Source: an uncultured Bacilli bacterium | GTDB taxonomy: Bacteria > Bacillota_I > Bacilli_A > RF39 > UBA660 | Direction: 5' to 3' | Length of the DNA: 64,000 nt | NCBI GenBank assembly: GCA_934098745.1 | Contig: CAKOPG010000008.1 | Span: forward strand, 6,897-70,896 | Part shown: one piece after another, positions 1 through 64,000 of the stretch | How positions within the stretch are numbered: position 1 is the stretch's first letter | How the letters are laid out: every line of letters starts with the position of its first letter | Program-made: the position numbers and the translations under genes | Notes under the pieces: model-generated | What the model was told of the DNA's origin: nothing | What the model saw: the letters and a program-made list of their open reading frames with translations, nothing else | Database searches by the model: none

Positions 1-130
1 ACAATGGTGCTGACTTAAGAAGTATTCAAATAATGTTAGGACACGAAAACATCTCCACAACGGGAATATATACCAATGTAAGTTTAGATACAGTTAAAGA
101 AAATTATGATTTATATTATCCTAAGGGATA
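1..130 (+). CDS. tyrosine recombinase XerC/XerD family, C-terminal end (5' part outside window)
   Basis: Translation from position 2 reads NGADLRSIQIMLGHENISTTGIYTNVSLDTVKENYDLYYPKG*. It carries the conserved LGH..ISTT.IYT box with the catalytic Tyr of tyrosine recombinases. Confidence 0.7.
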
Positions 131-148
131 AATCGAAAGGAAAAAATT

Positions 149-1507
149 ATGGAATTAAAAAGAGAAATATTTAGAGAATATGATATAAGAGGAATATATC
201 AAGAAGAATTGGATGAAGAAACAGCATACTTAATAGGCAAGGCCTATGGTACAAAATTAAAGTCATACAATAAGACTAAAACCGTCGTAGCTCATGACAA
301 TAGATTGTCTTCGCCTAGTTTAAAAGAAGCTCTTGTCAAAGGACTATTAGAAACTGGTATAGATATTATTGATTTAGGACTTGCTACAACACCTATGTGC
401 TATTTTGCTGCTAATTTCTATAAAACCAACGCCAGTATGATAATTACTGCAAGCCATAACCCTAAAGAATATAATGGTTTTAAATTCTCATATAACGGTA
501 TTCATAATGCCTATGGCGATGCTGTTAGAGAAATCTATCATATCATTAAGAATAAAGAATTTTCTAAAGGAGAAGGTTATTTAGAGAAAAGAGATATTAC
601 CGAAGATTATATTAAATTAATAACCGAAAAATTATCTTTTGGTAATCGAAAGATTAAAGTAGTATTTGATTGTGGTAATGGAACTACTAGTATTATTGCC
701 AGAAAAATCTTTGATAAGTTGCCTATTGAAGCTATCCCCTTATTTGATATTTCCGATGGCAACTTTCCCAATCATCATCCAGACCCCTGTATTTATGAAA
801 ATTTAACCAAACTAAAAGAAAAAGTTTTAACAACAAATGCTGATTTAGGAATAGGTTACGATGGCGATGGTGATAGAGTAGGCTTTCTTGATGAACAAGG
901 TAACATGATTGAAGTAGATAAATTCATGATTATTATGTGGAAATATTTATATGATAAAGTAGAGAAGAAAGAATGCTTATTCGACGTTAAGTGTAGTAAA
1001 GCTCTAGAAGACGAGCTTCTTAAATTAGGTGTAAGACCTATAGAATATCGTACGGGCAATTCTTATACCCGAGCTGCTTCCGAAAGCTATGATTGCCCAC
1101 TAAGTGGAGAATTATCAGGACATGTCTATTTTCGCGATAAATTTCCTGGATATGATGACGGAATATATGCCGGCATGCGCCTAATAGAACTTTTATCACA
1201 TACGGATAAACCATTATCTAGAATGTTAGATGGTACAACTTCATATTTTTCAACCCCAGAAATTAAACAACATGTTAGTGACGATGAGAAATTTAAAGTA
1301 GTAGAAAAAATGAAAGAGTATGTTTTAAGTAAAGGCTATCGTATGGTTACCATTGATGGCGTTAAAGCCAAGTTTGATGATGGCTTTGCTTTGGTTAGAG
1401 CCTCAAATACTGGTCCAAATATTACCATGCGTTTTGAAGCAAAAACCGCAGAAAGACTTGAAGAAATTAAAAATGAGTTTTTAACAGAGCTTAACAAATA
1501 TATTTGA
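149..1507 (+). CDS. alpha-D-phosphohexomutase (phosphomannomutase/phosphoglucomutase type)
   Basis: 452 aa. TASHNP phosphoserine loop, GYDGDGDR metal-binding loop and GELSGH sugar loop. Substrate specificity cannot be set from sequence alone. Confidence 0.85.
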   Translation: MELKREIFREYDIRGIYQEELDEETAYLIGKAYGTKLKSYNKTKTVVAHDNRLSSPSLKEALVKGLLETGIDIIDLGLATTPMCYFAANFYKTNASMIITASHNPKEYNGFKFSYNGIHNAYGDAVREIYHIIKNKEFSKGEGYLEKRDITEDYIKLITEKLSFGNRKIKVVFDCGNGTTSIIARKIFDKLPIEAIPLFDISDGNFPNHHPDPCIYENLTKLKEKVLTTNADLGIGYDGDGDRVGFLDEQGNMIEVDKFMIIMWKYLYDKVEKKECLFDVKCSKALEDELLKLGVRPIEYRTGNSYTRAASESYDCPLSGELSGHVYFRDKFPGYDDGIYAGMRLIELLSHTDKPLSRMLDGTTSYFSTPEIKQHVSDDEKFKVVEKMKEYVLSKGYRMVTIDGVKAKFDDGFALVRASNTGPNITMRFEAKTAERLEEIKNEFLTELNKYI

Positions 1508-1589
1508 TGATAAAAATATGTCGTGTCAAAAATAAGTCAAGTTATGTTAAAAGTATTGTATTAATAAATAGATATGTTATAATTAAAAT

Positions 1590-1775
1590 ACCTGAAGGAT
1601 ACGACAACTATTTATAAAACCGACAAAGATATATTTAGGGAATCTAATGTTTTGTATGTGTTGAACGCTTAATCATTTTATTAAGAATCCTAATTACAAA
1701 GCGGTGATTACCCACCTGTGTGTTAACGCGCGGGTTTTATCTCCTTAGTATCGGTTCTTTGGGTAAAATTAAATG
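1590..1775 (+). ncRNA. ssrS: candidate 6S RNA (structured ncRNA upstream of tcdA)
   Basis: The 315-bp gap has no ORF. Promoter TTGTAT-N16-(TGt)TATAAT has its -10 at 1578..1583. 5' ACCUGAAGGAUAC can pair with 3' GUAUCGGUUCUUUGGGU as a closing stem. There is an internal hairpin CUUAAU-CAUUUU-AUUAAG and an AACGCGCGGG element resembling my recollection of B. subtilis 6S-1. A perfect 12-bp hairpin lies at 1777..1804. B. subtilis 6S-1 (bsrA) lies next to yrvM/tcdA. Ends are approximate. Confidence 0.4.
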
Positions 1776-1821
1776 TAAAGAGATAATTTTATAATTATCT
1801 CTTTAATTATATGGAGGAAGT

Positions 1822-2493
1822 ATGTTTGAAAGAGTGGTCTCTTTAGTAGGAGAAGAAAATTATAACAAAATTAAAAGTAAAACAGTTTTAGTTGTAGGAC
1901 TTGGTGGTGTTGGTGGTTATGCCGTGGAAACCCTTGTAAGAAGCGGTATTGGGACAATTGTAATAATAGACCATGATAAAATAGATAAAAGTAATCTGAA
2001 TAGGCAAATAATTACTAATAATGCAAATATTGGCCGTGAAAAAGTAGTTGAATGCTTAAAAAGAATTAAAAGCATTAATCCAGATTGTTTAGTATATCCC
2101 CATAAGTTGTTTTTAGGTATAAATAATATAAATATTCTAGATAATTATAAGTTAGATTACATTGTTGACGCCTGCGATTCCGTTGCTACCAAAAAACTAC
2201 TAATAGATTATTCACTAGAACATAACATTAAACTTATTGCTAGTATGGGTACCGCCAATAAAATAGAGCCAAGCAAGTTGACAGTTACTGATATTAGAAA
2301 AACTTCTTATGATCCACTTGCTAAAATATTAAGGAAATACGTAAATAACAAAAAGACCAATAAAAAAGTAATGGTTGTATCATCGACTGAAAAACCAATT
2401 CGTACAGATTGTTTATCTAGTTTAGTCTTCGTTCCGGCTACATCTGGCATACTATGTGCCAATTATATTATCAAAGATATAATAAAAAAATAA
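1822..2493 (+). CDS. tcdA: tRNA threonylcarbamoyladenosine dehydratase (ThiF/MoeB-family, YrvM/TcdA-like)
   Basis: 223 aa. N-terminal VVGLGGVGG dinucleotide-binding loop, DxDxxxxSNLNRQ motif, and the size typical of TcdA. Confidence 0.7.
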   Translation: MFERVVSLVGEENYNKIKSKTVLVVGLGGVGGYAVETLVRSGIGTIVIIDHDKIDKSNLNRQIITNNANIGREKVVECLKRIKSINPDCLVYPHKLFLGINNINILDNYKLDYIVDACDSVATKKLLIDYSLEHNIKLIASMGTANKIEPSKLTVTDIRKTSYDPLAKILRKYVNNKKTNKKVMVVSSTEKPIRTDCLSSLVFVPATSGILCANYIIKDIIKK

Positions 2494-2510
2494 AGGACTT
2501 TTATAGTTCT

Positions 2511-4097
2511 TTATTTTTCTAAATATGCGCTAAATTCAATAATATTATTCGTTTTTCTACGTGCAATATATTTTTTTTCTTTCAATTGGTTTAATTTATA
2601 AGCTGCTGCTGCTTTAGCACTATCGTATATTCTTTCATTAGAATTAATACTTCTGATAACATCATTAAGCGTTAAATAATCACGATCTTGTACAATAGGA
2701 TAGGCAAATGATTTAGAAATTATTTGTTTTAACAAACTAGGATTACCTTCCTTATCATCATACTTACGGTGTCTTTCACTAGTTAATTCTACTAATATTT
2801 CCAAAACGTCTTCTAAATTATCATTTATTTCTTCTAAAGAAATATTTTTCTTATTAGCAATATCTATCATAATATTTGTACCAATATCTATCAATGAAAC
2901 ATCATCAGGTTCCTTAATTCTTACTACATCAAACCTTCTTTTCATAGCTGTTCCGGCCATAAATTTTTGGTATTCCACATCAGTAGTAGTACCAATAACC
3001 TTAAGTCCTTGTCTATCTATATATGGTTTCATTATCGTAGCTAAATCATTATCCTTATCTTTACCAGAAATACCGGCTCCATACATTCCATGAATTTCAT
3101 CAATAAATAAAATAGCTCCACTTTTAACACACAACTCTAATATTTCTTTAACTCTTTTTTCAAAGTCACCACGATAGGTTGTTCCTGCCACTAAATCATT
3201 AATTGAAGCTTCTACTATTACTTGGTTCCTTAAAAATTTTGGAACCATATCATTTTGAATTAAATAGGCCAGTTGTTCCACAATAGTAGTTTTTCCACAC
3301 CCCGATGGTCCTACAATTAAAGCTCCTTTATTATCTTCAGATAAAGCATAAATTAATTCTTCTACTTCAGCATCTCTATCATAAGCCGGTGGATATGTGA
3401 ATTCTTGTTCCGTTAAAATAGTACAATACTTTTTAAAATTATTATTTTCATATTCATTCAAAATCGGGCGCCTCCTTTTTTTTGAATTATTGGCTATATT
3501 TTCATCCGTATTTTGACTAGCCCATTTCTCTTGAAGAGAATTCAATTTATTTCTAATAGCAATCATATTTTCTCTAGAAGCCGAAACACTTGGCAATACT
3601 AATTCTTCAAGTGGTTCATAACTAAATACTTCTTTCCATAAATTAAAATTATATTCATCCAGAATGTCTATAAATTTTAGTAAAGAATCATATGGATAAT
3701 GCATTAAACCATAATATAATAATGTTTGGCCATATTTATTATAGGTATTTATATCAAATCCACATTTAATTGCCGCACTTATAGTAAGCTTAAATACCAG
3801 TATATTATATTTTTCATCTCCAATTAGTAAATGAATAAAAGAATTATCTAATGAATTTAATTTACACGGATCAACTTTATTTTCTAAAAGTGCTAATAAA
3901 GCTGTATATTTAGTAGTAACATCATTATATCTTTGATAATTAGCAACTAAATGTAAAATTGTATTTCCATATTCATCAGTATAGTCTAAATGCCCAAAAT
4001 ATTTTTTAAACAATTCAATGATTTTCCCATTACTTTGGCATGTTTTTGATAATATTATCCCTATTTTTTCTCTATCACTTGAAGCCACGCATATCAA
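2511..4097 (-). CDS. AAA+ ATPase with a Clp D1-type module fused to N-terminal ankyrin repeats
   Basis: 528 aa. GNTILHLVA-type ankyrin repeats in the first ~150 aa. Walker A GPSGCGKTT, Walker B ILFIDEIH, and an RRFDVVRIKEP sensor motif resembling ClpA/B/C D1 (RRFQ.V.V.EP). No D2 module. Confidence 0.7.
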   Translation of the reverse strand: MICVASSDREKIGIILSKTCQSNGKIIELFKKYFGHLDYTDEYGNTILHLVANYQRYNDVTTKYTALLALLENKVDPCKLNSLDNSFIHLLIGDEKYNILVFKLTISAAIKCGFDINTYNKYGQTLLYYGLMHYPYDSLLKFIDILDEYNFNLWKEVFSYEPLEELVLPSVSASRENMIAIRNKLNSLQEKWASQNTDENIANNSKKRRRPILNEYENNNFKKYCTILTEQEFTYPPAYDRDAEVEELIYALSEDNKGALIVGPSGCGKTTIVEQLAYLIQNDMVPKFLRNQVIVEASINDLVAGTTYRGDFEKRVKEILELCVKSGAILFIDEIHGMYGAGISGKDKDNDLATIMKPYIDRQGLKVIGTTTDVEYQKFMAGTAMKRRFDVVRIKEPDDVSLIDIGTNIMIDIANKKNISLEEINDNLEDVLEILVELTSERHRKYDDKEGNPSLLKQIISKSFAYPIVQDRDYLTLNDVIRSINSNERIYDSAKAAAAYKLNQLKEKKYIARRKTNNIIEFSAYLEK

Positions 4098-4176
4098 CTC
4101 CTCAAATATGTTTGATATTTTAACATAAAGTTAATTATTTGTAAAGAAAAAATCTGAACGCTTTCATTCAGATTGA

Positions 4177-4446
4177 TTATTTAGTTTCCATTTTGTTTAC
4201 TTTTAAAGTTAAACGAGATTTTTCTCTATCAACTTTGTTTCTATGTACAAGTCCTTTAGATTTAGCATTATCTAAACTTTTAATAGCTAATTTTAAATGT
4301 TTTTCTGCTAATTCCTTATTACCAGCTAATACAGCTTTATCAGTATTCTTAATAGCATTCTTAACTGTTGACTTTAATTGCTCATGAGCCTTAGTAGTTT
4401 TTTCGATTTGTTTAATTTTTTTCTTTGCATTTTTAACATTTGCCAT
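4177..4446 (-). CDS. rpsT: 30S ribosomal protein S20
   Basis: 89 aa, basic. MANVKNAKKKIKQ... N-terminus typical of S20. Conserved rpsT-gpr-spoIIP neighbourhood. Confidence 0.95.
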   Translation of the reverse strand: MANVKNAKKKIKQIEKTTKAHEQLKSTVKNAIKNTDKAVLAGNKELAEKHLKLAIKSLDNAKSKGLVHRNKVDREKSRLTLKVNKMETK

Positions 4447-4551
4447 TTATAATTCATCTCCTTCCGATACACATTTACCATTTTATCAAAAAAAACTTAA
4501 AAAATCAAATAAAATTCACTATTTTTGTAAAAAATATATATAGGTGAAATA

Positions 4552-5526
4552 ATGGGTAAAATAGATTTAAGTAAATTTAATATAAGAACTGATTTAATTA
4601 TTGAAAATAATACTTTAGAACATGAAGAAATACAAAAAGACAATATGACTATTACTAAAACCATCAAAGATGGTTATTACATAACTCTCTCATTTCAAGA
4701 TATTACTGATTTTGATTATCGTGAGTTAGTTGGTAAGAATCTAGAATTAATCATTAAAGATATCTTAAAAATCAATAAAATAAAAGAAAATGACAGTTGT
4801 TTAATAGTCGGCCTAGGTAACAGTTTATCAACTCCCGATAGTTTAGGCCCTAAAACTTTAAAGGATATTACCGTAACTAATCATTTATTTACTTATGGTC
4901 ATGTCAAAGATGGCATCAGAAGAACCTTTGTCTTTGCTCCCGGTGTTATGGCTAATACCGGTATGGAAACATCTACCACCATTAAAGCCATTATCCAAGA
5001 AATTAAACCAGGTTTTGTCATAGTTATTGATGCCTTGGCTAGTAAGTCTGTCGATAGAATAAATAAAACGATCCAGATAACCGATACCGGAATACACCCT
5101 GGCTCTGGAGTAGGTAATAACCGTGTAGAAATAAGTAAAAAAACTATAGGTATTCCGGTAATAGCTATAGGCGTACCTACCGTTACTACGGCCAAAACTA
5201 TAGTAATGGATACGATTAACTACCTATATAAACATATTTCCTATATCAAAAATAATGCTAGTATTAATAAACTTACCTATCATAAAACTAATTATAAAAA
5301 TAAAATCAGTAAATTAGACTTAACTAAAGCAGAAAAAAATGACCTCTTAGGATTATTTGGGACTCTCAGTGATAAAGAACAAAGTAGTTTAATTGAAGAA
5401 GTCCTAGTAAACTTAGATCTTAACTTAATAGTAACTCCTACCGAAATAGACTTTTTAATAGACAAATTAAGTAATATGATAGCATCTTCCATAAATAGAG
5501 CCTTACATCGACAAATAAATCACTAA
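4552..5526 (+). CDS. gpr: germination protease (spore endopeptidase GPR)
   Basis: 324 aa. IRTDLIIE, VGLGN...TPD.LGP, IDALA..S..R.N.TIQI.DTGI.PGSGVGN and IPVIAIG.PTV blocks match the GPR family. Confidence 0.9.
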   Translation: MGKIDLSKFNIRTDLIIENNTLEHEEIQKDNMTITKTIKDGYYITLSFQDITDFDYRELVGKNLELIIKDILKINKIKENDSCLIVGLGNSLSTPDSLGPKTLKDITVTNHLFTYGHVKDGIRRTFVFAPGVMANTGMETSTTIKAIIQEIKPGFVIVIDALASKSVDRINKTIQITDTGIHPGSGVGNNRVEISKKTIGIPVIAIGVPTVTTAKTIVMDTINYLYKHISYIKNNASINKLTYHKTNYKNKISKLDLTKAEKNDLLGLFGTLSDKEQSSLIEEVLVNLDLNLIVTPTEIDFLIDKLSNMIASSINRALHRQINH

Positions 5527-5558
5527 TTAATGTATATAATTTATTAAAAGGTGATAAT

Positions 5559-6548
5559 ATGGGCCATATGAAATTAAAAAAAATACCCAAAAGAAAAAAA
5601 ATTAAAGGAATAATTCTCATAATAGTAGTATATTTATCATTTGCCTATACTTTTTATTATTCCTTTAAAAGTAATCCACGTATTATGAATGAAGAATTTA
5701 TTAATCATTTATTAGATAGTGGTAATACCCTTATGGTAAATAACTATAAGTTACCTAAAATAATTAATAAAACGATTAATTTTCTACTAAAAATAGATAT
5801 AACCAAACCAGATACCTTATTTAATAATACTATTATTAGTTATAATACTGCTGAAGAAGATAACTATAGTAATTTAGAATATTTAAAACAAGTTAGTTAT
5901 TATATGGAAGATCCAAATAAAGTAGATATACAAAATCCTATTGTCTATATTTATAATTCTCATCAATTAGAAAATTATAATAATAATAACTTAGAAATAT
6001 ATGGTATCACCCCCAACGTCCTAATGGCTAGTTATTTACTTAAAGAAAAACTTAACCAAAAAGGTATCTCTTCTATAGTAGAAGATACCAATTTAACAGA
6101 ATTTTTATCCTTAAATAATTGGGATCATTCTAATTCGTATAAAGCTAGTAGAATATTTATATTAGATAAAAAAAATACTTATCCTTCATTAAAATATTAT
6201 ATTGATTTACATAGAGATTCTGTTGGTAAAAAAATAAGTACAGTTAGCATAAAAAGCAAAGATTATGCCAGAATATTATTTGTAGTAGGCTTAGAGCACG
6301 ATAATTGGAATTCTAATTATAATTTAGCTAACGATCTTAACAATTTATTTAATGATAAATATCCCGGACTAAGTAGAGGAATCTTAAAAAAAGAAGGTCC
6401 AACTGTAAATGGTATATATAATCAAGATATTAGTACTGGCAGTATGTTAATCGAAGTAGGCGGCGTAGATAATAATATTTCTGAAGTAATGAATACTCTT
6501 AACGCTATATGTGATGTTCTATCTACTTATATAGGTGATAAAAATTAA
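5559..6548 (+). CDS. spoIIP: stage II sporulation protein P
   Basis: 329 aa. N-terminal membrane anchor, IYNSHQLE.Y and IDLHRDS blocks, GGVDN near the C-terminus. Sits directly after gpr as in Bacillus/Clostridium. Confidence 0.8.
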   Translation: MGHMKLKKIPKRKKIKGIILIIVVYLSFAYTFYYSFKSNPRIMNEEFINHLLDSGNTLMVNNYKLPKIINKTINFLLKIDITKPDTLFNNTIISYNTAEEDNYSNLEYLKQVSYYMEDPNKVDIQNPIVYIYNSHQLENYNNNNLEIYGITPNVLMASYLLKEKLNQKGISSIVEDTNLTEFLSLNNWDHSNSYKASRIFILDKKNTYPSLKYYIDLHRDSVGKKISTVSIKSKDYARILFVVGLEHDNWNSNYNLANDLNNLFNDKYPGLSRGILKKEGPTVNGIYNQDISTGSMLIEVGGVDNNISEVMNTLNAICDVLSTYIGDKN

Positions 6549-6864
6549 AAAAAGCACTTTAAAACTTATCTTGATTATCATTATTTTAATATATATATCT
6601 TCTTACTATATTGCTAATTCTGGTTACTATGAATATGATTTGCAAAGAAGAACTGTTCTTACTAATGAAAAAATAAAAGAATTTGAAGAAGATGTAAAAA
6701 ATAATAAAGATATTGATGTAAAAAATTATTTAGAAAATGAAGAAACAGATTATTCAAATAAAATTACTGATATTGTATATAATTCATCCGATAAAGGTAC
6801 TAAATTAGTAAGAAAACTAGTAAAATATGTTTTTAAGAAAATAGGTGATTTAGTAGAAGACTAA
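6535..6864 (+). CDS. small membrane-anchored protein, YqxA-like by position
   Basis: 109 aa with one N-terminal TM helix. It occupies the slot after spoIIP that yqxA holds in B. subtilis. No motif-level support. Confidence 0.45.
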   Translation: MIKIKKSTLKLILIIIILIYISSYYIANSGYYEYDLQRRTVLTNEKIKEFEEDVKNNKDIDVKNYLENEETDYSNKITDIVYNSSDKGTKLVRKLVKYVFKKIGDLVED

Positions 6865-7591
6865 TTATCATAAAAATAAACCCAATCACAAAGAATAATC
6901 TAGCACTCTTATTATTATAATCTTTCCCTGTAGGCAGTAATTTACTAAATGATATCTGAATCATTATTCCCGCAATAAAACTAAATAATAACCCTAATAC
7001 CATATCATTTACATATTTTCCTATAAACAAATAAGTAATTATAGCTCCCACTAATTCTGATAAAGCCGATATTAAAGTATATAAAATAGCTTTGAATTTA
7101 CTTTTCGTAGAATAATATATTGGAATAGCTATACTGATACCTTCTGGTATATTGTGCAAAGCAATAGCTATACATATAGATAAACCCAACATAATATTCT
7201 TATTACTTACTATAAAAGTAACTATACCTTCTGGTATATTATGAAGAATAATGGCTATCATCGATAAAATACCTACTTTAAATAAACTGTTTCCTTCGCT
7301 ATATTTATCTACTGTTTTATCAAGTATCATTGAAATAATAACACCAATCATTAAAGCTATAAAAATTATTACAATAAGTAATATTCCATTATAATTATTT
7401 CTTAAATAATTAAATGATTCTGGTATTAAATCAAAAATAGATACACATACCATAACTCCCGAAGCAAAAGCACAAGCTGAAGCTATCAACTTATCTTGAT
7501 TTTTAAATTTAACAAAAATAGGTATCGTGCCAATCATCGTAGCTAAACCAGCTAAAGTAGTCAATATAAATGGTATAAACATATAAATCAC
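6833..7591 (-). CDS. zupT: ZIP-family zinc/metal transporter
   Basis: 252 aa, polytopic. Duplicated HNIPEG motifs are diagnostic of ZIP/ZupT transporters. Confidence 0.85.
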   Translation of the reverse strand: MIYMFIPFILTTLAGLATMIGTIPIFVKFKNQDKLIASACAFASGVMVCVSIFDLIPESFNYLRNNYNGILLIVIIFIALMIGVIISMILDKTVDKYSEGNSLFKVGILSMIAIILHNIPEGIVTFIVSNKNIMLGLSICIAIALHNIPEGISIAIPIYYSTKSKFKAILYTLISALSELVGAIITYLFIGKYVNDMVLGLLFSFIAGIMIQISFSKLLPTGKDYNNKSARLFFVIGFIFMIISLLLNHLFS

Positions 7592-7622
7592 CTAATTAAA
7601 TATATGAAATATTCGTCTATTA

Positions 7623-7651
7623 TTGACAAAACCTTCTTAAAAAAATATAAT
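7623..7651 (+). promoter_or_regulatory. perfect consensus sigma-A promoter for CDS 7673..8596
   Basis: TTGACA (7623..7628), 17-nt spacer, TATAAT (7646..7651). A GGAGG RBS and the ATG at 7673 follow. Confidence 0.7.
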
Positions 7652-7672
7652 TAAATTACATGGAGGTTTTGT

Positions 7673-8596
7673 ATGAAAAGAGAAGAAATAAGAAAAGATT
7701 TTAAATTTTATGATAAATGCCTTAAATATGGCTTAGATTGGCCAAATTATAAAGTTTGTTATTTTGCTGAAGATGATTACGTTATTTACTTTGAAGATTC
7801 TTCAAAGAATATGATAACTTTGTTAGATAAAAATTATAATATTTTTTGTATCTCTAATAACAAGGATTTAAGTCAAACTATTGAAAGCAAAACTTTCGGA
7901 ATAAATCCAGAAACATATGCTTTTATTCAAAAAAAATATCAAGAATATTGTGAATTAACATTTGCCGGTTTTGCATATAAATATGGAATATCTCCATCAT
8001 CTTATCATCCATTTTCAACTTTTTCTTTAAAAGATATAATGGATTTATCTGCCCATACCTTATTTTTAGCCGATGATAAGAATTCTAAAATGCTCGTTGA
8101 CAGAAAACTAGTATGTGGAAAAGAAGATGAAAATTATATTGGTATGCTTTGTTATGTAAACTTTTTAAAATCACTTATCGAAGAATTCCATATTAATGAA
8201 TATCATTTTAAATCTCTAGGATTTGATTATCCAAACATTTATTTTTATTTAAGAAATATGATTAGAAATATTGATACATGTACATTACCTGAAGATCTTC
8301 TAAAATATCTTGGTAAATATGATAGAGAAGCCGTTGCTAATTATCGTGCTTTACTATCTAAAATAATAAATACGATATCAGAAGAAAATAAAGGAGCAAA
8401 AATCAGCCGTGAGACCGTTCCAAGTAATGTGGCTAAAGATATCGATTTATCTTTGATGAGTCAAGAACTTTTAAAAATATTAGATGAAGAAGAAAAAAAG
8501 ACCGTTTCCGCCTCTAAAGCCTATGAAATAGAACGTATCAACCTTTCTTCTTGGCTTAAAACAAAAACCAGAAGAAAAACAAAATATTTTAAGTAA
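7673..8596 (+). CDS. hypothetical protein
   Basis: 307-aa ORF with strong promoter, RBS and a downstream hairpin terminator (tccatacta-cta-gtatgga plus T-run, about 8600..8630). No recognisable motif. Confidence 0.6.
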   Translation: MKREEIRKDFKFYDKCLKYGLDWPNYKVCYFAEDDYVIYFEDSSKNMITLLDKNYNIFCISNNKDLSQTIESKTFGINPETYAFIQKKYQEYCELTFAGFAYKYGISPSSYHPFSTFSLKDIMDLSAHTLFLADDKNSKMLVDRKLVCGKEDENYIGMLCYVNFLKSLIEEFHINEYHFKSLGFDYPNIYFYLRNMIRNIDTCTLPEDLLKYLGKYDREAVANYRALLSKIINTISEENKGAKISRETVPSNVAKDIDLSLMSQELLKILDEEEKKTVSASKAYEIERINLSSWLKTKTRRKTKYFK

Positions 8597-8741
8597 AATA
8601 GTCCATACTACTAGTATGGATTATTCTTTTTAAAACTGGTAATATTTAACAGTTAATAAATCTAAGGAAGCCAATTTTTACATCTTATAAATTGTTCTAT
8701 CTCGTAAAGATTAATAATGTAGTCTTAAGGAGTGATAGACT

Positions 8742-9713
8742 ATGAAAAAATTTCCTCTATTTATGCTTATTCTAACTATTTTAATTCCTTTCCAAGTAAA
8801 CGCATATTCAGATTACATCTTAGCATCTGGTGAAAATATTGGTATTGAGTTAAAAGCTAACCATATTATAATAGTAGGTTCATATGATATTTCCGGCCAT
8901 AATCCACTCACAGAAAATGGTCTAATATTAGGCGATCAAATTTTAAAAGTTAATGGTAAAACTGTAACTAAAATATCCGATTTGCAAAACATTGTAAATG
9001 AAAGCAACAAAGAAACTATTGAGATTACTTATTTAAGAGGTAATACTGAATATACCAAAAATATTAAATTATATTTAGAAGATGGTACATATAAAACTGG
9101 TTTATATGTAAGAGACACTATAAGAGGTGTAGCTACACTTACTTATATCGACGTAGAAAATAAAACCTTTGGTGCTCTAGGACATGAAATACTTGAAAAA
9201 TCTACTAAAAGTAAATTTGAAGCTAACGATGGGACTATCTTTAAATCTACCGTAACTGGCATAATTAAGAGTCAAGATGGTTCACCAGGAGAAAAAAATG
9301 CTCGTAGCGATTCATCTAAGGTATATGGTGAAGTTTTAGAAAATACATCCTCTGGAATATTCGGAAACTATACTAGTAGCATTCCTAAATCTAAATTGTA
9401 TAAAGTCGCCACCTCCGATGAAATTAATTTAGGAAAAGCTAAAATACTTACAGTTATAGATGACAACGATATTCGTGAATTTGATATTAATATTCTAAAA
9501 ATAAACAAAAACTCCACCAGCAAGAATATTCTATTCGAAGTAACCGATGAAGAATTGCTCCAAAAAACAGGTGGTATAGTGCAAGGAATGAGTGGTAGTC
9601 CAATAATTCAAGACAATAACATAGTAGGTGCAGTCAACTTTGTATTAGTAGATAAGACAAATAAAGGATACGGAATATTTATAACAAAAATGTTAGAAGA
9701 AGCTGAAAACTAG
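8742..9713 (+). CDS. spoIVB: SpoIVB signalling serine peptidase (S55)
   Basis: 323 aa. Signal/anchor peptide, PDZ segment GDQILKVNGKTV, GALGH and GIVQGMSGSPII catalytic-serine blocks. Confidence 0.85.
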   Translation: MKKFPLFMLILTILIPFQVNAYSDYILASGENIGIELKANHIIIVGSYDISGHNPLTENGLILGDQILKVNGKTVTKISDLQNIVNESNKETIEITYLRGNTEYTKNIKLYLEDGTYKTGLYVRDTIRGVATLTYIDVENKTFGALGHEILEKSTKSKFEANDGTIFKSTVTGIIKSQDGSPGEKNARSDSSKVYGEVLENTSSGIFGNYTSSIPKSKLYKVATSDEINLGKAKILTVIDDNDIREFDINILKINKNSTSKNILFEVTDEELLQKTGGIVQGMSGSPIIQDNNIVGAVNFVLVDKTNKGYGIFITKMLEEAEN

Positions 9714-9784
9714 GAATTACTCCTAGTTTTCTATTACGACATTTTTTTTAATATATATCCACTATAATATTTATTGGTGATAAG

Positions 9785-10768
9785 ATGGAACAAGAATTGA
9801 TTAAAAGATATCGTTATTTATTCTTAAATAGTGAGATCATTCTAGCTAGTATGCTAGTAACCGATGAAAATAAGGGAGTATTAGTAATAGAAAATACTCA
9901 CTATGAAGAAGATTTATTAAATATGTTATTAGAGGATATTCCTTTAGAAGAAACCCAATTTTATAATTTTTTAGAAACTATGAAAAAGAAAGATTCATTT
10001 AAACATTTAGTATATCTTGGTATAGATAAAATAAAAGAAACTCACGATGGACCAGGTTCTAACTTTTGGATCATTTTAACAACCTTAAGAAATTATTTAA
10101 TCATGCATAATCCTAGTAGTATTAAAAGAAGACAAGAACTAGAAACGATGGATGAGTATTATAGATTAAATAGAACTACTTCTACCAAAAAAATTTATAT
10201 ATCAGGTTATCACATAGAATTAGAAGATATTCCTAATTGTAATTTTAGATATTTAAATAAACAATGTCGTCTAAAAAAAGAATATCATATTAATAATTCA
10301 GATAAAACTGTAAGAGGTAGTAACTTTGTTAATTTTTTTGCCTCAGTAGATTATTCCGGAAAAGAAAAATATGCCCATCATATCAAAAATGATGAAAATA
10401 GAAAAATATATTTAAGCCTTCATGATACGATAGATGATAATATCATTATATCTTGTGATTATAGTATTGATTCTGATGATCTTCCTAGAGTATTTAGTAC
10501 TAAACCATGTCATAATGAATTTTACTTAAATGAAGAAGAAATATTTACTGATTTAAAGGGAAATTTTTATCAAATGTGTCCAAGATGTGGTTATATTGTA
10601 AAAATAGATAGTGAATTATTAGTAGAACCAGTTCAAGAACGAATCATAAAAAAAGTCCATCAGGATGAAAATTATCTAAAAAAAATAAATATACTATCAG
10701 AGCTTACTTTTCTAGAATATAAAAGTAATTCTCCAACTAGAATACTTAAAAATAATTTAGTAAGATGA
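9785..10768 (+). CDS. hypothetical protein with a possible C-terminal zinc ribbon
   Basis: 327-aa ORF. CPRCGYIV plus upstream Cys/His residues suggest a zinc ribbon. No other motif recognised. Confidence 0.55.
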   Translation: MEQELIKRYRYLFLNSEIILASMLVTDENKGVLVIENTHYEEDLLNMLLEDIPLEETQFYNFLETMKKKDSFKHLVYLGIDKIKETHDGPGSNFWIILTTLRNYLIMHNPSSIKRRQELETMDEYYRLNRTTSTKKIYISGYHIELEDIPNCNFRYLNKQCRLKKEYHINNSDKTVRGSNFVNFFASVDYSGKEKYAHHIKNDENRKIYLSLHDTIDDNIIISCDYSIDSDDLPRVFSTKPCHNEFYLNEEEIFTDLKGNFYQMCPRCGYIVKIDSELLVEPVQERIIKKVHQDENYLKKINILSELTFLEYKSNSPTRILKNNLVR

Positions 10769-10861
10769 AGAAGAAATTTTCCATTCTTCTTTTAATTTGC
10801 TTAAAATGATTTACAAATTAATAAATTTAATGTACGATAAAATCACGGAAAAGAGGTTTGT

Positions 10862-11122
10862 ATGAAAGAATGTAATATAAAATTATATGACAAAAATAAA
10901 AAAATATTAAATTATAATATCATTATTAGCTTTGACTATGATAATGAATCATACATAATATATACAGATAATACTTTTGATGAAGATGGAAATTTTAATT
11001 TATATGGGGCTAAGATTAATGAAAAAAATATGCTGGAAGAAATCGTAGATGTCGATGCTATAACGATAATAAATAACTTGATAAAAGAATATAAAAATAA
11101 AATTAAAACGGGTGATAACTAA
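10862..11122 (+). CDS. DUF1292-family small protein
   Basis: 86 aa, acidic. The ...F.YDNESYIIYTD....DG...LY..KI pattern is typical of DUF1292. Its stop overlaps the next start (TAATG). Confidence 0.6.
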   Translation: MKECNIKLYDKNKKILNYNIIISFDYDNESYIIYTDNTFDEDGNFNLYGAKINEKNMLEEIVDVDAITIINNLIKEYKNKIKTGDN

Positions 11123-12558
11123 TGCTTGAAGTAAAAAAAATATCTAGAAGTAAATATGATGATTTAACTGTTAAATTTGCTAGTGCCATAAAATTAACAT
11201 GTTACAAAGTAATCCATGGATCAATTGCTAATTATAATAATTCTAATAAAGAATATCCTAAAAACAAATATAGTGAAAGAATATATTATGCTCTTATGGG
11301 AACAAGAAAAAATAATTATGCCTATTTTACAAAAGAAGCTGGTATTAGAGAAAAAATGAAAAGTTTTTCAAGTGAAGAATACACAAGTTTTATTATAGAA
11401 AAAGCCAGAAGAGTTCTTAAAGAAAGTGAATTTCAGCACTATGTATTAGAACAAAATGGGAAATATTATATTGAAGAATCAACAATAGAATATTTAATAG
11501 ATTTAATATCTAAAACCATTTTAGTTAATGAATGTATAGAAATCAAACCTCAAGTAGAAATATTTCACACCAATATTAAAGAAACAGTTATTAAACCGCA
11601 AAATGTAGAATTTTACAAACCATCAAATGAACTAGAAAAAGCTATTTTGGAGGGTAAACAAACTTCCTTCAAATTGACACATGCTAATATGTCGGGAATG
11701 TATGCCTACAGTTCTGTAGGAAATTGCCGTAGCAATCAAGAAGATTCATACTATATAGGAAGTCATCCTTATAACGAAGATTTTAAACTATTATTAGTAG
11801 CCGATGGCATGGGCGGTAGAAACTATGGAGAAATAGCTAGTAATATAGCTGTTAAGGAAATGTTATTATGGTTTAAATCTTTAGATGTTCAAGAATATTT
11901 CAGTGATAATTACCAATTAAAAGAAGAAATTAATAAAAAAATAGCTCAAATAAGTAACAAAATATACCGATTAGCTCCGGGTGGTGGAACAACTTTATGC
12001 TTTGCAATTATTAAAAAAGATAATATCTTAATAGGCAATATTGGTGATTCTAAAGCCATGGTAATGGAAAATGACAAAATACTTACCGTTACTAAGAGTC
12101 AAAATTTACCAAATGTTTGGGGTATTCCAGAGCCTTTTGATCGCTTTCATAAAAAAGGAAATGTTATTTTTAATTTTTTAGGCATGCCTGATAATGCTCC
12201 AAGTTGTAGTTTTTCCGAAGTCCCTCTAAAAAAAGAAAAAGAATACCAAGTAATGGTTTACTCAGATGGCGTAGCAGATTTACTTGGAAATGAAGAAGTA
12301 GCAAGTTTAGCAAGAAGTAATATTGGTACTAATATCGCATGCAATCTAGTTAATGCTTCTTTAAATAATACTGCTTATTTTCAAGAGGAAATGAATAAAT
12401 TAGAAAAATCTTATAGCCGTGGAGAAATATCATATGAAGAATATAGTGATATTTTAAGTAGAGTAAATGCATCTAATAAAAAAGATTATTATGAACAAAT
12501 CGCCGCCGGCAAAGATAATACGACAGCCGTTAGTATAACAATAAGAAGAGGTAAATAA
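11122..12558 (+). CDS. PP2C-family Ser/Thr protein phosphatase with a ~190-aa N-terminal extension
   Basis: 478 aa. NQEDSYY, LLVADGMGG, GDS, SDGV and DNTTAV blocks of PPM/PP2C in the C-terminal half. Translationally coupled to the DUF1292 gene. Confidence 0.75.
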   Translation: MLEVKKISRSKYDDLTVKFASAIKLTCYKVIHGSIANYNNSNKEYPKNKYSERIYYALMGTRKNNYAYFTKEAGIREKMKSFSSEEYTSFIIEKARRVLKESEFQHYVLEQNGKYYIEESTIEYLIDLISKTILVNECIEIKPQVEIFHTNIKETVIKPQNVEFYKPSNELEKAILEGKQTSFKLTHANMSGMYAYSSVGNCRSNQEDSYYIGSHPYNEDFKLLLVADGMGGRNYGEIASNIAVKEMLLWFKSLDVQEYFSDNYQLKEEINKKIAQISNKIYRLAPGGGTTLCFAIIKKDNILIGNIGDSKAMVMENDKILTVTKSQNLPNVWGIPEPFDRFHKKGNVIFNFLGMPDNAPSCSFSEVPLKKEKEYQVMVYSDGVADLLGNEEVASLARSNIGTNIACNLVNASLNNTAYFQEEMNKLEKSYSRGEISYEEYSDILSRVNASNKKDYYEQIAAGKDNTTAVSITIRRGK

Positions 12559-12758
12559 AACATAATGCCTCTTTTTTTAGAAGAAAAAAACAAACAAATG
12601 TATTGTTTATCTTGACTTTTAATTTTGTATGTGCTAAGCTTACATTGTAAGAAGGGAAAATAATAAAAGATTAATTATAAACCATCTGTTAAAACCTATA
12701 ATTATTTAAAGAAAGATCTATAAAAATTAATAGTTATATAAGATAGTTAACAGTATGC

Positions 12759-12787
12759 TTGACTAATTTTAACATAATGTTTATAAT
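12759..12787 (+). promoter_or_regulatory. sigma-A promoter at the head of the polysaccharide locus
   Basis: TTGACT (12759..12764), 17-nt spacer, TATAAT (12782..12787). Confidence 0.55.
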
Positions 12788-12810
12788 TAAATATAGGTAG
12801 AGTGATAAGT

Positions 12811-13677
12811 ATGAAAAAATTAATAACTATATTGTGGGGGCTATTAATTTTATTTGCAACAAGTAACACTGTTCTTGCCCTAACTGCTAGTGAAGAAAAT
12901 GTTGTAGTTAGTCCTGGTAGTGAAAAGACTATATCTTTATATGCAAATGTAGGTGAAGAGGTTACAAAAATATCTTTTGATTTATATTTCACAACGTATG
13001 ATATTCCGGCTTATTTTTATGTGTCAAACAATCTTACTGATAATAATCCTGATGGTCCAAATCACAAAATAAGCTTAAGTGATGCCACCTCTGGCCAGAT
13101 TCTATTAGGAACAGTTAGTATTAAAAGTAAAAAAAATCCTAAAGATTTATCCGGTGTTATAAATATTCAAAATGGAAAAGCCACCACCGCAGATGGTAGA
13201 ATTATTAACTTAAACAGTGAAAATATTTCAGTCAAAATAGGTGAAGTAAACAATAACATAGACCAAACAACTACCACTGAAAAAGAAACAAAAGAAAGCA
13301 ATTTACTTCAAAATATTGAATCTAATATAGTTAAAATAGACTTAAAAGAAAATGTTTATGAATATAGTATAACAATAAATAAAGATATTGAAGAATTAGA
13401 TTTAAAACCAGTTCCTAAAAAAGATGATTATAAAGTAGAAGTATCTAGTCAAAAAATTAAAGATTTACAAGATAATAAAATTACCATTAAAGTATCTGGT
13501 GGTAATAATACTGAAGAATATATAATTAAAGTAAATCAAATGAAAGATATAGAAAATGTCGAAGTAGATAATTCTAATTTCAAAGAGAATAATAGTTATA
13601 AAGGAAAATGGATAGTTATGATAATCATACTATCTATAGGGTTGGTTTTTGGATTAATATTACAGAAAAAGAGATAA
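12811..13677 (+). CDS. secreted, C-terminally anchored protein with a cadherin-like beta-sandwich segment
   Basis: Start moved to the ATG at 12811 (MKKLITILWGLLILFATSNTVLA signal peptide). C-terminal TM helix plus KKR. The middle segment NVYEYSITINKDIEELDLKPVP...ITIKVSGG..TEEYIIKV resembles cadherin-like repeats. Confidence 0.6.
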   Translation: MKKLITILWGLLILFATSNTVLALTASEENVVVSPGSEKTISLYANVGEEVTKISFDLYFTTYDIPAYFYVSNNLTDNNPDGPNHKISLSDATSGQILLGTVSIKSKKNPKDLSGVINIQNGKATTADGRIINLNSENISVKIGEVNNNIDQTTTTEKETKESNLLQNIESNIVKIDLKENVYEYSITINKDIEELDLKPVPKKDDYKVEVSSQKIKDLQDNKITIKVSGGNNTEEYIIKVNQMKDIENVEVDNSNFKENNSYKGKWIVMIIILSIGLVFGLILQKKR

Positions 13678-13689
13678 GGTTGTGGAAGT

Positions 13690-15564
13690 ATGAAGAAGAT
13701 AGAAAAAATATTAACTCAAAAGAGAATAAGAATTGTAATGTTTATTATCCTTGATATCCTAGCATTAGCATTATGTTCTTTTTTAGCGATAGCCCTTCGT
13801 TTTGATTTTCATGATATCCCGGGTGAATTTATTGATAACATTTATAAATATATTATAATAGATACTATTATTATGATAATTGTATTTTCTATATTTAGGG
13901 TATATAAAAGTATGTGGGCTTATGCTTCAATTACCGAATTAATTAATATTGTAACTGCCTGTACTTGTTATTTAGGAATAGAATATATATACAAATATAT
14001 ATCAAATATAAGCATGCCAAGAAGTTATTATTTAATAAAATTATTCCTATTATATATTTTTATATCTACTATTAGATTTTCATACCGTATAGCTAGAGTA
14101 TTAAAAGATTATTATAAAGTAAAAAATGGTTATACTAATACAATGATTATTGGCGCTGGACAGGCCGGTAGAATGCTAATTACTGAAATATATAATAATA
14201 AAGCTAATTTTAAAAATAAAGTTTGCTGTATCATTGATGATGATAAAAATAAAATAGGGGGATATATTAAAAATATTCCTGTCGTAGGTAATAGAAATAC
14301 TATTGAAAAAAATGTCTTAAAATATGATATTAAAGAAATAATTATTGCTATGCCATCTATTACTAGAGAGAAATTGAATCTAATTCTAGATGAGTGTCAA
14401 AAAACTAAATGTGAAATAAAAACCTTACCTAGTTTAAGTGAATTAGTAGGAAAGCCTACAATGAAGAAAGTAAGGCCAATATCTTATGAAGATTTCTTAG
14501 GTAGAAAAGAAATTGTTGTCGATCTTAAAGAAATATCTTCATCATTAGAAGATAAAAAGGTTCTTGTTACCGGTGGCGGTGGTTCTATTGGTAGTGAATT
14601 GTGTCGGCAAATCGCAAAATGTAAGCCTAAAGAATTAATAATATTTGATATATATGAAAATAACGCTTATGACATAGAACAAGAGTTAATTAGAAATTAT
14701 CCAAATTTAAATTTAAAAACTATAATTGGCTCTGTAAGAGATTATGATAGACTAGAAAGTATTTTTAAAGAATATCGACCTGAGTATGTCTTTCATGCTG
14801 CTGCTCACAAACACGTTCCTTTAATGGAATTTAGCCCTAACGAAGCTATTAAAAATAACTGCTTAGGCACATTAAACACTGTTAAATTAGCTGATATTTA
14901 TAAAGTTAAAAAATTTGTCTTAATATCTTCAGATAAAGCTGTAAGGCCTACAAATGTCATGGGAGCTACCAAAAGAATCTGTGAAATGATTATTCAGGGA
15001 TATAACAAAAAATCTAAAACAGATTATGTAGCTGTTAGATTTGGTAATGTCTTAGGTTCTAATGGTTCTGTTATTCCATTATTCCTAAAGCAAATAGAAA
15101 ATGGCGGGCCTGTAACGGTTACTCATAAAGAAATAACAAGATATTTTATGACTATTCCTGAAGCTGTTTCTTTAATATTACAAGCTTTTGTATATGCTGA
15201 AGGCGGAGAAATTTTTGTTCTTGATATGGGAGAACCAGTAAAGATATACGACTTGGCTAAAAAAATAATTAAATACAAAGGATATGAGCCCGGAACAGAT
15301 ATTCCTATTAAAATAACTGGTTTAAGACCAGGTGAAAAATTATATGAAGAACTGCTAATGGATGAAGAAGGCCTAAAAGAAACACCAAATAAGCTAATTC
15401 ATATAGGCAAACCAATAGATATGGATGATGACAAATTCTTCAAAGAACTAGATAAATTAATTAGTTATTCATATAAAAATAATAAAGATATAAAAGATAA
15501 AGTAGCTAAAGTAGTAGTTACTTATACAGTAGATAAGAAAAAAGGAAGTAATGAAAATGAATAA
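13690..15564 (+). CDS. membrane-bound UDP-GlcNAc 4,6-dehydratase (CapD/PglF/EpsC family)
   Basis: 624 aa. Four N-terminal TM helices and two Rossmann segments (GAGQAG, VTGGGGSIGSEL). YxxxK-type SDR core (HAAAHKHVP). Confidence 0.85.
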   Translation: MKKIEKILTQKRIRIVMFIILDILALALCSFLAIALRFDFHDIPGEFIDNIYKYIIIDTIIMIIVFSIFRVYKSMWAYASITELINIVTACTCYLGIEYIYKYISNISMPRSYYLIKLFLLYIFISTIRFSYRIARVLKDYYKVKNGYTNTMIIGAGQAGRMLITEIYNNKANFKNKVCCIIDDDKNKIGGYIKNIPVVGNRNTIEKNVLKYDIKEIIIAMPSITREKLNLILDECQKTKCEIKTLPSLSELVGKPTMKKVRPISYEDFLGRKEIVVDLKEISSSLEDKKVLVTGGGGSIGSELCRQIAKCKPKELIIFDIYENNAYDIEQELIRNYPNLNLKTIIGSVRDYDRLESIFKEYRPEYVFHAAAHKHVPLMEFSPNEAIKNNCLGTLNTVKLADIYKVKKFVLISSDKAVRPTNVMGATKRICEMIIQGYNKKSKTDYVAVRFGNVLGSNGSVIPLFLKQIENGGPVTVTHKEITRYFMTIPEAVSLILQAFVYAEGGEIFVLDMGEPVKIYDLAKKIIKYKGYEPGTDIPIKITGLRPGEKLYEELLMDEEGLKETPNKLIHIGKPIDMDDDKFFKELDKLISYSYKNNKDIKDKVAKVVVTYTVDKKKGSNENE

Positions 15565-16684
15565 TAATAAAAGAATTTTTTTAGCATCTCCTCATATGAT
15601 GGGAAATGAAGAAAAATACGTTAAAGAAGCTTTTGAAAGCAATTGGATAGCCCCATTAGGACCATTCGTAAATAAGTTAGAAGAAGACTTTAAAAAATAT
15701 ATGTCAGCTGGTGGAGCTTGTGCTTTGGCAAGCGGTACTGCCGCTTTGCATCTAGCTATAAAATTAGCCGGTGTTAAGGAAGGAGATTATGTGTTCTGCT
15801 CATCATTAACATTTTCTGCAAGTGCTAATCCAATACTATATGAGCATGCTATCCCAGTATTTATTGATTCAGAGCCAGGCAGTTATAATATGAGTCCTAT
15901 AGCCCTAGAAAAAGCTTTTGAAAAATATACTCCCAAAGCCGTTGTAATTGTATCACTATATGGAATGCCAGCAACTATAGATAAATTAATGAAGATTTGT
16001 AAGAAACATAAAGTAACTATTATTGAAGATGCTGCTGAATCCTTAGGAGCTACTTATAAAGGAAAATTAATAGGAACTTTTGGAAACTATAACATCATTA
16101 GTTTTAATGGTAATAAAATAATTACCACTTCCGGTGGGGGAATGCTTTTAACAAAGAAAGAAAAAGATGCAAAAAAAGCCTTGTTTTGGGCAACACAAGC
16201 CCGTGAACCAGCTAGATATTATCAACACAAAGAAATCGGTTATAATTATCGTATGTCTAACGTATCAGCTGCCATTGGTTGCGGTCAATTTGAATGCCTA
16301 GATAAAAAGATTAAAATGAAACAAGATATTTTTAATCGTTATGTAGAAGCCTTTAAGGATATACCAGAAATAGAAATGTTAAGTGAAGACAAAGATAGAG
16401 TATCTACTCACTGGTTAAGTGTCATGAAATTAAATAATTCAAAAATAACTCCTGATGATATTATCGATGCTTTAGATAAAGAAAATATTGAATCACGTCC
16501 AATATGGAAACCAATGCATATGCAACCAGTATTTAAAAAATATCCCTTCTTTAATCACAATAAAAAAGGTATCTCTGTATCTGAAGAATTATTCAATACC
16601 GGAGTATGCTTACCAAGCGATACGAATATGACTAAAAAAGAACAAGAAAGAGTAATAGAAACAATTAAAAATTTATTTATATAG
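15551..16684 (+). CDS. DegT/DnrJ/EryC1-family sugar aminotransferase (PglE/EpsN-like)
   Basis: 377 aa. Aminotransferase fold with the SFNGNKIITTSGGGM PLP-lysine block. Overlaps the dehydratase gene by 14 nt. Confidence 0.85.
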   Translation: MKMNNNKRIFLASPHMMGNEEKYVKEAFESNWIAPLGPFVNKLEEDFKKYMSAGGACALASGTAALHLAIKLAGVKEGDYVFCSSLTFSASANPILYEHAIPVFIDSEPGSYNMSPIALEKAFEKYTPKAVVIVSLYGMPATIDKLMKICKKHKVTIIEDAAESLGATYKGKLIGTFGNYNIISFNGNKIITTSGGGMLLTKKEKDAKKALFWATQAREPARYYQHKEIGYNYRMSNVSAAIGCGQFECLDKKIKMKQDIFNRYVEAFKDIPEIEMLSEDKDRVSTHWLSVMKLNNSKITPDDIIDALDKENIESRPIWKPMHMQPVFKKYPFFNHNKKGISVSEELFNTGVCLPSDTNMTKKEQERVIETIKNLFI

Positions 16685-16698
16685 AAAGGAAAATACCT

Positions 16699-17319
16699 AT
16701 GTATCAAAAATATATTAAAAGGTTATTGGATATAATCTTATCACTATTAGCAATTATTATAACATTACCCATATTTTTGATAGTAGGTATTTTTGTTCTA
16801 ATATTTATAGGAACGCCAGTCTTATTTAGACAAAAACGTCCTGGTAAAAATGAAAAAATATTTACCATGTACAAATTTAGAACGATGACTAATAAAAAAG
16901 ATAAAGACGGTAATTTATTACCCGATAAACTAAGATTAACTAAGTTGGGAAAATTTTTAAGAAAAACTAGCCTCGATGAAATACCAGAATTTATCAACAT
17001 TTTAAAAGGTGATATGTCATTCGTAGGACCTAGACCCCTTTTAGTAGAGTATCTTCCATACTATACCAAAGAAGAACATCATCGTCACGATGTAAGACCA
17101 GGCTTAACAGGTTTAGCTCAGGTAAACGGAAGAAATTTGTTGGGCTGGAATGATAAATTCAAAAAAGATTTAGAATATGCTAATAATGTAACGTTTATGG
17201 GTGATTTTAAAATAATCATTAAAACAATATCAACTGTATTAAAAAGAGAAGGAATAAGTGACCAAAAAACAGTTACTATGACTAGTCTGATAGATGAAAG
17301 GAAGAAAGCAAATGTCTAA
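16699..17319 (+). CDS. undecaprenyl-phosphate sugar phosphotransferase (PglC/EpsL-type initiating transferase)
   Basis: 206 aa. One N-terminal re-entrant helix, KFRTM, DEIPEFINILKGDMSFVGPRP motif. Confidence 0.85.
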   Translation: MYQKYIKRLLDIILSLLAIIITLPIFLIVGIFVLIFIGTPVLFRQKRPGKNEKIFTMYKFRTMTNKKDKDGNLLPDKLRLTKLGKFLRKTSLDEIPEFINILKGDMSFVGPRPLLVEYLPYYTKEEHHRHDVRPGLTGLAQVNGRNLLGWNDKFKKDLEYANNVTFMGDFKIIIKTISTVLKREGISDQKTVTMTSLIDERKKANV

Positions 17320-17929
17320 AAATATTATAATAATTGGTGCTGGTGGCCATGCCAAAGTAATTGCAGATATCATCACTAAGTCAGACGATAACCTAATTGG
17401 TTTTTTAGATGATAACTTAGATATTCAAAACAAAACAATTTATTTAGATAAGAAAGTCATAGGTACTATAAAAGACATCGATAAATATAAAGAATGTTAT
17501 TTTATTATAGGTATTGGAAATAACAACATAAGAGAAAATATTGCTAATACCTATAATTTAAAGTGGCATACTGTCATTCACCCAAGTGCTATAATAGCAA
17601 ATGAAGTATCAATAGGAGAAGGTAGCGTAGTAATGGCTGGAGCAATTGTAAATCCAGGTACTAAAATTGGTAAACATTGTATAATAAATACTAAATCATC
17701 ATTAGATCATGATAGTATAATTGAAAATTATGTTCATATTTCTCCCGGAGCAACACTTGCAGGCACTGTACATATAAAAGAAAAAACATGGATATGTGCT
17801 GGAGTAACTATAATTAATAACATAAAGGTAGCAAAAAATAATATTGTTGGTGCTGGGGCTGTAGTGATTAAAGATATAAAAGAAGAAAATGGTACTTACG
17901 TTGGAGTACCTGCAAGAAAAATAAAGTAG
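17294..17929 (+). CDS. NeuD/PglD-family hexapeptide sugar N-acetyltransferase
   Basis: 211 aa. N-terminal IIGAGGHAKV Rossmann-like domain followed by left-handed beta-helix hexapeptide repeats. Confidence 0.8.
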   Translation: MKGRKQMSKNIIIIGAGGHAKVIADIITKSDDNLIGFLDDNLDIQNKTIYLDKKVIGTIKDIDKYKECYFIIGIGNNNIRENIANTYNLKWHTVIHPSAIIANEVSIGEGSVVMAGAIVNPGTKIGKHCIINTKSSLDHDSIIENYVHISPGATLAGTVHIKEKTWICAGVTIINNIKVAKNNIVGAGAVVIKDIKEENGTYVGVPARKIK

Positions 17930-17938
17930 GTGAAGGAT

Positions 17939-19045
17939 ATGAAAAAAGTGTTATATGTTGCTACTGTAGATATACATATAAAAACGTTTCATTTACCATA
18001 CTTAAAAATGCTACATGATATGGGATATGAAGTCCATGTCGCCACAAACGGAACGGAACAATTCCCATATTGCGACAAAAAATATACGATACCGATTGAA
18101 AGAAGTCCATACAAATTAAAAAATATCAAAGCTATTAAAGAGTTAAAAAAAATAATCAATAAAGAAAATTATGATATTGTCCATTGTCATACTCCAATGG
18201 GATCAGTTGTTACTAGATTAGCTGCAAAAAATGCAAGAAAAAATGGAACAAGAGTAATATATACAGCTCATGGATTTCATTTTTATAAAGGAGCTCCTAT
18301 AATAAATTGGTTATTATTTTATCCAATAGAAAAATACTTAGCCAAATATACTGACACCTTAATTACGATAAATAAAGAAGATTACAATTTGGCAAAGAGT
18401 AGATTTTTTAAAAGATGTAAAGATATAGAATATCTACCAGGAATTGGCGTTGATAGTTCAAAATTTGATTTAAATATTAGTGATAGAGATAAAAAGACCT
18501 TAATGAATGAACTCAAATTAAAAAATGATGATTTTGTCATAATTTATCCAGCAAGATTATGCCCAGACAAGAATCAAATATTATTATTAAAACTTATGCA
18601 AAGATTAAATAATAATAGTAATATAAAATTGCTTTTACCCGGAAAAGATGAATATAATGGATTTTATCAAAAATTTGTTAACAATAATAAAATCAATAAT
18701 GTATTATTTTTAGGTCACCGAAATGACATTTCAAAACTATTAAAAATATCTGATTTATTGATAGCAACAAGCATCAGAGAAGGATTTGGAATTAACCTTG
18801 TTGAAGCCTTAGCAAGCGAAACTCCCGTTATAGCCGTTGATAATAGGGGACATAGAGAAATAATCGTTGAAGGAGAAAATGGGTTTATTATAAAAAATGA
18901 TATTAATGATCTAATGGACAAGTTTAATTTGATTTACAACAATCATGATCTGTATAACAAATTAAAAGCTAATAGTTATAAAAGCGTAAGAAAATACTTT
19001 TTGAATAATTCTATAAAAGAAATGAAAAAAATATATGATATTTAG
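17939..19045 (+). CDS. glycosyltransferase family 4 (GT-B)
   Basis: Start moved to the ATG at 17939, after the AGGTGA RBS. The EGFGINLVEALA E-x7-E-type block is present. Confidence 0.8.
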   Translation: MKKVLYVATVDIHIKTFHLPYLKMLHDMGYEVHVATNGTEQFPYCDKKYTIPIERSPYKLKNIKAIKELKKIINKENYDIVHCHTPMGSVVTRLAAKNARKNGTRVIYTAHGFHFYKGAPIINWLLFYPIEKYLAKYTDTLITINKEDYNLAKSRFFKRCKDIEYLPGIGVDSSKFDLNISDRDKKTLMNELKLKNDDFVIIYPARLCPDKNQILLLKLMQRLNNNSNIKLLLPGKDEYNGFYQKFVNNNKINNVLFLGHRNDISKLLKISDLLIATSIREGFGINLVEALASETPVIAVDNRGHREIIVEGENGFIIKNDINDLMDKFNLIYNNHDLYNKLKANSYKSVRKYFLNNSIKEMKKIYDI

Positions 19046-19062
19046 AAAGGATAGAAATAACA

Positions 19063-19609
19063 ATGAAAAAAATTAATACTATTATTGCTAAAGATTTCAA
19101 AAGAATCTATCCTAATGGTTTAAGATTACCAGTTAGAATAAAAAATATTATCACTAATGATATAACGTATATTAAATGGAAATATATTAAATACATGAGA
19201 ATTAGTAATGAATTAAAGTACAGTAGTAATTTTTTAAATAATATTAAAAAAATTTATTATGATAGGAAAAGGAATAAACTCGGAATACTATTGGGATATG
19301 AAATTTATTCTAAAGAAATTGGCTATGGTTTATGTTTATATCATAATGGACCTATTGTAATCAACAAAAACAGTATTATTGGAAATAACTGCTCTTTACA
19401 TGGGGAATTGTATAGGAAATGATGGCATTAGTGATGAATGTCCTATAATTGGCGATAATGTTGAAATTGGCGTTGGTGCTAAAATTATTGGAAACATAAA
19501 AATCACCAATAATGTAATAATTGGTGCCGGTGCAGTTGTTGTTAATGATATATTGGAAGAAAATTCAGTAGTTGCTGGAGTTCCAGCTAAAATTATTAAA
19601 AAAAAATAA
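19063..19609 (+). pseudogene. hexapeptide-repeat O-acetyltransferase interrupted by a +1 frameshift at a G4 run
   Basis: ORFs 19063..19422 and 19379..19609 are two halves of one left-handed beta-helix acetyltransferase. Removing one G from GGGG (19402..19405) gives ...IGNNCSLHGNCIGNDG...PIIGDNVEIGVGAKIIGNIKI...VAGVPAKII. Confidence 0.7.
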
Positions 19610-19629
19610 TCTAATTGAGGTGTATTAAT

Positions 19630-20763
19630 TTGAAAATAATTATAACAGTAAATACCTATTATCCTTTAAAAGATGGCGTTCAGTTCGTTACTCAATATCA
19701 TGCTGAAAATTTGGCTAAAAGAGGCCATAATGTCGTAGTTTTTACCACAAATCATGGCAATGATGTAGAGGAAATTCATAACAGAGTAAAAATTATAAGA
19801 TTTAATGTTGTTAACAAACACACCATTTATATGGGAGAAAAAGATAAATATTTACAGCGCTTGAAAGCAGAACTAAAAAATGCTGATGCAATTATTAATG
19901 TTTGCACACAACATCCTTTAACTGATTGGTGTTTTTCTATATTTGATAGTATTAAATGTAAAAAAATATTGTATATGCATGGAATGTATGATAAATCATT
20001 TAATATCAAAACAATTTCTAACGTTTCTGATTTAGGACATAAAATTTGGAATAATATAAGATGGGGTATATACTATAAAAATTACAAAAAGATTTTTAAA
20101 AAATATGATAAAGTTATTCAACTACATAAATTTGATACCGGATATATATTTTTTAAGAAAAAATATAATATTGAAAGTAATATAATTGAAAATGCCGTTG
20201 ATGATAAGTTTTTTACTAGTTGTAAAGAAAGAAAAAAGTATGCTATTTCTGTTGCAAATTATATGCCTAGAAAAAATCAAGAGTTCATCCTAAGAGCATT
20301 TTATAAAAGCAAAATAGAAAAAGATTATGAATTGATTTTAATAGGAAGTGAAAAAAATGCTTATTATCATAAACTAATTTCTTTAAAAGAAGAATTAGAA
20401 AATAAATTTGGTCATAAAAATGTAAAATTATTGTTTAATATTGATCGTAAAGAAACTATTAATATGATTAAAAAAGCATCAATATATCTATTAGGCAGTA
20501 AATGGGAAGCATTTCCCATATCTATAATTGAAGCAATGGCTGGCGGAATCCCATTCATTTCAACAGATGTTGGAATTGTTAAGTATTTGCCCGGTGGTGT
20601 TATTGTAAATAAAGAAGATGAAATGGCCTATTGGCTTGAAGTACTTGCTACCGATGATAGGTTAAGAGAATATATTGGTGCTACTGGAAATCAGTATGCA
20701 ATAAACCATATGACAATTGAAAAAAAAGTTGATGATTTAGAAAGAATAATAAAAGGTGAGTAA
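19630..20763 (+). CDS. glycosyltransferase family 4 (GT-B)
   Basis: The likely start is the TTG at 19630, 7 nt after a GAGGTG RBS (the ORF track starts at 19615). WEAFPISIIEAMAGGIPFISTDVG block. Confidence 0.75.
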   Translation: MKIIITVNTYYPLKDGVQFVTQYHAENLAKRGHNVVVFTTNHGNDVEEIHNRVKIIRFNVVNKHTIYMGEKDKYLQRLKAELKNADAIINVCTQHPLTDWCFSIFDSIKCKKILYMHGMYDKSFNIKTISNVSDLGHKIWNNIRWGIYYKNYKKIFKKYDKVIQLHKFDTGYIFFKKKYNIESNIIENAVDDKFFTSCKERKKYAISVANYMPRKNQEFILRAFYKSKIEKDYELILIGSEKNAYYHKLISLKEELENKFGHKNVKLLFNIDRKETINMIKKASIYLLGSKWEAFPISIIEAMAGGIPFISTDVGIVKYLPGGVIVNKEDEMAYWLEVLATDDRLREYIGATGNQYAINHMTIEKKVDDLERIIKGE

Positions 20764-20764
20764 T

Positions 20765-21724
20765 ATGAAAAAAATAATATTTATATGTCCATATTTTGGC
20801 AAGTTACCAAGTGAGCATATGGATTTATGGTTACAGTCATGTTCGATGAATCCCACTATTAATTGGCTTATTTTTACTAATGATCAAACGAAATATAATT
20901 ATCCTAAGAATGTCAATGTAGTATATATGACATTAGATGAATTTAAGAGCGATATTCAAAAAAAGTTCGATTTTCCAATTTTTTTGGATAACGCCTATAA
21001 ACTATGCGATTATAAGCCAACGTATGGATATATACTTTCGGATTATATAAAAAAATATGATTTTTGGGGATATTGTGATATGTCAGATTGTATATTCGGA
21101 GATATTAGAAAATTCATCACAGATGATTTACTAAATAAGTATGATAAAATTGGCTTTTTGGGACACCTAACAATATATAAAAATCGCGATGATATTAATA
21201 AGAGATTTATGATGGAAACAAAAGCAAATATATCATATAAAGATGTTTTAAGTTCAAGTAATAATATGGCCTTTGATGAATCAAATAACTACAGTATTAA
21301 TACTATTTACAACGAAAATAATTTTAGTCGTTATAGAATAGATAATTACTACTATGACATTTCTCCATTATCATACCCGTTCAGAAGAGCCGTTTATGAT
21401 AATAATTACAGTTATAAGTGTCTGAAAAAAATACCTACAGTATTTAAATGGGAAAATGGCAGATTGTTTGAATTGTCTATAGTAAATAATCAGCTTAAAA
21501 AATCTGAGTTATTATACGTCCATTTTCAAAAAAGAAAAATGGCAAAAGATTTTGAAGGCTTAAAGAAAATTTATTATATTATTCCCAATAAATTTACAAC
21601 AAAAGTAAATCCTGATAATTTAAGACAAATAAAAAAAGTTTCTAGATTCAAACCTTATCTTCAGTTTTTTAAATTGAAATATAAGTCATTAAAATATAGA
21701 ATCAAAAAAATAGTTGGTGATTAA
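20765..21724 (+). CDS. putative glycosyltransferase of an uncharacterised family common in polysaccharide loci
   Basis: ATG at 20765 after an AAAGGTGAG RBS. The N-terminal IIFICPYFGKLP....LWL.SC..N....W.IFTND pattern recurs in capsule/EPS loci. Function is inferred from context only. Confidence 0.5.
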   Translation: MKKIIFICPYFGKLPSEHMDLWLQSCSMNPTINWLIFTNDQTKYNYPKNVNVVYMTLDEFKSDIQKKFDFPIFLDNAYKLCDYKPTYGYILSDYIKKYDFWGYCDMSDCIFGDIRKFITDDLLNKYDKIGFLGHLTIYKNRDDINKRFMMETKANISYKDVLSSSNNMAFDESNNYSINTIYNENNFSRYRIDNYYYDISPLSYPFRRAVYDNNYSYKCLKKIPTVFKWENGRLFELSIVNNQLKKSELLYVHFQKRKMAKDFEGLKKIYYIIPNKFTTKVNPDNLRQIKKVSRFKPYLQFFKLKYKSLKYRIKKIVGD

Positions 21725-21726
21725 TA

Positions 21727-22899
21727 ATGAGTAGTGTGTGTGAAAAAAAGAATTGTACTGGTTGTATGGCATGTTATAATATTTGCCCCCGAAAAGCTAT
21801 TAGCATAAAATCTTATAAAGGATTTTACTATCCTGAAATTAATGAAGAAAAATGTATTAATTGTGGTTTGTGTAGAAAGACATGTCCAGCATTAAATCCG
21901 ATTAAAAAAAACAAACCAATGGATAACAAGTGTTATGCTCTCTTGAATAAAGAAAAAAAAATAAGAGATAACAGTTCTTCTGGAGGAGTTTTTTATGAAC
22001 TAGCCAAGTATATTATTAATACTGGTGGAGTTGTGTATGGCGCCAGTTGGGATGAATCACTAGTTGTTAATCACATCAGAATTGATAAACCAGTCAAAAT
22101 ATCTTTACTTCAAGGAAGTAAATATGTGCAAAGTAATATTAAGGATATATTCAAATCTGTTAAACAAGATTTAGATAATAAAAAACAAGTTTTATTTTCT
22201 GGTGTTCCTTGTCAAATCTCTGGTTTAAAATTATTTTTAAAGAAGAAATACGAAAATTTATATACTGTTGAAGTATTATGTCATGGTAGTGCGAGTCCTA
22301 TAGTGTTTGAAGAACACAAAAAATATTTAGAAAAAAAATATAATGATAAATTAAAAGCAATAAACTTTAGATTTAAGACTGAAAAAAAATGTCAGAATAT
22401 TGAATATAATTTTCAAAACAGCAAAATACTTCTTGAGGATCCCCTAAAAGATTATTATTACTTAGGATTTCAGGATGGAACTTTGGACAGAGACTGTTGC
22501 TATAATTGCAAATATGTTGGCATAGAAAGATGCTCAGATATTACTTTGGCGGACTTTTGGGGATTAAAAGATGATTCTTTTGCTTGTAAAGATAAATTGA
22601 GCTATCCTTCTTTGATATTTATTAATACCACTAAAGGACTAGATTTGTTTAATTCAATTAAAGATAAATTTGAAATAAAAGAAAGACCAATTCAAGAAGC
22701 AATTGATGGGAACTTGTCATTAAGAAGAGCCGTCCCCAATAATAAAGTTAAAGAAAAATTTTTAGTTGAATATGATAAAAAAGGTTATGAAATAGCGGCT
22801 CAAAAATATTTAATTATTAAAAAAGATTATAAATATTATATAAAAAAAATACTAGGAAGAAAAATTTCCCAAGTTCTAATGAAGGTGATGAAGCGATGA
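21727..22899 (+). CDS. FrhB/FdhB-like (coenzyme F420 hydrogenase beta-subunit family) 2x[4Fe-4S] protein
   Basis: 390 aa. CTGCMACYNICP and CINCGLCRKTCP ferredoxin motifs and a C-terminal Cys cluster. This family typically pairs with polysaccharide pyruvyl transferases. Confidence 0.7.
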   Translation: MSSVCEKKNCTGCMACYNICPRKAISIKSYKGFYYPEINEEKCINCGLCRKTCPALNPIKKNKPMDNKCYALLNKEKKIRDNSSSGGVFYELAKYIINTGGVVYGASWDESLVVNHIRIDKPVKISLLQGSKYVQSNIKDIFKSVKQDLDNKKQVLFSGVPCQISGLKLFLKKKYENLYTVEVLCHGSASPIVFEEHKKYLEKKYNDKLKAINFRFKTEKKCQNIEYNFQNSKILLEDPLKDYYYLGFQDGTLDRDCCYNCKYVGIERCSDITLADFWGLKDDSFACKDKLSYPSLIFINTTKGLDLFNSIKDKFEIKERPIQEAIDGNLSLRRAVPNNKVKEKFLVEYDKKGYEIAAQKYLIIKKDYKYYIKKILGRKISQVLMKVMKR

Positions 22900-24062
22900 A
22901 AAAAATAGGAGTTATTACTTTTCATGATCCCATAAGTTACGGTGCTAACTTGCAATGTTTGGGATTACAACTTTATTTAAGAAGTCTAGGTTATGACGTC
23001 AGAGTAATTGATTATTCTATGAATTCATATTTAGAATACAAAAACAAAAATAAAATTAAAAGGAATTTAATAAGAATATATCATCTTGTTAAAAATCCTT
23101 TCAATTTTATAAAATATAGACTTAATGCCCAAAAAATATCTAGAGAAAAAGAAAAATATAAGAAAAATCTAAATATAAGGAATCTAAATTTTAAACAATT
23201 TCAAAAAGATAATTATATTTATTCTGAAAAAAAATATAACACTATATCTCAACTAAAGAATGATCCGCCAAAATATGATGTATATATATGCGGAAGTGAT
23301 CAAATATGGAACCCCAATTTTTGTGAAATGGACGATAACTATTTTTTAAGTTTTGCACCTCAGGGAAAAAGAATTTCCTATGCCCCAAGTTTTGGTGTAA
23401 GTAGTATACCATTTTATGCCAAAGAAAAGTATAAAAAGAATTTATTAGGTATTGACTATTTATCAATAAGAGAACAAACAGGAGCTAAGATAATAAATAA
23501 ATTAATTAAAAAAGAGGCCCAAATTGTTATAGACCCAACATTTTTAGTAAATAAAGATGAATGGTTTAAACTTGCTGATAAATCTAATATTAAAACTCCC
23601 AAAAAATATATATTAACATATTTTATAGGTATTGATGAGTATATTGAAAATTATATTGCAATGATAAAAGAACAATTCAATGACATCGAAATTATTGATT
23701 TGATCTTTGACAAAACTTCATATGGACCATATGATTTTCTAAAGTTAATTAAAAATGCCGCATTCGTTTTTACAAATTCGTTTCATGGAGTTGCATTTTG
23801 TATTAACATGAATATACCATTTGCCGTTGGCAAAACACTTAAAGATAAATCAAAAAACAGTGCATTTTCCAGAATTGATGATTTATTAAATGATTTAGAA
23901 CTACAATCAAGAATTTGCGATGAAAATACTCAAATTAATAAAGAATTTTTAAAATTGGACTATAAACCAATCAATAAGAGACTTGAAAAAATTGTAGCTG
24001 ACTCTAAAAAATTCTTAGAAGATTCCATTAAGAACATAGAAAAGAATAATAAAGAGTTATAA
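22896..24062 (+). CDS. polysaccharide pyruvyl transferase (CsaB/WcaK family)
   Basis: 388 aa. N-terminal IGVITFHD..SYGANLQCLGL and SFHGVAFCI blocks. Overlaps the preceding gene by 4 nt. Confidence 0.75.
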   Translation: MKKIGVITFHDPISYGANLQCLGLQLYLRSLGYDVRVIDYSMNSYLEYKNKNKIKRNLIRIYHLVKNPFNFIKYRLNAQKISREKEKYKKNLNIRNLNFKQFQKDNYIYSEKKYNTISQLKNDPPKYDVYICGSDQIWNPNFCEMDDNYFLSFAPQGKRISYAPSFGVSSIPFYAKEKYKKNLLGIDYLSIREQTGAKIINKLIKKEAQIVIDPTFLVNKDEWFKLADKSNIKTPKKYILTYFIGIDEYIENYIAMIKEQFNDIEIIDLIFDKTSYGPYDFLKLIKNAAFVFTNSFHGVAFCINMNIPFAVGKTLKDKSKNSAFSRIDDLLNDLELQSRICDENTQINKEFLKLDYKPINKRLEKIVADSKKFLEDSIKNIEKNNKEL

Positions 24063-24104
24063 TTATATTAGTCACAACAGAAATTATGAGAAGGAGGACT
24101 ATAA

Positions 24105-25535
24105 ATGAGCCAAGAACATAAAGAATCAAGAGAACTAGTTAATAATACTTTAATTTTCGGCTTTGGTACTGTCGTATCTAAAGTAATAATGTTTATTCTT
24201 CTACCAATATATACTATTTATTTATCAAAATCAGAACTTGGTGAAGGAGAACTGGTTGTAAATTTTATGAATTTAATATATCCGATTGCAACAATAAATA
24301 TTATTAGTGCATTATTAAGATACAGTATGGATGAATTAGTTTCTCCCAAAAAAGTTTTACAAAATACAATTATTGTTACAATTTTAGGCATTATAATAGC
24401 CTCAATATTAATTTTTATCATCAATATTAATAGTTCTATTTCCAATTGGAAAATATATTTATGCTCTTTATTGTTATGTTATTCAATTACTCAAATTTTC
24501 TCAGTTTTTTCTAAGGCTTTAAATAAAATAAAAGAATTTGCTATTGGTAATATTTTATATACAATGATGCTCTTGGTCTTAACATTTGTTTTTCTTGTAA
24601 TTTTTAACTTGAAGACCTCTGGCTATTTATTAGCAATAATAATATCTAATATAATAACTTTTATTTATTTTTTCTTCAAACTTGATTTAAAAAAGTATAT
24701 TACGTTTGAGAAAATAGATAAGAAATTATTAATTGAAATGGTGTGTTTTTCCATACCATTAATCATTAATTCTATATCATGGTGGCTTACTACCTTTTGC
24801 GATAGGTTTGTTATTGAACAATATTTAGGAACCGCTGCCGTTGGTCTATATTCAGTTTCTTCAAAAATTCCAACTATTGTTTCAACCATAGCAGCTATTT
24901 TTATGCAAGCATGGGTATTATCAGCTATTAAGGCTTACCAAAATAATAAAAATTATTTTTTTGACGATATATTTAAAAAGTTCAGTGTTTTGTTTTTAAC
25001 TTGGGCAGCAATTATAATAGCCATTTCAAAAATATTGATGTCTATTCTCATAGGTTCAAGCTTTAGTAGTAGTTTTGAATTTGTACCATATTTAATATGC
25101 GCATCTATTTTTATGGGATTTGGAAACTTTTTTGCAGCATTATATACATCTGCCAAAAAAAATACATCAATTATGCTTACAACTATAATTGGTGCTCTAA
25201 TTAATATCATTTTAAACTTTATGCTTATTCCTAAAATAGGCATTCAAGGTGCCGTATATGCTACAATGATATCCCAAATTATTGTCATGGCATATAGAAT
25301 GATTGACTCTAGAAGATTTATCAAATTTAAACTCAATCTTCTAAGATTACTATTAGTTTTTTCATTGATAGTCTTAGAGTCCTACGTTGTAATAAATCCT
25401 AATTATTATTACTTTGGATTTGTTATAATGATTATAGTTATAACTATTTACCATAAAGATTTAATAAATTTAGCAAAATTTGGAAAAGAATATATTAAAG
25501 GAGTATTAAGAAATGTTAAAAAAAGTAAGAATTAG
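24105..25535 (+). CDS. wzx: Wzx-type polysaccharide flippase (MOP superfamily)
   Basis: 476 aa, about 12-14 TM helices, positioned in the locus between transferases and the polymerase. Confidence 0.75.
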   Translation: MSQEHKESRELVNNTLIFGFGTVVSKVIMFILLPIYTIYLSKSELGEGELVVNFMNLIYPIATINIISALLRYSMDELVSPKKVLQNTIIVTILGIIIASILIFIININSSISNWKIYLCSLLLCYSITQIFSVFSKALNKIKEFAIGNILYTMMLLVLTFVFLVIFNLKTSGYLLAIIISNIITFIYFFFKLDLKKYITFEKIDKKLLIEMVCFSIPLIINSISWWLTTFCDRFVIEQYLGTAAVGLYSVSSKIPTIVSTIAAIFMQAWVLSAIKAYQNNKNYFFDDIFKKFSVLFLTWAAIIIAISKILMSILIGSSFSSSFEFVPYLICASIFMGFGNFFAALYTSAKKNTSIMLTTIIGALINIILNFMLIPKIGIQGAVYATMISQIIVMAYRMIDSRRFIKFKLNLLRLLLVFSLIVLESYVVINPNYYYFGFVIMIIVITIYHKDLINLAKFGKEYIKGVLRNVKKSKN

Positions 25536-26898
25536 TAAGTCAAATGTTTTTTCTGCTATGATATGGTTGTTATTAATATCTATTGTAGCTATTTTCAATG
25601 AAAAATTACCAATTAGATCTAGCTTTATAGTAATTTCTTTTTTTGCATTTAATTTGCTTATTAGTTTTTTTCCTAAACAAATAAGATGTTCTCTTCCTAT
25701 GATTATTTACAGAGCAACTGGTTTAATAAGATATATAGTTATTCCTATTATAATGGTCCAACAAAATATCTCTCTATCATATACCCCAGAAATAAAGTTA
25801 TTAATGACGTTAGAATTATTAGGAATATTAACTGGAACACTATTTTTTCATAGAAAGAAAAACATCAATCATATTATTGAATCCAATACTTTAAAAAACA
25901 GCATTGATACCAAATTAAAACTTGGGCTTCCTGCTTTAGCCATAATGCTTATCGGCGCTATATTAATTATTTATAACAGAAGTTATATAGAGAGATATTT
26001 GATGATTGGGGCTTCCAAAAGTGCAACCGTTGATACCTACGGAGGAATTGCTGTTTTACTTGCTTGTTTCTTCTTGCTATCTTATATTGGATGTTTAAAA
26101 TTTATAAAAAATAAAATTAAAATTTCTGACACATTTAAAGTGACTTTGTCTGTATTAATTAGTGTTATTTACATTATTGGTTCTTCAATTACTGAAAATA
26201 ATGTATCTAGATGGAGTATGCTGATTTCTGGAATTATTGCTTATATGTATATGACAAGATTGTACCCTAAACATACAAAAAAATTAATGGTTCTTTTGGT
26301 AGTGGTTGTTTTGTTCTCAGTAACATTTGCTTCAACTATGAAATTCACTTGGAATGATAATTATAGTACATTAAGTGGAACAATTGAAGAACAGCTTAGA
26401 TTTAAAACCTTAAATGCATATTTTTCTGGCCCTCAGAACATGCAAGTTGCTTTAGATTTAAAAAATGAATTAGATGATTCCAATATATCTAAATTGGATA
26501 TATTTATATCTGATACTTTTGGTAATTTTCCAGTATTAAATAGATTTTTAAGCAACACTGCACATCAATCTTCAATACTATTTAATTATAAGTACTATAA
26601 TTCATCTATCGCTACTGATCAAATAATACCATATTCTTGCCAGTTATATAATGTTTTCTGGATATTCTTTGTAATATTAGAAATTATTCAAGTTTATCTA
26701 TCTTATTATTATTATTTTCTTTGCAAAGAGAACAATAACTTTTTAAATATCTTTTGTTGTATATATATGTCATTCTTTTTATCTTTAGTCAATTGTGTTA
26801 ATTATTCTATTGTAATGCAATCATTATGGATACACGTTCTACCAATTTATATAATTTATAAAATTAATAACAAAACTATTATTAAACAGTCTTCTTAA
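25513..26898 (+). CDS. Wzy-like polysaccharide polymerase (polytopic membrane protein)
   Basis: 461 aa, more than 10 TM helices with a large loop in the C-terminal half. Follows Wzx. No sequence motif beyond topology and context. Confidence 0.55.
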   Translation: MLKKVRISKSNVFSAMIWLLLISIVAIFNEKLPIRSSFIVISFFAFNLLISFFPKQIRCSLPMIIYRATGLIRYIVIPIIMVQQNISLSYTPEIKLLMTLELLGILTGTLFFHRKKNINHIIESNTLKNSIDTKLKLGLPALAIMLIGAILIIYNRSYIERYLMIGASKSATVDTYGGIAVLLACFFLLSYIGCLKFIKNKIKISDTFKVTLSVLISVIYIIGSSITENNVSRWSMLISGIIAYMYMTRLYPKHTKKLMVLLVVVVLFSVTFASTMKFTWNDNYSTLSGTIEEQLRFKTLNAYFSGPQNMQVALDLKNELDDSNISKLDIFISDTFGNFPVLNRFLSNTAHQSSILFNYKYYNSSIATDQIIPYSCQLYNVFWIFFVILEIIQVYLSYYYYFLCKENNNFLNIFCCIYMSFFLSLVNCVNYSIVMQSLWIHVLPIYIIYKINNKTIIKQSS

Positions 26899-27003
26899 AG
26901 AGATACAACCTGAAAGAGAAAAATAATTTATTATAAGTTTTCATGACTATGTATGTCTTGAAGACTAGCCTCGAGATGAGGCAGGAAAGGAATAAAACTT
27001 AAA

Positions 27004-27807
27004 ATGAAAAAACCTTTAGTATCAGTTATAATGGCTGAATATAATACTGATGTTGAATTATTGAAAGATAGTATAAATTCTATTATTAATCAAACATATA
27101 GCAATTTAGAATTAATTTTAATTGATGATTGTGGAAAAAATTCGAGTTTGTTAGATAAGATAGTTGCTGATGTTAACGATAAAAGAGTCAAACTATATAA
27201 AAACAAAGTAAATAAAGGACTAACATATTCCCTTAATAGGGCCATTGACCTTTCTCGTGGAGAATATATAGCTAGAATGGATACTGATGATTTTTCATAT
27301 CCAAACAGAATTGAAGAAGAAATGGCGTTCTTTATAGAACATCCAGAATATGACTTAATAGGCTCAAGATGTGATTTTTATGATGGCAAAGAAATTTGGG
27401 GTGAAAGCAAAGATCATGGAGAGGTTACTAGAGAAAAATTATTAAATGGCTGTCCACTAGTTCATCCTAGTGTTATCTATAGAAAAAGTTCAATAAAAGA
27501 AATTGGATGCTATAAAGATTATAAAAGAAGTGAAGATTATGCCACTTGGATAACTTTATTTGTTAATAAGCATCGAATGTTTGTAATTGATAAAAAATTA
27601 ATTAGATATCATTTATCAATAGAAGATTACCAAAAAAGAACTCTAAAAACCAGAAAACAATTTTTCAATGTTTTAAAAAATGAATACTTGCAATTAAATC
27701 CTAAAAAGATTGATATTATTAAAATTAAATTGAAAACAGTGATAGCAGGTACAATTCCTTGGAAATTAATGTTTGCTTATCATAAAAAAGTATTTAAAAT
27801 TAAATAA
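27004..27807 (+). CDS. glycosyltransferase family 2
   Basis: 267 aa. VSVIMAEYNT, IDDCG, RMDTDD (DxD) and HPSV blocks of GT-A family 2. Confidence 0.85.
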   Translation: MKKPLVSVIMAEYNTDVELLKDSINSIINQTYSNLELILIDDCGKNSSLLDKIVADVNDKRVKLYKNKVNKGLTYSLNRAIDLSRGEYIARMDTDDFSYPNRIEEEMAFFIEHPEYDLIGSRCDFYDGKEIWGESKDHGEVTREKLLNGCPLVHPSVIYRKSSIKEIGCYKDYKRSEDYATWITLFVNKHRMFVIDKKLIRYHLSIEDYQKRTLKTRKQFFNVLKNEYLQLNPKKIDIIKIKLKTVIAGTIPWKLMFAYHKKVFKIK

Positions 27808-28038
27808 TATCTTTTTATTAATAATTACTTTATATAATAATAAATTAGTGGCATCAACAATATTAATTTTACTTTTTTCTACAAGCATATACTATATAAA
27901 CAATACATTTTTAAATATAATCAATCTAATTATAATAATTTGCTATTCTGTCTTTCTAAATAAAAATACAGTAGTAAAATTATATCATAGTATATTTAAT
28001 AAATAATATAAAAACATACAGGAGAATTATATTGAAAT

Positions 28039-28449
28039 ATGAAAAATAAACCATCAACAATCCTCATGCTCCTCTGGATGCTTCTAATCTTTACTATGTC
28101 ATCCTTTGATGCTACTGAGTCAGCTAACCAATCTAATTTTATTGTAAACATAATTACAAATATTTTTAAAATAGAAAACATTGAAGTACTAAGCTTTATA
28201 ATTAGAAAACTAGCACATTTTACTGAGTATCTAATCTTAGGAGTACTAGTAATAAATATGTTTACCAAAAATAACCTTTCTAAAACATATTTATTATCTA
28301 TAATATTATGTGTTATATATGCTACTAGTGATGAAATACATCAATTATTCATACCAGGAAGAGTTTGTCAAATAAAAGATATCTTAATTGATAGTGTAGG
28401 TTCTATTACTGGTATCTATCTATATAAATTATTAATAAAAAGAAAATAA
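28039..28449 (+). CDS. VanZ-like family membrane protein
   Basis: 136 aa, four TM helices. KLAHFTEYLILG and SDEIHQLFIPGR motifs. Confidence 0.8.
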   Translation: MKNKPSTILMLLWMLLIFTMSSFDATESANQSNFIVNIITNIFKIENIEVLSFIIRKLAHFTEYLILGVLVINMFTKNNLSKTYLLSIILCVIYATSDEIHQLFIPGRVCQIKDILIDSVGSITGIYLYKLLIKRK

Positions 28450-28756
28450 TAGTTCTTTGTCAAATAGTGGGTATAACCCAAAATAGTGCTAAAGAAATTT
28501 GAATAAGTAAGTGCTAATTTGCCCTTACTTTTTTTACAAATAGAAATTAGTGAACATTTTATTTATACCCACTAAATATTATAAAATCATTATTTTTAAA
28601 ATTCTAATATAATGCCGGTTATAAAGAACTGCATAGCAGAAAAACAATCAATAACAAAACTAATAAACAAATATCAACAATAAGCCTTCTTCTGTTATAA
28701 AACAATTATTCAAACATATAAATCTTCCATATACTATCCTAGAGGTAAGTGATATT

Positions 28757-30631
28757 ATGGATATAATTAATAACAAAAAAGTTATCGTATATAATTCTCA
28801 AGAATTAAAAGAAGCTTTAGAAAATGATAATAACTATAACTACATATATCTAGGTAGTAATATAACTTTAGATAGCGGTATAACCATTAATAATAATAAA
28901 GAAAAAGTAACTATATGTGGGACCTACCTTAATAATAGATATACCTTAACTGGTATCAATAGCAGTGAAGAAACTGATACTATTAATGTCAGTATCAATA
29001 ATAAAGAAATATATATAAAAAGTATCAACATCGACTATACCAATATATATGGGGTTATAAATGTCCCAGCCGATACTACTTATTCCGGAATAATCGTTAC
29101 ATATAATGACATTGCTTTTAATGGTACCCAATTATCTTTTAATCCTTATGGGACTACCAAAATAATAGATTCTATTATTACTATAGAAGATAAAAATGAG
29201 GTATCAGCTCAAGAAGTATGCGAATCAGACAGTGTTATAATTGGCGGAACAACCATCATAAGTAGTAATGCCAAGAATAACCCACTATTTCTTTTTAGAA
29301 ATGATACGAGTAGTCCAAGAATAGTTTTTTTATGTAAAAGTGATATTAAATTGAGTACTACTTATAGAGAATTTATGTATGGTACGATTAAACTAAATTT
29401 TACTATCTTACACGATACGAATGTTTTACTAGTTACATATAATGGTTTTTCCGGCAACACAATATATGGAACTAATAATGTTTTAATAGATGAAAGAGCC
29501 GCTTTAACTTTCATTGAAAACAATCATCAAAGAATACCAATGTGGTCTATCTATGGAAATTTTACCATGAAAGAAAGTTCTAAGCTAGAATTAATTAACT
29601 CTTACGAAAATACTCCATCAGATAACTACAATATGCATTTTAAAGGTAATAATTGTAAATTGACCCTAGATAATCCCGAATCTGTCGTAATATATACTAA
29701 AAATGCGAATGTAATATATACCAATAATACATTATCTTTTGATATAAAATGTCGAAGAATTAATATGTGGAATAATTCAACTGCATTATCCAGTGCCGGT
29801 AATATAACTAATCTTCCGGATTATTATTGGTATAAAGAAACAGGTTTAGTAAGATTTGAAGGCATTATTTCATCAAGCTTAACAGCTATTACTAATCATA
29901 ACTTAACCAAAGATGAACTTAGTAAATTATCAGATATAGGTAATTTTTCTTTTCAATCACGAAAGCAATTTTCTATTGGTGGTATTACCACTAACGTCCA
30001 TCAAATCGATAGTACTAAAAATACAATAAGTGGCCACACTACCGCAAATTGTGATGTTTTAATTAAATATAGTGATGTTGAAACAACGATTACATCCGAT
30101 AGTGATGGATTATTTGAATATAATCTTACTAACAGTATTCCTGATAATACCGCCGTTTCCATAACAGTTAATCTTCCAGGTAGCTTTATTTATGAAACTA
30201 GATCATTAACAACCCCTTATAATGGCGAATTATCTTTACTTGATACCACCGCTATGTTTACCTTTTTTCTAGTTCCGATCTCATCTAATCCGCTTATTTT
30301 TCCTAAAGATAGAAGTTTAGAAATTAAAGTAGTCGATAGCCGGTTAACTAGTTCTAATTGGCGTCTTTATGCTTATACTGACGGCCCTTTAACTTCCTCA
30401 CTTGGATATACCTTAAATGATGCCTTAGTATTTAAAAAATTAAATAATGAAATAATCACTTTAAATGAAACCCCACAATTAGTTTTCTCTGGTACCAGTA
30501 CATCTGGTTTAGCAGAATTAACCAAAATTACTTGGTCTACCGACAAAGGCCCATTATTAAATCTTGATAATAATTTTTTAGAAGCTAATGAAGAATATTT
30601 TGGTGTAATACATTTTACTTTAACTGAATAA
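28757..30631 (+). CDS. large beta-rich protein of unknown function (beta-helix-like N-terminal region)
   Basis: 624-aa ORF rich in N/T/S/I. The N-terminus (VYNSQELKEALEN....IYLGSNITL) resembles the start of pectate-lyase-like adhesin domains. No signal peptide is visible. Confidence 0.55.
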   Translation: MDIINNKKVIVYNSQELKEALENDNNYNYIYLGSNITLDSGITINNNKEKVTICGTYLNNRYTLTGINSSEETDTINVSINNKEIYIKSINIDYTNIYGVINVPADTTYSGIIVTYNDIAFNGTQLSFNPYGTTKIIDSIITIEDKNEVSAQEVCESDSVIIGGTTIISSNAKNNPLFLFRNDTSSPRIVFLCKSDIKLSTTYREFMYGTIKLNFTILHDTNVLLVTYNGFSGNTIYGTNNVLIDERAALTFIENNHQRIPMWSIYGNFTMKESSKLELINSYENTPSDNYNMHFKGNNCKLTLDNPESVVIYTKNANVIYTNNTLSFDIKCRRINMWNNSTALSSAGNITNLPDYYWYKETGLVRFEGIISSSLTAITNHNLTKDELSKLSDIGNFSFQSRKQFSIGGITTNVHQIDSTKNTISGHTTANCDVLIKYSDVETTITSDSDGLFEYNLTNSIPDNTAVSITVNLPGSFIYETRSLTTPYNGELSLLDTTAMFTFFLVPISSNPLIFPKDRSLEIKVVDSRLTSSNWRLYAYTDGPLTSSLGYTLNDALVFKKLNNEIITLNETPQLVFSGTSTSGLAELTKITWSTDKGPLLNLDNNFLEANEEYFGVIHFTLTE

Positions 30632-30774
30632 CCTTTACTTATCATAAAAAATTATGTTATACTAGTGATAGATAATCAATATAACTACCAATAAAGAAGT
30701 ATTATTTATAAACAATGCATTAGTATATATTAGATACTTAAAATAGTATATAATTCTATTAAGGAGGTAATTTG

Positions 30775-31581
30775 ATGGAATATATAAGAAACAATGGTAC
30801 TAAAGTCATCGTCGAAGGCGATAAAGTTCAATATGAAGGCGGAAAAATACGAAAAAATCCCATCGGTGCCAATTTTATCAACGGTGCCATTATTAGTGGT
30901 TATCTTTCTTCCTTCAATGGTTCATTTGAAGATGAATTAATAGGTATAGAAAGTGGTTTAGGTGATATTGTCAATACCAAAATAGGGAATATTAAAGAAG
31001 CTTATGTATTGCTGAAATCAAAAATTGTTGATATTAATAATTCCAATATTTATGAATTATCTCGTATAGTCTTAGAAACCGTAGATGAATTTTTTGGCGG
31101 ATTTGCTAATACAGATGCCAGACATACTTATTATTATTCAGAAGATTTTGCTGAAAGTAAAGATAATAAAATATCTAATTTAAAAGGAACAGGAGCCGCA
31201 ATGTGTGTTGAACGATCTGCTCTAGCTCAAAATTTATTACATTTTTTAGGAATAAATAGTTTCTTTAAAACATCAGGTATCATAAGAAATAACAATAAAG
31301 AAGTCCATAGTTATAATCTAATAGAATTTGCTGGAAAATACTATATATTTGATACCTCAATACCAAATTTAATAGAAAATCAAATTAGTCCTTTAATAGC
31401 TGAGATAGATAAAGAAACCTTCACTTTATTAAGTTCCCCAATCTCAGATATGGGAGTATCAACTACTGTATCTCATTATAATCCATACCGAGATATTGAT
31501 GTAACTATTACATACGATAGTGGTAGAAAAAACCACGTAGAAGTTGCTTCTTTAGACAAAGTAAACAAAAAACATTTATAG
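30775..31581 (+). CDS. transglutaminase-like (papain-fold Cys-His-Asp) protein
   Basis: ATG at 30775, 7 nt after an AGGAGG RBS. GAAMCVERSALAQNLL (Cys), EVHSYNLI (His) and YIFDTS (Asp) have the spacing typical of the transglutaminase-like superfamily. Confidence 0.6.
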   Translation: MEYIRNNGTKVIVEGDKVQYEGGKIRKNPIGANFINGAIISGYLSSFNGSFEDELIGIESGLGDIVNTKIGNIKEAYVLLKSKIVDINNSNIYELSRIVLETVDEFFGGFANTDARHTYYYSEDFAESKDNKISNLKGTGAAMCVERSALAQNLLHFLGINSFFKTSGIIRNNNKEVHSYNLIEFAGKYYIFDTSIPNLIENQISPLIAEIDKETFTLLSSPISDMGVSTTVSHYNPYRDIDVTITYDSGRKNHVEVASLDKVNKKHL

Positions 31582-31748
31582 TTAATATTTAAAATGATTA
31601 ATAAAGTTCCACTAAAAAGATTTTATCATTAGCTAGTAAAGCATACTTTTAGAGTATTTATTCTAACAAAATAATGTTTAATTCTAATTAAAAATGTGTT
31701 ATATTAATAATAGGTGGTAAACACTACCATCAGTAAAGGAGCGTTTTT

Positions 31749-32222
31749 ATGAGAAAATCATTAGTAGTATATTTTACTTGTTCTAAAGAAACCGAAAAAG
31801 TAGCTAAAAAAATTGCTGAAGTAGTAGATGGCGAACTTCACGAAATTATCCCTGAAGCAGCTTATACCGAGGAAGATCTTAATTGGCAGGACAAAAACAG
31901 TCGTAGTTCTGTAGAAATGGCAGATGAGTCTTCTCGTCCGGCTATTAAAAATAAAATAGACAATATAACTGATTATGATACCATATATCTAGGCTTTCCA
32001 ATTTGGTGGTACGTAGCTCCAAGAATTATCAACACTTTCTTAGAAAGTTATAATTTTGCCAATACAAAAATTATCTTGTTCTGTACCTCTGGTGGAAGTA
32101 GTTTAGATAATGCTTATTCATCTCTTAAAAAGGAATACCATTATAATTTCCTTAAAGGAGACAGATTTTCTCCAAGCATTTCCAAAGAAGAACTACAAAA
32201 TAAGTTAAATAATATACAATAG
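31749..32222 (+). CDS. flavodoxin-family protein
   Basis: 157 aa. VVYFTCSKETEKVA phosphate-binding start and the GFPIWWYVAP FMN loop. Hairpin terminator agtagat-tttt-atctact directly after the stop. Confidence 0.75.
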   Translation: MRKSLVVYFTCSKETEKVAKKIAEVVDGELHEIIPEAAYTEEDLNWQDKNSRSSVEMADESSRPAIKNKIDNITDYDTIYLGFPIWWYVAPRIINTFLESYNFANTKIILFCTSGGSSLDNAYSSLKKEYHYNFLKGDRFSPSISKEELQNKLNNIQ

Positions 32223-32345
32223 TAGATTTTTATCTACTATTTTCTTTTGCCAATTAATGATCATCTAAAAATCAAGCCTTAATGTAATATATTAGTTTAT
32301 GCAATATACCATCTTTTTCATATCTTATTATAGGGAGGTCACTTT

Positions 32346-32921
32346 ATGGCAACAAATAAATATCAAAAATTACAAGAAGATATAAACTTGAGAAGAAAGT
32401 TATTAAACTTAGGAATTTGTAACTCTATTATAGGACCAGCCGGGCCAAAAGGGGATAAGGGTGATAGAGGAGAAATAGGGCCACCAGGACCAATAATTCC
32501 GTCATCTAATGAAGCTATATTTTTTACTAGTTTAGAAGATACAAATACTACGGAAGCTATGCCTTTAAATGATATCTGGATTATTCCTAGCAATACTGAA
32601 TATTTTACCGTTATAAGTGATACCGAAGTTTCTGTAGAACCAGGGATTTATGAAATAGTTCTTTCTGGTTTAATCAGTCAAGTAGATGATACTCATGGTG
32701 CCACGTTTTATTTGAAAAATACATCTGGTTCAGCAATAAAAGACTTGTCTTTCCAACTACTAGCCGGCCCAACTAAACAAATGTATTTTTCACAAGACAT
32801 TATCTTTAGATTTGAAGATACCACAACTTTAGAAGTAATGGCATCAATTGAAGGAGATGAAGGCACTTCAAACGTCACTATAACAGATGTAAATTTATTA
32901 CTAAAAAAAATTCATGAATAA
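32346..32921 (+). CDS. collagen-like triple-helix repeat protein with a BclA/C1q-like C-terminal domain
   Basis: 191 aa. Seven G-X-Y triplets (GPAGPKGDKGDRGEIGPPGP) followed by a ~135-aa beta-rich domain, as in BclA-type exosporium proteins. Terminator agcgga-gaaa-tctgct plus T-run after the stop. Confidence 0.6.
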   Translation: MATNKYQKLQEDINLRRKLLNLGICNSIIGPAGPKGDKGDRGEIGPPGPIIPSSNEAIFFTSLEDTNTTEAMPLNDIWIIPSNTEYFTVISDTEVSVEPGIYEIVLSGLISQVDDTHGATFYLKNTSGSAIKDLSFQLLAGPTKQMYFSQDIIFRFEDTTTLEVMASIEGDEGTSNVTITDVNLLLKKIHE

Positions 32922-33104
32922 GCGGAGAAATCTGCTTTTTTCAAAAAATGCAAACTAGCATTAACAGAAATTATTAAATATTTAACATCTTGTAAAACTA
33001 GTCACATTTTTCTATCTTAATACCTAAAAGAAATTCAAAAACTGTTCCATTTTAAAAATTTGCATAATATAGATAATTATGATATATAAAGAATATAATT
33101 TAAT

Positions 33105-33470
33105 ATGATTGATTATGAAAGAATTAGAGAAACAAAAATAGAAGACTTCATATTTATAATTTATTATATAATCATTACCATCTCAATATATTCTAATATG
33201 GTAGAAAGAGAATACCTAAAATATCATGACAATAATCTAAAAGAAAAATATAGATCACTACTATATATAATATATGGCATCGCTTTTTTAGTATATTTAT
33301 ATTACACTATATCTAGTTATAAAGATTATAAAAGTAGTACTAATTATGCAGAAAAAAGATTAAAAGAATTATCTCTTATAGCTAGTATCTTAGCACTTAT
33401 TAGTGGAATTATTTATTTATATATAATTTATAAAGATCAAGATATTTCCGTAGAACTAGCCTTTAATTAG
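33105..33470 (+). CDS. small integral membrane protein, unknown function
   Basis: 121-aa ORF with three predicted TM helices. No RBS-quality or motif support. Confidence 0.4.
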   Translation: MIDYERIRETKIEDFIFIIYYIIITISIYSNMVEREYLKYHDNNLKEKYRSLLYIIYGIAFLVYLYYTISSYKDYKSSTNYAEKRLKELSLIASILALISGIIYLYIIYKDQDISVELAFN

Positions 33471-33702
33471 ACAATATTTATAAACATATTAAATTATAAT
33501 AATTTTAAAGGAAGTGATAAAATATATTAATTATCTACGGGGCTTTAATAACGTTAATATTAATTATTTTTTTCTATATATCTTTAGGAATATTTTTCTT
33601 ATTAGAAAGAGATAGATAAAGGGATTAAAGCTCTTTTTATTTATTTAACCAATTTTTATCTAATTTTTTTGAAAATATTGTCTAATATTATGTTATAATT
33701 AT

Positions 33703-34404
33703 ATGGTAGAGGTGTATATGATGGAAGAAATAGATTTAAAAGAACTGTTTGAATATTTTAAAGGAAAGCTCGGTTTAATAGTAACAGTTACTATTGGGAT
33801 ATGTTTAATTGGCTGTATTTATGGTTTATTTGTTCAAAAACCAATGTACAAATCTTATACTACAGTTATTCTAAGTAGTAATGCTACATCTAATAGCCAA
33901 ACTATTACTCAAGGAGATGTAACCTTAAATAAAAACTTAGTTACTACTTATGCCGAAATAGTTACCTCACGCAGAGTAATTGATCAAGTAATCGAAGAGC
34001 TTAACTTAGATACTTCGTATGAAAGCCTTAAAAATAAAATATCAGTAAATTCGGTAAATAATACTGAAATTATTAAAATTACTGTTACTGATACCGATGC
34101 CATTAGAGCCAAAAATATTGCAAACGTTACCGCCAATTATTTTAAAAAAGAAATAATGGAATTATATAATATGAATAATGTTAATACTCTAGATGAGGCT
34201 ATTCAAGCCAAAGATGCTTATAACATTAATGTTATAAAACAAGTAATTATCTATTTTGTGATAGGATTTATATTATCTGCGGGAATAGTATTTGTTATTT
34301 TCTATTTTGATAGAACCATTAAATCAGTAGAACAAGTAGAACAAAAAATTAAATTGCCAATTCTTGGTAATGTTGAAGAATATATTAAGGGGGAACGTAA
34401 GTAA
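33703..34404 (+). CDS. Wzz/CpsC/YveK-type chain-length regulator (tyrosine-kinase modulator)
   Basis: Two TM helices flank a periplasmic-type domain. Precedes the cognate BY-kinase. The true start is more likely the ATG at 33718 or 33721, after the GAGGTG. Confidence 0.75.
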   Translation: MVEVYMMEEIDLKELFEYFKGKLGLIVTVTIGICLIGCIYGLFVQKPMYKSYTTVILSSNATSNSQTITQGDVTLNKNLVTTYAEIVTSRRVIDQVIEELNLDTSYESLKNKISVNSVNNTEIIKITVTDTDAIRAKNIANVTANYFKKEIMELYNMNNVNTLDEAIQAKDAYNINVIKQVIIYFVIGFILSAGIVFVIFYFDRTIKSVEQVEQKIKLPILGNVEEYIKGERK

Positions 34405-35072
34405 TGAAAGACGAATTAGTTATTTATAACAAACCTAAATCCAATATTAGTGAAGATATTAGAACTATTAGAACTAATTTAATGTTTACTTCTTCTGATG
34501 AAGAATCTAAAGTAATATTAGTAACTAGTTCAGTTCCCGGAGAGGGTAAGAGTTTTATCAGTAGTAATTTAGCAGCAGCTTTTGCTCAAACTGGTGAAGC
34601 AACCTTATTAATAGATAGTGACCTTAGATTAGGGCGAGTTCATAAAATATTTGGTATATCTAACAGCAAAGGACTATCCAATTTACTAATAGATGAAGAT
34701 GTTATAGATTGTGCTGAATATATCAAAAAAACGTCCGTAGAAAACTTATATGTTATTCCCAGGGGAACTGTTCCTCCTAATCCAAGTGAATTACTAAATA
34801 GTAGTAATACCAAAAAAGCGATTAAATTTCTAAAGGAAAACTTCGATCATATTATTTTTGATGGTGTTCCCGTTAATGGTTTACCAGATTCATTGATTAT
34901 GGCCAGTTTAGTTGACCGTGTAGTTATTGTATGTTCTTCTGGATACACCAAAATAGATGAATTAAACGAAACCAAAAAAGCCTTAGAAAAAATAGATGCT
35001 AACATAGCAGGCGTCGTAGTAAATAGAACTGCTCAAACCAAAAGAGGAAAGTATTCTAATTATTATGAATAA
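34404..35072 (+). CDS. CpsD/CapB/YwqD-type bacterial tyrosine kinase
   Basis: 222 aa. Walker A SSVPGEGKS, Walker A' LLIDSDLR, Walker B IIFDGVP. C-terminal Y-containing tail (KYSNYYE). Confidence 0.85.
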   Translation: MKDELVIYNKPKSNISEDIRTIRTNLMFTSSDEESKVILVTSSVPGEGKSFISSNLAAAFAQTGEATLLIDSDLRLGRVHKIFGISNSKGLSNLLIDEDVIDCAEYIKKTSVENLYVIPRGTVPPNPSELLNSSNTKKAIKFLKENFDHIIFDGVPVNGLPDSLIMASLVDRVVIVCSSGYTKIDELNETKKALEKIDANIAGVVVNRTAQTKRGKYSNYYE

Positions 35073-35083
35073 AGGAGGGTATT

Positions 35084-35800
35084 ATGACAGACATACATTC
35101 ACACATACTATTTGGTATTGATGACGGTAGCAATGACATTGAAGAAAGTATTTTGCTACTCAAAAGAATGGCAGCAGCCGGATTTAACCATGTTATCTTA
35201 ACTCCTCACTACATAGAAGGATCAGATTATAGTGTTGAAAATCCTGAAAAAGACAAAAGATTTGCTATGCTAAAAGAAGCCATTAAAGAAAATAACTTAA
35301 ATATTGAAATACATCTAGGTAATGAAATATTCATTCATAATCATCTATTATCTTCTATTGAAAATAACAAGTGTTATGGTTTAAATAAAGGAAAATATCT
35401 ATTAATAGAATTGCCTTTTCATAATCAAATACTTAATTTAGAAGATATTATCTATGAAATAAAAATTCAAGGATACACTCCTGTTATTGCCCATCCGGAA
35501 AGATATAGTTATTTTCAAAATGATTACTCTTTAGTAGATGCTTTAAAAGAAGAAGATGTCTTATTTCAATGTAATTATTCAAGTATTTTAGGTTATTATC
35601 ATAAAGAAAGTGAAAAACTAATTAAATATATGCTAAAAAAAAGATATGTAGATTATTTAGGAACTGATATTCATCATACAAATAAAGCCTTTGTTCTAGA
35701 TAATTTTAATAAAATAATAAAACATATTAAAAAAATAACTGGTAATGAGTATTTTGAGAAAATTATGAATAATTGTAACGATTTAGTAAATGATAAGTAG
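35084..35800 (+). CDS. CpsB/CapC/YwqE-type PHP-domain tyrosine phosphatase
   Basis: 238 aa. DIHSHILFGIDDG N-terminus, TPHY, AHPERY and GTDIHH metal-binding blocks. Confidence 0.85.
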   Translation: MTDIHSHILFGIDDGSNDIEESILLLKRMAAAGFNHVILTPHYIEGSDYSVENPEKDKRFAMLKEAIKENNLNIEIHLGNEIFIHNHLLSSIENNKCYGLNKGKYLLIELPFHNQILNLEDIIYEIKIQGYTPVIAHPERYSYFQNDYSLVDALKEEDVLFQCNYSSILGYYHKESEKLIKYMLKKRYVDYLGTDIHHTNKAFVLDNFNKIIKHIKKITGNEYFEKIMNNCNDLVNDK

Positions 35801-35809
35801 TTGATATTA

Positions 35810-37255
35810 ATGAAAAAAGATTTAAAGAAGAAGAAATTAAAAATTAGTATTATAGGTATTGTTCTAGGATTATTACTGGTAGGAATGACTATTTCCCTAG
35901 TATTATTAATTAATATGTTCGATATTATTCCTAATAATTATTATAATCTAATTATAGCAGTCCTAATTACTATAAATATTATCTTAAATATCTTGTTACT
36001 ATTCAAATTTAAAAACAAAATACTAAAAATATTACACATTATTTCTATTATAATTACTGCTTTATTATTAATTACTTTTTCTATAGGAATATATTATTTA
36101 AACAAAACTAAAAATCTCTTTGATAATATATCTATTATTAAAGAAGAAGTTACTGATTATTACATTGTAGTCCTTAGTGATTCTATTTATCAAGAACCAT
36201 CTGATTTATATGGTAAAAACTTAGCTTACTATGATAAAACTTCAAAAGAAGTTCTTAATAGTATTAAATTAGATTTAACATATACCGAAGAAAATGATAT
36301 TGTTAATCTTAAAAATATGTTGTTTAATAAAAAAGTAGATGCCATCTTAATTAGTGATATTATTAAAAATAAATATACTGAAGATGACAGTGATTTTGAA
36401 AGTAAAATCAAAATATTAAAAACTATTTCTATAAAGAAAGAAATTGAAGATATTACCAAGAGAGTATCTATAAAAAATACTCCTTATAATGTATTAATAA
36501 GTGGTATTGATACATATGGTGACATCAATAAAACTTCGAGAAATGATGTCAATATAGTAGCTACAATTAACCCTAATACTGATGAAATATTACTAACTTC
36601 TATTCCAAGAGACTATTATGTTCAATTACACGGAACAGAAGGTTATAAAGACAAACTTACCCACGCTAGTTATTATGGTATTAATATGGCTGTACAGACT
36701 ATTGAAGATATTTTTGATATAGATATTAATTATTATGTAAAAGTTAATTTTACAACAGTAATCGATCTAGTAGATGAAATAAATGGGGTAGAAGTATATG
36801 CTGATCAAGCCGTGAATTTGCCTGGTTGTAAAATAAACCAAGGCATGAATAAACTTAATGGTACCTGTGCCTTAGCCTTTTCTAGAGAAAGATATTCCTA
36901 TATAGATGGCGACAGACATCGTGGCAGAAACCAGCAAGAAGTTATTAAAGCTATCTTTAATAAGCTAAGTAGTGGCACAACTATTTTAACCCAATATACC
37001 GATATTTTAGATGCTTTAGATGGCAAATTTGCCACAAACATGGACATGAATGAAATAATGAATTTTCTAAAGTATGAATTAAATGATTTAAAAGACTATA
37101 AAATAATAACCACTCAAGTAGATGGTTATGGTTCTATGGGACCTACATATTCTTATCCAGGTCAAGACTTATGGATAATGATACCTTATGAAGATACAAT
37201 TAATAATGCTAAAGATTTAATTAATAAAGTATTAAACAACGAAAAAATTGGTTAA
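35810..37255 (+). CDS. LytR-CpsA-Psr (LCP) family phosphotransferase
   Basis: ATG at 35810. N-terminal TM segments, NVLISGIDT....RNDVNIVATINP....LTSIPRD and ALAFSRERY....GDRHRGRNQQ blocks. Confidence 0.8.
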   Translation: MKKDLKKKKLKISIIGIVLGLLLVGMTISLVLLINMFDIIPNNYYNLIIAVLITINIILNILLLFKFKNKILKILHIISIIITALLLITFSIGIYYLNKTKNLFDNISIIKEEVTDYYIVVLSDSIYQEPSDLYGKNLAYYDKTSKEVLNSIKLDLTYTEENDIVNLKNMLFNKKVDAILISDIIKNKYTEDDSDFESKIKILKTISIKKEIEDITKRVSIKNTPYNVLISGIDTYGDINKTSRNDVNIVATINPNTDEILLTSIPRDYYVQLHGTEGYKDKLTHASYYGINMAVQTIEDIFDIDINYYVKVNFTTVIDLVDEINGVEVYADQAVNLPGCKINQGMNKLNGTCALAFSRERYSYIDGDRHRGRNQQEVIKAIFNKLSSGTTILTQYTDILDALDGKFATNMDMNEIMNFLKYELNDLKDYKIITTQVDGYGSMGPTYSYPGQDLWIMIPYEDTINNAKDLINKVLNNEKIG

Positions 37256-37263
37256 TAAATATA

Positions 37264-37296
37264 AAAGAGTATTACTATTTGTTAGTAATACTCTTT
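37264..37296. terminator. bidirectional hairpin terminator between convergent genes
   Basis: Perfect 14-bp stem aaagagtattacta / tagtaatactcttt with a 5-nt loop, flanked by A- and T-runs. Confidence 0.7.
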
Positions 37297-37311
37297 AATT
37301 ATTAAAATTAA

Positions 37312-38172
37312 TTATCTATTATTAGGTCGTTTACTGTCATAACCCAATGTCTTAGCAAGATTAGCACTTATTAAATATGAAGAAGGTTTATTACTTTTAA
37401 AATAATTATCTGCTGTCTTTCTATGTTCATCATCTAATAGATTAGCCATAACATTTATCTTTGTTAGTAATCTTAAATTATTATAAGTATCAAAAACGAA
37501 TTGATCATGATTAGTATTCGTTTTATATGGATGATCCTTTAAATGATCAATACAGTCTTCTATTCGGTACAACCAATTATCTTGAAATTCTGTCAAATCT
37601 ATACCTGTAGTAGATTCTATCCAAGATAAATCTAATTTAGGTAAATAATCAAAGTCGTTTTTTACAAATTGATCTTCCAAAAAATCATGGTCTTTTGGAT
37701 ATAAAGTAGACTCAATACTATGTTTTTTTAAAAGTTCATTTTTAAATTTTTCATCTTTTGGGTTATTCGCCCATGTACCTTCAATTAAAGCACCTGTTTT
37801 ATTATGGATTTCCATTTCTAATAATGACATTATAATATCATCGAAAGAATGGCCGTCATAGACTGTAATCATATCGGGATCCTTAGTAATTAGTTTTCTT
37901 CTTTCGGATAATTTTCTTTCACAACGAACTCTTCCTTGTACTAGTTCTGGATGATTATTTAATTCCAGTAGGAGCGTATCTATATCTTGTACGGTAAGAG
38001 ACTGGTATAATCTTTTTTCCTCTTGAATAATTTTATATAAATTTAACTTATCCTCATATATTCTCTTTGCATCGCTAGTTTCTAAACTTTTAGTAGCTGC
38101 TAATGTATAATATTTCTTTTCTACCAAATAAGAAACTTGACGTAATCTATTAAGAACATCTATTACTTTCAT
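37312..38172 (-). CDS. unknown-function protein, paralogue 1 of 3
   Basis: 286 aa. Shares blocks with the two neighbours: LYK.I..E, R.ERKL.ER, IPxxDxxWI. Confidence 0.6.
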   Translation of the reverse strand: MKVIDVLNRLRQVSYLVEKKYYTLAATKSLETSDAKRIYEDKLNLYKIIQEEKRLYQSLTVQDIDTLLLELNNHPELVQGRVRCERKLSERRKLITKDPDMITVYDGHSFDDIIMSLLEMEIHNKTGALIEGTWANNPKDEKFKNELLKKHSIESTLYPKDHDFLEDQFVKNDFDYLPKLDLSWIESTTGIDLTEFQDNWLYRIEDCIDHLKDHPYKTNTNHDQFVFDTYNNLRLLTKINVMANLLDDEHRKTADNYFKSNKPSSYLISANLAKTLGYDSKRPNNR

Positions 38173-38240
38173 ACCATAACCTCTTTCTATAATACATAAT
38201 TATTATACATGTAGTAAAGAAAAAAAGCAAGTAAAAGAAC

Positions 38241-39047
38241 CTAAATCAATCTAAGTTCTCGTACCTTGACTTTTATTTCCTCTTTAATACTATCCGGTAA
38301 ATATAATCCCTCACTATAATGATATTTTGCCAGTTTTTCTAGATGATTACCATCCAGATAAGAAATAAGTACCGAAGCTTCAGTTTCTTCTTTCAAAATA
38401 TTATATACATCATCATATTCTGTAGATGGAATACCTTTAATTTTTCTTAAAAACATAATCGTATCTATAAGTGCATTAAATAAATAATCCTCTATATCGT
38501 TTGAATCTACACCTGTTTTCTTGATTAACCAATTAAAATCATATACCGGAATATTTTCAAACCCATAATAAATACCTTGCATTTCATGATAAGTTGTTCT
38601 AATAGGATTACAATAAGTATCATATCTATAATGTTCTCGTAAATCTTCTTTCATTTTACCTTCAAAAGTGTCTATTCTTTTACCAAGTAAATCATGTGTC
38701 TGAATATCTATAACTGCATCTATAAGTTCTCCCATCGAATAATCTCTATAAGTAATTAGTCCCTTTTTCTTCCCCTCTAAATAACATTTTCTTTCATTTA
38801 ATTTTTGTCTACATCTATCAGATACCATAGCAAGTTCAGAATGAATACTTAATTCTTCAAGTAAAGCAATTATTTCAGACATATTAAGACTATTAAAAAC
38901 CATTTTTTCATGCATAATAGCTTTATACAAATTCTTCATACATTCGTCTTGCTTATCACTACCACCAATACTACTTAAATAAAGTTCTTCATAACTTTCA
39001 TTAGTTTTCCCCGTTAAATATATTAATTTATATAATAATTCCTCCAT
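38241..39047 (-). CDS. unknown-function protein, paralogue 2 of 3
   Basis: 268 aa. LYKAIMHEK, CRQKLNERK, VIDIQTHDLLGKRI and YGFENIPVYDFNWLI blocks shared with 39057..39908. Confidence 0.6.
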   Translation of the reverse strand: MEELLYKLIYLTGKTNESYEELYLSSIGGSDKQDECMKNLYKAIMHEKMVFNSLNMSEIIALLEELSIHSELAMVSDRCRQKLNERKCYLEGKKKGLITYRDYSMGELIDAVIDIQTHDLLGKRIDTFEGKMKEDLREHYRYDTYCNPIRTTYHEMQGIYYGFENIPVYDFNWLIKKTGVDSNDIEDYLFNALIDTIMFLRKIKGIPSTEYDDVYNILKEETEASVLISYLDGNHLEKLAKYHYSEGLYLPDSIKEEIKVKVRELRLI

Positions 39048-39056
39048 AAAATCACC

Positions 39057-39908
39057 TTAATTCATTTTCCTTTTAATTAACTTTCTGATACTATCATCAA
39101 TAATTTTATTTTTTATCGAATAATTTTTTTCGTATTCATTCCTAATTTTTAATACGTATTCCTTACTTAATAAGTTTAATATCATTTCAAATTCTATAAC
39201 CGTCGTCAAATAAGCATATGTATCTTCCATAAAATGATCATTATCAGCACTAATAATATATGGTTTCTTCACCAACGCATCCAAAATATTCTTAAGTCGT
39301 TTAAATAAAAATCTTTGTAGTTCATGATAATTTATTTTAACATTTTCTGCTATCCAATTAAAATCATATTCTGGAATATTTTCAAATCCATATATAATAG
39401 CTAAATCTTCTGAAAAATTATTTAAAGAAGGATAAATATATGTATCTTCCAAGTGTTCTTGCTTTAATCCGTCATGCAATATTTCTTCCATACTATTAAG
39501 AGGCTTTGTCTCCATAATTCTTTTTCCTACTAGTTTATGAACTTGAATATCTATAACACTATTAATAACATCATTTAAAGAATATTTTTTATAAGTACTT
39601 CTAATATTACCTTCAGTAAGCAGACATCTTTTTCTCTCAGTTAATTTTCTTTCTACTCGCCATATTCCATCACCATAATTATCTTTATTCAAATTAAGAT
39701 ATTCAAGTAACTTTTCAACCTCTTCTTTAGATAAATCATTATATGCTTTTCTTTCATACATAATAGCTTTATATAGTCTACGTTCTATTAAAGATATCTC
39801 TTTCTTCATACATCCAGCAGCTACTAATTCATCATAAATCATTATAACATTTAATGAATATCCCCTTAATTTATCAATTATTTCTTTAAGCACAATATCT
39901 TTATCCAT
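39057..39908 (-). CDS. unknown-function protein, paralogue 3 of 3
   Basis: 283 aa. LYKAIMYERK, VERKLTERK, VIDIQVHKLVGKRI and YGFENIPEYDFNWIA. Only 9 nt separate it from the next paralogue. Confidence 0.6.
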   Translation of the reverse strand: MDKDIVLKEIIDKLRGYSLNVIMIYDELVAAGCMKKEISLIERRLYKAIMYERKAYNDLSKEEVEKLLEYLNLNKDNYGDGIWRVERKLTERKRCLLTEGNIRSTYKKYSLNDVINSVIDIQVHKLVGKRIMETKPLNSMEEILHDGLKQEHLEDTYIYPSLNNFSEDLAIIYGFENIPEYDFNWIAENVKINYHELQRFLFKRLKNILDALVKKPYIISADNDHFMEDTYAYLTTVIEFEMILNLLSKEYVLKIRNEYEKNYSIKNKIIDDSIRKLIKRKMN

Positions 39909-40002
39909 AAATTAATCCCCCAAGCAATTAACTATTATAATATATTTAATAAAATTATGCAATTATTTGCTATTTTTCTATATTTATGCTATTATTAATT
40001 AG

Positions 40003-40815
40003 ATGTTTATGAAATTCAAAAAAGTATATATTGAAATTACTAATAGATGTAATTTAAACTGTGATTTTTGCATTAAAAATCAAAGGAAAATTAAAGATAT
40101 GACTATCGAAGAATATAAAATAATTATTAATAAAATTAAAGATTATACTAAAGAAATTTATCTTCATATTATGGGTGAACCCTTATTACATAAAGATATT
40201 CTAAAGTTTATCGAATATGCTAACAGTAATAAATTATTAGTAAATATTACTACTAATGGGTACTTAATAGATAAAATTAAAGATAGTAAACATATTCATC
40301 GGTTAAATATCTCTCTACATAGTTTTAATGATAAATATAAAGTACCATTAAATGTATATTTAGATAAAATATTTACTGTTATTGATAATTTAAAAGATCA
40401 TACTTTTATAAGTCTAAGATTATGGATTAAAGATAAGAATACCATAAATATCTTAAAATATATAAATAAAAGATATAACATGAATATAACTCTCAATAAT
40501 AATGAAAAAATAAAAATAAGTAATAACTTGATAATTGATACCTTCCATGAATTTATTTGGCCCGATATGGCCAATAGTTATTATAATGAATCTGGTAAAT
40601 GTTATGGTCTAATAAATCATTTTGGTATTCTCGTAGATGGTAGGGTAGTTCCCTGTTGCCTAGATTCCAAGGGACTTATTAACTTAGGTAATATTTTTAC
40701 CGAAGAAGTTCCCCAAATCTTAGAAAAGAAAATTGTCAAAGATATCCAAAATGGTTTTAGAAATAATAAAAAATGTCACGAATTATGTCGGCATTGTAGT
40801 TTTTTAGGTGATTAA
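40003..40815 (+). CDS. radical SAM protein with a C-terminal Cys-rich (SPASM-like) region
   Basis: 270 aa. ITNRCNLNCDFC (CxxxCxxC), MGEPLL, and a C-terminal ...CYG....VPCCLDSKG....C..LCRHC cluster. Confidence 0.7.
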   Translation: MFMKFKKVYIEITNRCNLNCDFCIKNQRKIKDMTIEEYKIIINKIKDYTKEIYLHIMGEPLLHKDILKFIEYANSNKLLVNITTNGYLIDKIKDSKHIHRLNISLHSFNDKYKVPLNVYLDKIFTVIDNLKDHTFISLRLWIKDKNTINILKYINKRYNMNITLNNNEKIKISNNLIIDTFHEFIWPDMANSYYNESGKCYGLINHFGILVDGRVVPCCLDSKGLINLGNIFTEEVPQILEKKIVKDIQNGFRNNKKCHELCRHCSFLGD

Positions 40816-41830
40816 ATTGAAATTATTAGATTGGAAAAAAGAAATAAAATATGATGAATTAAAAGAAGTTTGTAAGAGTCTTACTAATGGTGGCTTAGTA
40901 ATTTTTCCCACTGAGACCGTTTATGGCCTTGGAGCCGATATCCGTATGCCAAAATCTGTAGACAATATCTTTAAAGCTAAAGGTCGTGCTCAAGATAACC
41001 CTTTAATAGTTCATTTAGACTCTAAAGAAGAAATTACTAAATATGCTTATATTCAAAACGATATGGAAAGAAATTTGATCAATGCTTTTATGCCTGGACC
41101 ATTTACTTTAATCTTAAAGAAAAAAGACCTTGTTCCGGAAAATGTCTCTGCAGGTTTGGATACTGTGGGAATAAGAATTCCCTCAAATAAAATAGCTCAT
41201 GCCATTTTAAAAGAAGAACATATCCCTATAGCTGCGCCATCTGCCAACGTTTCAGGAAGACCATCCGGCACTAATATCAAAAGTATTTTTGAAGAATTTA
41301 AAGATAAAGTAGATTATATTATTGATGGCAGTGATACCGATATTGGCCTTGAATCAACCGTCGTAAAAGTAATTGCTGGCATTCCCACAATCCTAAGACC
41401 AGGCTTTATTACCAAAGAAGATATTATAGATGCCGTTGGCGTAGTAAAAGTAGATGATAACATTTTTACTCCCGCTACCGGTAGAGTAGAAAGCCCTGGT
41501 ATGAAATATAAACACTATGCTCCAAATAGCAAATGTACCCTGATATATATTCATGATACAAATGAAAGAATTAAATACTTCAGTAATCTTACTACTCCAA
41601 ATACTGTTATAATCGGCAGTAGCACCCTAAATAAAATTCCCTGTAAAAAGTTTTTATACTATGGTGATAAACTAGAAGAAATATCGCATAATATCTTTAC
41701 CTTATTAAGAGAAGCTGATAAATATAATCCCGAAATGATTTTAATTGAAGGCGTTTCTAAAGAAGGCTTAGGCCTAGCTATCATGAATAGATTAATTAGA
41801 GCTAGTAGTCATAATTATATTGAAAAATAA
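40808..41830 (+). CDS. tsaC: L-threonylcarbamoyladenylate synthase (Sua5/YwlC two-domain form)
   Basis: 340 aa. VIFPTETVYGLGAD, KGRAQDNPLIVH, PSANVSGRPS and the Sua5 C-terminal domain. Overlaps the radical SAM gene by 8 nt. Confidence 0.9.
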   Translation: MIKLKLLDWKKEIKYDELKEVCKSLTNGGLVIFPTETVYGLGADIRMPKSVDNIFKAKGRAQDNPLIVHLDSKEEITKYAYIQNDMERNLINAFMPGPFTLILKKKDLVPENVSAGLDTVGIRIPSNKIAHAILKEEHIPIAAPSANVSGRPSGTNIKSIFEEFKDKVDYIIDGSDTDIGLESTVVKVIAGIPTILRPGFITKEDIIDAVGVVKVDDNIFTPATGRVESPGMKYKHYAPNSKCTLIYIHDTNERIKYFSNLTTPNTVIIGSSTLNKIPCKKFLYYGDKLEEISHNIFTLLREADKYNPEMILIEGVSKEGLGLAIMNRLIRASSHNYIEK

Positions 41831-41906
41831 TATTTGATAAAACTTTAAGTTTTATCTTTTTTTTTGCTTTATCTTATGTTATAATTTTATTGTAGGAGAA
41901 TAAGAT

Positions 41907-42227
41907 ATGAAGAAGAAACTAATTATTATATTAAGTGCATTAAGTATAATCATTATTATTTCAGGTATTATATTAGCTAAGAAGAATAATTCTACCATTA
42001 ATAAATTAGAAATTATCGATGCTACATATATGTGTGATAATTACCATGAAAAATTCTATGAAGATAATGAATATATATATTATTTTCCATGTACCAAGAG
42101 TAGTTCACTATATATTAAATATCAAAATGGCAATAAATACTTAGTAACCTCAGCTCTTGAAGAAGAAAAAGTAACCATAGATGAACTTATTAAATCTGGT
42201 TTAGAAGTTATTAAAGAAAAAAAATAG
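41907..42227 (+). CDS. small membrane-anchored protein, unknown function
   Basis: 106-aa ORF with an N-terminal TM helix and an RBS (GGAGAA). Confidence 0.5.
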   Translation: MKKKLIIILSALSIIIIISGIILAKKNNSTINKLEIIDATYMCDNYHEKFYEDNEYIYYFPCTKSSSLYIKYQNGNKYLVTSALEEEKVTIDELIKSGLEVIKEKK

Positions 42228-42238
42228 CGGAGGAAAAT

Positions 42239-42961
42239 ATGGATAAGAAACTAATTTTTGAACTTACTAATCATAAAGTATATTATGTTAAAACTGATGT
42301 AATCAATTTCTATATAACCATACCTAATCACGTTGATAAAACTAATATATGTGTAGAAATTAAATCTAAAAATAGTAATTATGATTTAGAAACAAATGAT
42401 GAAATTTGGGTTTTAGAAAATGTCAAAAACACATTTTCATATATTGATGATTATAATATTACTTTAGTATTACCAGTATTTAAAGAAGAAGAAGTAGCTA
42501 TCTTAGAAAAAATTGATGACTCTCTTTATATAAATATTGATAAAATACTTGCTAGTGTAATTAACCAAGCTTATCTTTTATTAAAAGAAAACAAACAAGA
42601 AGTAGCTCCACAAGTATTCTTAGTTAATAATGATCGTTATCAAACATTTATTAATTGGTTTGCCACTCGTTATAAAGAAAGAATAACTTGTCAGAATCTT
42701 CTAGATATTATCCAAATGTTTAACGCTCAAGCTACATCATATAAAAAACTAGAAACCCCAGTAATAAATTTTGTCGTTGGTAGTTATAACACCGAAGTAG
42801 ACGCCCCCAAAGCCCTACCTAAACAAACCGAAGCAAAGTCAATACCAGCTCCGGAATTAAAACCCCAGTATAGTAGTGGATTTTCAAGTTATTTACTCCT
42901 TACAGTAATTACCATTGTTGTCGGAGCTATCGTGGCTTTCATTGCCTTTAATTATAAGTAA
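42239..42961 (+). CDS. C-terminally anchored protein, unknown function
   Basis: 240-aa ORF with a GGAGGA RBS and a single C-terminal TM helix. Confidence 0.5.
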   Translation: MDKKLIFELTNHKVYYVKTDVINFYITIPNHVDKTNICVEIKSKNSNYDLETNDEIWVLENVKNTFSYIDDYNITLVLPVFKEEEVAILEKIDDSLYINIDKILASVINQAYLLLKENKQEVAPQVFLVNNDRYQTFINWFATRYKERITCQNLLDIIQMFNAQATSYKKLETPVINFVVGSYNTEVDAPKALPKQTEAKSIPAPELKPQYSSGFSSYLLLTVITIVVGAIVAFIAFNYK

Positions 42962-43020
42962 TATATCATTTTCCAAAAGCTTTTTTTAATAGAGCTTTTT
43001 TCTATTCCTATAATTATCCT

Positions 43021-43057
43021 TATCTTACGTCAGTCCCTTTGGGATAAATAAAAAAGA
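43021..43057 (+). repeat. copy A of a conserved ~30-bp intergenic motif (TTACGTYAGTYCC-NNN-GGGATAA)
   Basis: ttatcttacgtcagtccctttgggataaataaaaaag is near-identical to 63580..63616 and, in reverse complement, to 59186..59214 and 61423..61453. Confidence 0.7.
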
Positions 43058-43080
43058 CCTAAGTCCTTTAAAATAATTAT

Positions 43081-43194
43081 CTATAACATATATGCAATAA
43101 TACCAATTATTGAAGAAGCTACCATTAATAATAACATAAATATTCCTATAATACGCATCCCTAAACTAGTTTTTTTCTTTTTCTTCTTACTCAT
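43081..43194 (-). CDS. candidate 37-aa Lys-rich/hydrophobic membrane peptide (not in the ORF track)
   Basis: AGAGGTGGA RBS, then ATG at 43194. Encodes MSKKKKKKTSLGMRIIGIFMLLLMVASSIIGIIAYML*. Followed on the minus strand by the hairpin aggac-ttag-gtctt plus a T-run. Confidence 0.35.
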   Translation of the reverse strand: MSKKKKKKTSLGMRIIGIFMLLLMVASSIIGIIAYML

Positions 43195-43271
43195 AATCCA
43201 CCTCTATTAATATTATAAACAAAATTTAGAATATTTACAAGATATAAGAATATAATTTTATAGGTGAAGAT

Positions 43272-43904
43272 ATGAAAAAAAAATATAACAGTATTAGTAA
43301 AATAATTATTCCTGCTAAAAAAATCAATTATTTCATTATAGGCATACTTTTCCTAGGATTAATCCTCGGAGCCGTCTTTGCAAATATCATTGGCTTTAAC
43401 GATAAAACTCTAGTAGTAGATAAAATTAAATTATTTATAGATAACGTCAACACCGGTGAAATAAATAGCCTTATAGCCTTTAAAAACAGCATATCTATTA
43501 ATTTATTATATGTAATTGTTATCTGGATAATGGGAATGACTTTAGTAGGCATACTATTTAATATCTTACTTCTTTTTTCTAAATCATTTATCCTAGGTTT
43601 TTCTCTTGCATCATTTATCATTACCTATAGTTACAAAGGCATAATTCTATCTATCCTATATCTATTACTAGGACAACTCCTAAACATCTTAGTAATCAGT
43701 ATCTTAACTATCTATAGCCTAATGTTTTCATCTAAACTATTTAAAGTAATATTTAAAAACCAAAATAATCATGATATTCTTAATTTCCTAAGAAATTATC
43801 TAATTATTCTAGCTTCATCAGTTATCATAAGCGGTATTTCTTCATCATTCGAATCATTCTTATTACCTGCCTTAATAAAATTAATCATTAAACTATTTAT
43901 ATAA
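43272..43904 (+). CDS. spoIIM: stage II sporulation protein M-like membrane protein
   Basis: 210 aa, five or six TM helices. Size and topology match SpoIIM. No diagnostic motif that I can verify by eye. Confidence 0.5.
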   Translation: MKKKYNSISKIIIPAKKINYFIIGILFLGLILGAVFANIIGFNDKTLVVDKIKLFIDNVNTGEINSLIAFKNSISINLLYVIVIWIMGMTLVGILFNILLLFSKSFILGFSLASFIITYSYKGIILSILYLLLGQLLNILVISILTIYSLMFSSKLFKVIFKNQNNHDILNFLRNYLIILASSVIISGISSSFESFLLPALIKLIIKLFI

Positions 43905-43950
43905 TAGTTTTTTTTCTTATTTTATGCTATACTTTTAACAGGTGATGTAA

Positions 43951-45030
43951 ATGAAAACAGTTGTTATTGGAATGTCTGGGGGCGTTGATTCTTCCGTTGC
44001 TGCCATATTACTAAAAAAACTTGGTTACAATGTAATTGGCTTATTTATGAGAAATTGGGATAGTACTATTAATAATGACTACCTCGGTAATCCTAACTTA
44101 AATAATAATATCTGTCCTCAAGAACAAGATTATAACGATGCCCTAGAAGTATGTCAAAAACTAGCTATCCCCTTACATAGAGTAGACTATGTTAAAGAAT
44201 ACTGGGATAACGTTTTTACTTATTTCTTAGATGAATTAAAAAAGGGTAGAACTCCCAATCCCGATGTTATGTGTAATAAATATATTAAATTTGACCTGTT
44301 TTATAAAAAAGCTAAAGAACTTGGTGCTGATTATATTGCTACGGGTCATTATGCTAAAATAATTGATGGTTCATTATATAAAGCCACTGATAAAAACAAA
44401 GATCAAAGTTACTTTCTCGCATACGTAAACAAAAATATATTCAAAGATGTCTTATTCCCTTTACAAGATATTACCAAACCAGAAGTAAGAAAAATAGCCG
44501 AACAATATGGTCTAATAACTGCTAAGAAAAAAGACTCTACAGGTATTTGTTTTATTGGTGAAAGAAACTTCACTAAATTCCTAAAAAACTATCTACCAAA
44601 TCTTCCGGGTGATATTATTGATATTGAAACTAATAAAGTTTTAGGAAAACATATCGGCTTAATGTATTATACCATAGGGCAGAGAAAAGGCTTAGAATTA
44701 GGAGGCGGTAACGAAAAAATATTTGTTGTAAAAAAAGATGTTGATAAAAATATTTTATATGTTGCTAGCGGTGATGAAAATAAATATCTATTTTCCACAA
44801 AAGCTCTAATTACTAACTTTAATTTCTTAACCGAAGAAAAATATCAAACATGTACTTGTAAATTTAGATATCGTCAAGAAGATATTCCTTGTCAAGTAAA
44901 ATACTTAGATAATAATACTCTCGAATTAACTTACAAACCCGCCAAAGCAGTTACCCCCGGACAATTTTGTGTTTTATACAAAGACGATCTATGCCTAGGT
45001 GGCGGAATTATTGAAAAAATAGAAAAATAG
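43951..45030 (+). CDS. mnmA: tRNA 2-thiouridine(34) synthase
   Basis: 359 aa. [17 protein letters not shown]-loop, [21 protein letters not shown] and [10 protein letters not shown] blocks. Confidence 0.95.
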
Positions 45031-45092
45031 GACTAAAAAGATAGTCTTATTTTTTTTACTGTGTTATAATTGTTATAGATAGGAGTATAGCT

Positions 45093-45788
45093 ATGGAACG
45101 AGCCTTATTATTATTTATTTCAGTTTTACCTGTTTATCTCATTTTAGCATATATCTATAAAAAAGATAGTGAAAAAGAATCTCGTAAATTGCTAACTAAA
45201 TTATTTATATATGGTGTCTTATCTTGTTTTCCAGCTACACTTCTCGAATTATATATTGGTTCTTATTTTCCCCCTGAAGAAAACATGGATTTAATTACCT
45301 TGTTTATCTATGTTTTTCTAAGCATCGCCTTAGTTGAAGAATTATGCAAATGGTGGATGTCCTATAAGATAAGCTATAATAATGAAGAATTTGATCAAAT
45401 ATATGATGGTATCGTCTATACAGTTTTTGTATCTCTAGGATTTGCTTGCTTTGAAAACATCTTATATGTCTTCGATTCCGGCTTCATGGTTGGTATTTTA
45501 AGAATGTTTCTCGCCATTCCTGGCCATGCCTGTGATGCCATCGTTATGGGTAATTATTACAGCCTAGCTAAAATGGCTAACGTAATGGGAAATCGTTCCC
45601 GTGAAAAAAGAAACCTCTTCCTAAGCATCCTGATGCCAACCATTACCCACACCTTATATGATTATTGTCTTTTTACTGGCGAATCTACATTTCTAATACT
45701 ATTTATTATCTTAGTAATAACCATCTATATTTACAGTTTCAAAAAAGTAAAACACTTTTCTAAAATAGATGGTCAGTTCACCAGTTGA
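45093..45788 (+). CDS. prsW: PrsW-family intramembrane metalloprotease
   Basis: 231 aa, polytopic. VEELCKW (EExxK), FACFEN, GHACDA and HTLYD motifs. Confidence 0.7.
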   Translation: MERALLLFISVLPVYLILAYIYKKDSEKESRKLLTKLFIYGVLSCFPATLLELYIGSYFPPEENMDLITLFIYVFLSIALVEELCKWWMSYKISYNNEEFDQIYDGIVYTVFVSLGFACFENILYVFDSGFMVGILRMFLAIPGHACDAIVMGNYYSLAKMANVMGNRSREKRNLFLSILMPTITHTLYDYCLFTGESTFLILFIILVITIYIYSFKKVKHFSKIDGQFTS

Positions 45789-45904
45789 CATTTAAATACT
45801 AATTATATGTCAAAAATATAAACCAATTATAATTGATAAATATAGTTAATAACTTGACACAATAAGTGTAAAATGATAAAATTAATATATATACGGAGGA
45901 TATT

Positions 45905-46687
45905 ATGAATACTGTTGAAAAAATTAATATAATATTACGTGAAGCAAATATTTCTAAAGTTAACTTAGCTAAATATTTGGGTGTATCAAGACAAATGGTA
46001 TATAACTACCTAGATGGTGAAGATCTATCTAAATTATCAAATGATAAATCCCAAGCTTTATTTGCTTTACTAAACGTTAAAAATGAAGAAGAACTAAAAA
46101 ATAAAGAACTTACCAAAGAATATATTCAAGAAGTAGGTAATAAATTATTTAACTCTAAAAGCAAGACCGTTAAAAAGAATGAAATAATTGAATTAACGGG
46201 ATTAAGACCAGAAGAACAAACCATTGTAAATGATATAGTTTTTATTATAAAAGAGATGTTAAATGAAGATAAAACTAAAAACAGTTTGACATTGCTTAAC
46301 TACTTTTATCATTTTATTCAAGCTGTAAACAAATCTAAAGAAACTAAATATATCTTAGCTTATGTTTCTAAAGCTGCTGGCTTTACTAATCCAACAACCT
46401 ATGAATTTGATGATGAACAACAATTTGTTTTTGAAAGCATAATGTATTCAGCCATGACACTATATAATAACGGTGGAGCTTCAAGAACAAAACTTGCTGA
46501 ATCTCATCGTCGTTGGGAAAATGAATTATCCAAAAAGAACGAAGAAAAATTAAGCCGTACCCAAGAACTTAATACTGCTAAAGTCTTAGCCCTAAAAGAA
46601 CTTGGTTACACCGAAATAAATGAACACAACGCCAGTGAAGTATTCGATAAAATAGCCGAAATACAATCACGTGGAGCTTATAATTAA
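45905..46687 (+). CDS. XRE-family helix-turn-helix protein
   Basis: 260 aa. N-terminal HTH (ISKVNLAKYLGVSRQMVYNYLDG). Preceded by TTGACA-N17-TAAAAT. Confidence 0.65.
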   Translation: MNTVEKINIILREANISKVNLAKYLGVSRQMVYNYLDGEDLSKLSNDKSQALFALLNVKNEEELKNKELTKEYIQEVGNKLFNSKSKTVKKNEIIELTGLRPEEQTIVNDIVFIIKEMLNEDKTKNSLTLLNYFYHFIQAVNKSKETKYILAYVSKAAGFTNPTTYEFDDEQQFVFESIMYSAMTLYNNGGASRTKLAESHRRWENELSKKNEEKLSRTQELNTAKVLALKELGYTEINEHNASEVFDKIAEIQSRGAYN

Positions 46688-46739
46688 AAAAGAATGCAAG
46701 GGTAGGGTAAAACCTACTCTTTATATATTGAGGTATAAC

Positions 46740-48266
46740 ATGAAAAAAATATTCAAAAAAGAGAACCTAATCTTTCTCTTAACAATAATTCTCTGTACAT
46801 TAATAGTAATATATTTTGATATTCAAAAAGAAACTTATGATGGTGATGAACTATACACCTACACCTTATCAACTAGTGCCAAAGGTGGCTTTATGGGCGG
46901 AAATTTCCCTCTAGATACCTTTAATAATCCCGATATTATCAATGAATCTCTAACTCTTCAAAGAGAAGAACTATTTGATCTAAGAACCATTTACTATAAC
47001 CAAGTAAATGACGTTCATCCACCATTATATTATTTTCTATTCCATTATATTTCTATCTTTTCCTTTAACAAATTCTCTAAATGGCCTGGCCTAATTCTAA
47101 ATCTCTTAATCTATTTATTTACCCTTTTCTTAGTATTTTCAATAACTAAAAACCTTACTAACAATAAATACTTTCCCTTTATAACTACTTTAGTATATGG
47201 TATTAGTAATGGTGCTATAAGTACCCAATTATTTATCAGAATGTATATGCTCTTAACAATGTTCTGTTTACTATTTATCTATCTAATCATTAAATTAACC
47301 CAAAATAAAAATAATAACCAACTCTTCCTTCTCTTAACCATTACCACCTTCTTAGGATTTATGACTCATTATTACTTCCTCGTATTTGCCTTTATCTATT
47401 CTCTAATATATTTTATCTACACCCTAGTTAAAAAAAGATATTCCCATCTATTAAAATTCTCTATAAGTGTCCTTTCCGGAGTAATATGTGGCTATATCGT
47501 CTTTCCAGCCTCATATAATCATTTATTTAACAGCTATCATGATGTAAGTACCAGTAATAATTTAATTCATTCCAACATAATATACAACCTTAAATCCATC
47601 TATAAAAGATTAAATATTGAACTATTTTATAGTATCTTACCAGTAATATTAATATTACTTTTAATACTCATAATATATAAAATAATAACCAAAAAACACT
47701 TTAATAATCCTTATATCATCTATTTAACATCCGGATCTATTATTTATTTCTTATTAGTATTAAAAATAACTCCCATCTTATCAACCAGATATATTTATAA
47801 CATCTACCCCATAATAGAAATAGTACTCTGCCTCTTAATTTGTAATATTATTAAAAATTATAAATTACCAAAAATAATCCTTACTATTATCTTCATCCCT
47901 TTAGCATATTCCAACATATTTATAAATGAAGTTTCTTGGTGTAACCAAATACCAAAAGAAGATACCTCAGTAATTAATACCTATAAAAATTACCCTTATC
48001 TATATTTAGCAAATAGCGATTATGATCTAACATCTAAAACCTTTTACGCTAGATTATTTAAAGAATTCTACATTACTTACCATATCGATGAAGAAAGTAT
48101 TAATTACATAACCACTTATTTAAAAGATAATTCTTATAATGGCATAGTTATAGATATATCTAATACCATAGATCAAGAAAAATATCTACACGAAATAGCC
48201 AGTATCATGAATTATTCAAAAAGAATAGATACAAACTTAGGTATAATTCTAGAAAGTCATCCTTAA
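46740..48266 (+). CDS. polytopic GT-C-type (family 39/ArnT-like) glycosyltransferase
   Basis: Start moved to the ATG at 46740 (MKKIFKKENLIFLL...). More than 10 TM helices. The DVHPPLYYF loop motif after TM1 is typical of PMT/ArnT-like enzymes. Confidence 0.5.
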   Translation: MKKIFKKENLIFLLTIILCTLIVIYFDIQKETYDGDELYTYTLSTSAKGGFMGGNFPLDTFNNPDIINESLTLQREELFDLRTIYYNQVNDVHPPLYYFLFHYISIFSFNKFSKWPGLILNLLIYLFTLFLVFSITKNLTNNKYFPFITTLVYGISNGAISTQLFIRMYMLLTMFCLLFIYLIIKLTQNKNNNQLFLLLTITTFLGFMTHYYFLVFAFIYSLIYFIYTLVKKRYSHLLKFSISVLSGVICGYIVFPASYNHLFNSYHDVSTSNNLIHSNIIYNLKSIYKRLNIELFYSILPVILILLLILIIYKIITKKHFNNPYIIYLTSGSIIYFLLVLKITPILSTRYIYNIYPIIEIVLCLLICNIIKNYKLPKIILTIIFIPLAYSNIFINEVSWCNQIPKEDTSVINTYKNYPYLYLANSDYDLTSKTFYARLFKEFYITYHIDEESINYITTYLKDNSYNGIVIDISNTIDQEKYLHEIASIMNYSKRIDTNLGIILESHP

Positions 48267-48335
48267 TGATGGCTTTTTTTAACATTTAAAATAATCAACT
48301 GCATCTCCCATAATTATTAAAATGTCGGTATATAA

Positions 48336-48364
48336 TTTACAATAATATAATAATTTGTTATAAT
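48336..48364 (+). promoter_or_regulatory. candidate cas9 promoter
   Basis: TTTACA (48336..48341), 17-nt spacer ending in TGt, TATAAT (48359..48364). Its transcript would run sense through the tracrRNA locus into cas9. Confidence 0.5.
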
Positions 48365-48382
48365 GAGACCAAGATGAACCAC

Positions 48383-48478
48383 AAAAAAACTACCAAAGCA
48401 GTTGTTCTTACTAGAGTAAGTATTTAGGCCAAAGGCTTTTATTTTAACTCTCTATGTCATCTTAAATGGTATTAAGAC
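48383..48478 (-). ncRNA. tracrRNA: tracrRNA
   Basis: The minus strand reads GUUGUCUUAAUACCAUUUAAGAUGACAUAGAGAGUUAAAAUAAAAGCCUUUGGCCUAAAUACUUACUCUAGUAAGAACAACUGCUUUGGUAGUUUUUUU. It has a 23-nt perfect complement to the repeat core (48453..48475). The GUUAAAAUAA nexus is identical to the S. pyogenes tracrRNA, as I recall that sequence. Also present: the CUUAC-UCUA-GUAAG hairpin, a U7 tail, and its own promoter TTGACT-N17-TATTAT (-35 at 48508..48513, -10 at 48485..48490). Confidence 0.8.
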
Positions 48479-48520
48479 AACTACATAATATCACTTTTTA
48501 GAAAGGAAGTCAATTAGTAA

Positions 48521-51500
48521 ATGAAAAATTATAGTATAGGATTAGATATTGGTACAACCTCAGTTGGTTGGGCAATAATTGATAATAGTACATTCAAACT
48601 AATAAAAAAAGGAAACAAAAGACAAAGTATGTGGGGAGTAAGACTCTTTGATGAAGCAATATCCGCTGAAGGAAGAAGAAGTAGTAGAAGCTCTAGAAGA
48701 AGATACGAAAGAAGAAGACAAAGAATTAAATTATTACAAGAAATATTCAAAGGTGAAATAACAAAAGTTGATGCTGACTTTTTCAAAAAATTACATGACA
48801 GTTTTTATTCAACAGAAGATAAAACCAATAAAAAAGCAATATTAACTAATTATGATAAAATTAATATTTTTGGAAATAATAATAGAAAGCTAACTGAAAA
48901 GAAATATCCGACAATATACCATATTAGAAATAAAATTATTAACAGTAATGAAAAAGAAGATATTAGATTAATTTACTTAGCAATACATCATATCATTAAA
49001 TATCGTGGTAATTTCTTATATAATAGTGATAATTTTAGTGTTAATAACTTAAATATTAAAGAAAAATTACAAGAAACCTTTACTGAAATAAACTCTTTAT
49101 GTAAAGAAATAAATTTTAATTATGATGAAGTAAATGATAACTTATATGAGAAATTAGCAAAAGCATTATTAGAAAAATCAATAAATGATAAAAAAGTTTT
49201 AATAAAAGAATTATTAACAAATTACTTCAGCAAAGATTTCACAAATGAATTTATTAAATTAATTTTAGGTAATCAATTCAATATCTCAAAATTATTTAAT
49301 ATAGACTTAGAAGAAGAAATTAAACTTAATTTTAAAGGAACAGACTATGAAGATAAATATTCTGAACTAGAAAAAGCCCTTGAAGATAAAATATCAGTAT
49401 TAAATTTACTCAAAGAATTATATGATATGCTATTCTTAAAAAATTTATTTGGTAATAGTAGTGAAACAAATATATCATCCCTTATGATTAATAGATATGA
49501 TAAACATCATTTAGATTTAATGTTTTTAAAAAGATTACTTAAATATGATAAAAACATATATAAAGAATTTTTTAAAGATAAAAACAAAGATACTTCAAAA
49601 GAAGAATTGTGCATATATTCAAAATATGTAAATAACAAGATTACTTATGATGAATTTATAAATAAACTAAATAAATCATTAGAAAAAATATTTGATAACA
49701 ACATACCATTAAAATTAAAGGAAGAATACAATAAAGTTAAAATTGACATAGAAAATGGAACATTTTTACCTAAAATAACAAACCCTGATAATGGTAAATA
49801 TCCATATCAATTAAACAAAGATGAACTAATAAAAATAATCGAATCACAAGGGAAGTATTATAACTTTTTAAATGAGAAAGTAATTATAAATGGTAAACTT
49901 AAATATAAGCTAGTGCAACTACTAGAATTTAGAATTCCATATTATGTTGGACCACTTAATACTAATACAAATAAAAAAAATGTTTGCAATAAAAATGCCT
50001 GGCTAATTAAAAAAGATAATTATGCAAAAATTACACCATTCAATTTTGATGAAGTAATAGATAAAGAACAAACCGCAGAACAATTTATCACAAGAATGAT
50101 ATCTAACTGTACATATTTAATAAACGAAAAAGCCATTCCTAGTAATTCTATACTATATTCAAAATATAAAGTTTTAAATGAACTTAAACAAATTAAAATA
50201 AACAATGCAAAATTACCAATAGATTTACAACATAAAATATATGAAGAATTATTTTTAACTACCAACAAAACAATAACAGAAAAAATGTTTATTGACTTTA
50301 TAAAGAAGACAAACGAATACTCGATGTATAATGATATATTATTAATCGAAGGGTATTCAGATGATAAAAAGTTTGCTAATAATATGAAAAGCTATTATGA
50401 TTTCTTTGGAGAAAATGGTATCTTTAATAATACAGATTATACTACTGAAGATGCTGAAGAAATAATTAAATGGATAACTATCTTTGAAGACAAAGATATA
50501 TTAGAGCAAAAAGTAAGAAATAATTATCCAAAATTAAACGAACAACAAATTAAACAAATCATTACAAAAAAATATCGTGGATGGAGTAATCTTTCTAAAA
50601 AGTTACTTACAGGAATAATTTATAAAGATAAAATAACAGAAAATCCCAAATCTATAATGGATTTAATGTGGGAAACAAGTGAAAACTTTATGCAAATTAT
50701 GTTTAATAAAGAATATAAGTTTCAAGATAAAATTAATAAACTTAATGTAGTAAAAGATATAAATAAAATTAATTATTCACTAGTAGAAAACCTTGCTACC
50801 TCTCCAGCTACTAAAAAAGGAATATATCAAGCCTTAAAAGTAGTTGAAGAGTTGATTAACTATATGGGATATAGCCCTGAAAATATTATAATAGAAATGG
50901 CTAGAAGTGAAGAACTAAAGCAAAGAAAAGATAATCGAAAAGAATACCTAAAGAAAATATATATAAATTGTAAAAAAGATATTGATAACTATAATTCACT
51001 CTTTGCCGAATTAGAAAAAAAAGACAAAATAGATTCCGAAAAATTATTCTTATATTTTATCCAATTAGGTAGAAGCATCTATTCAAAAGAACCCTTAGAT
51101 ATAAATAATCTAGAATCATATGAAGTCGATCACATAATACCAAGAACTTTGATTAAAGATGATTCAATTGATAATAAAGTCTTAGTATTAAAAGAGGAAA
51201 ATCAAGAAAAAGCAGCAAGTTTTGTATTGCCAAGACATTTTAGAACAAACGAGATGATACAATGGTGGAAACATCTAAAAGACTTAAACCTAATTAGTTC
51301 AAAAAAATTTAATAACTTATGTCGAGATTATTATTCAGAAAAAGATATTGAAGGATTTATTAATAGACAATTAGTAGAAACAAGACAAATAGCTAAACAT
51401 GTAGCAAATATCTTAAATAATTTTTACAAAAGCACTAACATAATTTATTTACACGCCAACTTATCCAGTAATTATAGAGAAAAGTATGAATTGTTTAAAT

Positions 51501-52690
51501 ATCGAGAATTAAATGATTTCCATCATGCACATGACGCCTATTTAGCAAGTGTACTTGGTATATATCAAAAAAAATATCTCAATAAATCTACTGATTTTAA
51601 TAAATTAAAAGCATTGCAAAAAAAATTAAGTACTGCAGGAAAATATAATGAATTAAAATATGGTTATGTCATTAACAGTATCAACAATGAAGTAGCACGT
51701 TTTAATGAAGATACCGGTGAAATATTATTTGATGCTGACTATTTTAATGATACAATTAAAAACACTTTATATCAAAACGACATATTAATAAGTAAAAAAA
51801 CAGAGATTAAAACAGACAGATTTTATAAAGAAACAATATATAAAAAACATGATAAAAAAGTAAAATTCAATTTAAAAGAAAACTTAGATCCTTATTTATA
51901 TGGTGGATATACTGAAACAAACTATTCATACATGAAATTAATTGAATATCAAAAGAAAAATAAAAAAATTAATTCCTTAATTGGTATTCCTGTCTTACTA
52001 GAAAAAAACAAAAATAAAGAAAAACTAATTGATAACTACATTAAAAAAGCTTTCTCAATAGATAACTATATAGTAAAAAAAGCCAAATTACCATTTAATT
52101 TATTGCTTAATTATAAAAATCATAACTGTATAATTACTGGTTGCGCTACAGCCTCAGCAGAACTTGTCAATGCCAAAGAATTTACTTTAACAAAAAAAGA
52201 ACAAATAGAATACAAATACTTATTAAATTATATCTTCAATAATAAATATCCTAATAAAGAAAAATATCTAAAAGAAAATAAATTAAATGATATGAATTAT
52301 ATAGATTATCAAGAACATTGTAAAAAAGTATTTAATAGCCAAATAAATAACTTATTTACATTGATAATAGAACGTATTAAAACCAATTATCCTCTTTATA
52401 ATTCAATATATGAAAAATTAAACTTAGTTAAAAACTCCAAAGAATTTGCTAATTTACCACTTGAAATAAGTAATGAAGAAGCCAGAAAAGGTAATATATC
52501 AAAAACAATTATAATCAATCAATTATTCATAATGTTAAAGTGTAATCCAACCAATGTCAATTTAGAAAGACTAAATAAAACCGTTAAATTTAATAATAGA
52601 GTTGGCAGAACAAGTAGTGTTAATATTACATCAGCAACTATAATAAATAAATCAGTAACAGGTTTAAAGGAAAGAAAATATGAGTTTTAG
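48521..52690 (+). CDS. cas9: type II CRISPR-associated endonuclease Cas9
   Basis: 1389 aa. RuvC-I YSIGLDIGTTSVGWAII, Arg-rich bridge helix RRSSRSSRRRYERRRQRI, RuvC-II IIIEMARS, HNH YEVDHIIPRTLIKDDSIDNKVLV, RuvC-III DFHHAHDAYL. Confidence 0.97.
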   Translation: MKNYSIGLDIGTTSVGWAIIDNSTFKLIKKGNKRQSMWGVRLFDEAISAEGRRSSRSSRRRYERRRQRIKLLQEIFKGEITKVDADFFKKLHDSFYSTEDKTNKKAILTNYDKINIFGNNNRKLTEKKYPTIYHIRNKIINSNEKEDIRLIYLAIHHIIKYRGNFLYNSDNFSVNNLNIKEKLQETFTEINSLCKEINFNYDEVNDNLYEKLAKALLEKSINDKKVLIKELLTNYFSKDFTNEFIKLILGNQFNISKLFNIDLEEEIKLNFKGTDYEDKYSELEKALEDKISVLNLLKELYDMLFLKNLFGNSSETNISSLMINRYDKHHLDLMFLKRLLKYDKNIYKEFFKDKNKDTSKEELCIYSKYVNNKITYDEFINKLNKSLEKIFDNNIPLKLKEEYNKVKIDIENGTFLPKITNPDNGKYPYQLNKDELIKIIESQGKYYNFLNEKVIINGKLKYKLVQLLEFRIPYYVGPLNTNTNKKNVCNKNAWLIKKDNYAKITPFNFDEVIDKEQTAEQFITRMISNCTYLINEKAIPSNSILYSKYKVLNELKQIKINNAKLPIDLQHKIYEELFLTTNKTITEKMFIDFIKKTNEYSMYNDILLIEGYSDDKKFANNMKSYYDFFGENGIFNNTDYTTEDAEEIIKWITIFEDKDILEQKVRNNYPKLNEQQIKQIITKKYRGWSNLSKKLLTGIIYKDKITENPKSIMDLMWETSENFMQIMFNKEYKFQDKINKLNVVKDINKINYSLVENLATSPATKKGIYQALKVVEELINYMGYSPENIIIEMARSEELKQRKDNRKEYLKKIYINCKKDIDNYNSLFAELEKKDKIDSEKLFLYFIQLGRSIYSKEPLDINNLESYEVDHIIPRTLIKDDSIDNKVLVLKEENQEKAASFVLPRHFRTNEMIQWWKHLKDLNLISSKKFNNLCRDYYSEKDIEGFINRQLVETRQIAKHVANILNNFYKSTNIIYLHANLSSNYREKYELFKYRELNDFHHAHDAYLASVLGIYQKKYLNKSTDFNKLKALQKKLSTAGKYNELKYGYVINSINNEVARFNEDTGEILFDADYFNDTIKNTLYQNDILISKKTEIKTDRFYKETIYKKHDKKVKFNLKENLDPYLYGGYTETNYSYMKLIEYQKKNKKINSLIGIPVLLEKNKNKEKLIDNYIKKAFSIDNYIVKKAKLPFNLLLNYKNHNCIITGCATASAELVNAKEFTLTKKEQIEYKYLLNYIFNNKYPNKEKYLKENKLNDMNYIDYQEHCKKVFNSQINNLFTLIIERIKTNYPLYNSIYEKLNLVKNSKEFANLPLEISNEEARKGNISKTIIINQLFIMLKCNPTNVNLERLNKTVKFNNRVGRTSSVNITSATIINKSVTGLKERKYEF

Positions 52691-52749
52691 AACTACAAAT
52701 AATAAAGATAAAGTAGTGAAAACAATTGCTAGTAATTTAGATAAATTTC

Positions 52750-52758
52750 TGCTATAAT
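52750..52758 (+). promoter_or_regulatory. possible extended -10 promoter in the CRISPR leader
   Basis: TGcTATAAT at 52750..52758, about 100 nt before repeat 1. No good -35. Confidence 0.3.
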
Positions 52759-52859
52759 ATAACTTATAGACTGACATAAATATACATACCATTATAAAAT
52801 AATAAAGATTTCTATGTATTTATTTTATAATCTATTACCTATGAGGCGAGTGATACGAT

Positions 52860-53353
52860 TGTTTTATATTTATGTTATCTCAAATAGTATTGAAACTAAT
52901 CATGCAAGTGAGTAGTCCCAATCATCGTTTTAGATTTATGTCATCTTGAATGGTATTAAAACACACTCGATTTCACTTGGATAATCAGGGCTGTTTTAGA
53001 TTTATGTCATCTTAAATGGTATTAAAACAAATATAGCAAAGTGTTTTGCTTGTGGTGTGTTTTAGATTTATGTCATCTTGAACAATATTAAAACACTTCG
53101 TAAGATACGTACAACACCAATAGCGTTTTAAATCTATGTCACCTTTAATTGGTATTAAAACTTGTTTTAATACTTATATAAAAGCACCTATGTTTTATAT
53201 TTATGTCATCTTATATAGAATTTACATCAAAAATTTATAATCTTTACACGATTTAGATTGCCCTGTTTTAGATTTATGCTATCTTAAATGGTATTAAACT
53301 AATCTTTCTACTTATGCAAATTGGGAAGTGTTTTATATTTATGTCATTTTAAA
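52860..53353 (+). CRISPR. type II CRISPR array, 8 repeats / 7 spacers, heavily degenerate
   Basis: The 36-nt repeat is GTTTTAGATTTATGTCATCTTAAATGGTATTAAAAC. Repeats start at 52860, 52926, 52992, 53058, 53124 (37 nt), 53191, 53264 (35 nt) and 53329 (truncated). Six spacers are 30 nt and one is 37 nt. Only the repeat at 52992 is consensus and 52926 differs by 1 nt; the others carry 2 to more than 6 changes. Confidence 0.95.
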
Positions 53354-54410
53354 CAAAAAAAGAGTAGGGGGAATACCAAAGATCATTTAATTTAAAAAGA
53401 TGGAAAATTATCTGTTTAAAACATAACTTTCTTCAATTATGCGTTGCATCATCTACTTCAATCAGTATTAATAAATTATCACATTCTTTATCAAAAATAG
53501 CAAAGTCAATGTTTCTAATTTGCAATAATACTAGCTAAATTAAGAAGTATTATTTTTATCATCCTTAATAAATCATATTAATATTTTTTTAACATAAAAC
53601 AACACACTCCAACAATAAAATATTCGTTCGCTTTTAAAAATATAAAAAATAATAAAAAGATTACAAATATTAAATTTATATCATTATAATAAAAAACAGT
53701 AATAATATAATTAACTATACCTTAATAAATATATTATTTGTAGTCTTATTACTCTTTTTTGTCCTTTCAATTAAGTTCCTATAATATATATTATGTTAAC
53801 TTCTCTATATTTTTAAATTATATAATATATCCAAATAATAAAATATAATTAATAAATAAAAACCTTTAATTCATTTATATCTAAGTTTTCCTTTGTAATT
53901 CTAAACAATAGCAATTACATATAAATATTTATTATTTATTATTAATTATCTATTATTATCTATATAATATATATTAATAAGATTTATATATTAATAATAA
54001 ATAAACGACACTTAATTAACATCGCCTACACTCATACACTTACCAAAATTTGCACCGATTATGTCTTAGCTTATCACTTTATTCATCCACGATGCAAATT
54101 TTTTTAAGCAAAACATCTTACAATATTACATTACATAGTCTTCATCTTCTTATAATATTCAAAAACTATCATTCCTTCATCTTAACTAATTAACAAAGAA
54201 TTTTTCCTCCGCTAAAATTTGCATCGAGATTATCCTAGCTTATTAACTTATCCACCTACAATGCAAATTAAAATTAAATCATCTCTATAAATTTTGCATC
54301 GAATTCAACATATTAATATTCTTATCCATCATTATTTCAAAATTATATCAATTAATCATATAACGTATAATTTTATCTTAATTGCTAACACTATATAATG
54401 GAGGTTAACT

Positions 54411-54584
54411 ATGAAAAAAGCTAATAATCAAACGATAAAATGTGATGTTACAAATTGTAAATATAATGATGATGAAAAATATCTATGTTGCTTAAATGAA
54501 ATAGACATTTCTTGTACTTGTAATAAGTGCCAATGCAAAAACAAAAAGGAAACTATTTGTAATTCATTTGAAGAAAAAGAATAG
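54411..54584 (+). CDS. DUF1540-family small Cys-rich protein (not in the ORF track)
   Basis: GGAGG RBS, ATG at 54411. The 57-aa product is MKKANNQTIKCDVTNCKYNDDEKYLCCLNEIDISCTCNKCQCKNKKETICNSFEEKE*, with the C.V..C.YN....C.....I........ET.C.SF pattern of DUF1540. Strong terminator follows. Confidence 0.65.
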   Translation: MKKANNQTIKCDVTNCKYNDDEKYLCCLNEIDISCTCNKCQCKNKKETICNSFEEKE

Positions 54585-54606
54585 GGGACAACTCCCCTAT
54601 TTTTTC
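54582..54606 (+). terminator. rho-independent terminator
   Basis: Stem tagggga / tccccta with loop caac, followed by T7. Confidence 0.75.
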
Positions 54607-54675
54607 TTGTATTTATAATTTTCATTTTCATAAATATTTTTAAACTATTTATCTAAAATTATTTTTAATTAAATA

Positions 54676-55557
54676 TTATTTCATCAACTTATTGTTATTC
54701 AAATCATACTTATAAACTTTATATTTATTATCTTCAATCACTACATTAAAATATACAAAATTATCATCCGTAGTAATTTTTAAACTATCCCTCTCCTTCT
54801 CTTTCGTATAATTATACCAAGAAGGAATTTTCATAATTAATTTTGAATTCAAATTACTATCTAATATATCTATATTACCATCTTCAAAAGCTATAATAAT
54901 ATCTTTAATTGAATATACATAATTATATGTTTTTTTAGTCTGCATATCACCATATGCTACGATATTATATTTATTATCTTTTTCATAAGCGTAGTAATTA
55001 TCATTAATTAATACTGCTAAGCTATATTGTGGAGTTATATCGATATTCTTATCCCCTACTCCTTTAATACCGTATTTATTATCCTGCTTATATGTCAGTA
55101 TATCATTCTTAAATTCTCTAATCTCACTATAAATTGGATCTACAACTATCTTGTTATCTTGAATATTGATTACTCCTTGTAAATTATCGGTATTTGTAAA
55201 TATATAATCATTATTACCAATATAATGATAATCTACATAAGCATTATTAATTATTTTATCTTCTTTATAATTATAAATCCAGGCTTTATTATCTTTTTTT
55301 AAAATGACTTCATTATCATTAAGTTCCTTTATATAAGGACATATTTCATCTTCACAAAGAACTCGGTTGTAGTAATTATCATCTGGCTCATGTTGTGATG
55401 TACATAAATTATCACTACAGTTATAAAAATATAAATATTCATTCAAATCTAAGTATTCCCATTTTACTTTATATCTAATGACTAGAAATAAAATTAATAC
55501 TAACACTGCATATATTCCTACTACCCAAATGATTCTCCATATATTATTCTTTTTCAT
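54676..55557 (-). CDS. N-terminally anchored protein of unknown function, coupled to the P-type ATPase
   Basis: 293 aa, one N-terminal TM helix, Y/N/D-rich repeats. Its start overlaps the ATPase stop by 14 nt. Confidence 0.55.
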   Translation of the reverse strand: MKKNNIWRIIWVVGIYAVLVLILFLVIRYKVKWEYLDLNEYLYFYNCSDNLCTSQHEPDDNYYNRVLCEDEICPYIKELNDNEVILKKDNKAWIYNYKEDKIINNAYVDYHYIGNNDYIFTNTDNLQGVINIQDNKIVVDPIYSEIREFKNDILTYKQDNKYGIKGVGDKNIDITPQYSLAVLINDNYYAYEKDNKYNIVAYGDMQTKKTYNYVYSIKDIIIAFEDGNIDILDSNLNSKLIMKIPSWYNYTKEKERDSLKITTDDNFVYFNVVIEDNKYKVYKYDLNNNKLMK

Positions 55558-57883
55558 CTACTATTTTACCCCTTTTCTTTTTAAAATAGAAAGCTTTAAA
55601 CTTATCATATAAATATTCTAAAAATTCTGCCATATAATTATTTGCAAATATAATTACTCCGGTAATAAATATTGATAGGAAATTTATTTTTTTAATTAAT
55701 AATAATTCTCTAAATATAAATAGTAGGATATAAAATGCAATAGAACAAGTATATACAAGTGTTTTTCTTACTAGAGATAATGGTTTACTAATATTATAAA
55801 GTAATCTTAAATTTAAGTATCCCGTTGCCGCTACCACCGCAAAACGGAAATAATCGAAATCGATATGAAAAATATTAGAAATCATAATTAAAAATAAAAT
55901 ATTAATATATACACATATTCCACTTGGTAAAGCATTCCGAAATACTTTAATTAAAAAGCCTTTTTCTACTTTATCATAGTTTGGTTCAATAGCTAAAAAG
56001 AATGATGGAATACCTACACAAATAGCACTTATTAAGGATAGTTGAATTGGATAAAAAGGGTATTCATGGCTTAAAATAATACATAAAATAGATATTAAGA
56101 ATGAATAAGTCGTTTTAATTAAATACATACTGGCAACACGTTCAATGTTGTTTACTACTCTTCTACCTTCATTAACAATATCTGGTAGTATTGAAAAGTC
56201 CGAATTCGTTAGAACTACTTCTGATACACTTCTAGCAGCACTTATACCAGAAGCTAGAGCAATACCACAATCAGCTTCCTTTAAAGCTAAAATATCATTT
56301 ACTCCATCGCCAATATAACCGACGGTTTTATCACTTTTTAAAGCTTCGACAAGTAATTGTTTTTGATAAGGTGTAACTCGTCCAAATATCATATAATTTT
56401 TAACAATCTTTTTTAATTCTTCTTTATCTTCTGGTAAATCATTTCCTGAAATATATTTATCATAGCCACTAATATTTATTTGTTTTAATAAATTGCTTAC
56501 CGTTATCGGATTATCTCCAGAAATTATTTTAATATCTACATCTTGTTTTTTAAAGTATTCTAAAGTTTCCTTAGCACTTTTTCTAATCGTATCTTTTAAA
56601 ATAATAAATGCCACAATTTCATTAGTTTTTTTATTAAATTTTTCTTCACAAGCACATACCGTAATAATTCTTAAACCATTATCAATATAGTCTTTTAACT
56701 CTGGATAGTCATTATATTCTTTATCTGTTAAATTATCTAATGAACCAAGGGCATAAGTCCCATTTTTAAATTTAGTCAAAGCATATTTTCTTGAAGAATT
56801 GAAAGGAACCCGATCTAAAACTTCTAATTCTTCCTTCTTTTTGAAAACTTTACAAATAGCATTATCCGTAGCGTTTCCTGAAGTATTTACCATATTAGCA
56901 ATAATATTATTAATTTTATCTTTATCTTTAACTTTATAAATTATATGTTCTACTTTTAAACTACCATCAGTAATTGTCCCAGTTTTGTCAAGACATAAAA
57001 CATCAACACAGGCTAACAGTTCAATACCACTTAACTTTTGAATAATGACTTTTTTATTAGCCATTTTAATAACGCCAACTGTTAAAGATATTGAAGTTAA
57101 TAAAACTAAGCCTTCCGGTATCATGCCTATAACTCCAGCTATAGAAGATAAAACCGATTCAGCATAATTTTGCCCACTATATACAAACTGGGTAATAAAT
57201 AGTAATATTCCCGTTGGAATAATTAAAAAAGTAACTACTTTTAAAATAGAATTAATACTACTCATTAAATATGAAGAATTCTCTGATACTTCACTAGCTT
57301 CTTTAATTAAATTATTTGCATATGTATCTTTATTAATTGAAGTTACTTTAGCATAACATGAACCACTAGTAACAATAGAGCCTGATATTAATTTATCATT
57401 TTCATGTTTAGGCATTGCATCACTTTCACCAGTAACCACCGATTCATCTACTTCTAAATAATTACTTTGAATAACCATTGCATCGACAACTAAAGAATCT
57501 CCTTGGTTTAAATACATTACATCGTCTAAAACAATCTCTTCAGGTTTTATAACTTCTTTTTTGCCTTCACGAATAACTGTAACTGTATTAGTAGTAGTAA
57601 TTTTAAGTTTATCAATAATAATCTTAGCTTTTATTTCTTGATATATTCCTATAATTGTATTAAAAAATATTGAAGCTATAAATGTAGCATTAACTAAAGA
57701 ACCGGTAGTAAGTACTAAGATAAATAATACTATATGTAATAAGTTGAATAATGTTATTGTATTAGATAGAATAATATCTTTAATACTACGAGAATTTTTA
57801 ATATTTTCATTATTTACTAACCCATTATGAATACGATATTCTAACTGGGTTTTATTTAAACCTTCCATATTAACCTCTTTCAA
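55544..57883 (-). CDS. cation-translocating P-type ATPase (P2/P3-like, HAD-IC)
   Basis: 779 aa. TGES, CLDKTGTITDG phosphorylation site, ISGDNP and GDGVNDILALKEAD hinge. About 8-10 TM helices. Confidence 0.9.
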   Translation of the reverse strand: MKEVNMEGLNKTQLEYRIHNGLVNNENIKNSRSIKDIILSNTITLFNLLHIVLFILVLTTGSLVNATFIASIFFNTIIGIYQEIKAKIIIDKLKITTTNTVTVIREGKKEVIKPEEIVLDDVMYLNQGDSLVVDAMVIQSNYLEVDESVVTGESDAMPKHENDKLISGSIVTSGSCYAKVTSINKDTYANNLIKEASEVSENSSYLMSSINSILKVVTFLIIPTGILLFITQFVYSGQNYAESVLSSIAGVIGMIPEGLVLLTSISLTVGVIKMANKKVIIQKLSGIELLACVDVLCLDKTGTITDGSLKVEHIIYKVKDKDKINNIIANMVNTSGNATDNAICKVFKKKEELEVLDRVPFNSSRKYALTKFKNGTYALGSLDNLTDKEYNDYPELKDYIDNGLRIITVCACEEKFNKKTNEIVAFIILKDTIRKSAKETLEYFKKQDVDIKIISGDNPITVSNLLKQINISGYDKYISGNDLPEDKEELKKIVKNYMIFGRVTPYQKQLLVEALKSDKTVGYIGDGVNDILALKEADCGIALASGISAARSVSEVVLTNSDFSILPDIVNEGRRVVNNIERVASMYLIKTTYSFLISILCIILSHEYPFYPIQLSLISAICVGIPSFFLAIEPNYDKVEKGFLIKVFRNALPSGICVYINILFLIMISNIFHIDFDYFRFAVVAATGYLNLRLLYNISKPLSLVRKTLVYTCSIAFYILLFIFRELLLIKKINFLSIFITGVIIFANNYMAEFLEYLYDKFKAFYFKKKRGKIVDEKE

Positions 57884-57903
57884 AAAGGGATCGCTTGATC
57901 CCT
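57881..57903 (-). terminator. rho-independent terminator after the M23 peptidase gene
   Basis: Minus strand gggatc-aagc-gatccc followed by TTTTT. The ATPase RBS follows immediately. Confidence 0.6.
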
Positions 57904-57906
57904 GTA

Positions 57907-59115
57907 TTATCTATAAAAATATCCGCCACCACTATATACCAAACTAGGGAATGAGAATAATTCTCTTGGATTGATTGAATATGAATTAAAATCAAATGCT
58001 TTATGTCCTTCAGCTATTCCAAAATGGAGATGTGCCCCCGTTGTACAAGTATCATAACCACCATGAGCTGAAGAAGTACTATAACCTCCGACATAACCTA
58101 TAACCGTCTGATCGGTTACTACTTTACCTACGGTTATACCATTTGCTATACTAAGTAAATGCATATAAACTGAAGTATATTTTTTACCATTAACATTATG
58201 TGTTATATAGACTGCATTCCCCCCGCAACTATAAAAGGCTATTCTAGCCACCACACCATTTGCTGCGGCATATACATTAGTACCTTCACCTACACAGTCT
58301 AAATCTATTGCATGATGACCGCCACCACCACTATAATCTGTTCTAATATTAAATCCGGTATATTCACTAGTTACACAACCCTTAACAAGTGGATATTTCC
58401 AACCATAAGCATTAATACCGCCACCTTTACCGCAAGTATTAACATCTTGATATCTAGAACATCCCATATCTTCATAAGTTTTAATAATCTCTTTTAAATT
58501 CTTAATATCTTCTTCGATATCTACACCTTCAGCTTTAAAATTAGCTAGATTATATGTCAAAGTATTAACTTTTTGTTTTAATTCTTGACGATCACTCTCT
58601 AATTTTTTATTTTTTTCAGCTAATTCTTTTTCTTTTTGTTGTAGTGTTATTATAAGTTGTTCTAATTCATCGATTAAATCTGAATTATAATTAGTAAGTT
58701 GTTTAACAACCTCATAACGATAGATAAATTCAGTATAATTCTCTGCATCAAATAAATACTCTAAATAAAGATTACCACCATTAGATACTTGTAAAAATTG
58801 AATTAAGCCATCAGTTTCAGTCTTTTTACTTTCAATATCACTTTTACTTTGTTCGATATCTTCTTCAGCTTTTTTAATATCCTTACGTGTAACTTCAATT
58901 GTATTTGAAATACTACTAATCTCATTATTTAACTTATTAATTTCATTTTCCGTTAAATTCTTATTATTTTTATTAGTATTATATTTAACTTGTAAATCAG
59001 CTAATTGATTATAATAATCTTGTAATGTAATTGCTTTAATATTACTAGAAAACATCATCATTAAAAGCAAAAATACTAGTATTTTTATCTTCTTATTAAG
59101 TCTATCCTTCTTCAT
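57907..59115 (-). CDS. M23-family peptidoglycan metalloendopeptidase with an N-terminal coiled coil
   Basis: 402 aa. Signal peptide, ~200-aa heptad-rich coiled coil, HHAIDL and GAHLHF zinc-ligand motifs. Promoter TTGACT-N18-TATAAT on the minus strand at about 59131..59165. Confidence 0.85.
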   Translation of the reverse strand: MKKDRLNKKIKILVFLLLMMMFSSNIKAITLQDYYNQLADLQVKYNTNKNNKNLTENEINKLNNEISSISNTIEVTRKDIKKAEEDIEQSKSDIESKKTETDGLIQFLQVSNGGNLYLEYLFDAENYTEFIYRYEVVKQLTNYNSDLIDELEQLIITLQQKEKELAEKNKKLESDRQELKQKVNTLTYNLANFKAEGVDIEEDIKNLKEIIKTYEDMGCSRYQDVNTCGKGGGINAYGWKYPLVKGCVTSEYTGFNIRTDYSGGGGHHAIDLDCVGEGTNVYAAANGVVARIAFYSCGGNAVYITHNVNGKKYTSVYMHLLSIANGITVGKVVTDQTVIGYVGGYSTSSAHGGYDTCTTGAHLHFGIAEGHKAFDFNSYSINPRELFSFPSLVYSGGGYFYR

Positions 59116-59185
59116 TGTACCACCTTAATATAATTATAACTTATCTTACTTGTGAAAGTCAATAATTATAATTAATTTACAATAT

Positions 59186-59214
59186 TTATTATCCCCGAGG
59201 GACTAACGTAATAT
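59186..59214 (-). repeat. copy B of the conserved ~30-bp intergenic motif
   Basis: The plus strand reads ttattatccccgagggactaacgtaatat, i.e. the reverse complement of the copy A/D consensus. Confidence 0.65.
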
Positions 59215-59248
59215 TTGTTGCTAACTTATCTATCTAGTTAATAATTAG

Positions 59249-60646
59249 TTATCTTTTTTTAACTCTTCTAAAACTATCAAAATTAACCCCTTTATCAAAG
59301 CATTTATTTGTCGTATTTTTAATAAATCTAGATATTTTATTAGTATTTTGATAGTATCTTTCTCTAAAGAAATCCTTATCTTCCATCTTATCAAATAATA
59401 AGTCTAATAATACTTCTAATTTATCTTCTAAACTTAACTTTTCCCTTAACATAAGATGTTTTTGATATTCTTCATGCTCGATAGACATATTAGCTATTTC
59501 ACATGATTTTTGAACTAATCTTAATATTAATCTAATATTATTATGTAACTCTAAAAAATCTATTTCGCCATTTGGTATTCTTATCTCTATAGTAGGATAC
59601 TTAGTAATAACATTAAATCCCTTATATCTATCCATCATAATCTCTTTAAATATATTTATTACTTCTTCTAAATCCATCTCATCAGTATTTTCAAAATCCC
59701 CTAATTTAATAGCTAATAAACATCTTTTTTTAATCTTTTCGGCATATAAATTAACATTATGTCTCTGACTAGTTCCAGCCTTATTAAAAATAATATATAA
59801 TATATCTTCACAATTACAATATATTTCTACTAGCTTTAAAAATTCTTTATTACTCTTAAAATAATTAATCCCAATATGAATATGTCCACCACAATATTCA
59901 TTCGTAGTAAAACCACATTCTCTTAAAAGCTTACATAAACATAATAATTCCTTATTACTCTCATAACTATAATTTAAAACTGGCGAAGTTATTTCTAAAC
60001 CATTCGATACTGATCCTTCATCCTTAACATTATAATTACCTAAAATATTTTTAAAAGTTTGAAATAAATATATTTTATCATGTCTTAATTCAAGTTCTAT
60101 TCCAAAAGTAATATCTTTATCAATATCTAAATCTATATAATTTATAATCTCATAAGAACAACTCTCTAATAATTGCCTTCTATATGGTAAATAATTAGAT
60201 AAAGCAAATAATTTATATTCATTATCAGCTATCATATTAATTAACTTAATTTTTAATTCTAATATATCTATTTTATCAATAATTAATAATTTAATCATTA
60301 TATTATTTTCCCATTTAAAATAATTAATAATTGCCTCTTCATTATAACTACTAATAAGTAAATCTACATAATAATCAATATATTCTCTTTTACCTTTTAA
60401 AATGTTCAAATACCCTATTTTAATAGTTTCATCTACTTTATTTATAATCCTTAAAAATATTGTTTTAGAAAAATATAATAATAATTTATTTAAAAGAGCA
60501 TATATAATAACTACATCTTTTATTTCATTAATTAAATTAGCTATTTTCCTCTCATCAAGTATCTTTATATTCTTAATAATATATTTATATTTTTCTTTAT
60601 CACTCATAGTAATACTCCTACATGTCTTAATATTATAAACTAACAT
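59249..60646 (-). CDS. amidoligase (glutamine-synthetase-like, Amidoligase_2-type) with a ~170-aa N-terminal extension
   Basis: 465 aa. The four signature blocks occur in order: TFGIELELRHD, DEGSVSNGLEITSPVL, CGGHIHIG, PTIEIRIPNGEIDF. Confidence 0.6.
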   Translation of the reverse strand: MLVYNIKTCRSITMSDKEKYKYIIKNIKILDERKIANLINEIKDVVIIYALLNKLLLYFSKTIFLRIINKVDETIKIGYLNILKGKREYIDYYVDLLISSYNEEAIINYFKWENNIMIKLLIIDKIDILELKIKLINMIADNEYKLFALSNYLPYRRQLLESCSYEIINYIDLDIDKDITFGIELELRHDKIYLFQTFKNILGNYNVKDEGSVSNGLEITSPVLNYSYESNKELLCLCKLLRECGFTTNEYCGGHIHIGINYFKSNKEFLKLVEIYCNCEDILYIIFNKAGTSQRHNVNLYAEKIKKRCLLAIKLGDFENTDEMDLEEVINIFKEIMMDRYKGFNVITKYPTIEIRIPNGEIDFLELHNNIRLILRLVQKSCEIANMSIEHEEYQKHLMLREKLSLEDKLEVLLDLLFDKMEDKDFFRERYYQNTNKISRFIKNTTNKCFDKGVNFDSFRRVKKR

Positions 60647-60684
60647 ATATTTAAAGTCAAAAAAATATGAATATTTAATTCATA

Positions 60685-61371
60685 TTAATCGTTCCATTTT
60701 ATTAAGATTTTACTATCTATTAAAGAAGCATCAAAACGATAATGCTTAGTAACTGTAGCTCTTTCTAAATAATCTTCTTCTCTTACTGGTTGTCCCCCAT
60801 TATGAATAATATAACTAATACCTTTCTTATTATGATAATCTGAAACAATTCCTATATGACTATTATTTCCAAAAATAACAATATCTCCAGGCATCCATTC
60901 TTCAATATCATATATATCATTCGTAATAGTTTGAGCATATTTATCAAAGAATACTCTTAAATTTACCACTCTTCTAAAATCTATATTCTTATCCATCTTC
61001 TTAATATTATAATCTTCCATATTATTAGCTATATCATTATTAACCATCTCTTTTAAAGAATATCCTGCCTCTTTAAAAGCTCGCCAAATAACATCAGTAC
61101 ATACACCAATATTATCTGGAGGATAGCCATTATTATAATAACTAGATTTATATCTTGGTTTATTTTTAGCATCCTTCTTAGCCCCATTCAAAATATCGGT
61201 ATAATCGTCTATTCCATTATTATTATAATCTATCTTACTCTTTAAAACAGTAATATTAAAATCACTTGCTAAATATTTTTTTCTACTAATTACTCCAAAG
61301 TAACATAATAATTTTATTACTATTCCCAATAAAATTATCAATAACATTATTAATATAAACTTCTTTTTCAT
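60685..61371 (-). CDS. DUF1287-family secreted/anchored protein
   Basis: 228 aa. N-terminal anchor. YYNNGYPPDNIGVCTDVIWRAFKEAGY and PGDIVIFGNNSHIGIVSD blocks typical of DUF1287. Promoter TTGCAA-N17-TATAAT on the minus strand upstream. Confidence 0.7.
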   Translation of the reverse strand: MKKKFILIMLLIILLGIVIKLLCYFGVISRKKYLASDFNITVLKSKIDYNNNGIDDYTDILNGAKKDAKNKPRYKSSYYNNGYPPDNIGVCTDVIWRAFKEAGYSLKEMVNNDIANNMEDYNIKKMDKNIDFRRVVNLRVFFDKYAQTITNDIYDIEEWMPGDIVIFGNNSHIGIVSDYHNKKGISYIIHNGGQPVREEDYLERATVTKHYRFDASLIDSKILIKWND

Positions 61372-61422
61372 AACATCACAAATTAATTATATCTTAATAA
61401 ATAAAATATTGCAATAATATAA

Positions 61423-61453
61423 CTATTATCCCTAAGGGACTAACGTAATATCT
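61423..61453 (-). repeat. copy C of the conserved ~30-bp intergenic motif
   Basis: The plus strand reads ctattatccctaagggactaacgtaatatct. Confidence 0.65.
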
Positions 61454-61470
61454 ATTACTAACATATATAT

Positions 61471-61501
61471 TAAAAATACCAATATAATCTATATTGGTAT
61501 T
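61471..61501 (-). terminator. rho-independent terminator of CDS 61546..63360
   Basis: Perfect 12-bp stem aataccaatata / tatattggtatt with a 3-nt loop, followed on the minus strand by TTTTT. Confidence 0.7.
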
Positions 61502-61545
61502 AACTTCTTTTTATAATATAGTAATTTAAGAGAAGTCGTTTACGC

Positions 61546-63360
61546 TTAAGCGAAGCACGCCACCGCACGGAAACCTTCGTTCACGTACGCAGCGCCGTTA
61601 GTGCCGCTGAAGTAGAAGACACCGGCATTGGCACCATTGTAACAGTAACCACCACGACCGAACCACGGGCTCGTGGCAGAAACAAAGTACGTGTAATCTC
61701 CATACCAGCTACTTGTTTCTGATAGACTTCGTCCATAACAATAGCCTCCACTACATGCCGTTAAAGCACTAATGGTTGTGCCACTACTTGCTTTGTATAC
61801 TTCATAATACTTAGATTCCGGAAAAGCTATTCCATCGGTTTTGGAAGTACCATTAGTTCCTAGTAAGCCATTAAAACCTGAATTTAATGAAGTAGAAAGA
61901 CCACTCCATAAGGTACCATCGGAATTAGCAAACACTCCCATCACTCTTTCCCATGCTCCACCAGACATATCAAAGATTCCTGATATATTACCAGTGGTAC
62001 TTTGCGGATATATTGAAGATGAACCATAAGTTATTCCGCATGTTGCACTATTACTAGCATTGACCGTACTGGCTCCACACCCGGTAAGTGTTTTTCTACT
62101 ATTCCAGTAATTATTAATTCTTACTTCGCTGTTTATCCCATACTTAGAGTGCGACAGATAAGCTACTGCTCCCCACTCATTATTCTTCATCATATGAGAA
62201 TTAGTAGTTGTGGTTAATCCATATGTATTACTACCAGAGAATGTTGTAGTTCCATTACTAAGTGTTCCCCCAGCAAATTTTAAACCTACAATAAAAGCTG
62301 TTGATATATTTTGATCAGTTAATGATGCCACATTAGGCTTTATCGTCGGAGTCGTCGCATTTCCGGTAGTTTCAAATTTGCCTACCCAAATACCATTTAA
62401 TTCCGTATCCCCAAATGTAAATGCCGGATGTGTTAAATACTCTCCAATTTGTGTTCCTATTGACTTTGTCGTATCTTTATCTTCAAAAACAATCTCTATC
62501 TCTTGTTCTTGTCCCTGTGCACTAGTACCTACAGTCCATATTTTATACTTATATCTCGGTATCCAGACATAATATGTCAAGATACTATCTTCTGGTATTG
62601 TCACCCCTGTTGTATTTAGATAACTACTCCTTGACGATTCTGTTACCAGTACGGCATTCGCCCATTGTTGTTCATCATAATTATACCACGATGCATCACT
62701 ACTAGATATTGTTGTTACTGTTCCATTATCAGCTATTGTTACCGGAATCATGCCACTATCTAATTCTGGAGCACTAGGTTTAACCGGTGCTTGATCTATA
62801 CAACTACCCCCAAGAGATAGGCTAAAAGTTTGATTCATCGTATCACTCGATGTTTCTTCTTTATCTAACCATATCCATAAATAATATGTATCTGTTGTTG
62901 TACTAGAATATTCTTTTGAACTTAATAATCTTACTCTATTATTTGTTGCTTTTCCGGTAAATGTTCCTGATGATACCGGATTATCACAACTATCAGCACT
63001 TGTTGTTAAAGCATATCTAAAATTATTACTGTTAGTTAAACCGGTTCCTATACTATTTATCGTTAACCATAAATCCATATAAATAGTCTTACCACTCTTA
63101 GTAATTGTTGGTGTTACTTTTACTTCTCTCTTTATAGCATACTTACTATTTGTACATTCACATGGTGCTAAAGTTATATCATTAGACGTTATATTACCGC
63201 CACCATCAGCTGCACAACTAAAATCACCCGTTACTGTAAATACCACATTAGTTTTCTCATTTTCAGATGTTTGCCATGTAAAATATGCAAAAGTACTACC
63301 TACAATTACAAATATTAATGATAATACCACTAAAATAATAGACACTCTTTTATTCTTCAT
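61546..63360 (-). CDS. secreted protein with a TasA/SipW-type signal peptide and an FGE/C-type-lectin-like C-terminal region; candidate DGR target
   Basis: 604 aa. N-terminal MKNKRVSIILVVLSLIFVIVGSTFAYFT resembles SipW-cognate signal peptides. C-terminal ...WFGRGGYCYNG...NEGFRAVACFA fits the RGG...GFR end of FGE/CLec-fold domains. Confidence 0.75.
   Translation of the reverse strand: MKNKRVSIILVVLSLIFVIVGSTFAYFTWQTSENEKTNVVFTVTGDFSCAADGGGNITSNDITLAPCECTNSKYAIKREVKVTPTITKSGKTIYMDLWLTINSIGTGLTNSNNFRYALTTSADSCDNPVSSGTFTGKATNNRVRLLSSKEYSSTTTDTYYLWIWLDKEETSSDTMNQTFSLSLGGSCIDQAPVKPSAPELDSGMIPVTIADNGTVTTISSSDASWYNYDEQQWANAVLVTESSRSSYLNTTGVTIPEDSILTYYVWIPRYKYKIWTVGTSAQGQEQEIEIVFEDKDTTKSIGTQIGEYLTHPAFTFGDTELNGIWVGKFETTGNATTPTIKPNVASLTDQNISTAFIVGLKFAGGTLSNGTTTFSGSNTYGLTTTTNSHMMKNNEWGAVAYLSHSKYGINSEVRINNYWNSRKTLTGCGASTVNASNSATCGITYGSSSIYPQSTTGNISGIFDMSGGAWERVMGVFANSDGTLWSGLSTSLNSGFNGLLGTNGTSKTDGIAFPESKYYEVYKASSGTTISALTACSGGYCYGRSLSETSSWYGDYTYFVSATSPWFGRGGYCYNGANAGVFYFSGTNGAAYVNEGFRAVACFA
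61549..61695 (-). other. candidate DGR variable region (VR)
   Basis: These are the last 49 sense codons of the gene. G+C is 77/130 in 61551..61680. Only one codon (GAA) ends in A. Most codons are NNC/NNT, in sharp contrast with the upstream codons of the same gene. Confidence 0.55.
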
Positions 63361-63379
63361 AATTACCTACTTTCTATAT

Positions 63380-63402
63380 CCCTAAGTATAATACTTAAGG
63401 AC
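63380..63402. repeat. left inverted repeat (IRL) of the candidate invertible promoter element
   Basis: ccctaagtataatacttaaggac is the perfect 23/23 reverse complement of 63550..63572. It lies 20 nt upstream of the start codon at 63360. Confidence 0.85.
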
Positions 63403-63491
63403 CCTTTTGTATGCATATGAATATCTTACATTATAAGGCTTTAAGACACATTTTAAAGAATATAAAAGTAGATAAAAAGTTAAATTTTGTA

Positions 63492-63520
63492 TTTACAGAA
63501 AATAAGTGTTATGCTATAAT
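63492..63520 (+). promoter_or_regulatory. near-consensus sigma-A promoter inside the IR-bounded segment, currently facing away from the gene
   Basis: TTTACA (63492..63497), 17-nt spacer ending in TGc, TATAAT (63515..63520). Confidence 0.65.
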
Positions 63521-63549
63521 TTATATAGGTTAAATAAAGATAGAGGTGT

Positions 63550-63572
63550 GTCCTTAAGTATTATACTTAGGG
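63550..63572. repeat. right inverted repeat (IRR); on the plus strand it also forms a hairpin plus T-run
   Basis: gtccttaagtattatacttaggg is internally palindromic (about 10-bp stem, 3-nt loop). It is followed by caTTTTTT, so it acts as a terminator for the promoter in its present orientation. Confidence 0.8.
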
Positions 63573-63579
63573 GCATTTT

Positions 63580-63616
63580 TTATCTTACGTCAGTTCCTCT
63601 GGGATAAATAAAAAAG
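63580..63616 (+). repeat. copy D of the conserved ~30-bp intergenic motif
   Basis: ttatcttacgtcagttcctctgggataaataaaaaag differs from copy A (43021..43057) at 2 of 37 positions (35/37 identical). Confidence 0.7.
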
Positions 63617-63654
63617 CTAATACCTAAAGTATTAACTTTATATATATAGTTTTA

Positions 63655-64000
63655 TTAAAAATCTTGTCTATCTCTTATAAATGGAGGAATATCTAAATCA
63701 TTATCATTATAATCATCATCTTTATACATATCATTCTTATTCGTAGAATTAAAACTATGATAAAGTGGTTCTGATGGTTCCTCAAATCCTGTAGCAATAA
63801 CTGTTACAATTACTTCATCAGTTAAATTCTCATTAATAACTGCTCCAAAAATAGTATTTATATCAGTATTTGCTGCTGTTCTAATAACTTCAGCGGCTTC
63901 TTCTACCTCAAATAATGTAAGTGAAGATCCTCCTGTTACATTGATAATCGCATCCGTAGCCCCGTTAATTGAAGTCTCTAATAATGGTGATGATACCGCT
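63655..64000 (-). CDS. ftsZ: cell division protein FtsZ, C-terminal part (5' part outside window)
   Basis: The minus-strand translation reads ...AVSSPLLETSINGATDAIINVTGGSSLTLFEVEEAAEVIRTAANTDINTIFGAVINENLTDEVIVTVIATGF...DIPPFIRDRQDF*, ending in the conserved C-terminal peptide. Terminator ctaatac-tttag-gtattag plus T-run follows on the minus strand. Confidence 0.95.
   Translation of the reverse strand, partial: AVSSPLLETSINGATDAIINVTGGSSLTLFEVEEAAEVIRTAANTDINTIFGAVINENLTDEVIVTVIATGFEEPSEPLYHSFNSTNKNDMYKDDDYNDNDLDIPPFIRDRQDF

Follow-up and report, generated by a model that had tools for sequence, protein, structure and literature searches.

A G+C-rich cassette at the 3' end of a secreted-protein gene is probably the variable region of a gene targeted remotely by a chromosomal diversity-generating retroelement

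We analyzed a 64-kb stretch of DNA (the window) from a gut Firmicute and conclude, at a probability of roughly 0.88, that its positions 61551-61695 represent the variable region (VR) of a gene that is a remote target for a chromosomal diversity-generating retroelement (DGR), as the original prediction had proposed from the sequence of the window alone. The evidence shown here comprises a match between the VR and a template repeat (TR) with mismatches biased toward adenines, a DGR gene set beside that TR, the fold of the target protein, and hypervariability of the cassette among paralogues. The system adds one more instance to a DGR type that is already known. A signature based on composition only, i.e., ~145 nt at the 3' end of a gene that are depleted of A and rich in G+C within an otherwise A+T-rich genome, sufficed to find this remote target (cf. 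2021, PMC8144416), and our analysis adds a gut Firmicute DGR in which at least five candidate target VRs share the cassette and the core consists of a MutS-like (MSL) gene, Avd, and a reverse transcriptase (RT).

RESULTS

A G+C-rich, adenine-poor cassette ends the target gene

The target gene (61546..63360, minus strand) is an open reading frame (ORF) of 604 amino acids encoding a secreted or anchored protein, in which a hydrophobic N-terminal helix (residues 4-25) is followed by beta-rich N-terminal and middle domains and by a C-type-lectin/FGE-like C-terminal domain that has the VR at its end. The VR occupies the final 48-49 codons of the gene, and the 145-nt block homologous to the TR lies at 61551..61695 (minus strand), no more than 2 nt from the cassette limits initially proposed (61549..61695). 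G+C content of the VR/cassette is 56-60%, and our recount of 61551..61680 gave exactly the 77/130 that had been reported. The richest 130-nt G+C stretch of the entire 64 kb is 61550-61679 (0.60, with a runner-up of 0.46 and a window mean of 0.266), and the compositional step at the cassette is sharp.

Recounting likewise reproduced the codon pattern described in the original prediction: a single one of the last 49 sense codons (GAA) ends in A, and all cassette adenines other than the final A of that codon are at codon position 1 or 2. The third positions hold 1 A, 22 C, 9 G, and 17 T. By comparison, other 49-codon windows of the gene that lie wholly upstream of the cassette (step 25) contain 14-28 A-ending codons, and the deficit corresponds to a binomial P of 2e-9 under the 38% A3 expected from the rest of the gene. 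Neither a second copy of the cassette nor a paralogue of the target gene was found within the 64-kb window.

The cassette differs from a template repeat mainly at adenines

The cognate TR was reached on scaffold_10219 (hereafter L016) of the metagenome sample ERZ28614532 (ENA), which we examined on the guess that it continued an array of paralogues. This TR (~2033-2177 of L016) aligns with window 61551-61695 over 145 nt with 21 mismatches, 16 of which are at TR adenines (hypergeometric p=5e-8, the TR having 35 A in 145 nt); at these 16 of 35 adenines, the VR carries G, T, or C. A near-copy of the cassette differing mainly at A, for which a search had been suggested, was thereby found. The same tendency is evident in paralogues, for which mismatches at TR adenines amount to 20/22 (P0005, the cis VR), 15/18 (P0014), and 18/24 (P0003), and in the cis VR-TR pair of an independent relative (L014; 17/20). 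The other 5 of the 21 mismatches of the window VR, equivalent to 4.5% divergence at non-A sites, reflect either drift of the TR or VR since the last homing event or a donor that was another TR allele. Composition is explained by the same relationship: the TR has 51% G+C in a genome of 27% G+C and carries 16 Asn (AAY) codons, and the cassette is G+C-rich and poor in A because the TR is G+C-rich and avoids A at invariant positions.

The TR was also predicted from the columns varying among VRs alone and then used as a query; the predicted sequence, which nearly equals that of the true TR, retrieved real TR-like ORFs. Columns varying among four paralogous VRs fall on adenines of the TR of an independent relative in 28/33 cases, versus 8/79 for invariant columns (p=2e-14).

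At the 5' side, TR and VR have CTTTGTTTCTGCCACG in common. The 3' end of the VR (61551..61572, minus strand) is a 22-nt, A-free, G+C-rich segment, TTCCGTGCGGTGGCGTGCTTCG, identical to that of the TR. There is no VR-TR mismatch beyond TR index 134, and homology stops exactly at the end of this segment, where the VR runs on with CTTAAGCG and the TR with TGACTACA. Since TRs and VRs have G+C-rich 3' segments of 20-40 bp in common (Wu et al. 2018, PMC5758913), the 22-nt end likely corresponds to the G+C-rich, invariant 3' (IMH) segment known from DGRs.

The template repeat adjoins a DGR gene set

On one strand of L016, we found, in order, the cis target P0005 (35-1846), the TR, the MSL gene, Avd, and RT. 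The RT (3103-4146; PF00078) bears the motifs IGNYTSQ and YMDD, in agreement with the features by which the DGR clade was recognized (motif 4, [I/L/V]GxxxSQ; YxDD). Its best PDB match, extending over the full length, is the 328-aa "Reverse transcriptase" chain of 8ub7 (E=8.7e-47), presumably the bRT of Bordetella phage BPP-1, and this match is far better than those to group II intron (E=5.5e-14) or retron RTs. The Avd protein scores 71.1 bits against PF22296 (bAvd; cut-off 40) and 77.2 bits against NCBIfam NF033474 ("DGR protein Avd"), slightly below the cut-off of 80. The small MSL protein matches MutS_I (PF01624; 25.8 bits versus a cut-off of 20.6), and its ORF is frameshifted, being split in an A7 run (~2425-2431 of L016); the RT and Avd ORFs are intact. 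Hence, both the RT and the avd-like gene that had been predicted to sit beside the TR are present, together with MSL. Three tandem paralogous target genes adjoin this core, and the setting is chromosomal rather than phage-associated, the flanking genes being of the housekeeping kind, among them those for RNase HII and a sigma factor.

The composition of these genes bears on an alternative that the original prediction had itself raised, namely, that the cassette belongs to a larger foreign G+C-rich block with ordinary substitutions. More broadly, the cassette might be a horizontally acquired segment or reflect a codon constraint of the lectin fold. Although the sharp compositional step and the lack of a Pfam match for the window protein would suit such an origin, G+C richness is limited to the TR/VR pair and the DGR genes beside the TR have a host-like 21% G+C, so the cassette is not a foreign block. 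Furthermore, the paralogue P0033 lacks the cassette and spells the same tail with A+T-rich codons like those of the host, and the substitutions are adenine specific instead of ordinary. We rejected both the foreign block and the codon-usage constraint; taken as a whole, this explanation is already contradicted by the TR match and is scarcely credible.

Exchange of cassettes without reverse transcription is very improbable as well. Under such a scheme, the gene would be diversified by homologous recombination with silent copies or by gene conversion from them (of the pilS/vlsE type), and the TR-like sequences would be the donors, in keeping with the tandem TR/VR-like units lacking a gene body in the relatives L012, L013, and P0159 and with the long homogenized stretches in the paralogue bodies. 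However, recombination does not predict that VR-TR differences cluster at TR adenines, all five VRs are unique, and neither the window nor L001 nor L016 yielded a silent array. We rejected a recombination-only model on the basis of the adenine-concentrated differences and of the DGR-type RT and Avd that adjoin the TR, and retain the DGR as the source of the cassette.

The target is remote from the retroelement

Pfam scans revealed no RT or Avd among the window ORFs covered (ORFs >=100 aa at 11-58 kb; four ORFs at 57.9-63.4 kb), and none is listed in the precomputed Pfam annotation that covers the two ends of the window (L004, L006-L009); repeat finding combined with word-7 blastn detected no TR within the window and L001. 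These scans agree with the earlier statement that TR, Avd, and RT are all absent from the 64 kb, and because the window has none of them, the target is a remote one. No RT was found elsewhere on the window's contig in ~4.3 kb past ftsZ and ~7 kb past window position 1; judged from the contig ends, VR and RT are at least ~13 kb apart. The cognate TR, Avd, and RT being located on another contig, the prediction of a remote target is supported.

The window and the DGR lie on separate contigs, and we infer from their co-occurrence in one metagenome that they share one genome. The sample that yielded L016 (ERZ28614532) also includes the window locus, on scaffold_508, with a target protein 1 residue off that of the window, and the G+C content of the DGR genes is like that of the host. 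In addition, the last 55 nt of L001 match the first 55 nt of L016 exactly, which ties L016 to the paralogue array, and P0125, a variant of P0005 with 1 different residue outside the VR, is found in NCBI, as is the window protein (P0001).

Searches of wider scope returned little. An exact-pattern scan with the A-free VR parts gave 0 matches in viral contigs, two matches in genome contigs (G+C-rich Thermomonas and Desulfovibrio MAGs, presumed to be chance), and one match in metagenome contigs (L015, a different relative without TR). The VR had no blastn match among GenBank phages, and the target-family alignment found no relative in viral contigs. The translation of the predicted TR retrieved TR-like ORFs from other organisms only, and searches with other TR reading frames and the MSL N-terminus retrieved only another foreign TR array.

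The target protein resembles a DGR variable protein

An AlphaFold2 model of the window protein (mean pLDDT, 81) was compared with the PDB by means of Foldseek, and the best match was 5vf4, i.e., TaqVP, a Thermus aquaticus DGR variable protein (PMC6328139), with E=1.7e-6, a probability of 1.00, 16-17% sequence identity, and a TM-score of 0.46-0.48 normalized to the target. TaqVP was also the sole match of the target-family profile among PDB sequences (E=0.034). For the window protein itself, neither Pfam nor NCBIfam gave a match; its homologues P0015, P0019, and P0025 score above the gathering score of PF03781 (FGE-sulfatase). Together with the predicted fold, these matches corroborate the FGE/C-type-lectin C-terminus proposed in the original prediction. 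Relative to TaqVP, the window protein has ~200 further N-terminal residues, which weakly resemble TasA (8aur, E=0.027).

The cassette is hypervariable among paralogues and invariant among orthologues

Four paralogues carry the same cassette as the window gene. Between the window gene and P0003, identity is 100% from ~62440 to 61750 (~700 nt) and drops to 83% in the cassette, so that over ~850 nt their differences are confined to the cassette. As these two genes differ in the cassette only, diversification is recent relative to homogenization of the paralogues.

Orthologous VRs were compared across assemblies (window/P0002, P0004/P0124, P0005/P0125, P0014/P0130, and the P0008 cluster) and showed 0 residue differences inside the VR and 1-8 outside. 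The window VR is identical in three assemblies of the locus. Variation of the cassette across strains, which the original prediction had proposed as a check, was thus not seen between orthologues in these consensus assemblies, in which minority variants are hidden and the strains are few and closely related; hypervariability was seen between paralogues only. Nothing in the available strains points to hypermutation at present. Because orthologous cassettes are unchanged, five mismatches are not at adenines, and MSL is frameshifted, diversification is past or episodic, and a clean DGR signature does not imply ongoing hypermutation.

The VR may even be a fossil, in that a DGR wrote the cassette in the past and the locus or the whole element is now undiversified, with the tail slowly decaying; we place this reading somewhat short of even odds. 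Besides the invariance of orthologous VRs amid differences elsewhere, the non-adenine mismatches to the TR (4.5% at non-A sites), and the frameshift in MSL, it accommodates the absence of a stable hairpin after the VR and a strong promoter that faces away from the target gene (see below). It fits less well with an RT and an Avd whose ORFs are intact, with the RT catalytic motifs kept, with a 22-nt 3' end that still equals the TR, with a cassette that still has 56-60% G+C in a 27% G+C genome, and with two paralogues that differ in the cassette alone over ~850 nt, and the invariance is read from few, closely related strains whose consensus assemblies conceal minority variants. Of the "remote or orphaned" target originally envisaged, the first part has stood, while orphaned, in the sense of inactive, may still apply, the orthologous cassettes being invariant.

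Alignments disclosed a VR-specific 3' flank, AAGCG-NNNN-CGACTT (61533..61547, minus strand), which follows the VRs of the window gene, P0003, P0014, and P0005 and is absent after the TR. Its loop varies (TAAA, TCAG, or TTAG) and its stem halves are kept, a pattern that may denote a weak, putative target-site hairpin. A hairpin/cruciform like that of BPP-1 was not supported after the window VR, where predicted DNA folding was no better than that of shuffles (z=0.28). Downstream of the target gene, a terminator-like hairpin with a 12-bp stem precedes a T run (61475..61501, minus strand), and the 91-nt stretch that was folded gave z=-3.8 versus shuffles.

An invertible-promoter-like element precedes the target gene

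Directly upstream of the target start codon lies an invertible-promoter-like element (63380..63572), in which 23-nt perfect inverted repeats (63380-63402 and 63550-63572) enclose a core of 147 nt and the proximal arm ends 19 nt before the ATG. The repeat pair is 100% complementary and occurs nowhere else in the window. Every family gene that we examined has this element in front of it. Two tandem paralogues on L001 differ in the orientation of their 146-nt core, one core being the reverse complement of the other with 146/146 identity.

The core contains a sigma-70-like promoter, TTTACA-17-TGcTATAAT (63492..63520, plus strand; 11/12 matches), which was the best of the region in a promoter scan and points away from the target gene here, putatively the OFF state. 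The orientation of this 29-mer varies: upstream of P0005 and of the third L005 paralogue, it is directed toward the gene, and at P0003 and the window locus, it is directed away. A weaker promoter (63457-63430; 10/12 matches) is directed toward the target gene. Both core orientations are present in the L005 paralogues; the window locus shows one orientation only, in two assemblies, and contigs break inside the inverted repeats. The invertible promoter probably also switches expression of the target gene. None of the scanned window ORFs matched a recombinase domain. A XerC/D-type integrase is encoded just past window position 1 (L006 9078-9983), and nothing ties it to the element.

DISCUSSION

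In Treponema denticola, seven targets of the DGR are not adjacent to it (Wu et al. 2018, PMC5758913), and the system described here resembles such remote-target DGRs in several respects: (i) one TR/RT core serves several paralogous C-type-lectin/FGE-fold targets, some in tandem beside the core and at least one elsewhere; (ii) the VR is at the 3' end of the ORF and differences from the TR are mostly A-to-N; and (iii) the mutagenic region is flanked by invariant G+C-rich segments, and the element is chromosomal, not phage-associated. It differs from the T. denticola DGR in its host, a 27% G+C spore-forming gut Firmicute known from metagenome assemblies only, in the N-terminal domains of the target, which are unlike those of the T. 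denticola lipoproteins, and in the invertible-promoter-like element before each target. DGRs of "Architecture D", including that of Legionella, combine an MSL accessory gene with avd, and Avd is present in all MSL-containing DGRs (Wu et al. 2018, PMC5758913). Our system has the same gene set (target, TR, MSL, avd, and RT, on one strand) and a small MSL with MutS domain I, but the MSL reading frame on L016 is broken in the A7 run.

The mechanistic model for DGRs is that of Bordetella phage BPP-1 (Mtd/TR/Avd/bRT). In common with it, the present system has an RT that is a full-length homologue of 8ub7, a member of the Avd family, a TR rich in AAY codons, and a VR at the C-terminus of a C-type-lectin-fold protein. 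In contrast to BPP-1, it is cellular, has several targets and an extra MSL gene, lacks a convincing GC-rich hairpin/cruciform after the VR, and has as its target a secreted bacterial protein instead of a tail-fiber tip. By analogy with the phage, we infer retrohoming in which the TR would be transcribed and copied to cDNA by an RT-Avd complex that misincorporates opposite template adenines; the cDNA would then replace the VR of any gene with a matching G+C-rich 3' end, and up to 16 AAY codons on the ligand-binding face of the C-type-lectin-fold domain would be rewritten.

We further propose, tentatively and with more doubt than confidence, that variation has two layers: a lectin-fold family would be diversified in cis and in trans by one MSL-type DGR, its copies would be turned ON or OFF by their own invertible promoters, and, in the relatives, the TR unit would have multiplied to give tandem arrays in which each TR RNA has its own promoter. 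If so, a cell would at any one time display one or a few proteins out of a hypermutated repertoire. We found no published description of a tandem-TR-array DGR architecture; the arrays in L012, L013, and P0159 consist of promoter-proximal TR/VR-like units without a gene body.

Invertible promoters (invertons) reportedly control surface proteins in gut bacteria (e.g., PMC11602134, PMC11892184). Our data suggest, rather than prove, that DGR targets can also be phase-variable through such promoters, in which case two major ways by which bacteria diversify would meet in a single locus. A limited literature search returned no papers coupling invertons to DGR targets, and such papers may exist. The elements described here are like invertons in that short perfect inverted repeats surround ~147 bp of promoter-bearing DNA directly upstream of a surface-protein gene, and in that both orientations occur among the copies, which in this case are paralogous loci.

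Composition of the 3'-terminal cassette

The last 49 sense codons of the 604-aa target ORF (61546..63360, minus strand) form a sharp compositional island, and the original prediction had described it correctly in all details. G+C amounts to 77/130 in 61551..61680, and no other 130-nt stretch of the window is as G+C-rich as positions 61550-61679 (0.60, versus 0.46 for the second best and 0.266 overall). Only one of the 49 codons ends in A, relative to 14-28 per 49-codon window upstream in the same gene (binomial P = 2e-9), and the remaining adenines occupy codon positions 1 or 2 only. Neither a further copy of the cassette nor a paralogue of the target gene was found in the 64-kb window. Likewise, Pfam scans of window ORFs of at least 100 aa, together with precomputed annotation of the window ends, revealed no reverse transcriptase (RT), Avd or recombinase domain, in agreement with the earlier statement that the window encodes no template repeat (TR), Avd or RT.

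Variation among paralogous cassettes

Homologues of the target protein number more than 7,400. The protein itself is identical to P0001 and differs by one residue from P0002, encoded by the copy of the window locus on scaffold_508 of ENA sample ERZ28614532. The same sample carries several paralogues in other genomic contexts, namely, the tandem pair P0014 and P0003 on contig L001, as well as P0007, P0033 and a third gene on contig L005. The G+C-rich cassette is shared almost base for base by the window gene, P0003, P0014 and P0007, and these genes vary at separate columns, most of them in pairs, in the first two codon positions. More specifically, identity between the window gene and P0003 is 100% across ~700 nt (62440-61750) and falls to 83% within the cassette, a step that ordinary divergence cannot produce. 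P0033 (L005 9067-10836) retains the PWF-RGG...GFR tail, but in host-like A+T-rich codons and without the TR-derived cassette. Because the same C-terminal motif is thus encoded in ordinary codons, the cassette is not needed for the fold. Targets of the diversity-generating retroelement (DGR) are only a subset of the protein family.

Identification of the template repeat and the DGR core

To predict the TR, we set each column varying among the variable regions (VRs) to A, and the result was an AAY-rich sequence. When its translation was used as a protein query, three short Asn-rich ORFs came back. One of them, on contig L014 from a biogas metagenome, is located 150 nt 3' of a homologous target gene. 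This TR copy differs from the VR of its own target at 20 positions, 17 of them at an A of the TR copy, and its adenines match 28/33 variable columns among four VRs versus 8/79 invariant columns (Fisher p=2e-14). The cognate TR was not reached by pattern scans of public collections. Since L001 breaks off where a third paralogue begins, we examined the contig of the paralogue P0005, L016 (scaffold_10219, from the same ENA sample as scaffold_508), which shares an exact 55-nt overlap with the end of L001.

On L016, the P0005 target gene (35-1846) is followed on the same strand by a TR (about 2033-2177), a MutS domain-I gene (2467-2769; PF01624, 25.8 bits), Avd (2762-3115; PF22296, 71 bits; NF033474, 77.2 bits) and an RT (3103-4146; PF00078). 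This order, target-TR-MSL-avd-RT (MSL being the MutS-like accessory gene), matches the 'Architecture D' described by Wu et al. 2018 (PMC5758913). The RT carries the DGR-type motifs IGNYTSQ and YMDD, and its closest solved relative is 8ub7 (E=8.7e-47, full length), with group II intron RTs far behind (5.5e-14). Housekeeping genes (methyltransferase, nuclease, sigma factor and RNase HII) flank the element, and the DGR genes have 21% G+C, with only the TR (51%) and VRs (56-60%) standing out; the DGR is therefore chromosomal and long resident. In the region of about 2393-2470, the MSL frame is split at an A7 run, leaving the N-terminal 'MSKIYMEYLKKK' and the remainder of the domain in different frames. 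With the frame restored by a single base, the N-terminus resembles that of the L014 homologue; the break could mark a pseudogene or a slippage switch, or be an error of assembly.

The window cassette as a remote DGR target

The original prediction had anticipated a matching TR beside an RT and an avd-like gene, and the L016 TR is such a sequence. Over 145 nt (window 61551-61695), the window VR differs from it at 21 positions, of which 16 are TR adenines (35 A in 145 nt; p=5e-8; A>G 9, A>T 6, A>C 1) and five are not. Sixteen TR codons are Asn (AAY) codons. Adenine-site mismatches similarly account for 20/22 differences from the TR in the VR of P0005 (the cis VR), 15/18 in P0014 and 18/24 in P0003. 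The 22-nt 3' end of the VR (61551-61572; TTCCGTGCGGTGGCGTGCTTCG) contains no A and is the same in the TR, and homology ends exactly there, which fits the invariant G+C-rich 3' segment known from DGRs. The P0007 VR (L005 1620-1900) shares the cassette only up to ...CGTGCGGT, lacking the last ~11 nt of this 22-nt end and the conserved 3' flank. It nevertheless departs from the TR at 20 adenine positions, and P0007 may once have been a target whose 3' recognition end has since been lost.

The predicted fold of the target protein points the same way. In the AlphaFold2 model (mean pLDDT 81), a hydrophobic N-terminal helix precedes beta-rich domains with a weak TasA-like match, and the best structural match is the DGR variable protein of Thermus aquaticus, TaqVP (Foldseek E=1.7e-6, probability 1.00), also the only match of the family profile among PDB sequences. 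The Pfam FGE-sulfatase threshold is passed by homologues but not by the window protein. In a family member from another metagenome (L015 2706-4337), a type IV pilin-like N-terminus (MKMNKRGFTLIELLAVIVIL...) replaces the hydrophobic anchor; the lectin-fold module is therefore joined to varied display domains.

Together, these data support the reading of the window cassette as a DGR VR in a remote target gene, as originally proposed, with the cognate TR-MSL-Avd-RT core on another contig. The window locus and this core sit on separate contigs, and the contig ends place the window VR no closer than about 13 kb to the RT. Their linkage is inferred from co-occurrence in one sample, the overlap that joins L016 to the paralogue array on L001, a base composition like that of the host, and NCBI records covering the window protein as well as P0125, which is closely similar to the cis target. 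The VR is unchanged in every orthologue pair across assemblies, with 1-8 residues different elsewhere, and three assemblies carry the same window VR. No stable hairpin was found after the window VR. Given the separate contigs, the non-adenine mismatches, the unchanged orthologous VRs, the broken MSL and the missing hairpin, diversification is demonstrated as a historical event, later than paralogue homogenisation, and not as an ongoing activity. Precedents exist for DGRs as such, for remote targets and for MSL-type cassettes (PMC5758913); worth following up are a possible invertible-promoter coupling and the tandem TR-unit arrays of relatives.

An invertible-promoter-like element upstream of the target gene

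Directly upstream of the target start codon, perfect 23-nt inverted repeats (63380-63402 and 63550-63572) enclose a 147-nt core that contains the region's best promoter, TTTACA-17-TGcTATAAT. Such an element precedes every family member examined (window 63380-63572; L001 7366-7557, 9791-9984 and 12251-12444; L005 8855-9048 and 10850-11041). Upstream of P0005 and the third L005 gene, the promoter faces the gene; at P0003 and at the window gene, it faces away. In two tandem paralogues on L001, the cores lie in opposite orientation and are identical as reverse complements (146/146), and three contig breaks fall within these inverted repeats. By sequence, the element family looks like invertible promoters; at the window locus itself, no inversion was observed.

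A short intergenic repeat (TTATCCCNAAGGGACTAACGTAA...), which may be REP-like or terminator-like, occurs in four copies (59182-59233 and 61419-61470 on the plus strand; 43020-43056 and 63580-63616 inverted), and inverted copies of it flank the target gene on both sides.

Tandem TR-like arrays in relatives and other window features

L012 (1245-2469), L013 (167-1467) and P0159 carry at least four tandem TR-like units with a period of 346-383 nt, without a target-gene body. We found no description of such arrays in the DGR literature examined. A TATAAT box lies upstream of each L012 unit, and the flanks of the L013 units contain blocks that also occur beside the true TR units of L016 and L014. 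The A content of array units (0.23-0.24) lies between that of the TR (0.32) and the VRs (0.15-0.17), and their variation shows only a mild excess at TR-adenine columns (odds ratio 3.6, p=0.004).

Elsewhere in the window, a large cluster for capsule or exopolysaccharide biosynthesis (13690-37255) encodes Polysacc_synt_2, DegT, sugar transferases, glycosyltransferases, a pyruvyl transferase, a flippase, Wzz, CpsB and LytR. A tandem set of three paralogous ORFs (37312-39908, minus strand; 268-286 aa each) has no Pfam match and contains internal repeats at 38526-38621 and 39351-39446. A type II CRISPR-Cas locus (48521-52690 and 52861-53301) comprises a Cas9 ORF of 1389 aa and then an array of ~7 repeats of 36-37 nt spaced at ~66 nt, with a degenerate copy at 48443-48479.

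Follow-up and report, generated by a model that had tools for sequence, protein, structure and literature searches.

The window analyzed here, a 64-kb stretch of DNA, carries on its reverse strand a gene with a distinct feature at either end: a repeat-bounded promoter element lies directly upstream of its start, and a DGR variable region (VR) occupies its 3′ end (Table 1). The encoded protein consists, from the N- to the C-terminus, of a signal/anchor helix, a β-sandwich module (~residues 37–270), and a CLec/FGE-like domain with the variable region at its end. Pfam and NCBIfam searches with the 604-aa protein itself gave no match; it has more than 7,400 homologs, for some of which PF03781 is on record. 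An AF2 model of the protein (pLDDT 82.8) yielded as best Foldseek match the DGR variable protein TaqVP of Thermus (5VF4; probability 1.00, E 1.8e-7), whose PDB identity was checked and confirmed. The family profile additionally matches 5vf4 at the sequence level (E = 0.006). In an earlier AF2 model built from 24 sequences, the C-terminal half had a pLDDT <50, and the fold search on it was uninformative. According to the later model, the C-terminal domain is the C-type-lectin fold of DGR variable proteins, with the VR displayed at the C-terminus. The gene product is predicted to be a secreted or surface protein that combines a conserved N-terminal module with a ligand-binding CLec-fold domain.

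Table 1. Features at the locus, with positions counted along the window.
Feature	Position	Strand	Description
CDS	61546..63360	(-)	604 aa; from the ORF list
GSTFAYFT codons (residues 21–28)	63277..63300	(-)	End of the N-terminal hydrophobic helix; from the translation
DGR variable region (VR)	61551..61694	(-)	144 nt; 48 codons, followed by the final Ala and the stop
Flank 3′ of the VR, including the stop codon	61516..61550	(-)	Candidate target-recognition (IMH-side) sequence; from alignments
Intrinsic terminator of the CDS	61469..61501	(-)	12-bp stem followed by a U-run; from RNA fold and sequence
Whole promoter element	63379..63573		195 bp, directly upstream of the CDS start; bounded by 24-nt inverted repeats
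Gene-proximal inverted repeat	63379..63402	(.)	Near-palindromic core CCCTAAGTA-TAA-TACTTAAGG
Putative invertible segment between the repeats	63403..63549	(.)	147 nt
Weaker promoter-like site TTTAAA-16-TATAAT	63430..63457	(-)	10/12; inside the element, toward the CDS
Strong sigma-70-type promoter TTTACA-N17-TGcTATAAT	63492..63520	(+)	11/12, extended −10; points away from the CDS
Gene-distal inverted repeat	63550..63573	(.)	23/24 complementary to the proximal arm
23-nt motif copy TTATCCCTAAGGGACTAACGTAA	61426..61448	(+)	Downstream of the CDS
23-nt motif copy	63585..63607	(-)	19/23; lies inverted to the downstream copy, with the ftsZ terminator on one side and the distal repeat on the other

The N-terminus had been described in the original prediction as a TasA/SipW-like signal peptide. 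The motif GSTFAYFT is indeed present, and family members keep variants of it (GGTLAYFSW and similar), but its assignment to the SipW type finds no backing in Pfam or NCBIfam: neither a SipW-cognate signal model nor a TasA/camelysin domain matched even at E ≤ 1–10. In the fold search, the TasA fibre 8aur is a weak match (probability 0.75–0.92, E 0.008–0.03, TM 0.32–0.33). It is in this motif that the N-terminus of the 604-aa protein resembles a SipW/TasA-type signal.

In this low-GC, spore-forming Firmicute of the human gut, the gene is one of at least 8–9 paralogs, all of which have a switch of their own. Thus, the system to be considered spans the family and not one gene alone. A genome scan of GTDB with an alignment of close homologs recovered only two distant loci.

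Promoter element and flanking motifs

The ATG lies 18 nt past the end of the gene-proximal arm of the element. The strong promoter inside it is the best promoter match of the region and faces outward; in this orientation (OFF), expression of the gene in the window is probably off. Among copies of the element, the weaker site keeps its −10 but not its −35 region. As this site faces the gene, OFF may mean low rather than zero expression.

The distal arm and the T-run up to ~63586 together form a terminator-like hairpin for outgoing transcription (13-bp stem plus TTTTTATCTT). In the OFF-direction transcript, the predicted hairpin reaches −26.5 kcal/mol (z = −3.0) and precedes a U-run; a U-run is absent from the ON-direction transcript, whose hairpin is weak. 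Rfam returned no match at the switch. The gene caller placed a 40-aa ORF inside the element, which we did not accept as a real gene.

Related elements are found upstream of the paralogs in both orientations. Seven distinct elements were compared, the window and its twin contig L001 counting as one beside six others; five point away from their gene (OFF) and two toward it (ON), and promoter hexamers and spacing are kept in all of them. The homologous inner segments measure 150–152 nt. The window segment is 83–91% identical to the copies of the same orientation and 85–86% identical to the ON copies, the latter only after the ON copies are reverse-complemented. Within the contig L002, the inner 150 bp of an OFF element (L002:9792-9983) are 100% identical to the reverse complement of an ON element (L002:12252-12443), while direct comparison of the two gives only 61% identity. 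Moreover, the half-site asymmetry and the inner flanks (TTAGGGACACAC / AAAGGTCC) are swapped exactly as a central crossover predicts, and the central triplets of the two arms are reverse-complementary and co-vary (TAA/TTA or TAT/ATA) in all seven distinct elements. The contigs L093 and L005 both start just after the single C/T that separates the ON from the OFF junction. Contig breaks at this orientation-dependent base hint that the reads at these two loci, other than that of the window, include both orientations. Further, on L038 an ON-oriented analogous element, with another repeat sequence and the same geometry, precedes a 59%-identical homolog.

Each arm is nearly palindromic, so that two copies appear inverted by construction, and the distal arm also serves as a terminator hairpin. 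The repeats might therefore be two palindromic operator or terminator copies around a fixed promoter, with the opposite orientations representing old, fixed rearrangements. In line with this, the window's own locus was seen in a single orientation, OFF, which the independent assembly L001/L095 shares with the window, and serine or tyrosine recombinase motifs were found neither in the window ORFs nor beside the paralog loci. Just left of the window lies a gene for a XerD-like, housekeeping-type protein. After an ancient rearrangement, however, divergence like that among the other copies (77–91%) would be expected, whereas the ON/OFF pair on L002 is free of differences once inverted. The exchange of half-sites and inner flanks precisely at the core center, the co-variation of the asymmetric triplets, the conserved inner length, and the contig breaks at the orientation-dependent base likewise argue against a fixed arrangement, which we consider improbable. 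We therefore favor an invertible promoter; as with Mpi, the gene for its invertase may lie elsewhere. The ON/OFF promoter of the original prediction is thereby upheld, since a promoter element flanked by inverted repeats occurs both ways round upstream of paralogs with exchanged half-sites; to be added is that its orientation in the window is OFF.

The gene had also been reported to be flanked on both sides by copies of a 30-bp motif. A 23-nt core is present on each side, but it is not specific to this gene: two further copies (43025..43047 and 59189..59211) lie in unrelated intergenic regions beside terminators, and the motif is thus a dispersed intergenic repeat. Rfam gave no match to it. 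Its four copies in the window, compared with none in shuffles, together with the layout on L006, where motif, switch, gene, and motif follow each other with an identical motif-to-repeat junction between unrelated flanking genes, might suggest that the interval 61426..63607 (switch, gene, and terminator between inverted motifs) is a mobile or invertible cassette. The position of the two extra copies does not fit this notion, nor does the lack of the motif at the paralogs in the tandem arrays L002 and L089, and no transposase is present. We hold a cassette of this kind to be quite unlikely and regard the motif as an intergenic repeat that is not specific to the gene.

Variable region and template repeat

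The VR of the window is identical at 124 of 144 positions to a template repeat (TR) on another contig (L093:2034-2177). Fifteen of the 20 mismatches fall on TR adenines (34 A in the 144-nt TR; p = 1.8e-6), and the other paralog VRs show the same bias, ranging from 14/17 to 22/25. Pooled over eight paralog VRs, there are 176 differences from the TR, of which 143 are located at adenines; adenines account for 24% of TR positions. We had deduced the TR sequence from the VRs beforehand, and the TR later found on L093 agrees with it almost exactly. The variation is concentrated at the very end of the gene: close homologs have a hypervariable C-terminal end, while the remainder of the protein is 76–95% identical. 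Over the final 150 nt of the CDS (61549..61698), the variable sites among six VRs are distributed 25/23/12 over codon positions 1/2/3, compared with 2/4/10 in the 92 nt upstream.

In principle, many paralogs with near-identical flanks could swap segments, and C-terminal diversity might arise from ordinary recombination or gene conversion under diversifying selection, without any retroelement. Such exchange leaves the concentration of TR differences on adenines unexplained, and other features of the VR speak against it as well. Only 3 of 90 invariant VR bases are A (3%), compared with 32% just upstream, and the GC content of the CDS 3′ end rises to 50–64% in a sequence context of ~26% GC (window). 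Since a TR, an Avd, and a reverse transcriptase (RT) exist in addition, we regard an origin by gene conversion as extremely improbable and attribute the diversity to a DGR.

The cassette on L093 has the order paralog P0005, TR, MutS-I-like accessory gene, Avd, and RT. Its Avd matches bAvd PF22296 and NF033474 (the latter at E = 1e-21), and the 347-aa RT matches RVT_1. Contigs around P0002, P0003, P0007, P0008, P0012, P0019, P0033, and glmM contain no RT; the cassette is found only beside P0005. Within the 64-kb window, blastn detected no template repeat, and a motif scan of all ORFs detected no RT. L093 stems from the sample that also holds L001, the twin contig of the window. Based on this shared sample, the 88–95% identity of the paralogs, the identical switch sequences, and an overlap of exactly 55 nt between the end of L002 and the start of L093, we infer that L093 belongs to the genome of the window. 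This one TR appears to serve six or more paralog VRs. The DGR variable region put forward in the original prediction is hence substantiated by a real TR with Avd and RT, by adenine-specific mismatches, and by the fold of DGR variable proteins. One correction applies: TR and RT lie on another contig and would act in trans rather than from within the window.

Comparable arrangements occur in relatives. Of 80 related metagenome loci, at least nine contain an adjacent TR/VR pair with A-biased mismatches, and several of these also carry ORFs for an Avd-like protein and an RT with a YMDD motif (PF00078 in the case of the L046 RT). JGI metagenomes and IMG/VR, scanned with degenerate VR/TR patterns, gave 0 matches, and a protein search with the translation of the deduced TR matched only TR-derived ORFs of other DGRs.

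Whether the window copy still participates in this system is a separate matter. While the overall architecture would be real, this copy may be a fossil DGR target that has since drifted, carries a fixed sequence, and varies by its ON/OFF switch only. At the window's own locus, only the OFF state was seen, and one and the same VR sequence, without polymorphism, is carried by the window, L001, and L096. The VRs at the P0007 locus do differ between samples (orthologs P0006 vs. P0007). The three assemblies, however, represent one strain (470/470 identical, including non-coding DNA), and VR identity among them consequently says little about rates. The window VR has more non-adenine mismatches than the VR next to the cassette (5/20 vs. 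1/18), but non-adenine differences are also present in the VRs of other paralogs, and one TR position differs from every VR, which suggests that the TR itself has drifted.

The sequence following the VR bears on the same point. TR/VR homology stops after GCGTGCTTCG, and the ~35 nt beyond its end are partly conserved among four target paralogs and more diverged in the window copy, where one nucleotide is deleted and several are substituted when the flank is compared with the consensus of the other targets. DNA folding of this flank revealed no significant hairpin. On the other hand, TR homology over the 25 nt at the 3′ end of the VR is intact but for one change. Loss of DGR targeting does occur in the family, as P0033 and a 505-aa protein are paralogs without any VR, and the relative L038 has a decayed cassette. 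Taken together, the window copy may no longer be rewritten by the DGR; we judge a fossil target possible, but less likely than a VR that may still be competent.

Probable combination of two variation mechanisms

The original prediction placed an invertible promoter and a DGR VR at opposite ends of one CDS. As both components hold, the combined reading is supported, with the caveats given above, and our literature search on DGRs with invertible promoters, invertons, or phase variation gave no paper in which this combination is described as a unit. We consider it likely from sequence comparison that two programmed-variation mechanisms, promoter inversion and a DGR, converge on this secreted or surface protein family. 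In doing so, we infer the activity of a recombinase, the target competence of the window VR, and the independence of the two layers.

In the mechanism that we propose, a site-specific recombinase encoded elsewhere would invert the 195-bp element by crossover in the repeat center. In the window orientation, transcripts would head away from the gene, enter the distal repeat and the T-run, and terminate (OFF). In the inverted state (ON), transcription would pass the proximal repeat, which lacks a U-run, and reach the ribosome-binding site and the CDS. With a separate switch copy for each paralog, changing subsets of the family would be expressed across the cell population. In parallel, TR-templated cDNA with adenine-specific errors would replace the VR of any paralog that retains the target sequence, thereby recoding ~15–17 AAY codons of the binding surface.

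A functional coupling of the layers, in which DGR retrohoming into a paralog is gated by its promoter orientation and hence by whether it is transcribed, is conceivable, but we assign it a low likelihood. If the layers were coupled, silent copies could be rewritten “offline” and then sampled by turning ON, or vice versa. In this case, the family would be an archive of diversified binding domains drawn by inversion, a bacterial repertoire-plus-selection system.

Among DGRs, the systems of TaqVP (Thermus aquaticus, 5VF4), TvpA (Treponema denticola), and Mtd (Bordetella phage) share with the present family a VR at the very C-terminal end of a CLec/FGE-like domain, adenine-specific differences from the TR, and genes for Avd and RT, which here lie on a contig that probably belongs to the same genome. 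In contrast to these, the window target lies far from the RT, one TR appears to serve six or more paralog VRs, the protein has an additional N-terminal signal and β-sandwich module, and the L093 cassette adds a gene for a MutS-domain-I-like accessory protein. An invertible promoter for each target is not reported for the TaqVP, TvpA, or Mtd systems in the literature that we searched, whereas here each target has one.

On the side of promoter inversion, the capsular-polysaccharide promoters of Bacteroides fragilis, which are under the Mpi invertase, and gut “invertons” in general provide examples of dispersed switches with a common inverted-repeat consensus and mixed gut populations. The present system is alike in having several dispersed promoters, presumably flipped by a trans-acting recombinase. 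It differs in that the switches of B. fragilis control polysaccharide operons in a member of the Bacteroidota, while those described here precede single DGR-diversified protein genes in a low-GC Firmicute. Moreover, the repeat here is a 9-3-9 near-palindrome that doubles as a terminator, unlike that of the B. fragilis/Mpi system. In the cwpV and flagellar switches of Clostridioides difficile (RecV), an invertible element lies between the promoter region and the CDS, and a terminator structure forms in the OFF state. Common to cwpV and the window gene is a Firmicute surface-protein gene under an invertible element, with a terminator involved when OFF. In cwpV, however, inversion concerns the 5′ UTR, which forms the terminator, and leaves the promoter fixed, whereas here the promoter lies within the element and the terminator stops outward transcription.

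The mpl genes of Mycoplasma penetrans (P35 family) are paralogs, partly in tandem, each of which is turned ON or OFF by inversion of its own short promoter flanked by inverted repeats, according to PMC10502178 (citing Horino 2003). They resemble the present family as partly tandem surface-protein paralogs that each possess an invertible promoter. They differ in being lipoproteins that are not known to undergo retroelement-driven hypervariation, and their repeat sequences and proteins are unrelated to those of the family here.

The outer repeat, which doubles as terminator for the OFF-state promoter, is a compact design that may be reusable. More generally, gut bacteria are known to rely on two main devices of programmed variation, DGRs and invertible promoters, which have been investigated apart from each other. 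In the family presented here, one set of proteins would use both, with at least eight paralogs individually switchable, as predicted, and at least six apparently dependent on one mutagenic template. The accessible surface phenotypes would thereby multiply, as the paralogs expressed combine with the sequences that they carry at ~15–17 recodable codons of a lectin-like surface. The family may also serve as a natural system for defining what remote DGR targets need and whether the transcription state affects retrohoming. It likewise offers access to the question of the ligand, and hence of whether phage, host glycans, or other bacteria drive this investment in an uncultured gut Firmicute.

Variable region and remote template

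The predicted fold of the 604-aa window protein resembles that of a known target of diversity-generating retroelements (DGRs). The AlphaFold model built from a 94-sequence alignment (mean pLDDT 82.8) has as its sole significant PDB matches three chains of TaqVP (probability 1.00, E 1.8e-7), a DGR variable protein from Thermus that the family profile matches by sequence as well. Among homologs 76-95% identical overall, residues ~556-596 are scrambled, and the DNA coding for this stretch has 50-64% GC (window ~26%). Aligning six paralog 3' ends gave variable sites at codon positions 1/2/3 of 25/23/12 in the last 150 nt versus 2/4/10 in the 92 nt upstream, with adenine at 3/90 invariant bases in the variable stretch versus 24/76 upstream.

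Features of the window locus and related loci (window coordinates unless a locus is named)
Feature	Position	Strand	Remark
Window gene CDS	61546..63360	-	604 aa, ORF list
Variable region (VR)	61551..61694	-	124/144 identical to template repeat L093:2034-2177
Gene-proximal inverted-repeat arm	63379..63402		arms 23/24 complementary
Gene-distal inverted-repeat arm	63550..63573		arms 23/24 complementary
Promoter TTTACA-N17-TGcTATAAT	63492..63520	+	11/12, best match of region
23-nt motif, window	43025-43047, 59189-59211, 61426-61448, 63585-63607
23-nt motif, elsewhere	L006:7720-7742, 9795-9817; L001:711-733
cas9	48521..52690		1389 aa
CRISPR array	52861..53301		~7 repeats of 36-37 nt, directly after cas9
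Anti-repeat-like copy	48443..48479		upstream of cas9

No template repeat (TR) was found within the 64-kb window or beside most paralogs whose contigs were searched. It lies on the contig L093, which comes from the sample that also yielded L001, a near-identical twin of the contig holding the window. There P0005, a paralog with 88% identity, precedes the 144-nt TR, a small MutS-domain-I-like ORF, bAvd and an RVT_1 reverse transcriptase (RT). A TR inferred from the VRs before L093 was found is almost exactly the same. Mismatches to the TR fall at its adenines in 15 of 20 cases for the window VR (p = 1.8e-6) and in 143 of 176 for eight VRs pooled. Moreover, at least 9 of 80 family loci in JGI metagenomes have an adjoining TR with A-biased mismatches, several then carrying Avd-like and YMDD-motif RT ORFs (the RT of locus L046 matches PF00078). 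Because of the TR match, the adenine bias, the relatives' TRs and the TaqVP fold, the original prediction of a VR at the 3' end of the CDS is correct as judged from sequence, and the DGR would act in trans, from a core on another contig of presumably the same genome.

In the family's DGR cassettes, TR and Avd are separated by a small accessory ORF (L093:2467-2769; L046:12546-12992) with similarity to MutS domain I (PF01624, E = 6e-9 in L046); a relative of a mismatch-binding domain within a mutagenic retroelement deserves closer attention.

The sample holds at least 8-9 paralogs (P0014, P0003, P0005, a partial copy upstream of ftsA, the window gene, P0007, P0033 and a 505-aa protein), of which P0014, P0003 and P0005 probably form a single array with the DGR core at its end. 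The C-terminal-coding end of P0033 is AT-rich and non-VR. Two family members of ~1000 aa (P0012 and P0019, at L007 and L008) carry two tandem CLec modules, a VR-like segment closing each. Relatives in metagenomes number more than 7,400, and a few of them have an FGE-sulfatase match (PF03781) on record; for the window protein itself, neither Pfam nor NCBIfam gives a match. Its residues 21-28, GSTFAYFT, do resemble the SipW/TasA class, as had been proposed, but neither model collection supports such a signal peptide, and the similarity of the N-terminal beta-sandwich to the TasA fibre is weak.

Probable inversion of the upstream promoter element

The window promoter is directed away from the CDS (OFF), between arms that are each a 9-3-9 near-palindrome. 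Downstream of it, the distal arm and a T-run are terminator-like by scan (folding -26.5 kcal/mol, z = -3.0), and the element, as oriented here, also contains a weaker promoter-like site directed at the gene. Homologous elements (inner length 150-152 bp) lie at a constant distance upstream of seven different genes of the family, spread over five loci (L001 being the window's twin); five of the promoters face away from their gene and two face it (ON; L002:12252-12443, L005:10850-11041).

That these elements are static palindromes is very unlikely. The inner segment of the OFF element preceding P0003, once reverse-complemented, matches the ON element lying 2.4 kb further downstream on that contig at 100% identity, versus only 61% in direct comparison. 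The half-site asymmetry (TTAGGG vs TTAAGG) and the inner flanks move with the inverted segment, the exact prediction of a crossover at the core centre, and in 7/7 distinct elements, with two or three triplet types, the asymmetric central triplets of the two arms are reverse complements of each other. Further, contigs L093 and L005 start at the base immediately after the lone C/T that separates ON from OFF junctions, and the end of L002 overlaps L093 by an exact 55 nt. A de Bruijn assembler breaks contigs in this way when reads contain both junctions, and these ends are consistent with the presence of both; by the same overlap, P0005, the target that adjoins the DGR core, has an ON-oriented switch immediately before it. 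These patterns argue for site-specific inversion, which would proceed by crossover in the centre of the repeat core, and support the proposed invertible promoter at the 5' end of the CDS.

Motif scans for a recombinase in the window were negative. Just left of window position 1, directly upstream of glmM (149..1507), L090:9078-9983 encodes a XerD-like tyrosine recombinase (TIGR02225, 311 bits, slightly below cut-off), probably a housekeeping Xer and the sole recombinase seen near any family locus.

The proposed variation was not seen at the window copy itself: both independent assemblies spanning the locus show the OFF orientation, and the VR with downstream DNA is 470/470 identical in a third sample. 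It is possible, though less likely than not, that the DGR has stopped rewriting this copy, as 5 of its 20 VR/TR mismatches lie at non-adenine sites and no other target has a VR 3' flank as diverged.

In a second lineage, L038:9765-12900 carries an ON-oriented element of the same geometry with another repeat sequence (GGTACTAAAGTA..TACTTTAGTACC). The L038 protein is 59% identical to the window protein and its gene end is VR-like (GC-rich, A-poor); in the cassette on the same contig the TR has an internal deletion, the accessory gene is truncated, and Avd and RT are missing. L038 is thus a decaying DGR beside a still intact inverton.

Dispersed motif and genomic setting

The 30-bp motif said to flank the gene does occur inverted on both sides, but its core is 23 nt (TTATCCCTAAGGGACTAACGTAA) and it is a dispersed repeat, with four window copies versus 0 in shuffles, intergenic and usually adjoining terminators. 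Inverted copies bracket switch and family gene both in the window and at L006, in unrelated genomic contexts and with an identical motif-to-repeat junction, a hint that switch and gene moved together as one cassette; tandem paralog arrays are devoid of the motif.

The upstream neighbours of the window gene are ftsZ and ftsA, outside the window on its right side; downstream are DUF1287, amidoligase-like and M23 peptidase genes, and sporulation genes occur in the neighbourhood. The same species is found in human-gut samples, one of them Hadza. A Type II CRISPR-Cas locus occupies 48443-53301; from the array to 54676 there is no ORF of 100 aa or more that could be cas1. The 1.4-kb stretch from the array to the next gene, free of long ORFs, holds two 56-nt direct repeats (54045-54100 and 54214-54269, 77% identical), each with ends AAATTTGCA...TGCAAATT. 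The only Rfam match in the window at gathering threshold is a 6S RNA at 1586-1769 (+; RF00013, 67.4 bits).

Two probable layers of variation in one family

DGR targets with the CLec fold are already known, some remote from the RT, and dispersed invertons are known in Bacteroides. Like the family here, the mpl genes of Mycoplasma penetrans have one invertible promoter per gene, according to PMC10502178. Each layer is of a known kind; full-text literature searches found no paper that reports a DGR target under an invertible promoter. A functional coupling of promoter orientation to retrohoming seems improbable.

The 505-aa protein (L089:10850-12581) has an ON-oriented switch and shares with the family only the N-terminal signal and beta-sandwich module, its AT-rich C-terminal domain being unrelated. 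The switch regulon is therefore wider than the DGR target set: by sequence comparison, the switch would control a wider protein family whose members share the N-terminal module but carry alternative heads, a subset of which the DGR would diversify.

Follow-up and report, generated by a model that had tools for sequence, protein, structure and literature searches.

A probable promoter-inversion switch in an uncultured gut Firmicute, repeated upstream of paralogous genes predicted to be targets of a diversity-generating retroelement

A 147-bp segment at positions 63403..63549 of the window (the whole 64-kb stretch of DNA analysed here, from an uncultured endospore-forming Firmicute of the human gut) is very probably a promoter inversion switch, or inverton, that currently stands in the OFF orientation. 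The segment lies between two perfect inverted repeats (IRs) directly upstream of a minus-strand gene (61546..63360, from the ORF call) encoding a 604-aa protein. It contains a predicted promoter that would be able to drive this gene, whose ATG is located 19 nt beyond the nearer repeat; the initial annotation had put this gap at 20 nt, a value corrected on recount. Cassettes of the same anatomy, with conserved promoter and sites, precede paralogous genes in both orientations, and the interior is exactly inverted between its repeats at one pair of duplicated loci.

The gene-proximal arm, IRL (63380-63402, CCCTAAGTATAATACTTAAGGAC), and the gene-distal arm, IRR (63550-63572, GTCCTTAAGTATTATACTTAGGG), are 23 nt long, 100% complementary and separated by 147 nt. 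Alignment confirmed the earlier claim that the arms are reverse complements at 23 of 23 positions, as well as the claim that they are poor direct repeats, being only ~80% alike in that reading. Pairs of this quality were absent from shuffled sequence (0.00 matches, with none expected by chance). With up to three mismatches allowed, the 23-mer arm was found at only two places in the window, both of which are the arms themselves, and across ~250 kb of related DNA the sites are present only as pairs around the cassettes. Each arm belongs to a 25-bp dyad site, in which 9-bp half-sites (CC(T/C)TAAG..) flank a 7-bp core consisting only of A and T. In the distal site (63550..63574; GTCCTTAAG-TATTATA-CTTAGGGGC) the perfect arm makes up the first 23 nt of the dyad, and the proximal site spans 63378..63402, including the perfect arm. 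The site architecture is identical at all seven cassettes described below, and the segment length is constant at 146-147 nt. In addition, the central triplets of the arms fall into two classes (TAA/TTA and TAT/ATA) and are reverse complements within each cassette, without exception among the seven. The limits of the interior are given by the seven-cassette alignment, together with a reverse-complement pair on contig L006, and the alignment indicates that both ends of the interior are conserved and its middle is variable. A 40-aa ORF in this segment (63411..63533) was rejected as a gene, because a 1-nt indel at column 121 of the same alignment breaks its frame.

The segment harbors a predicted strong sigma-A-type promoter (TTTACA-17-TGcTATAAT, 63492..63520, plus strand), an 11/12 match with an extended -10 TG, which is the best-scoring promoter in the region and, as first described, points in the plus direction, away from the gene. 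Its predicted transcription start is near 63527. Promoter-like sites in the surrounding AT-rich kilobase are not above chance (5 found versus 6.3 expected), and conservation makes the stronger argument for this promoter. The -35 and -10 hexamers are invariant in all seven cassette copies, and across the same set little or no variation is seen in the -35, TGCTATAAT and the leader's first ~25 nt. Downstream, the IRR hairpin is followed by TTTTTT (63576-63581), forming a predicted orientation-specific intrinsic terminator (63548..63581, plus strand). This assignment, already made in the initial annotation, is upheld by the folding energy of the distal hairpin (-15.4 kcal/mol, with -23.6 kcal/mol for the whole OFF transcript) and by its being the sole terminator-like site called in the region, at 63548-63576 with its T-run, where 0.1 would be expected. 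A T-run lies on the outward strand behind the distal site in every cassette (7/7), and the gene-ward strand has no T-run behind the proximal site in any of the seven. Because the T-run follows only the distal site, each recombination site would also supply the stem for a terminator that works in one orientation. A search of Rfam returned no family for the segment or the short transcript (best E = 0.47, 24 bits versus a 59-bit cut-off).

On the gene side, the sequence that separates the proximal site from the ATG (63361..63379, minus strand) is a fixed leader with a weak Shine-Dalgarno (SD) sequence and no T-run after the hairpin. Folding of an ON transcript built in silico retained the proximal hairpin, with no U-tract. 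Two naturally ON loci (L012 11020-11064 and L006 5421-5461) have the same layout as the window leader and read into an SD sequence and an ATG, which agrees with the earlier proposal that the promoter, once flipped, would pass the U-run-less IRL hairpin into the gene. In the proposed mechanism, a recombinase would exchange strands within the 25-bp sites and thereby flip the 147-bp interior. In the OFF state, represented by the window, the promoter would fire away from the gene into the distal site, which would fold into a 13-bp hairpin with T6 behind it and so is predicted to end the transcript after ~50 nt. In the ON state, the same promoter and the same conserved 25-nt leader would traverse the proximal site, which would form the same hairpin without a T-run, and transcription would proceed to the SD sequence and ATG of the 604-aa gene.

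The switch cassette occurs in seven distinct copies (84-93% identical), each immediately preceding the start codon of a paralogous gene. These copies derive from the window and from three gut-metagenome contigs (L006, L012, and L014) belonging to two other samples. The family-wide nature of the cassette had been missed in the initial annotation. Five of the seven are in the OFF orientation and two are ON, and one metagenome sample, ERZ28614532, is the source of all ON examples. The most direct evidence of inversion is provided by tandem duplicates on L006, in which 2340-2810 is identical to 4800-5270 and the outer half-sites are identical too, and 2791-2984 is the exact reverse complement of 5251-5444 (194/194) between flanks that are 100% identical. 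A polymorphism in the inner half-site (TTAGGG/TTAAGG) swaps sides between the duplicates, moving with the interior, and the crossover consequently lies inside the IR. In addition, contigs L012 and L013 both begin inside a proximal IR, and L013 also ends inside a distal IR. Exactly 55 nt at the end of L006 recur at the start of L013, from the polymorphic inner half-site base onward, an overlap that, with respect to presumed assembler behaviour, fits a graph branch arising from mixed orientations. An assembly artefact is unlikely, since every assembly k-mer is longer than the IRs and the flank-IR-interior junctions must therefore be spanned by real reads.

For the window locus, the window and one other assembly (L001) are identical and both OFF. 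The original claim that this segment flips and is now OFF gains support from the occurrence of both orientations at paralogous loci and from the exact inversion on L006, whereas the locus itself is OFF in two of two assemblies. By analogy with the paralogous loci, inversion at the window locus is probably ongoing and would carry the transcriptional consequences outlined above.

The dyad sites are likely substrates of a site-specific recombinase encoded elsewhere, presumably of the tyrosine class. A single recombinase was recognized in the window, namely a XerD-like tyrosine recombinase gene (301 aa) of which the 3' end is present (positions 1..128, plus strand; the translation contains ...LGHENISTTGIYTNV...), 63 kb away. 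This had been noted before (as 1..130) and stands for ORFs of 100 aa or more, among which Pfam and motif scans detected no other recombinase. The full gene (L015 9078-9983) reaches 311.5 bits with TIGR02225 XerD, below the cut-off of 329.6, and 291 bits with NF001399, above the cut-off of 279. It sits in a conserved gene neighbourhood and looks like a housekeeping XerD-type recombinase. It is a candidate invertase, nothing more. No recombinase was found within ~10 kb of the other cassettes, including Pfam searches of unannotated neighbours, and no RecV-like gene was present in the DNA examined (the window and related contigs).

The lack of a dedicated invertase in the window or near the other cassettes would also be expected if RecA-type homologous recombination between the 25-bp IRs had produced the flips, which would then be evolutionary accidents and not programmed phase variation. 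The comparison of locus with locus, instead of a population at one locus, is likewise compatible with this explanation. However, at 23-25 bp the repeats do not exceed the length that efficient homologous recombination usually requires. Moreover, the half-site and AT-core layout is that of recombinase core sites and is conserved over seven loci, the central asymmetric triplets are always matched, and the segment length is fixed at 146-147 nt. The flipped L006 duplicates, 100% identical in flank and interior, and the three contig ends that fall within IRs argue for frequent recent flipping, making general recombination an improbable source of the inversions.

A static module at the window locus is another explanation, and we regard it as very unlikely. 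Here a weak inward promoter would drive the gene, and the outward promoter would produce a short terminated RNA or insulate against ftsZ read-through. The orientation shared by the window, L001 and five of the seven cassettes is consistent with such an arrangement. So is a weaker gene-directed promoter-like site (TTTAAA-16-TATAAT, 63430..63457, minus strand; 10/12, no TG), whose -10 is kept in six of the seven copies; its -35, however, falls in the variable, non-conserved middle of the interior. The static reading is further opposed by the perfect 23/23 arms, given that decaying sites would gather mismatches, by the occurrence of near-identical cassettes in flipped orientation, and by the absence of an Rfam family for the predicted short RNA. 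Within the promoter-inversion reading, the putative inward site (63457..63430) may provide basal expression, such that OFF would mean low rather than none. The initial annotation had overlooked this second site, which lies at the opposite end of the segment from the strong promoter.

The remaining alternative, that the 193-bp unit is a MITE-like element with an outward promoter inserted upstream of these genes, has in its favor the terminal inverted repeats, small size and multiple copies, but was rejected as exceedingly improbable because every copy lies at the same position (15-20 nt before the start codon of a gene of the same family) and nowhere else in the window or related loci, no target-site duplication is present at the cassette ends (...CTATAT before IRL and GCATTT... 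after IRR), searches of 596 Gb of reference genomes and of a viral collection turned up no cassette copies, and transposition would not yield an in-place inversion with unchanged flanks. Viral contigs lacked both the cassette core and any relative of the 604-aa protein. A scan with IR 20-mers of reference-genome and JGI metagenome collections returned three single-copy matches (L003-L005) with no partner arm, which look like chance. These scans thus gave no trace of the switch in independent isolates, and the collections apparently do not represent the source species with this site.

The gene proposed to be under the promoter-inversion switch encodes a presumably secreted, hypervariable protein that begins with a hydrophobic segment near its N-terminus, has a putative FGE-sulfatase/C-type-lectin-like region at its C-terminus, and belongs to a family of more than 7,400 homologs. 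Pfam family PF03781 is matched by 11 of 28 aligned relatives, and the window protein itself matched no Pfam model. Protein P0001 is identical to the window protein, yet an exact look-up of the 604-aa protein, P0001 and P0004 gave no match. A SipW-type signal peptide at the N-terminus was considered, found no support in an NCBIfam search, and is not claimed here.

The 3' end of the gene contains a variable region (61551..61694, minus strand) of ~50% GC, compared with 26% GC for the genome, which aligns to a template repeat on contig L013 (2034-2177) at 86% identity. Of the 20 mismatches, 15 are at template adenines, which occupy 34 of the 144 positions (Fisher p = 1.6e-7), and the same adenine-mismatch pattern is repeated in five paralogs. 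This mismatch signature marks the controlled gene as the target of a diversity-generating retroelement (DGR), an unexpected property that had escaped the initial annotation. The window holds no template repeat for the GC-rich 3' end. On L013 the template repeat is flanked by Avd (NF033474 at 77 bits versus an 80-bit cut-off; also PF22296) and an RVT_1 reverse transcriptase. The sample from which L013 derives also contains the window locus (as L001), and the template repeat, Avd and reverse transcriptase are probably encoded in the same genome as the window locus.

The gene is one of at least seven paralogs, each with its own cassette, and their C-terminal lectin-like variable regions would be diversified by the DGR; a population could thus differ in the set of paralogs expressed as well as in the binding of each. 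Tentatively, a single DGR may rewrite the ligand-binding C-termini of at least seven lectin-fold surface paralogs, each equipped with its own invertible promoter cassette of 146-147 bp. If true, two programmed variation systems are stacked on one protein family in one gut Firmicute, and cells differ combinatorially in the variants displayed and in the binding of each. The timing and control of expression of DGR-diversified proteins in gut commensals are poorly understood. A per-gene ON/OFF switch suggests that display of these proteins is costly or dangerous, for example because they are immune targets or phage receptors, and it offers a concrete, read-mappable handle on the expression of DGR proteins in existing metagenomes.

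Promoter inversion is a textbook form of phase variation, a concept that this switch by itself does not broaden. In E. coli, fimS places the promoter of type 1 fimbriae inside an invertible element, and tyrosine recombinases exert ON/OFF control of this surface adhesin. fimS is 314 bp long, with 9-bp IRs, adjacent genes for FimB and FimE, and a single locus. The window cassette resembles fimS in having its promoter within the invertible element, and differs from its longer element, shorter IRs, adjacent recombinases and restriction to one locus. In multi-target DGRs (e.g. those of Treponema, Legionella, and Bacteroides), the C-terminal variable region lies in an FGE/C-type-lectin-like domain and departs from the template repeat at adenines, Avd and the reverse transcriptase adjoin the template, and remote targets occur. 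The present system is similar in its adenine-centred mismatches, in the Avd and reverse transcriptase genes beside the template, and in the PF03781 matches of relatives. Full-text searches of a paper library found no description of DGR targets each carrying an invertible promoter. As a probable inverton, the switch is an addition to a known kind, and the more novel angle is the presence of switches on individual DGR targets.

In the cwpV and flgB switches of Clostridioides difficile, the promoter lies outside the switch, and control is post-initiation via a terminator or Rho. The window cassette is unlike them in that it has the promoter within the switch, draws its predicted terminator stem from the IRs, and has been duplicated as a unit that accompanies a single paralog family. 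Recombination sites that double as the terminator stem in one orientation represent a compact design, which could be reused in synthetic switches. The RecV switches of C. difficile (cwpV, flgB, cmrRST, pdcB, and others) have short, imperfect IRs of ~20 bp, and one distant tyrosine recombinase serves several unlinked switch loci (PMC7446863, PMC9286219, PMC8844915). The two systems share a low-GC Firmicute host and short IR-flanked switches.

The mpl genes of Mycoplasma penetrans (the P35 lipoprotein family) are outlined in available accounts as a surface multigene family at several loci, in which most genes have a small adjacent invertible promoter (PMC2268961, PMC10502178). As summarized there, these genes switch ON and OFF independently, and the suspected invertases are tyrosine recombinases encoded elsewhere (PMC2268961, PMC10502178, citing Horino et al. 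2003). Both systems combine a paralogous surface-protein family with per-gene invertible promoters. However, M. penetrans mpl genes encode lipoproteins of a wall-less Mollicute and are not known to involve a DGR, whereas in the endospore-forming gut Firmicute studied here the family comprises putative lectin-fold proteins. As far as can be judged, the sites are unrelated in sequence. In Bacteroides fragilis, where the capsular polysaccharide promoters invert (Mpi), IR-flanked promoter segments upstream of surface-structure genes are described at many loci, with globally acting recombinases, in a summary account (PMC2268961). Invertons are widespread in gut bacteria and have been catalogued by PhaseFinder and DeepInverton (PMC11602134, PMC11892184), by now in the tens of thousands. 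The B. fragilis system and these catalogued gut invertons differ from the present cassettes in phylum and promoter consensus, and show no restriction to a single family of protein paralogs or to targets of a DGR; in addition, Mpi is a serine recombinase. Among invertons, the present switch is an unusually clean example from an uncultured endospore-forming bacterium, in which natural variation directly reveals the crossover region.

Distant homologs of the 604-aa protein (P0092, with 53% identity, and the Hadza gut loci L007-L011) are without the cassette and sit 91 nt behind an ABC/FtsX operon, which restricts the switch to a single lineage.

The gene at 61546..63360 (minus strand), encoding a 604-aa secreted protein, is preceded by an inverted-repeat cassette that is very probably a promoter-inversion switch, now set to OFF, with its strong promoter facing away from the gene. 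The proximal (63380-63402) and distal (63550-63572) arms are reverse complements at 23/23 positions and enclose 147 nt, as the initial annotation had described. Compared as direct repeats they are only about 80% alike, indicating that their relationship is truly inverted and that they are not two copies of one palindrome. No further site with three or fewer mismatches to the 23-mer occurs in the 64 kb window, and 100 dinucleotide-preserving shuffles gave 0 matches. Each arm belongs to a 25-bp site of dyad symmetry, in which half-sites CC(T/C)TAAG flank a 7-bp AT core. The ATG does lie just beyond the proximal arm, at a distance of 19 nt rather than the 20 nt first given. The strong promoter, TTTACA-17-TATAAT with a TG extension (63492..63520, plus strand), held up as the top site in the kilobase (11/12 positions matched), as did the terminator formed by the distal-arm hairpin (-15.4 kcal/mol) and the following TTTTTT (63548-63576 plus tail), the sole terminator-like site against 0.1 expected. 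At the opposite end of the segment lies another promoter-like site, weaker and directed at the gene: TTTAAA-16-TATAAT (63457..63430). Upstream, ftsZ is encoded on the same strand and ends at 63655 (mapped from L001, the same locus in another assembly).

The 604-aa protein has >7,400 homologs, and on the contigs fetched for its closest relatives a ~193-bp unit, 84-93% identical to the window copy, lies directly 5' of the start codons of paralogous genes. Besides L001, the gut-metagenome contigs L006, L012 and L014 carry three, two and one copies, respectively. When the cassettes were aligned in the orientation of the interior, the -35, TGCTATAAT, the next ~25 nt (the beginning of the transcript) and the half-sites showed little or no variation. 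The central part of the interior varies, and a 1-nt indel there rules out a 40-aa ORF inside the segment as a gene. The interior length is constant at 146-147 nt. The central asymmetric triplet of the sites falls into two classes, TAA/TTA and TAT/ATA, and is reverse-complementary between the arms in 7/7 cassettes, a condition for inversion rather than deletion. A T-run follows the distal site on the outward strand in all seven cassettes and the proximal site toward the gene in none. The cassette is missing from more distant homologs (53% identity), which are located behind an ABC/FtsX operon.

Across this family the strong promoter points away from the downstream gene in five distinct cassettes (window/L001, L014, the first and second of L006, and the first of L012) and toward it in two (the third of L006, gene at 5461, and the second of L012, gene at 11064). 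In L006, the intergenic region and cassette are tandemly duplicated: the 470-nt left flanks are identical except for one mismatch, in the 3' end of the upstream gene, and the outer half-sites match, but the intervening 194 nt are perfect reverse complements (194/194). Apart from that mismatch, flank and interior carry no substitution, so the flip is recent. The inner half-sites differ by one base (TTAGGG vs TTAAGG), and this difference switched sides along with the interior, placing the exchange within the 25-bp sites, between outer and inner half-sites, where site-specific recombination would predict it. These orientations and the exact L006 inversion support the original interpretation of an OFF-state switch.

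A static bidirectional promoter/terminator module may still account for the window locus, but its arms are perfect and near-identical copies occur flipped. RecA-type recombination between the repeats would yield the same products, but a length of 25 bp, a conserved core-site architecture, matched spacers and signs of frequent flipping make it a poor fit. L012 begins, and L013 both begins and ends, inside inverted repeats, which makes three such contig ends; in addition, L006 closes with the 55 nt that open L013, the overlap starting exactly at the polymorphic inner half-site base; assuming typical assembler behaviour, we infer an assembly-graph branch, with both orientations present in that sample. 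An assembly artefact is unlikely, since the repeats are shorter than assembly k-mers and every junction must therefore have been read directly. Several facts exclude a MITE: the cassette keeps a constant position with respect to start codons, the inversion occurred in place, target duplications are lacking, and there are no copies elsewhere in reference-genome and viral collections, the window and the fetched loci.

If the cassette is an invertible switch, OFF-state transcription from the promoter at 63492-63520 would start near 63527, and after about 25 nt the RNA would enter the distal site, fold a 13-bp hairpin and reach U6; this short terminated transcript is what would make the window state OFF. 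In the ON state, the transcript would pass the proximal hairpin into the SD and ATG of the gene. In-silico inversion and the two natural ON copies agree with the initial proposal of read-through into the gene: the leader retains the hairpin, lacks a U-tract and runs on into the SD and ATG. Each recombination site would thereby have a second role, as the stem of a terminator that works in a single orientation. The inward promoter-like site, with a -10 conserved in 6/7 copies and a -35 within the variable middle, is weak at best and could possibly provide basal expression in the OFF state.

Sites with a 7-bp AT core between 9-bp half-sites are more typical of tyrosine than of serine recombinases, and this layout would favour a tyrosine invertase. 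Window positions 3-128 encode the C-terminus (…LGHENISTTGIYTNV…) of a 301-aa tyrosine recombinase, whose full gene was recovered in L015-L019 in a neighbourhood common to five assemblies, between an MgsA-type AAA ATPase gene and a phosphoglucomutase-family gene. The protein scores 311.5 bits against TIGR02225 XerD (cut-off 329.6) and passes NF001399, a general subfamily model for tyrosine recombinases. In line with the initial annotation, this XerD-like 3' end was the only recombinase in the window when all other ORFs of 100 aa or more were scanned with Pfam, and none showed up in motif and Pfam scans of the DNA surrounding the other cassettes.

GC content rises to about 50% in the last 150 nt of the 604-aa gene, against 26% for the genome, and no second copy of this stretch occurs in the window. 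On L013, from a sample also containing the exact window locus, a paralog is followed by a 144-nt repeat of its own 3' end and then by genes for an accessory protein (Avd) and a reverse transcriptase (RT) (L013 2762-3115 and 3103-4146). Window 61551-61694 (minus strand), the variable region, is 86% identical to this template repeat (TR; L013 2034-2177), and 15 of the 20 mismatches fall at template adenines, which occupy 34/144 positions (Fisher p = 1.6e-7); five paralogs show a like adenine bias. PF03781 FGE-sulfatase, a lectin-like fold common in variable proteins of diversity-generating retroelements (DGRs), is matched by 11/28 aligned family members. Judged from sequence, the adenine-biased TR match, the Avd and RT genes beside the TR and the PF03781 relatives identify the switched gene as a DGR target. 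Joined through their 55-nt overlap, L006 and L013 would form an array of gene1, gene2, gene3, TR, Avd and RT; a separate cassette precedes each of the three genes, and that of gene3 stands ON. A small MutS_I-like ORF (L013 2467-2769) lies 5' of Avd.

Functionally, the element is very probably an inverton of the classical promoter-inside type, a kind already known; its anatomy and the occurrence of both orientations, the latter across the cassette family, would place it in this general class. Gut bacteria, Firmicutes among them, have many invertons (PMC11602134, PMC11892184). The nearest counterpart is the mpl family of Mycoplasma penetrans, where most of the 38 genes for surface lipoproteins have an invertible promoter each (PMC2268961, PMC10502178), and a likeness extends to the multi-locus promoter inversions of Bacteroides (PMC2268961). 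With the RecV-dependent switches of C. difficile the cassette shares the host phylum, the size and a distant recombinase, here putative (PMC7446863, PMC9286219). A full-text literature search with incomplete coverage turned up no account of a DGR target gene under an invertible promoter, which is weak evidence that the pairing is novel. Taken alone the switch is unremarkable; what merits attention is that a cassette with dual-use sites recurs across the family and is coupled to a DGR.

The window and L001 genes differ at nine nucleotides, several of them G/A changes and all within a 230-nt stretch near the 5' end (gene nt 108-339); elsewhere in the gene, in its variable region and in the switch, the two do not differ. 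The ENA ERZ27287302 contig k141_630908 (L002/L018) carries the whole window region and ends inside the 604-aa gene, 288 nt before the stop codon and roughly 140 nt upstream of the variable-region start, a break that may reflect sequence heterogeneity or repeats among paralogs. In locus L021, a shorter, naturally ON paralog (505 aa, 11064-12581) is followed by a 457-aa HTH_3 protein (12749-14122) and an ABC/FtsX pair (14208-18870). This pair resembles the one preceding the cassette-less homologs in Hadza gut loci (L007-L011), which hints that the protein family may be functionally tied to an ABC/FtsX transporter.

A dispersed 25-30-nt intergenic motif, TATCCCTAAGGGACTAACGTAATAT, occurs at window 61427-61451 (+), 59190-59214 (+) and 43022-43046 (-) and at L014 7720-7745, with a diverged copy beside the distal repeat at about 63583-63612. 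The copies lie just 3' of genes in either orientation (0 by chance in shuffles) and form a TCCC...GGGA hairpin with differing loops (TAA, CGA, AAA, AGA), and may be REP-like or terminator-like elements.

The host, of about 26% GC and seen in Hadza and other human gut metagenomes, carries the sporulation genes gpr, spoIIP, spoIVB and spoIIM (4552-9713 and 43272-43904), indicating an endospore-forming Firmicute. Behind a type II cas9 gene (48521-52690, plus strand; 1389 aa) come 8 degenerate repeats of 37 nt at a spacing of 65-73 nt (52861-53366). Neither cas1 nor cas2 is among the window ORFs of 100 aa or more, so the CRISPR locus may be minimal or in decay. In addition, a large capsule/polysaccharide biosynthesis cluster spans 12802-37255 (plus strand), including Polysacc_synt_2, DegT, Bac_transf, several glycosyltransferases, Wzz, CpsB and LytR.
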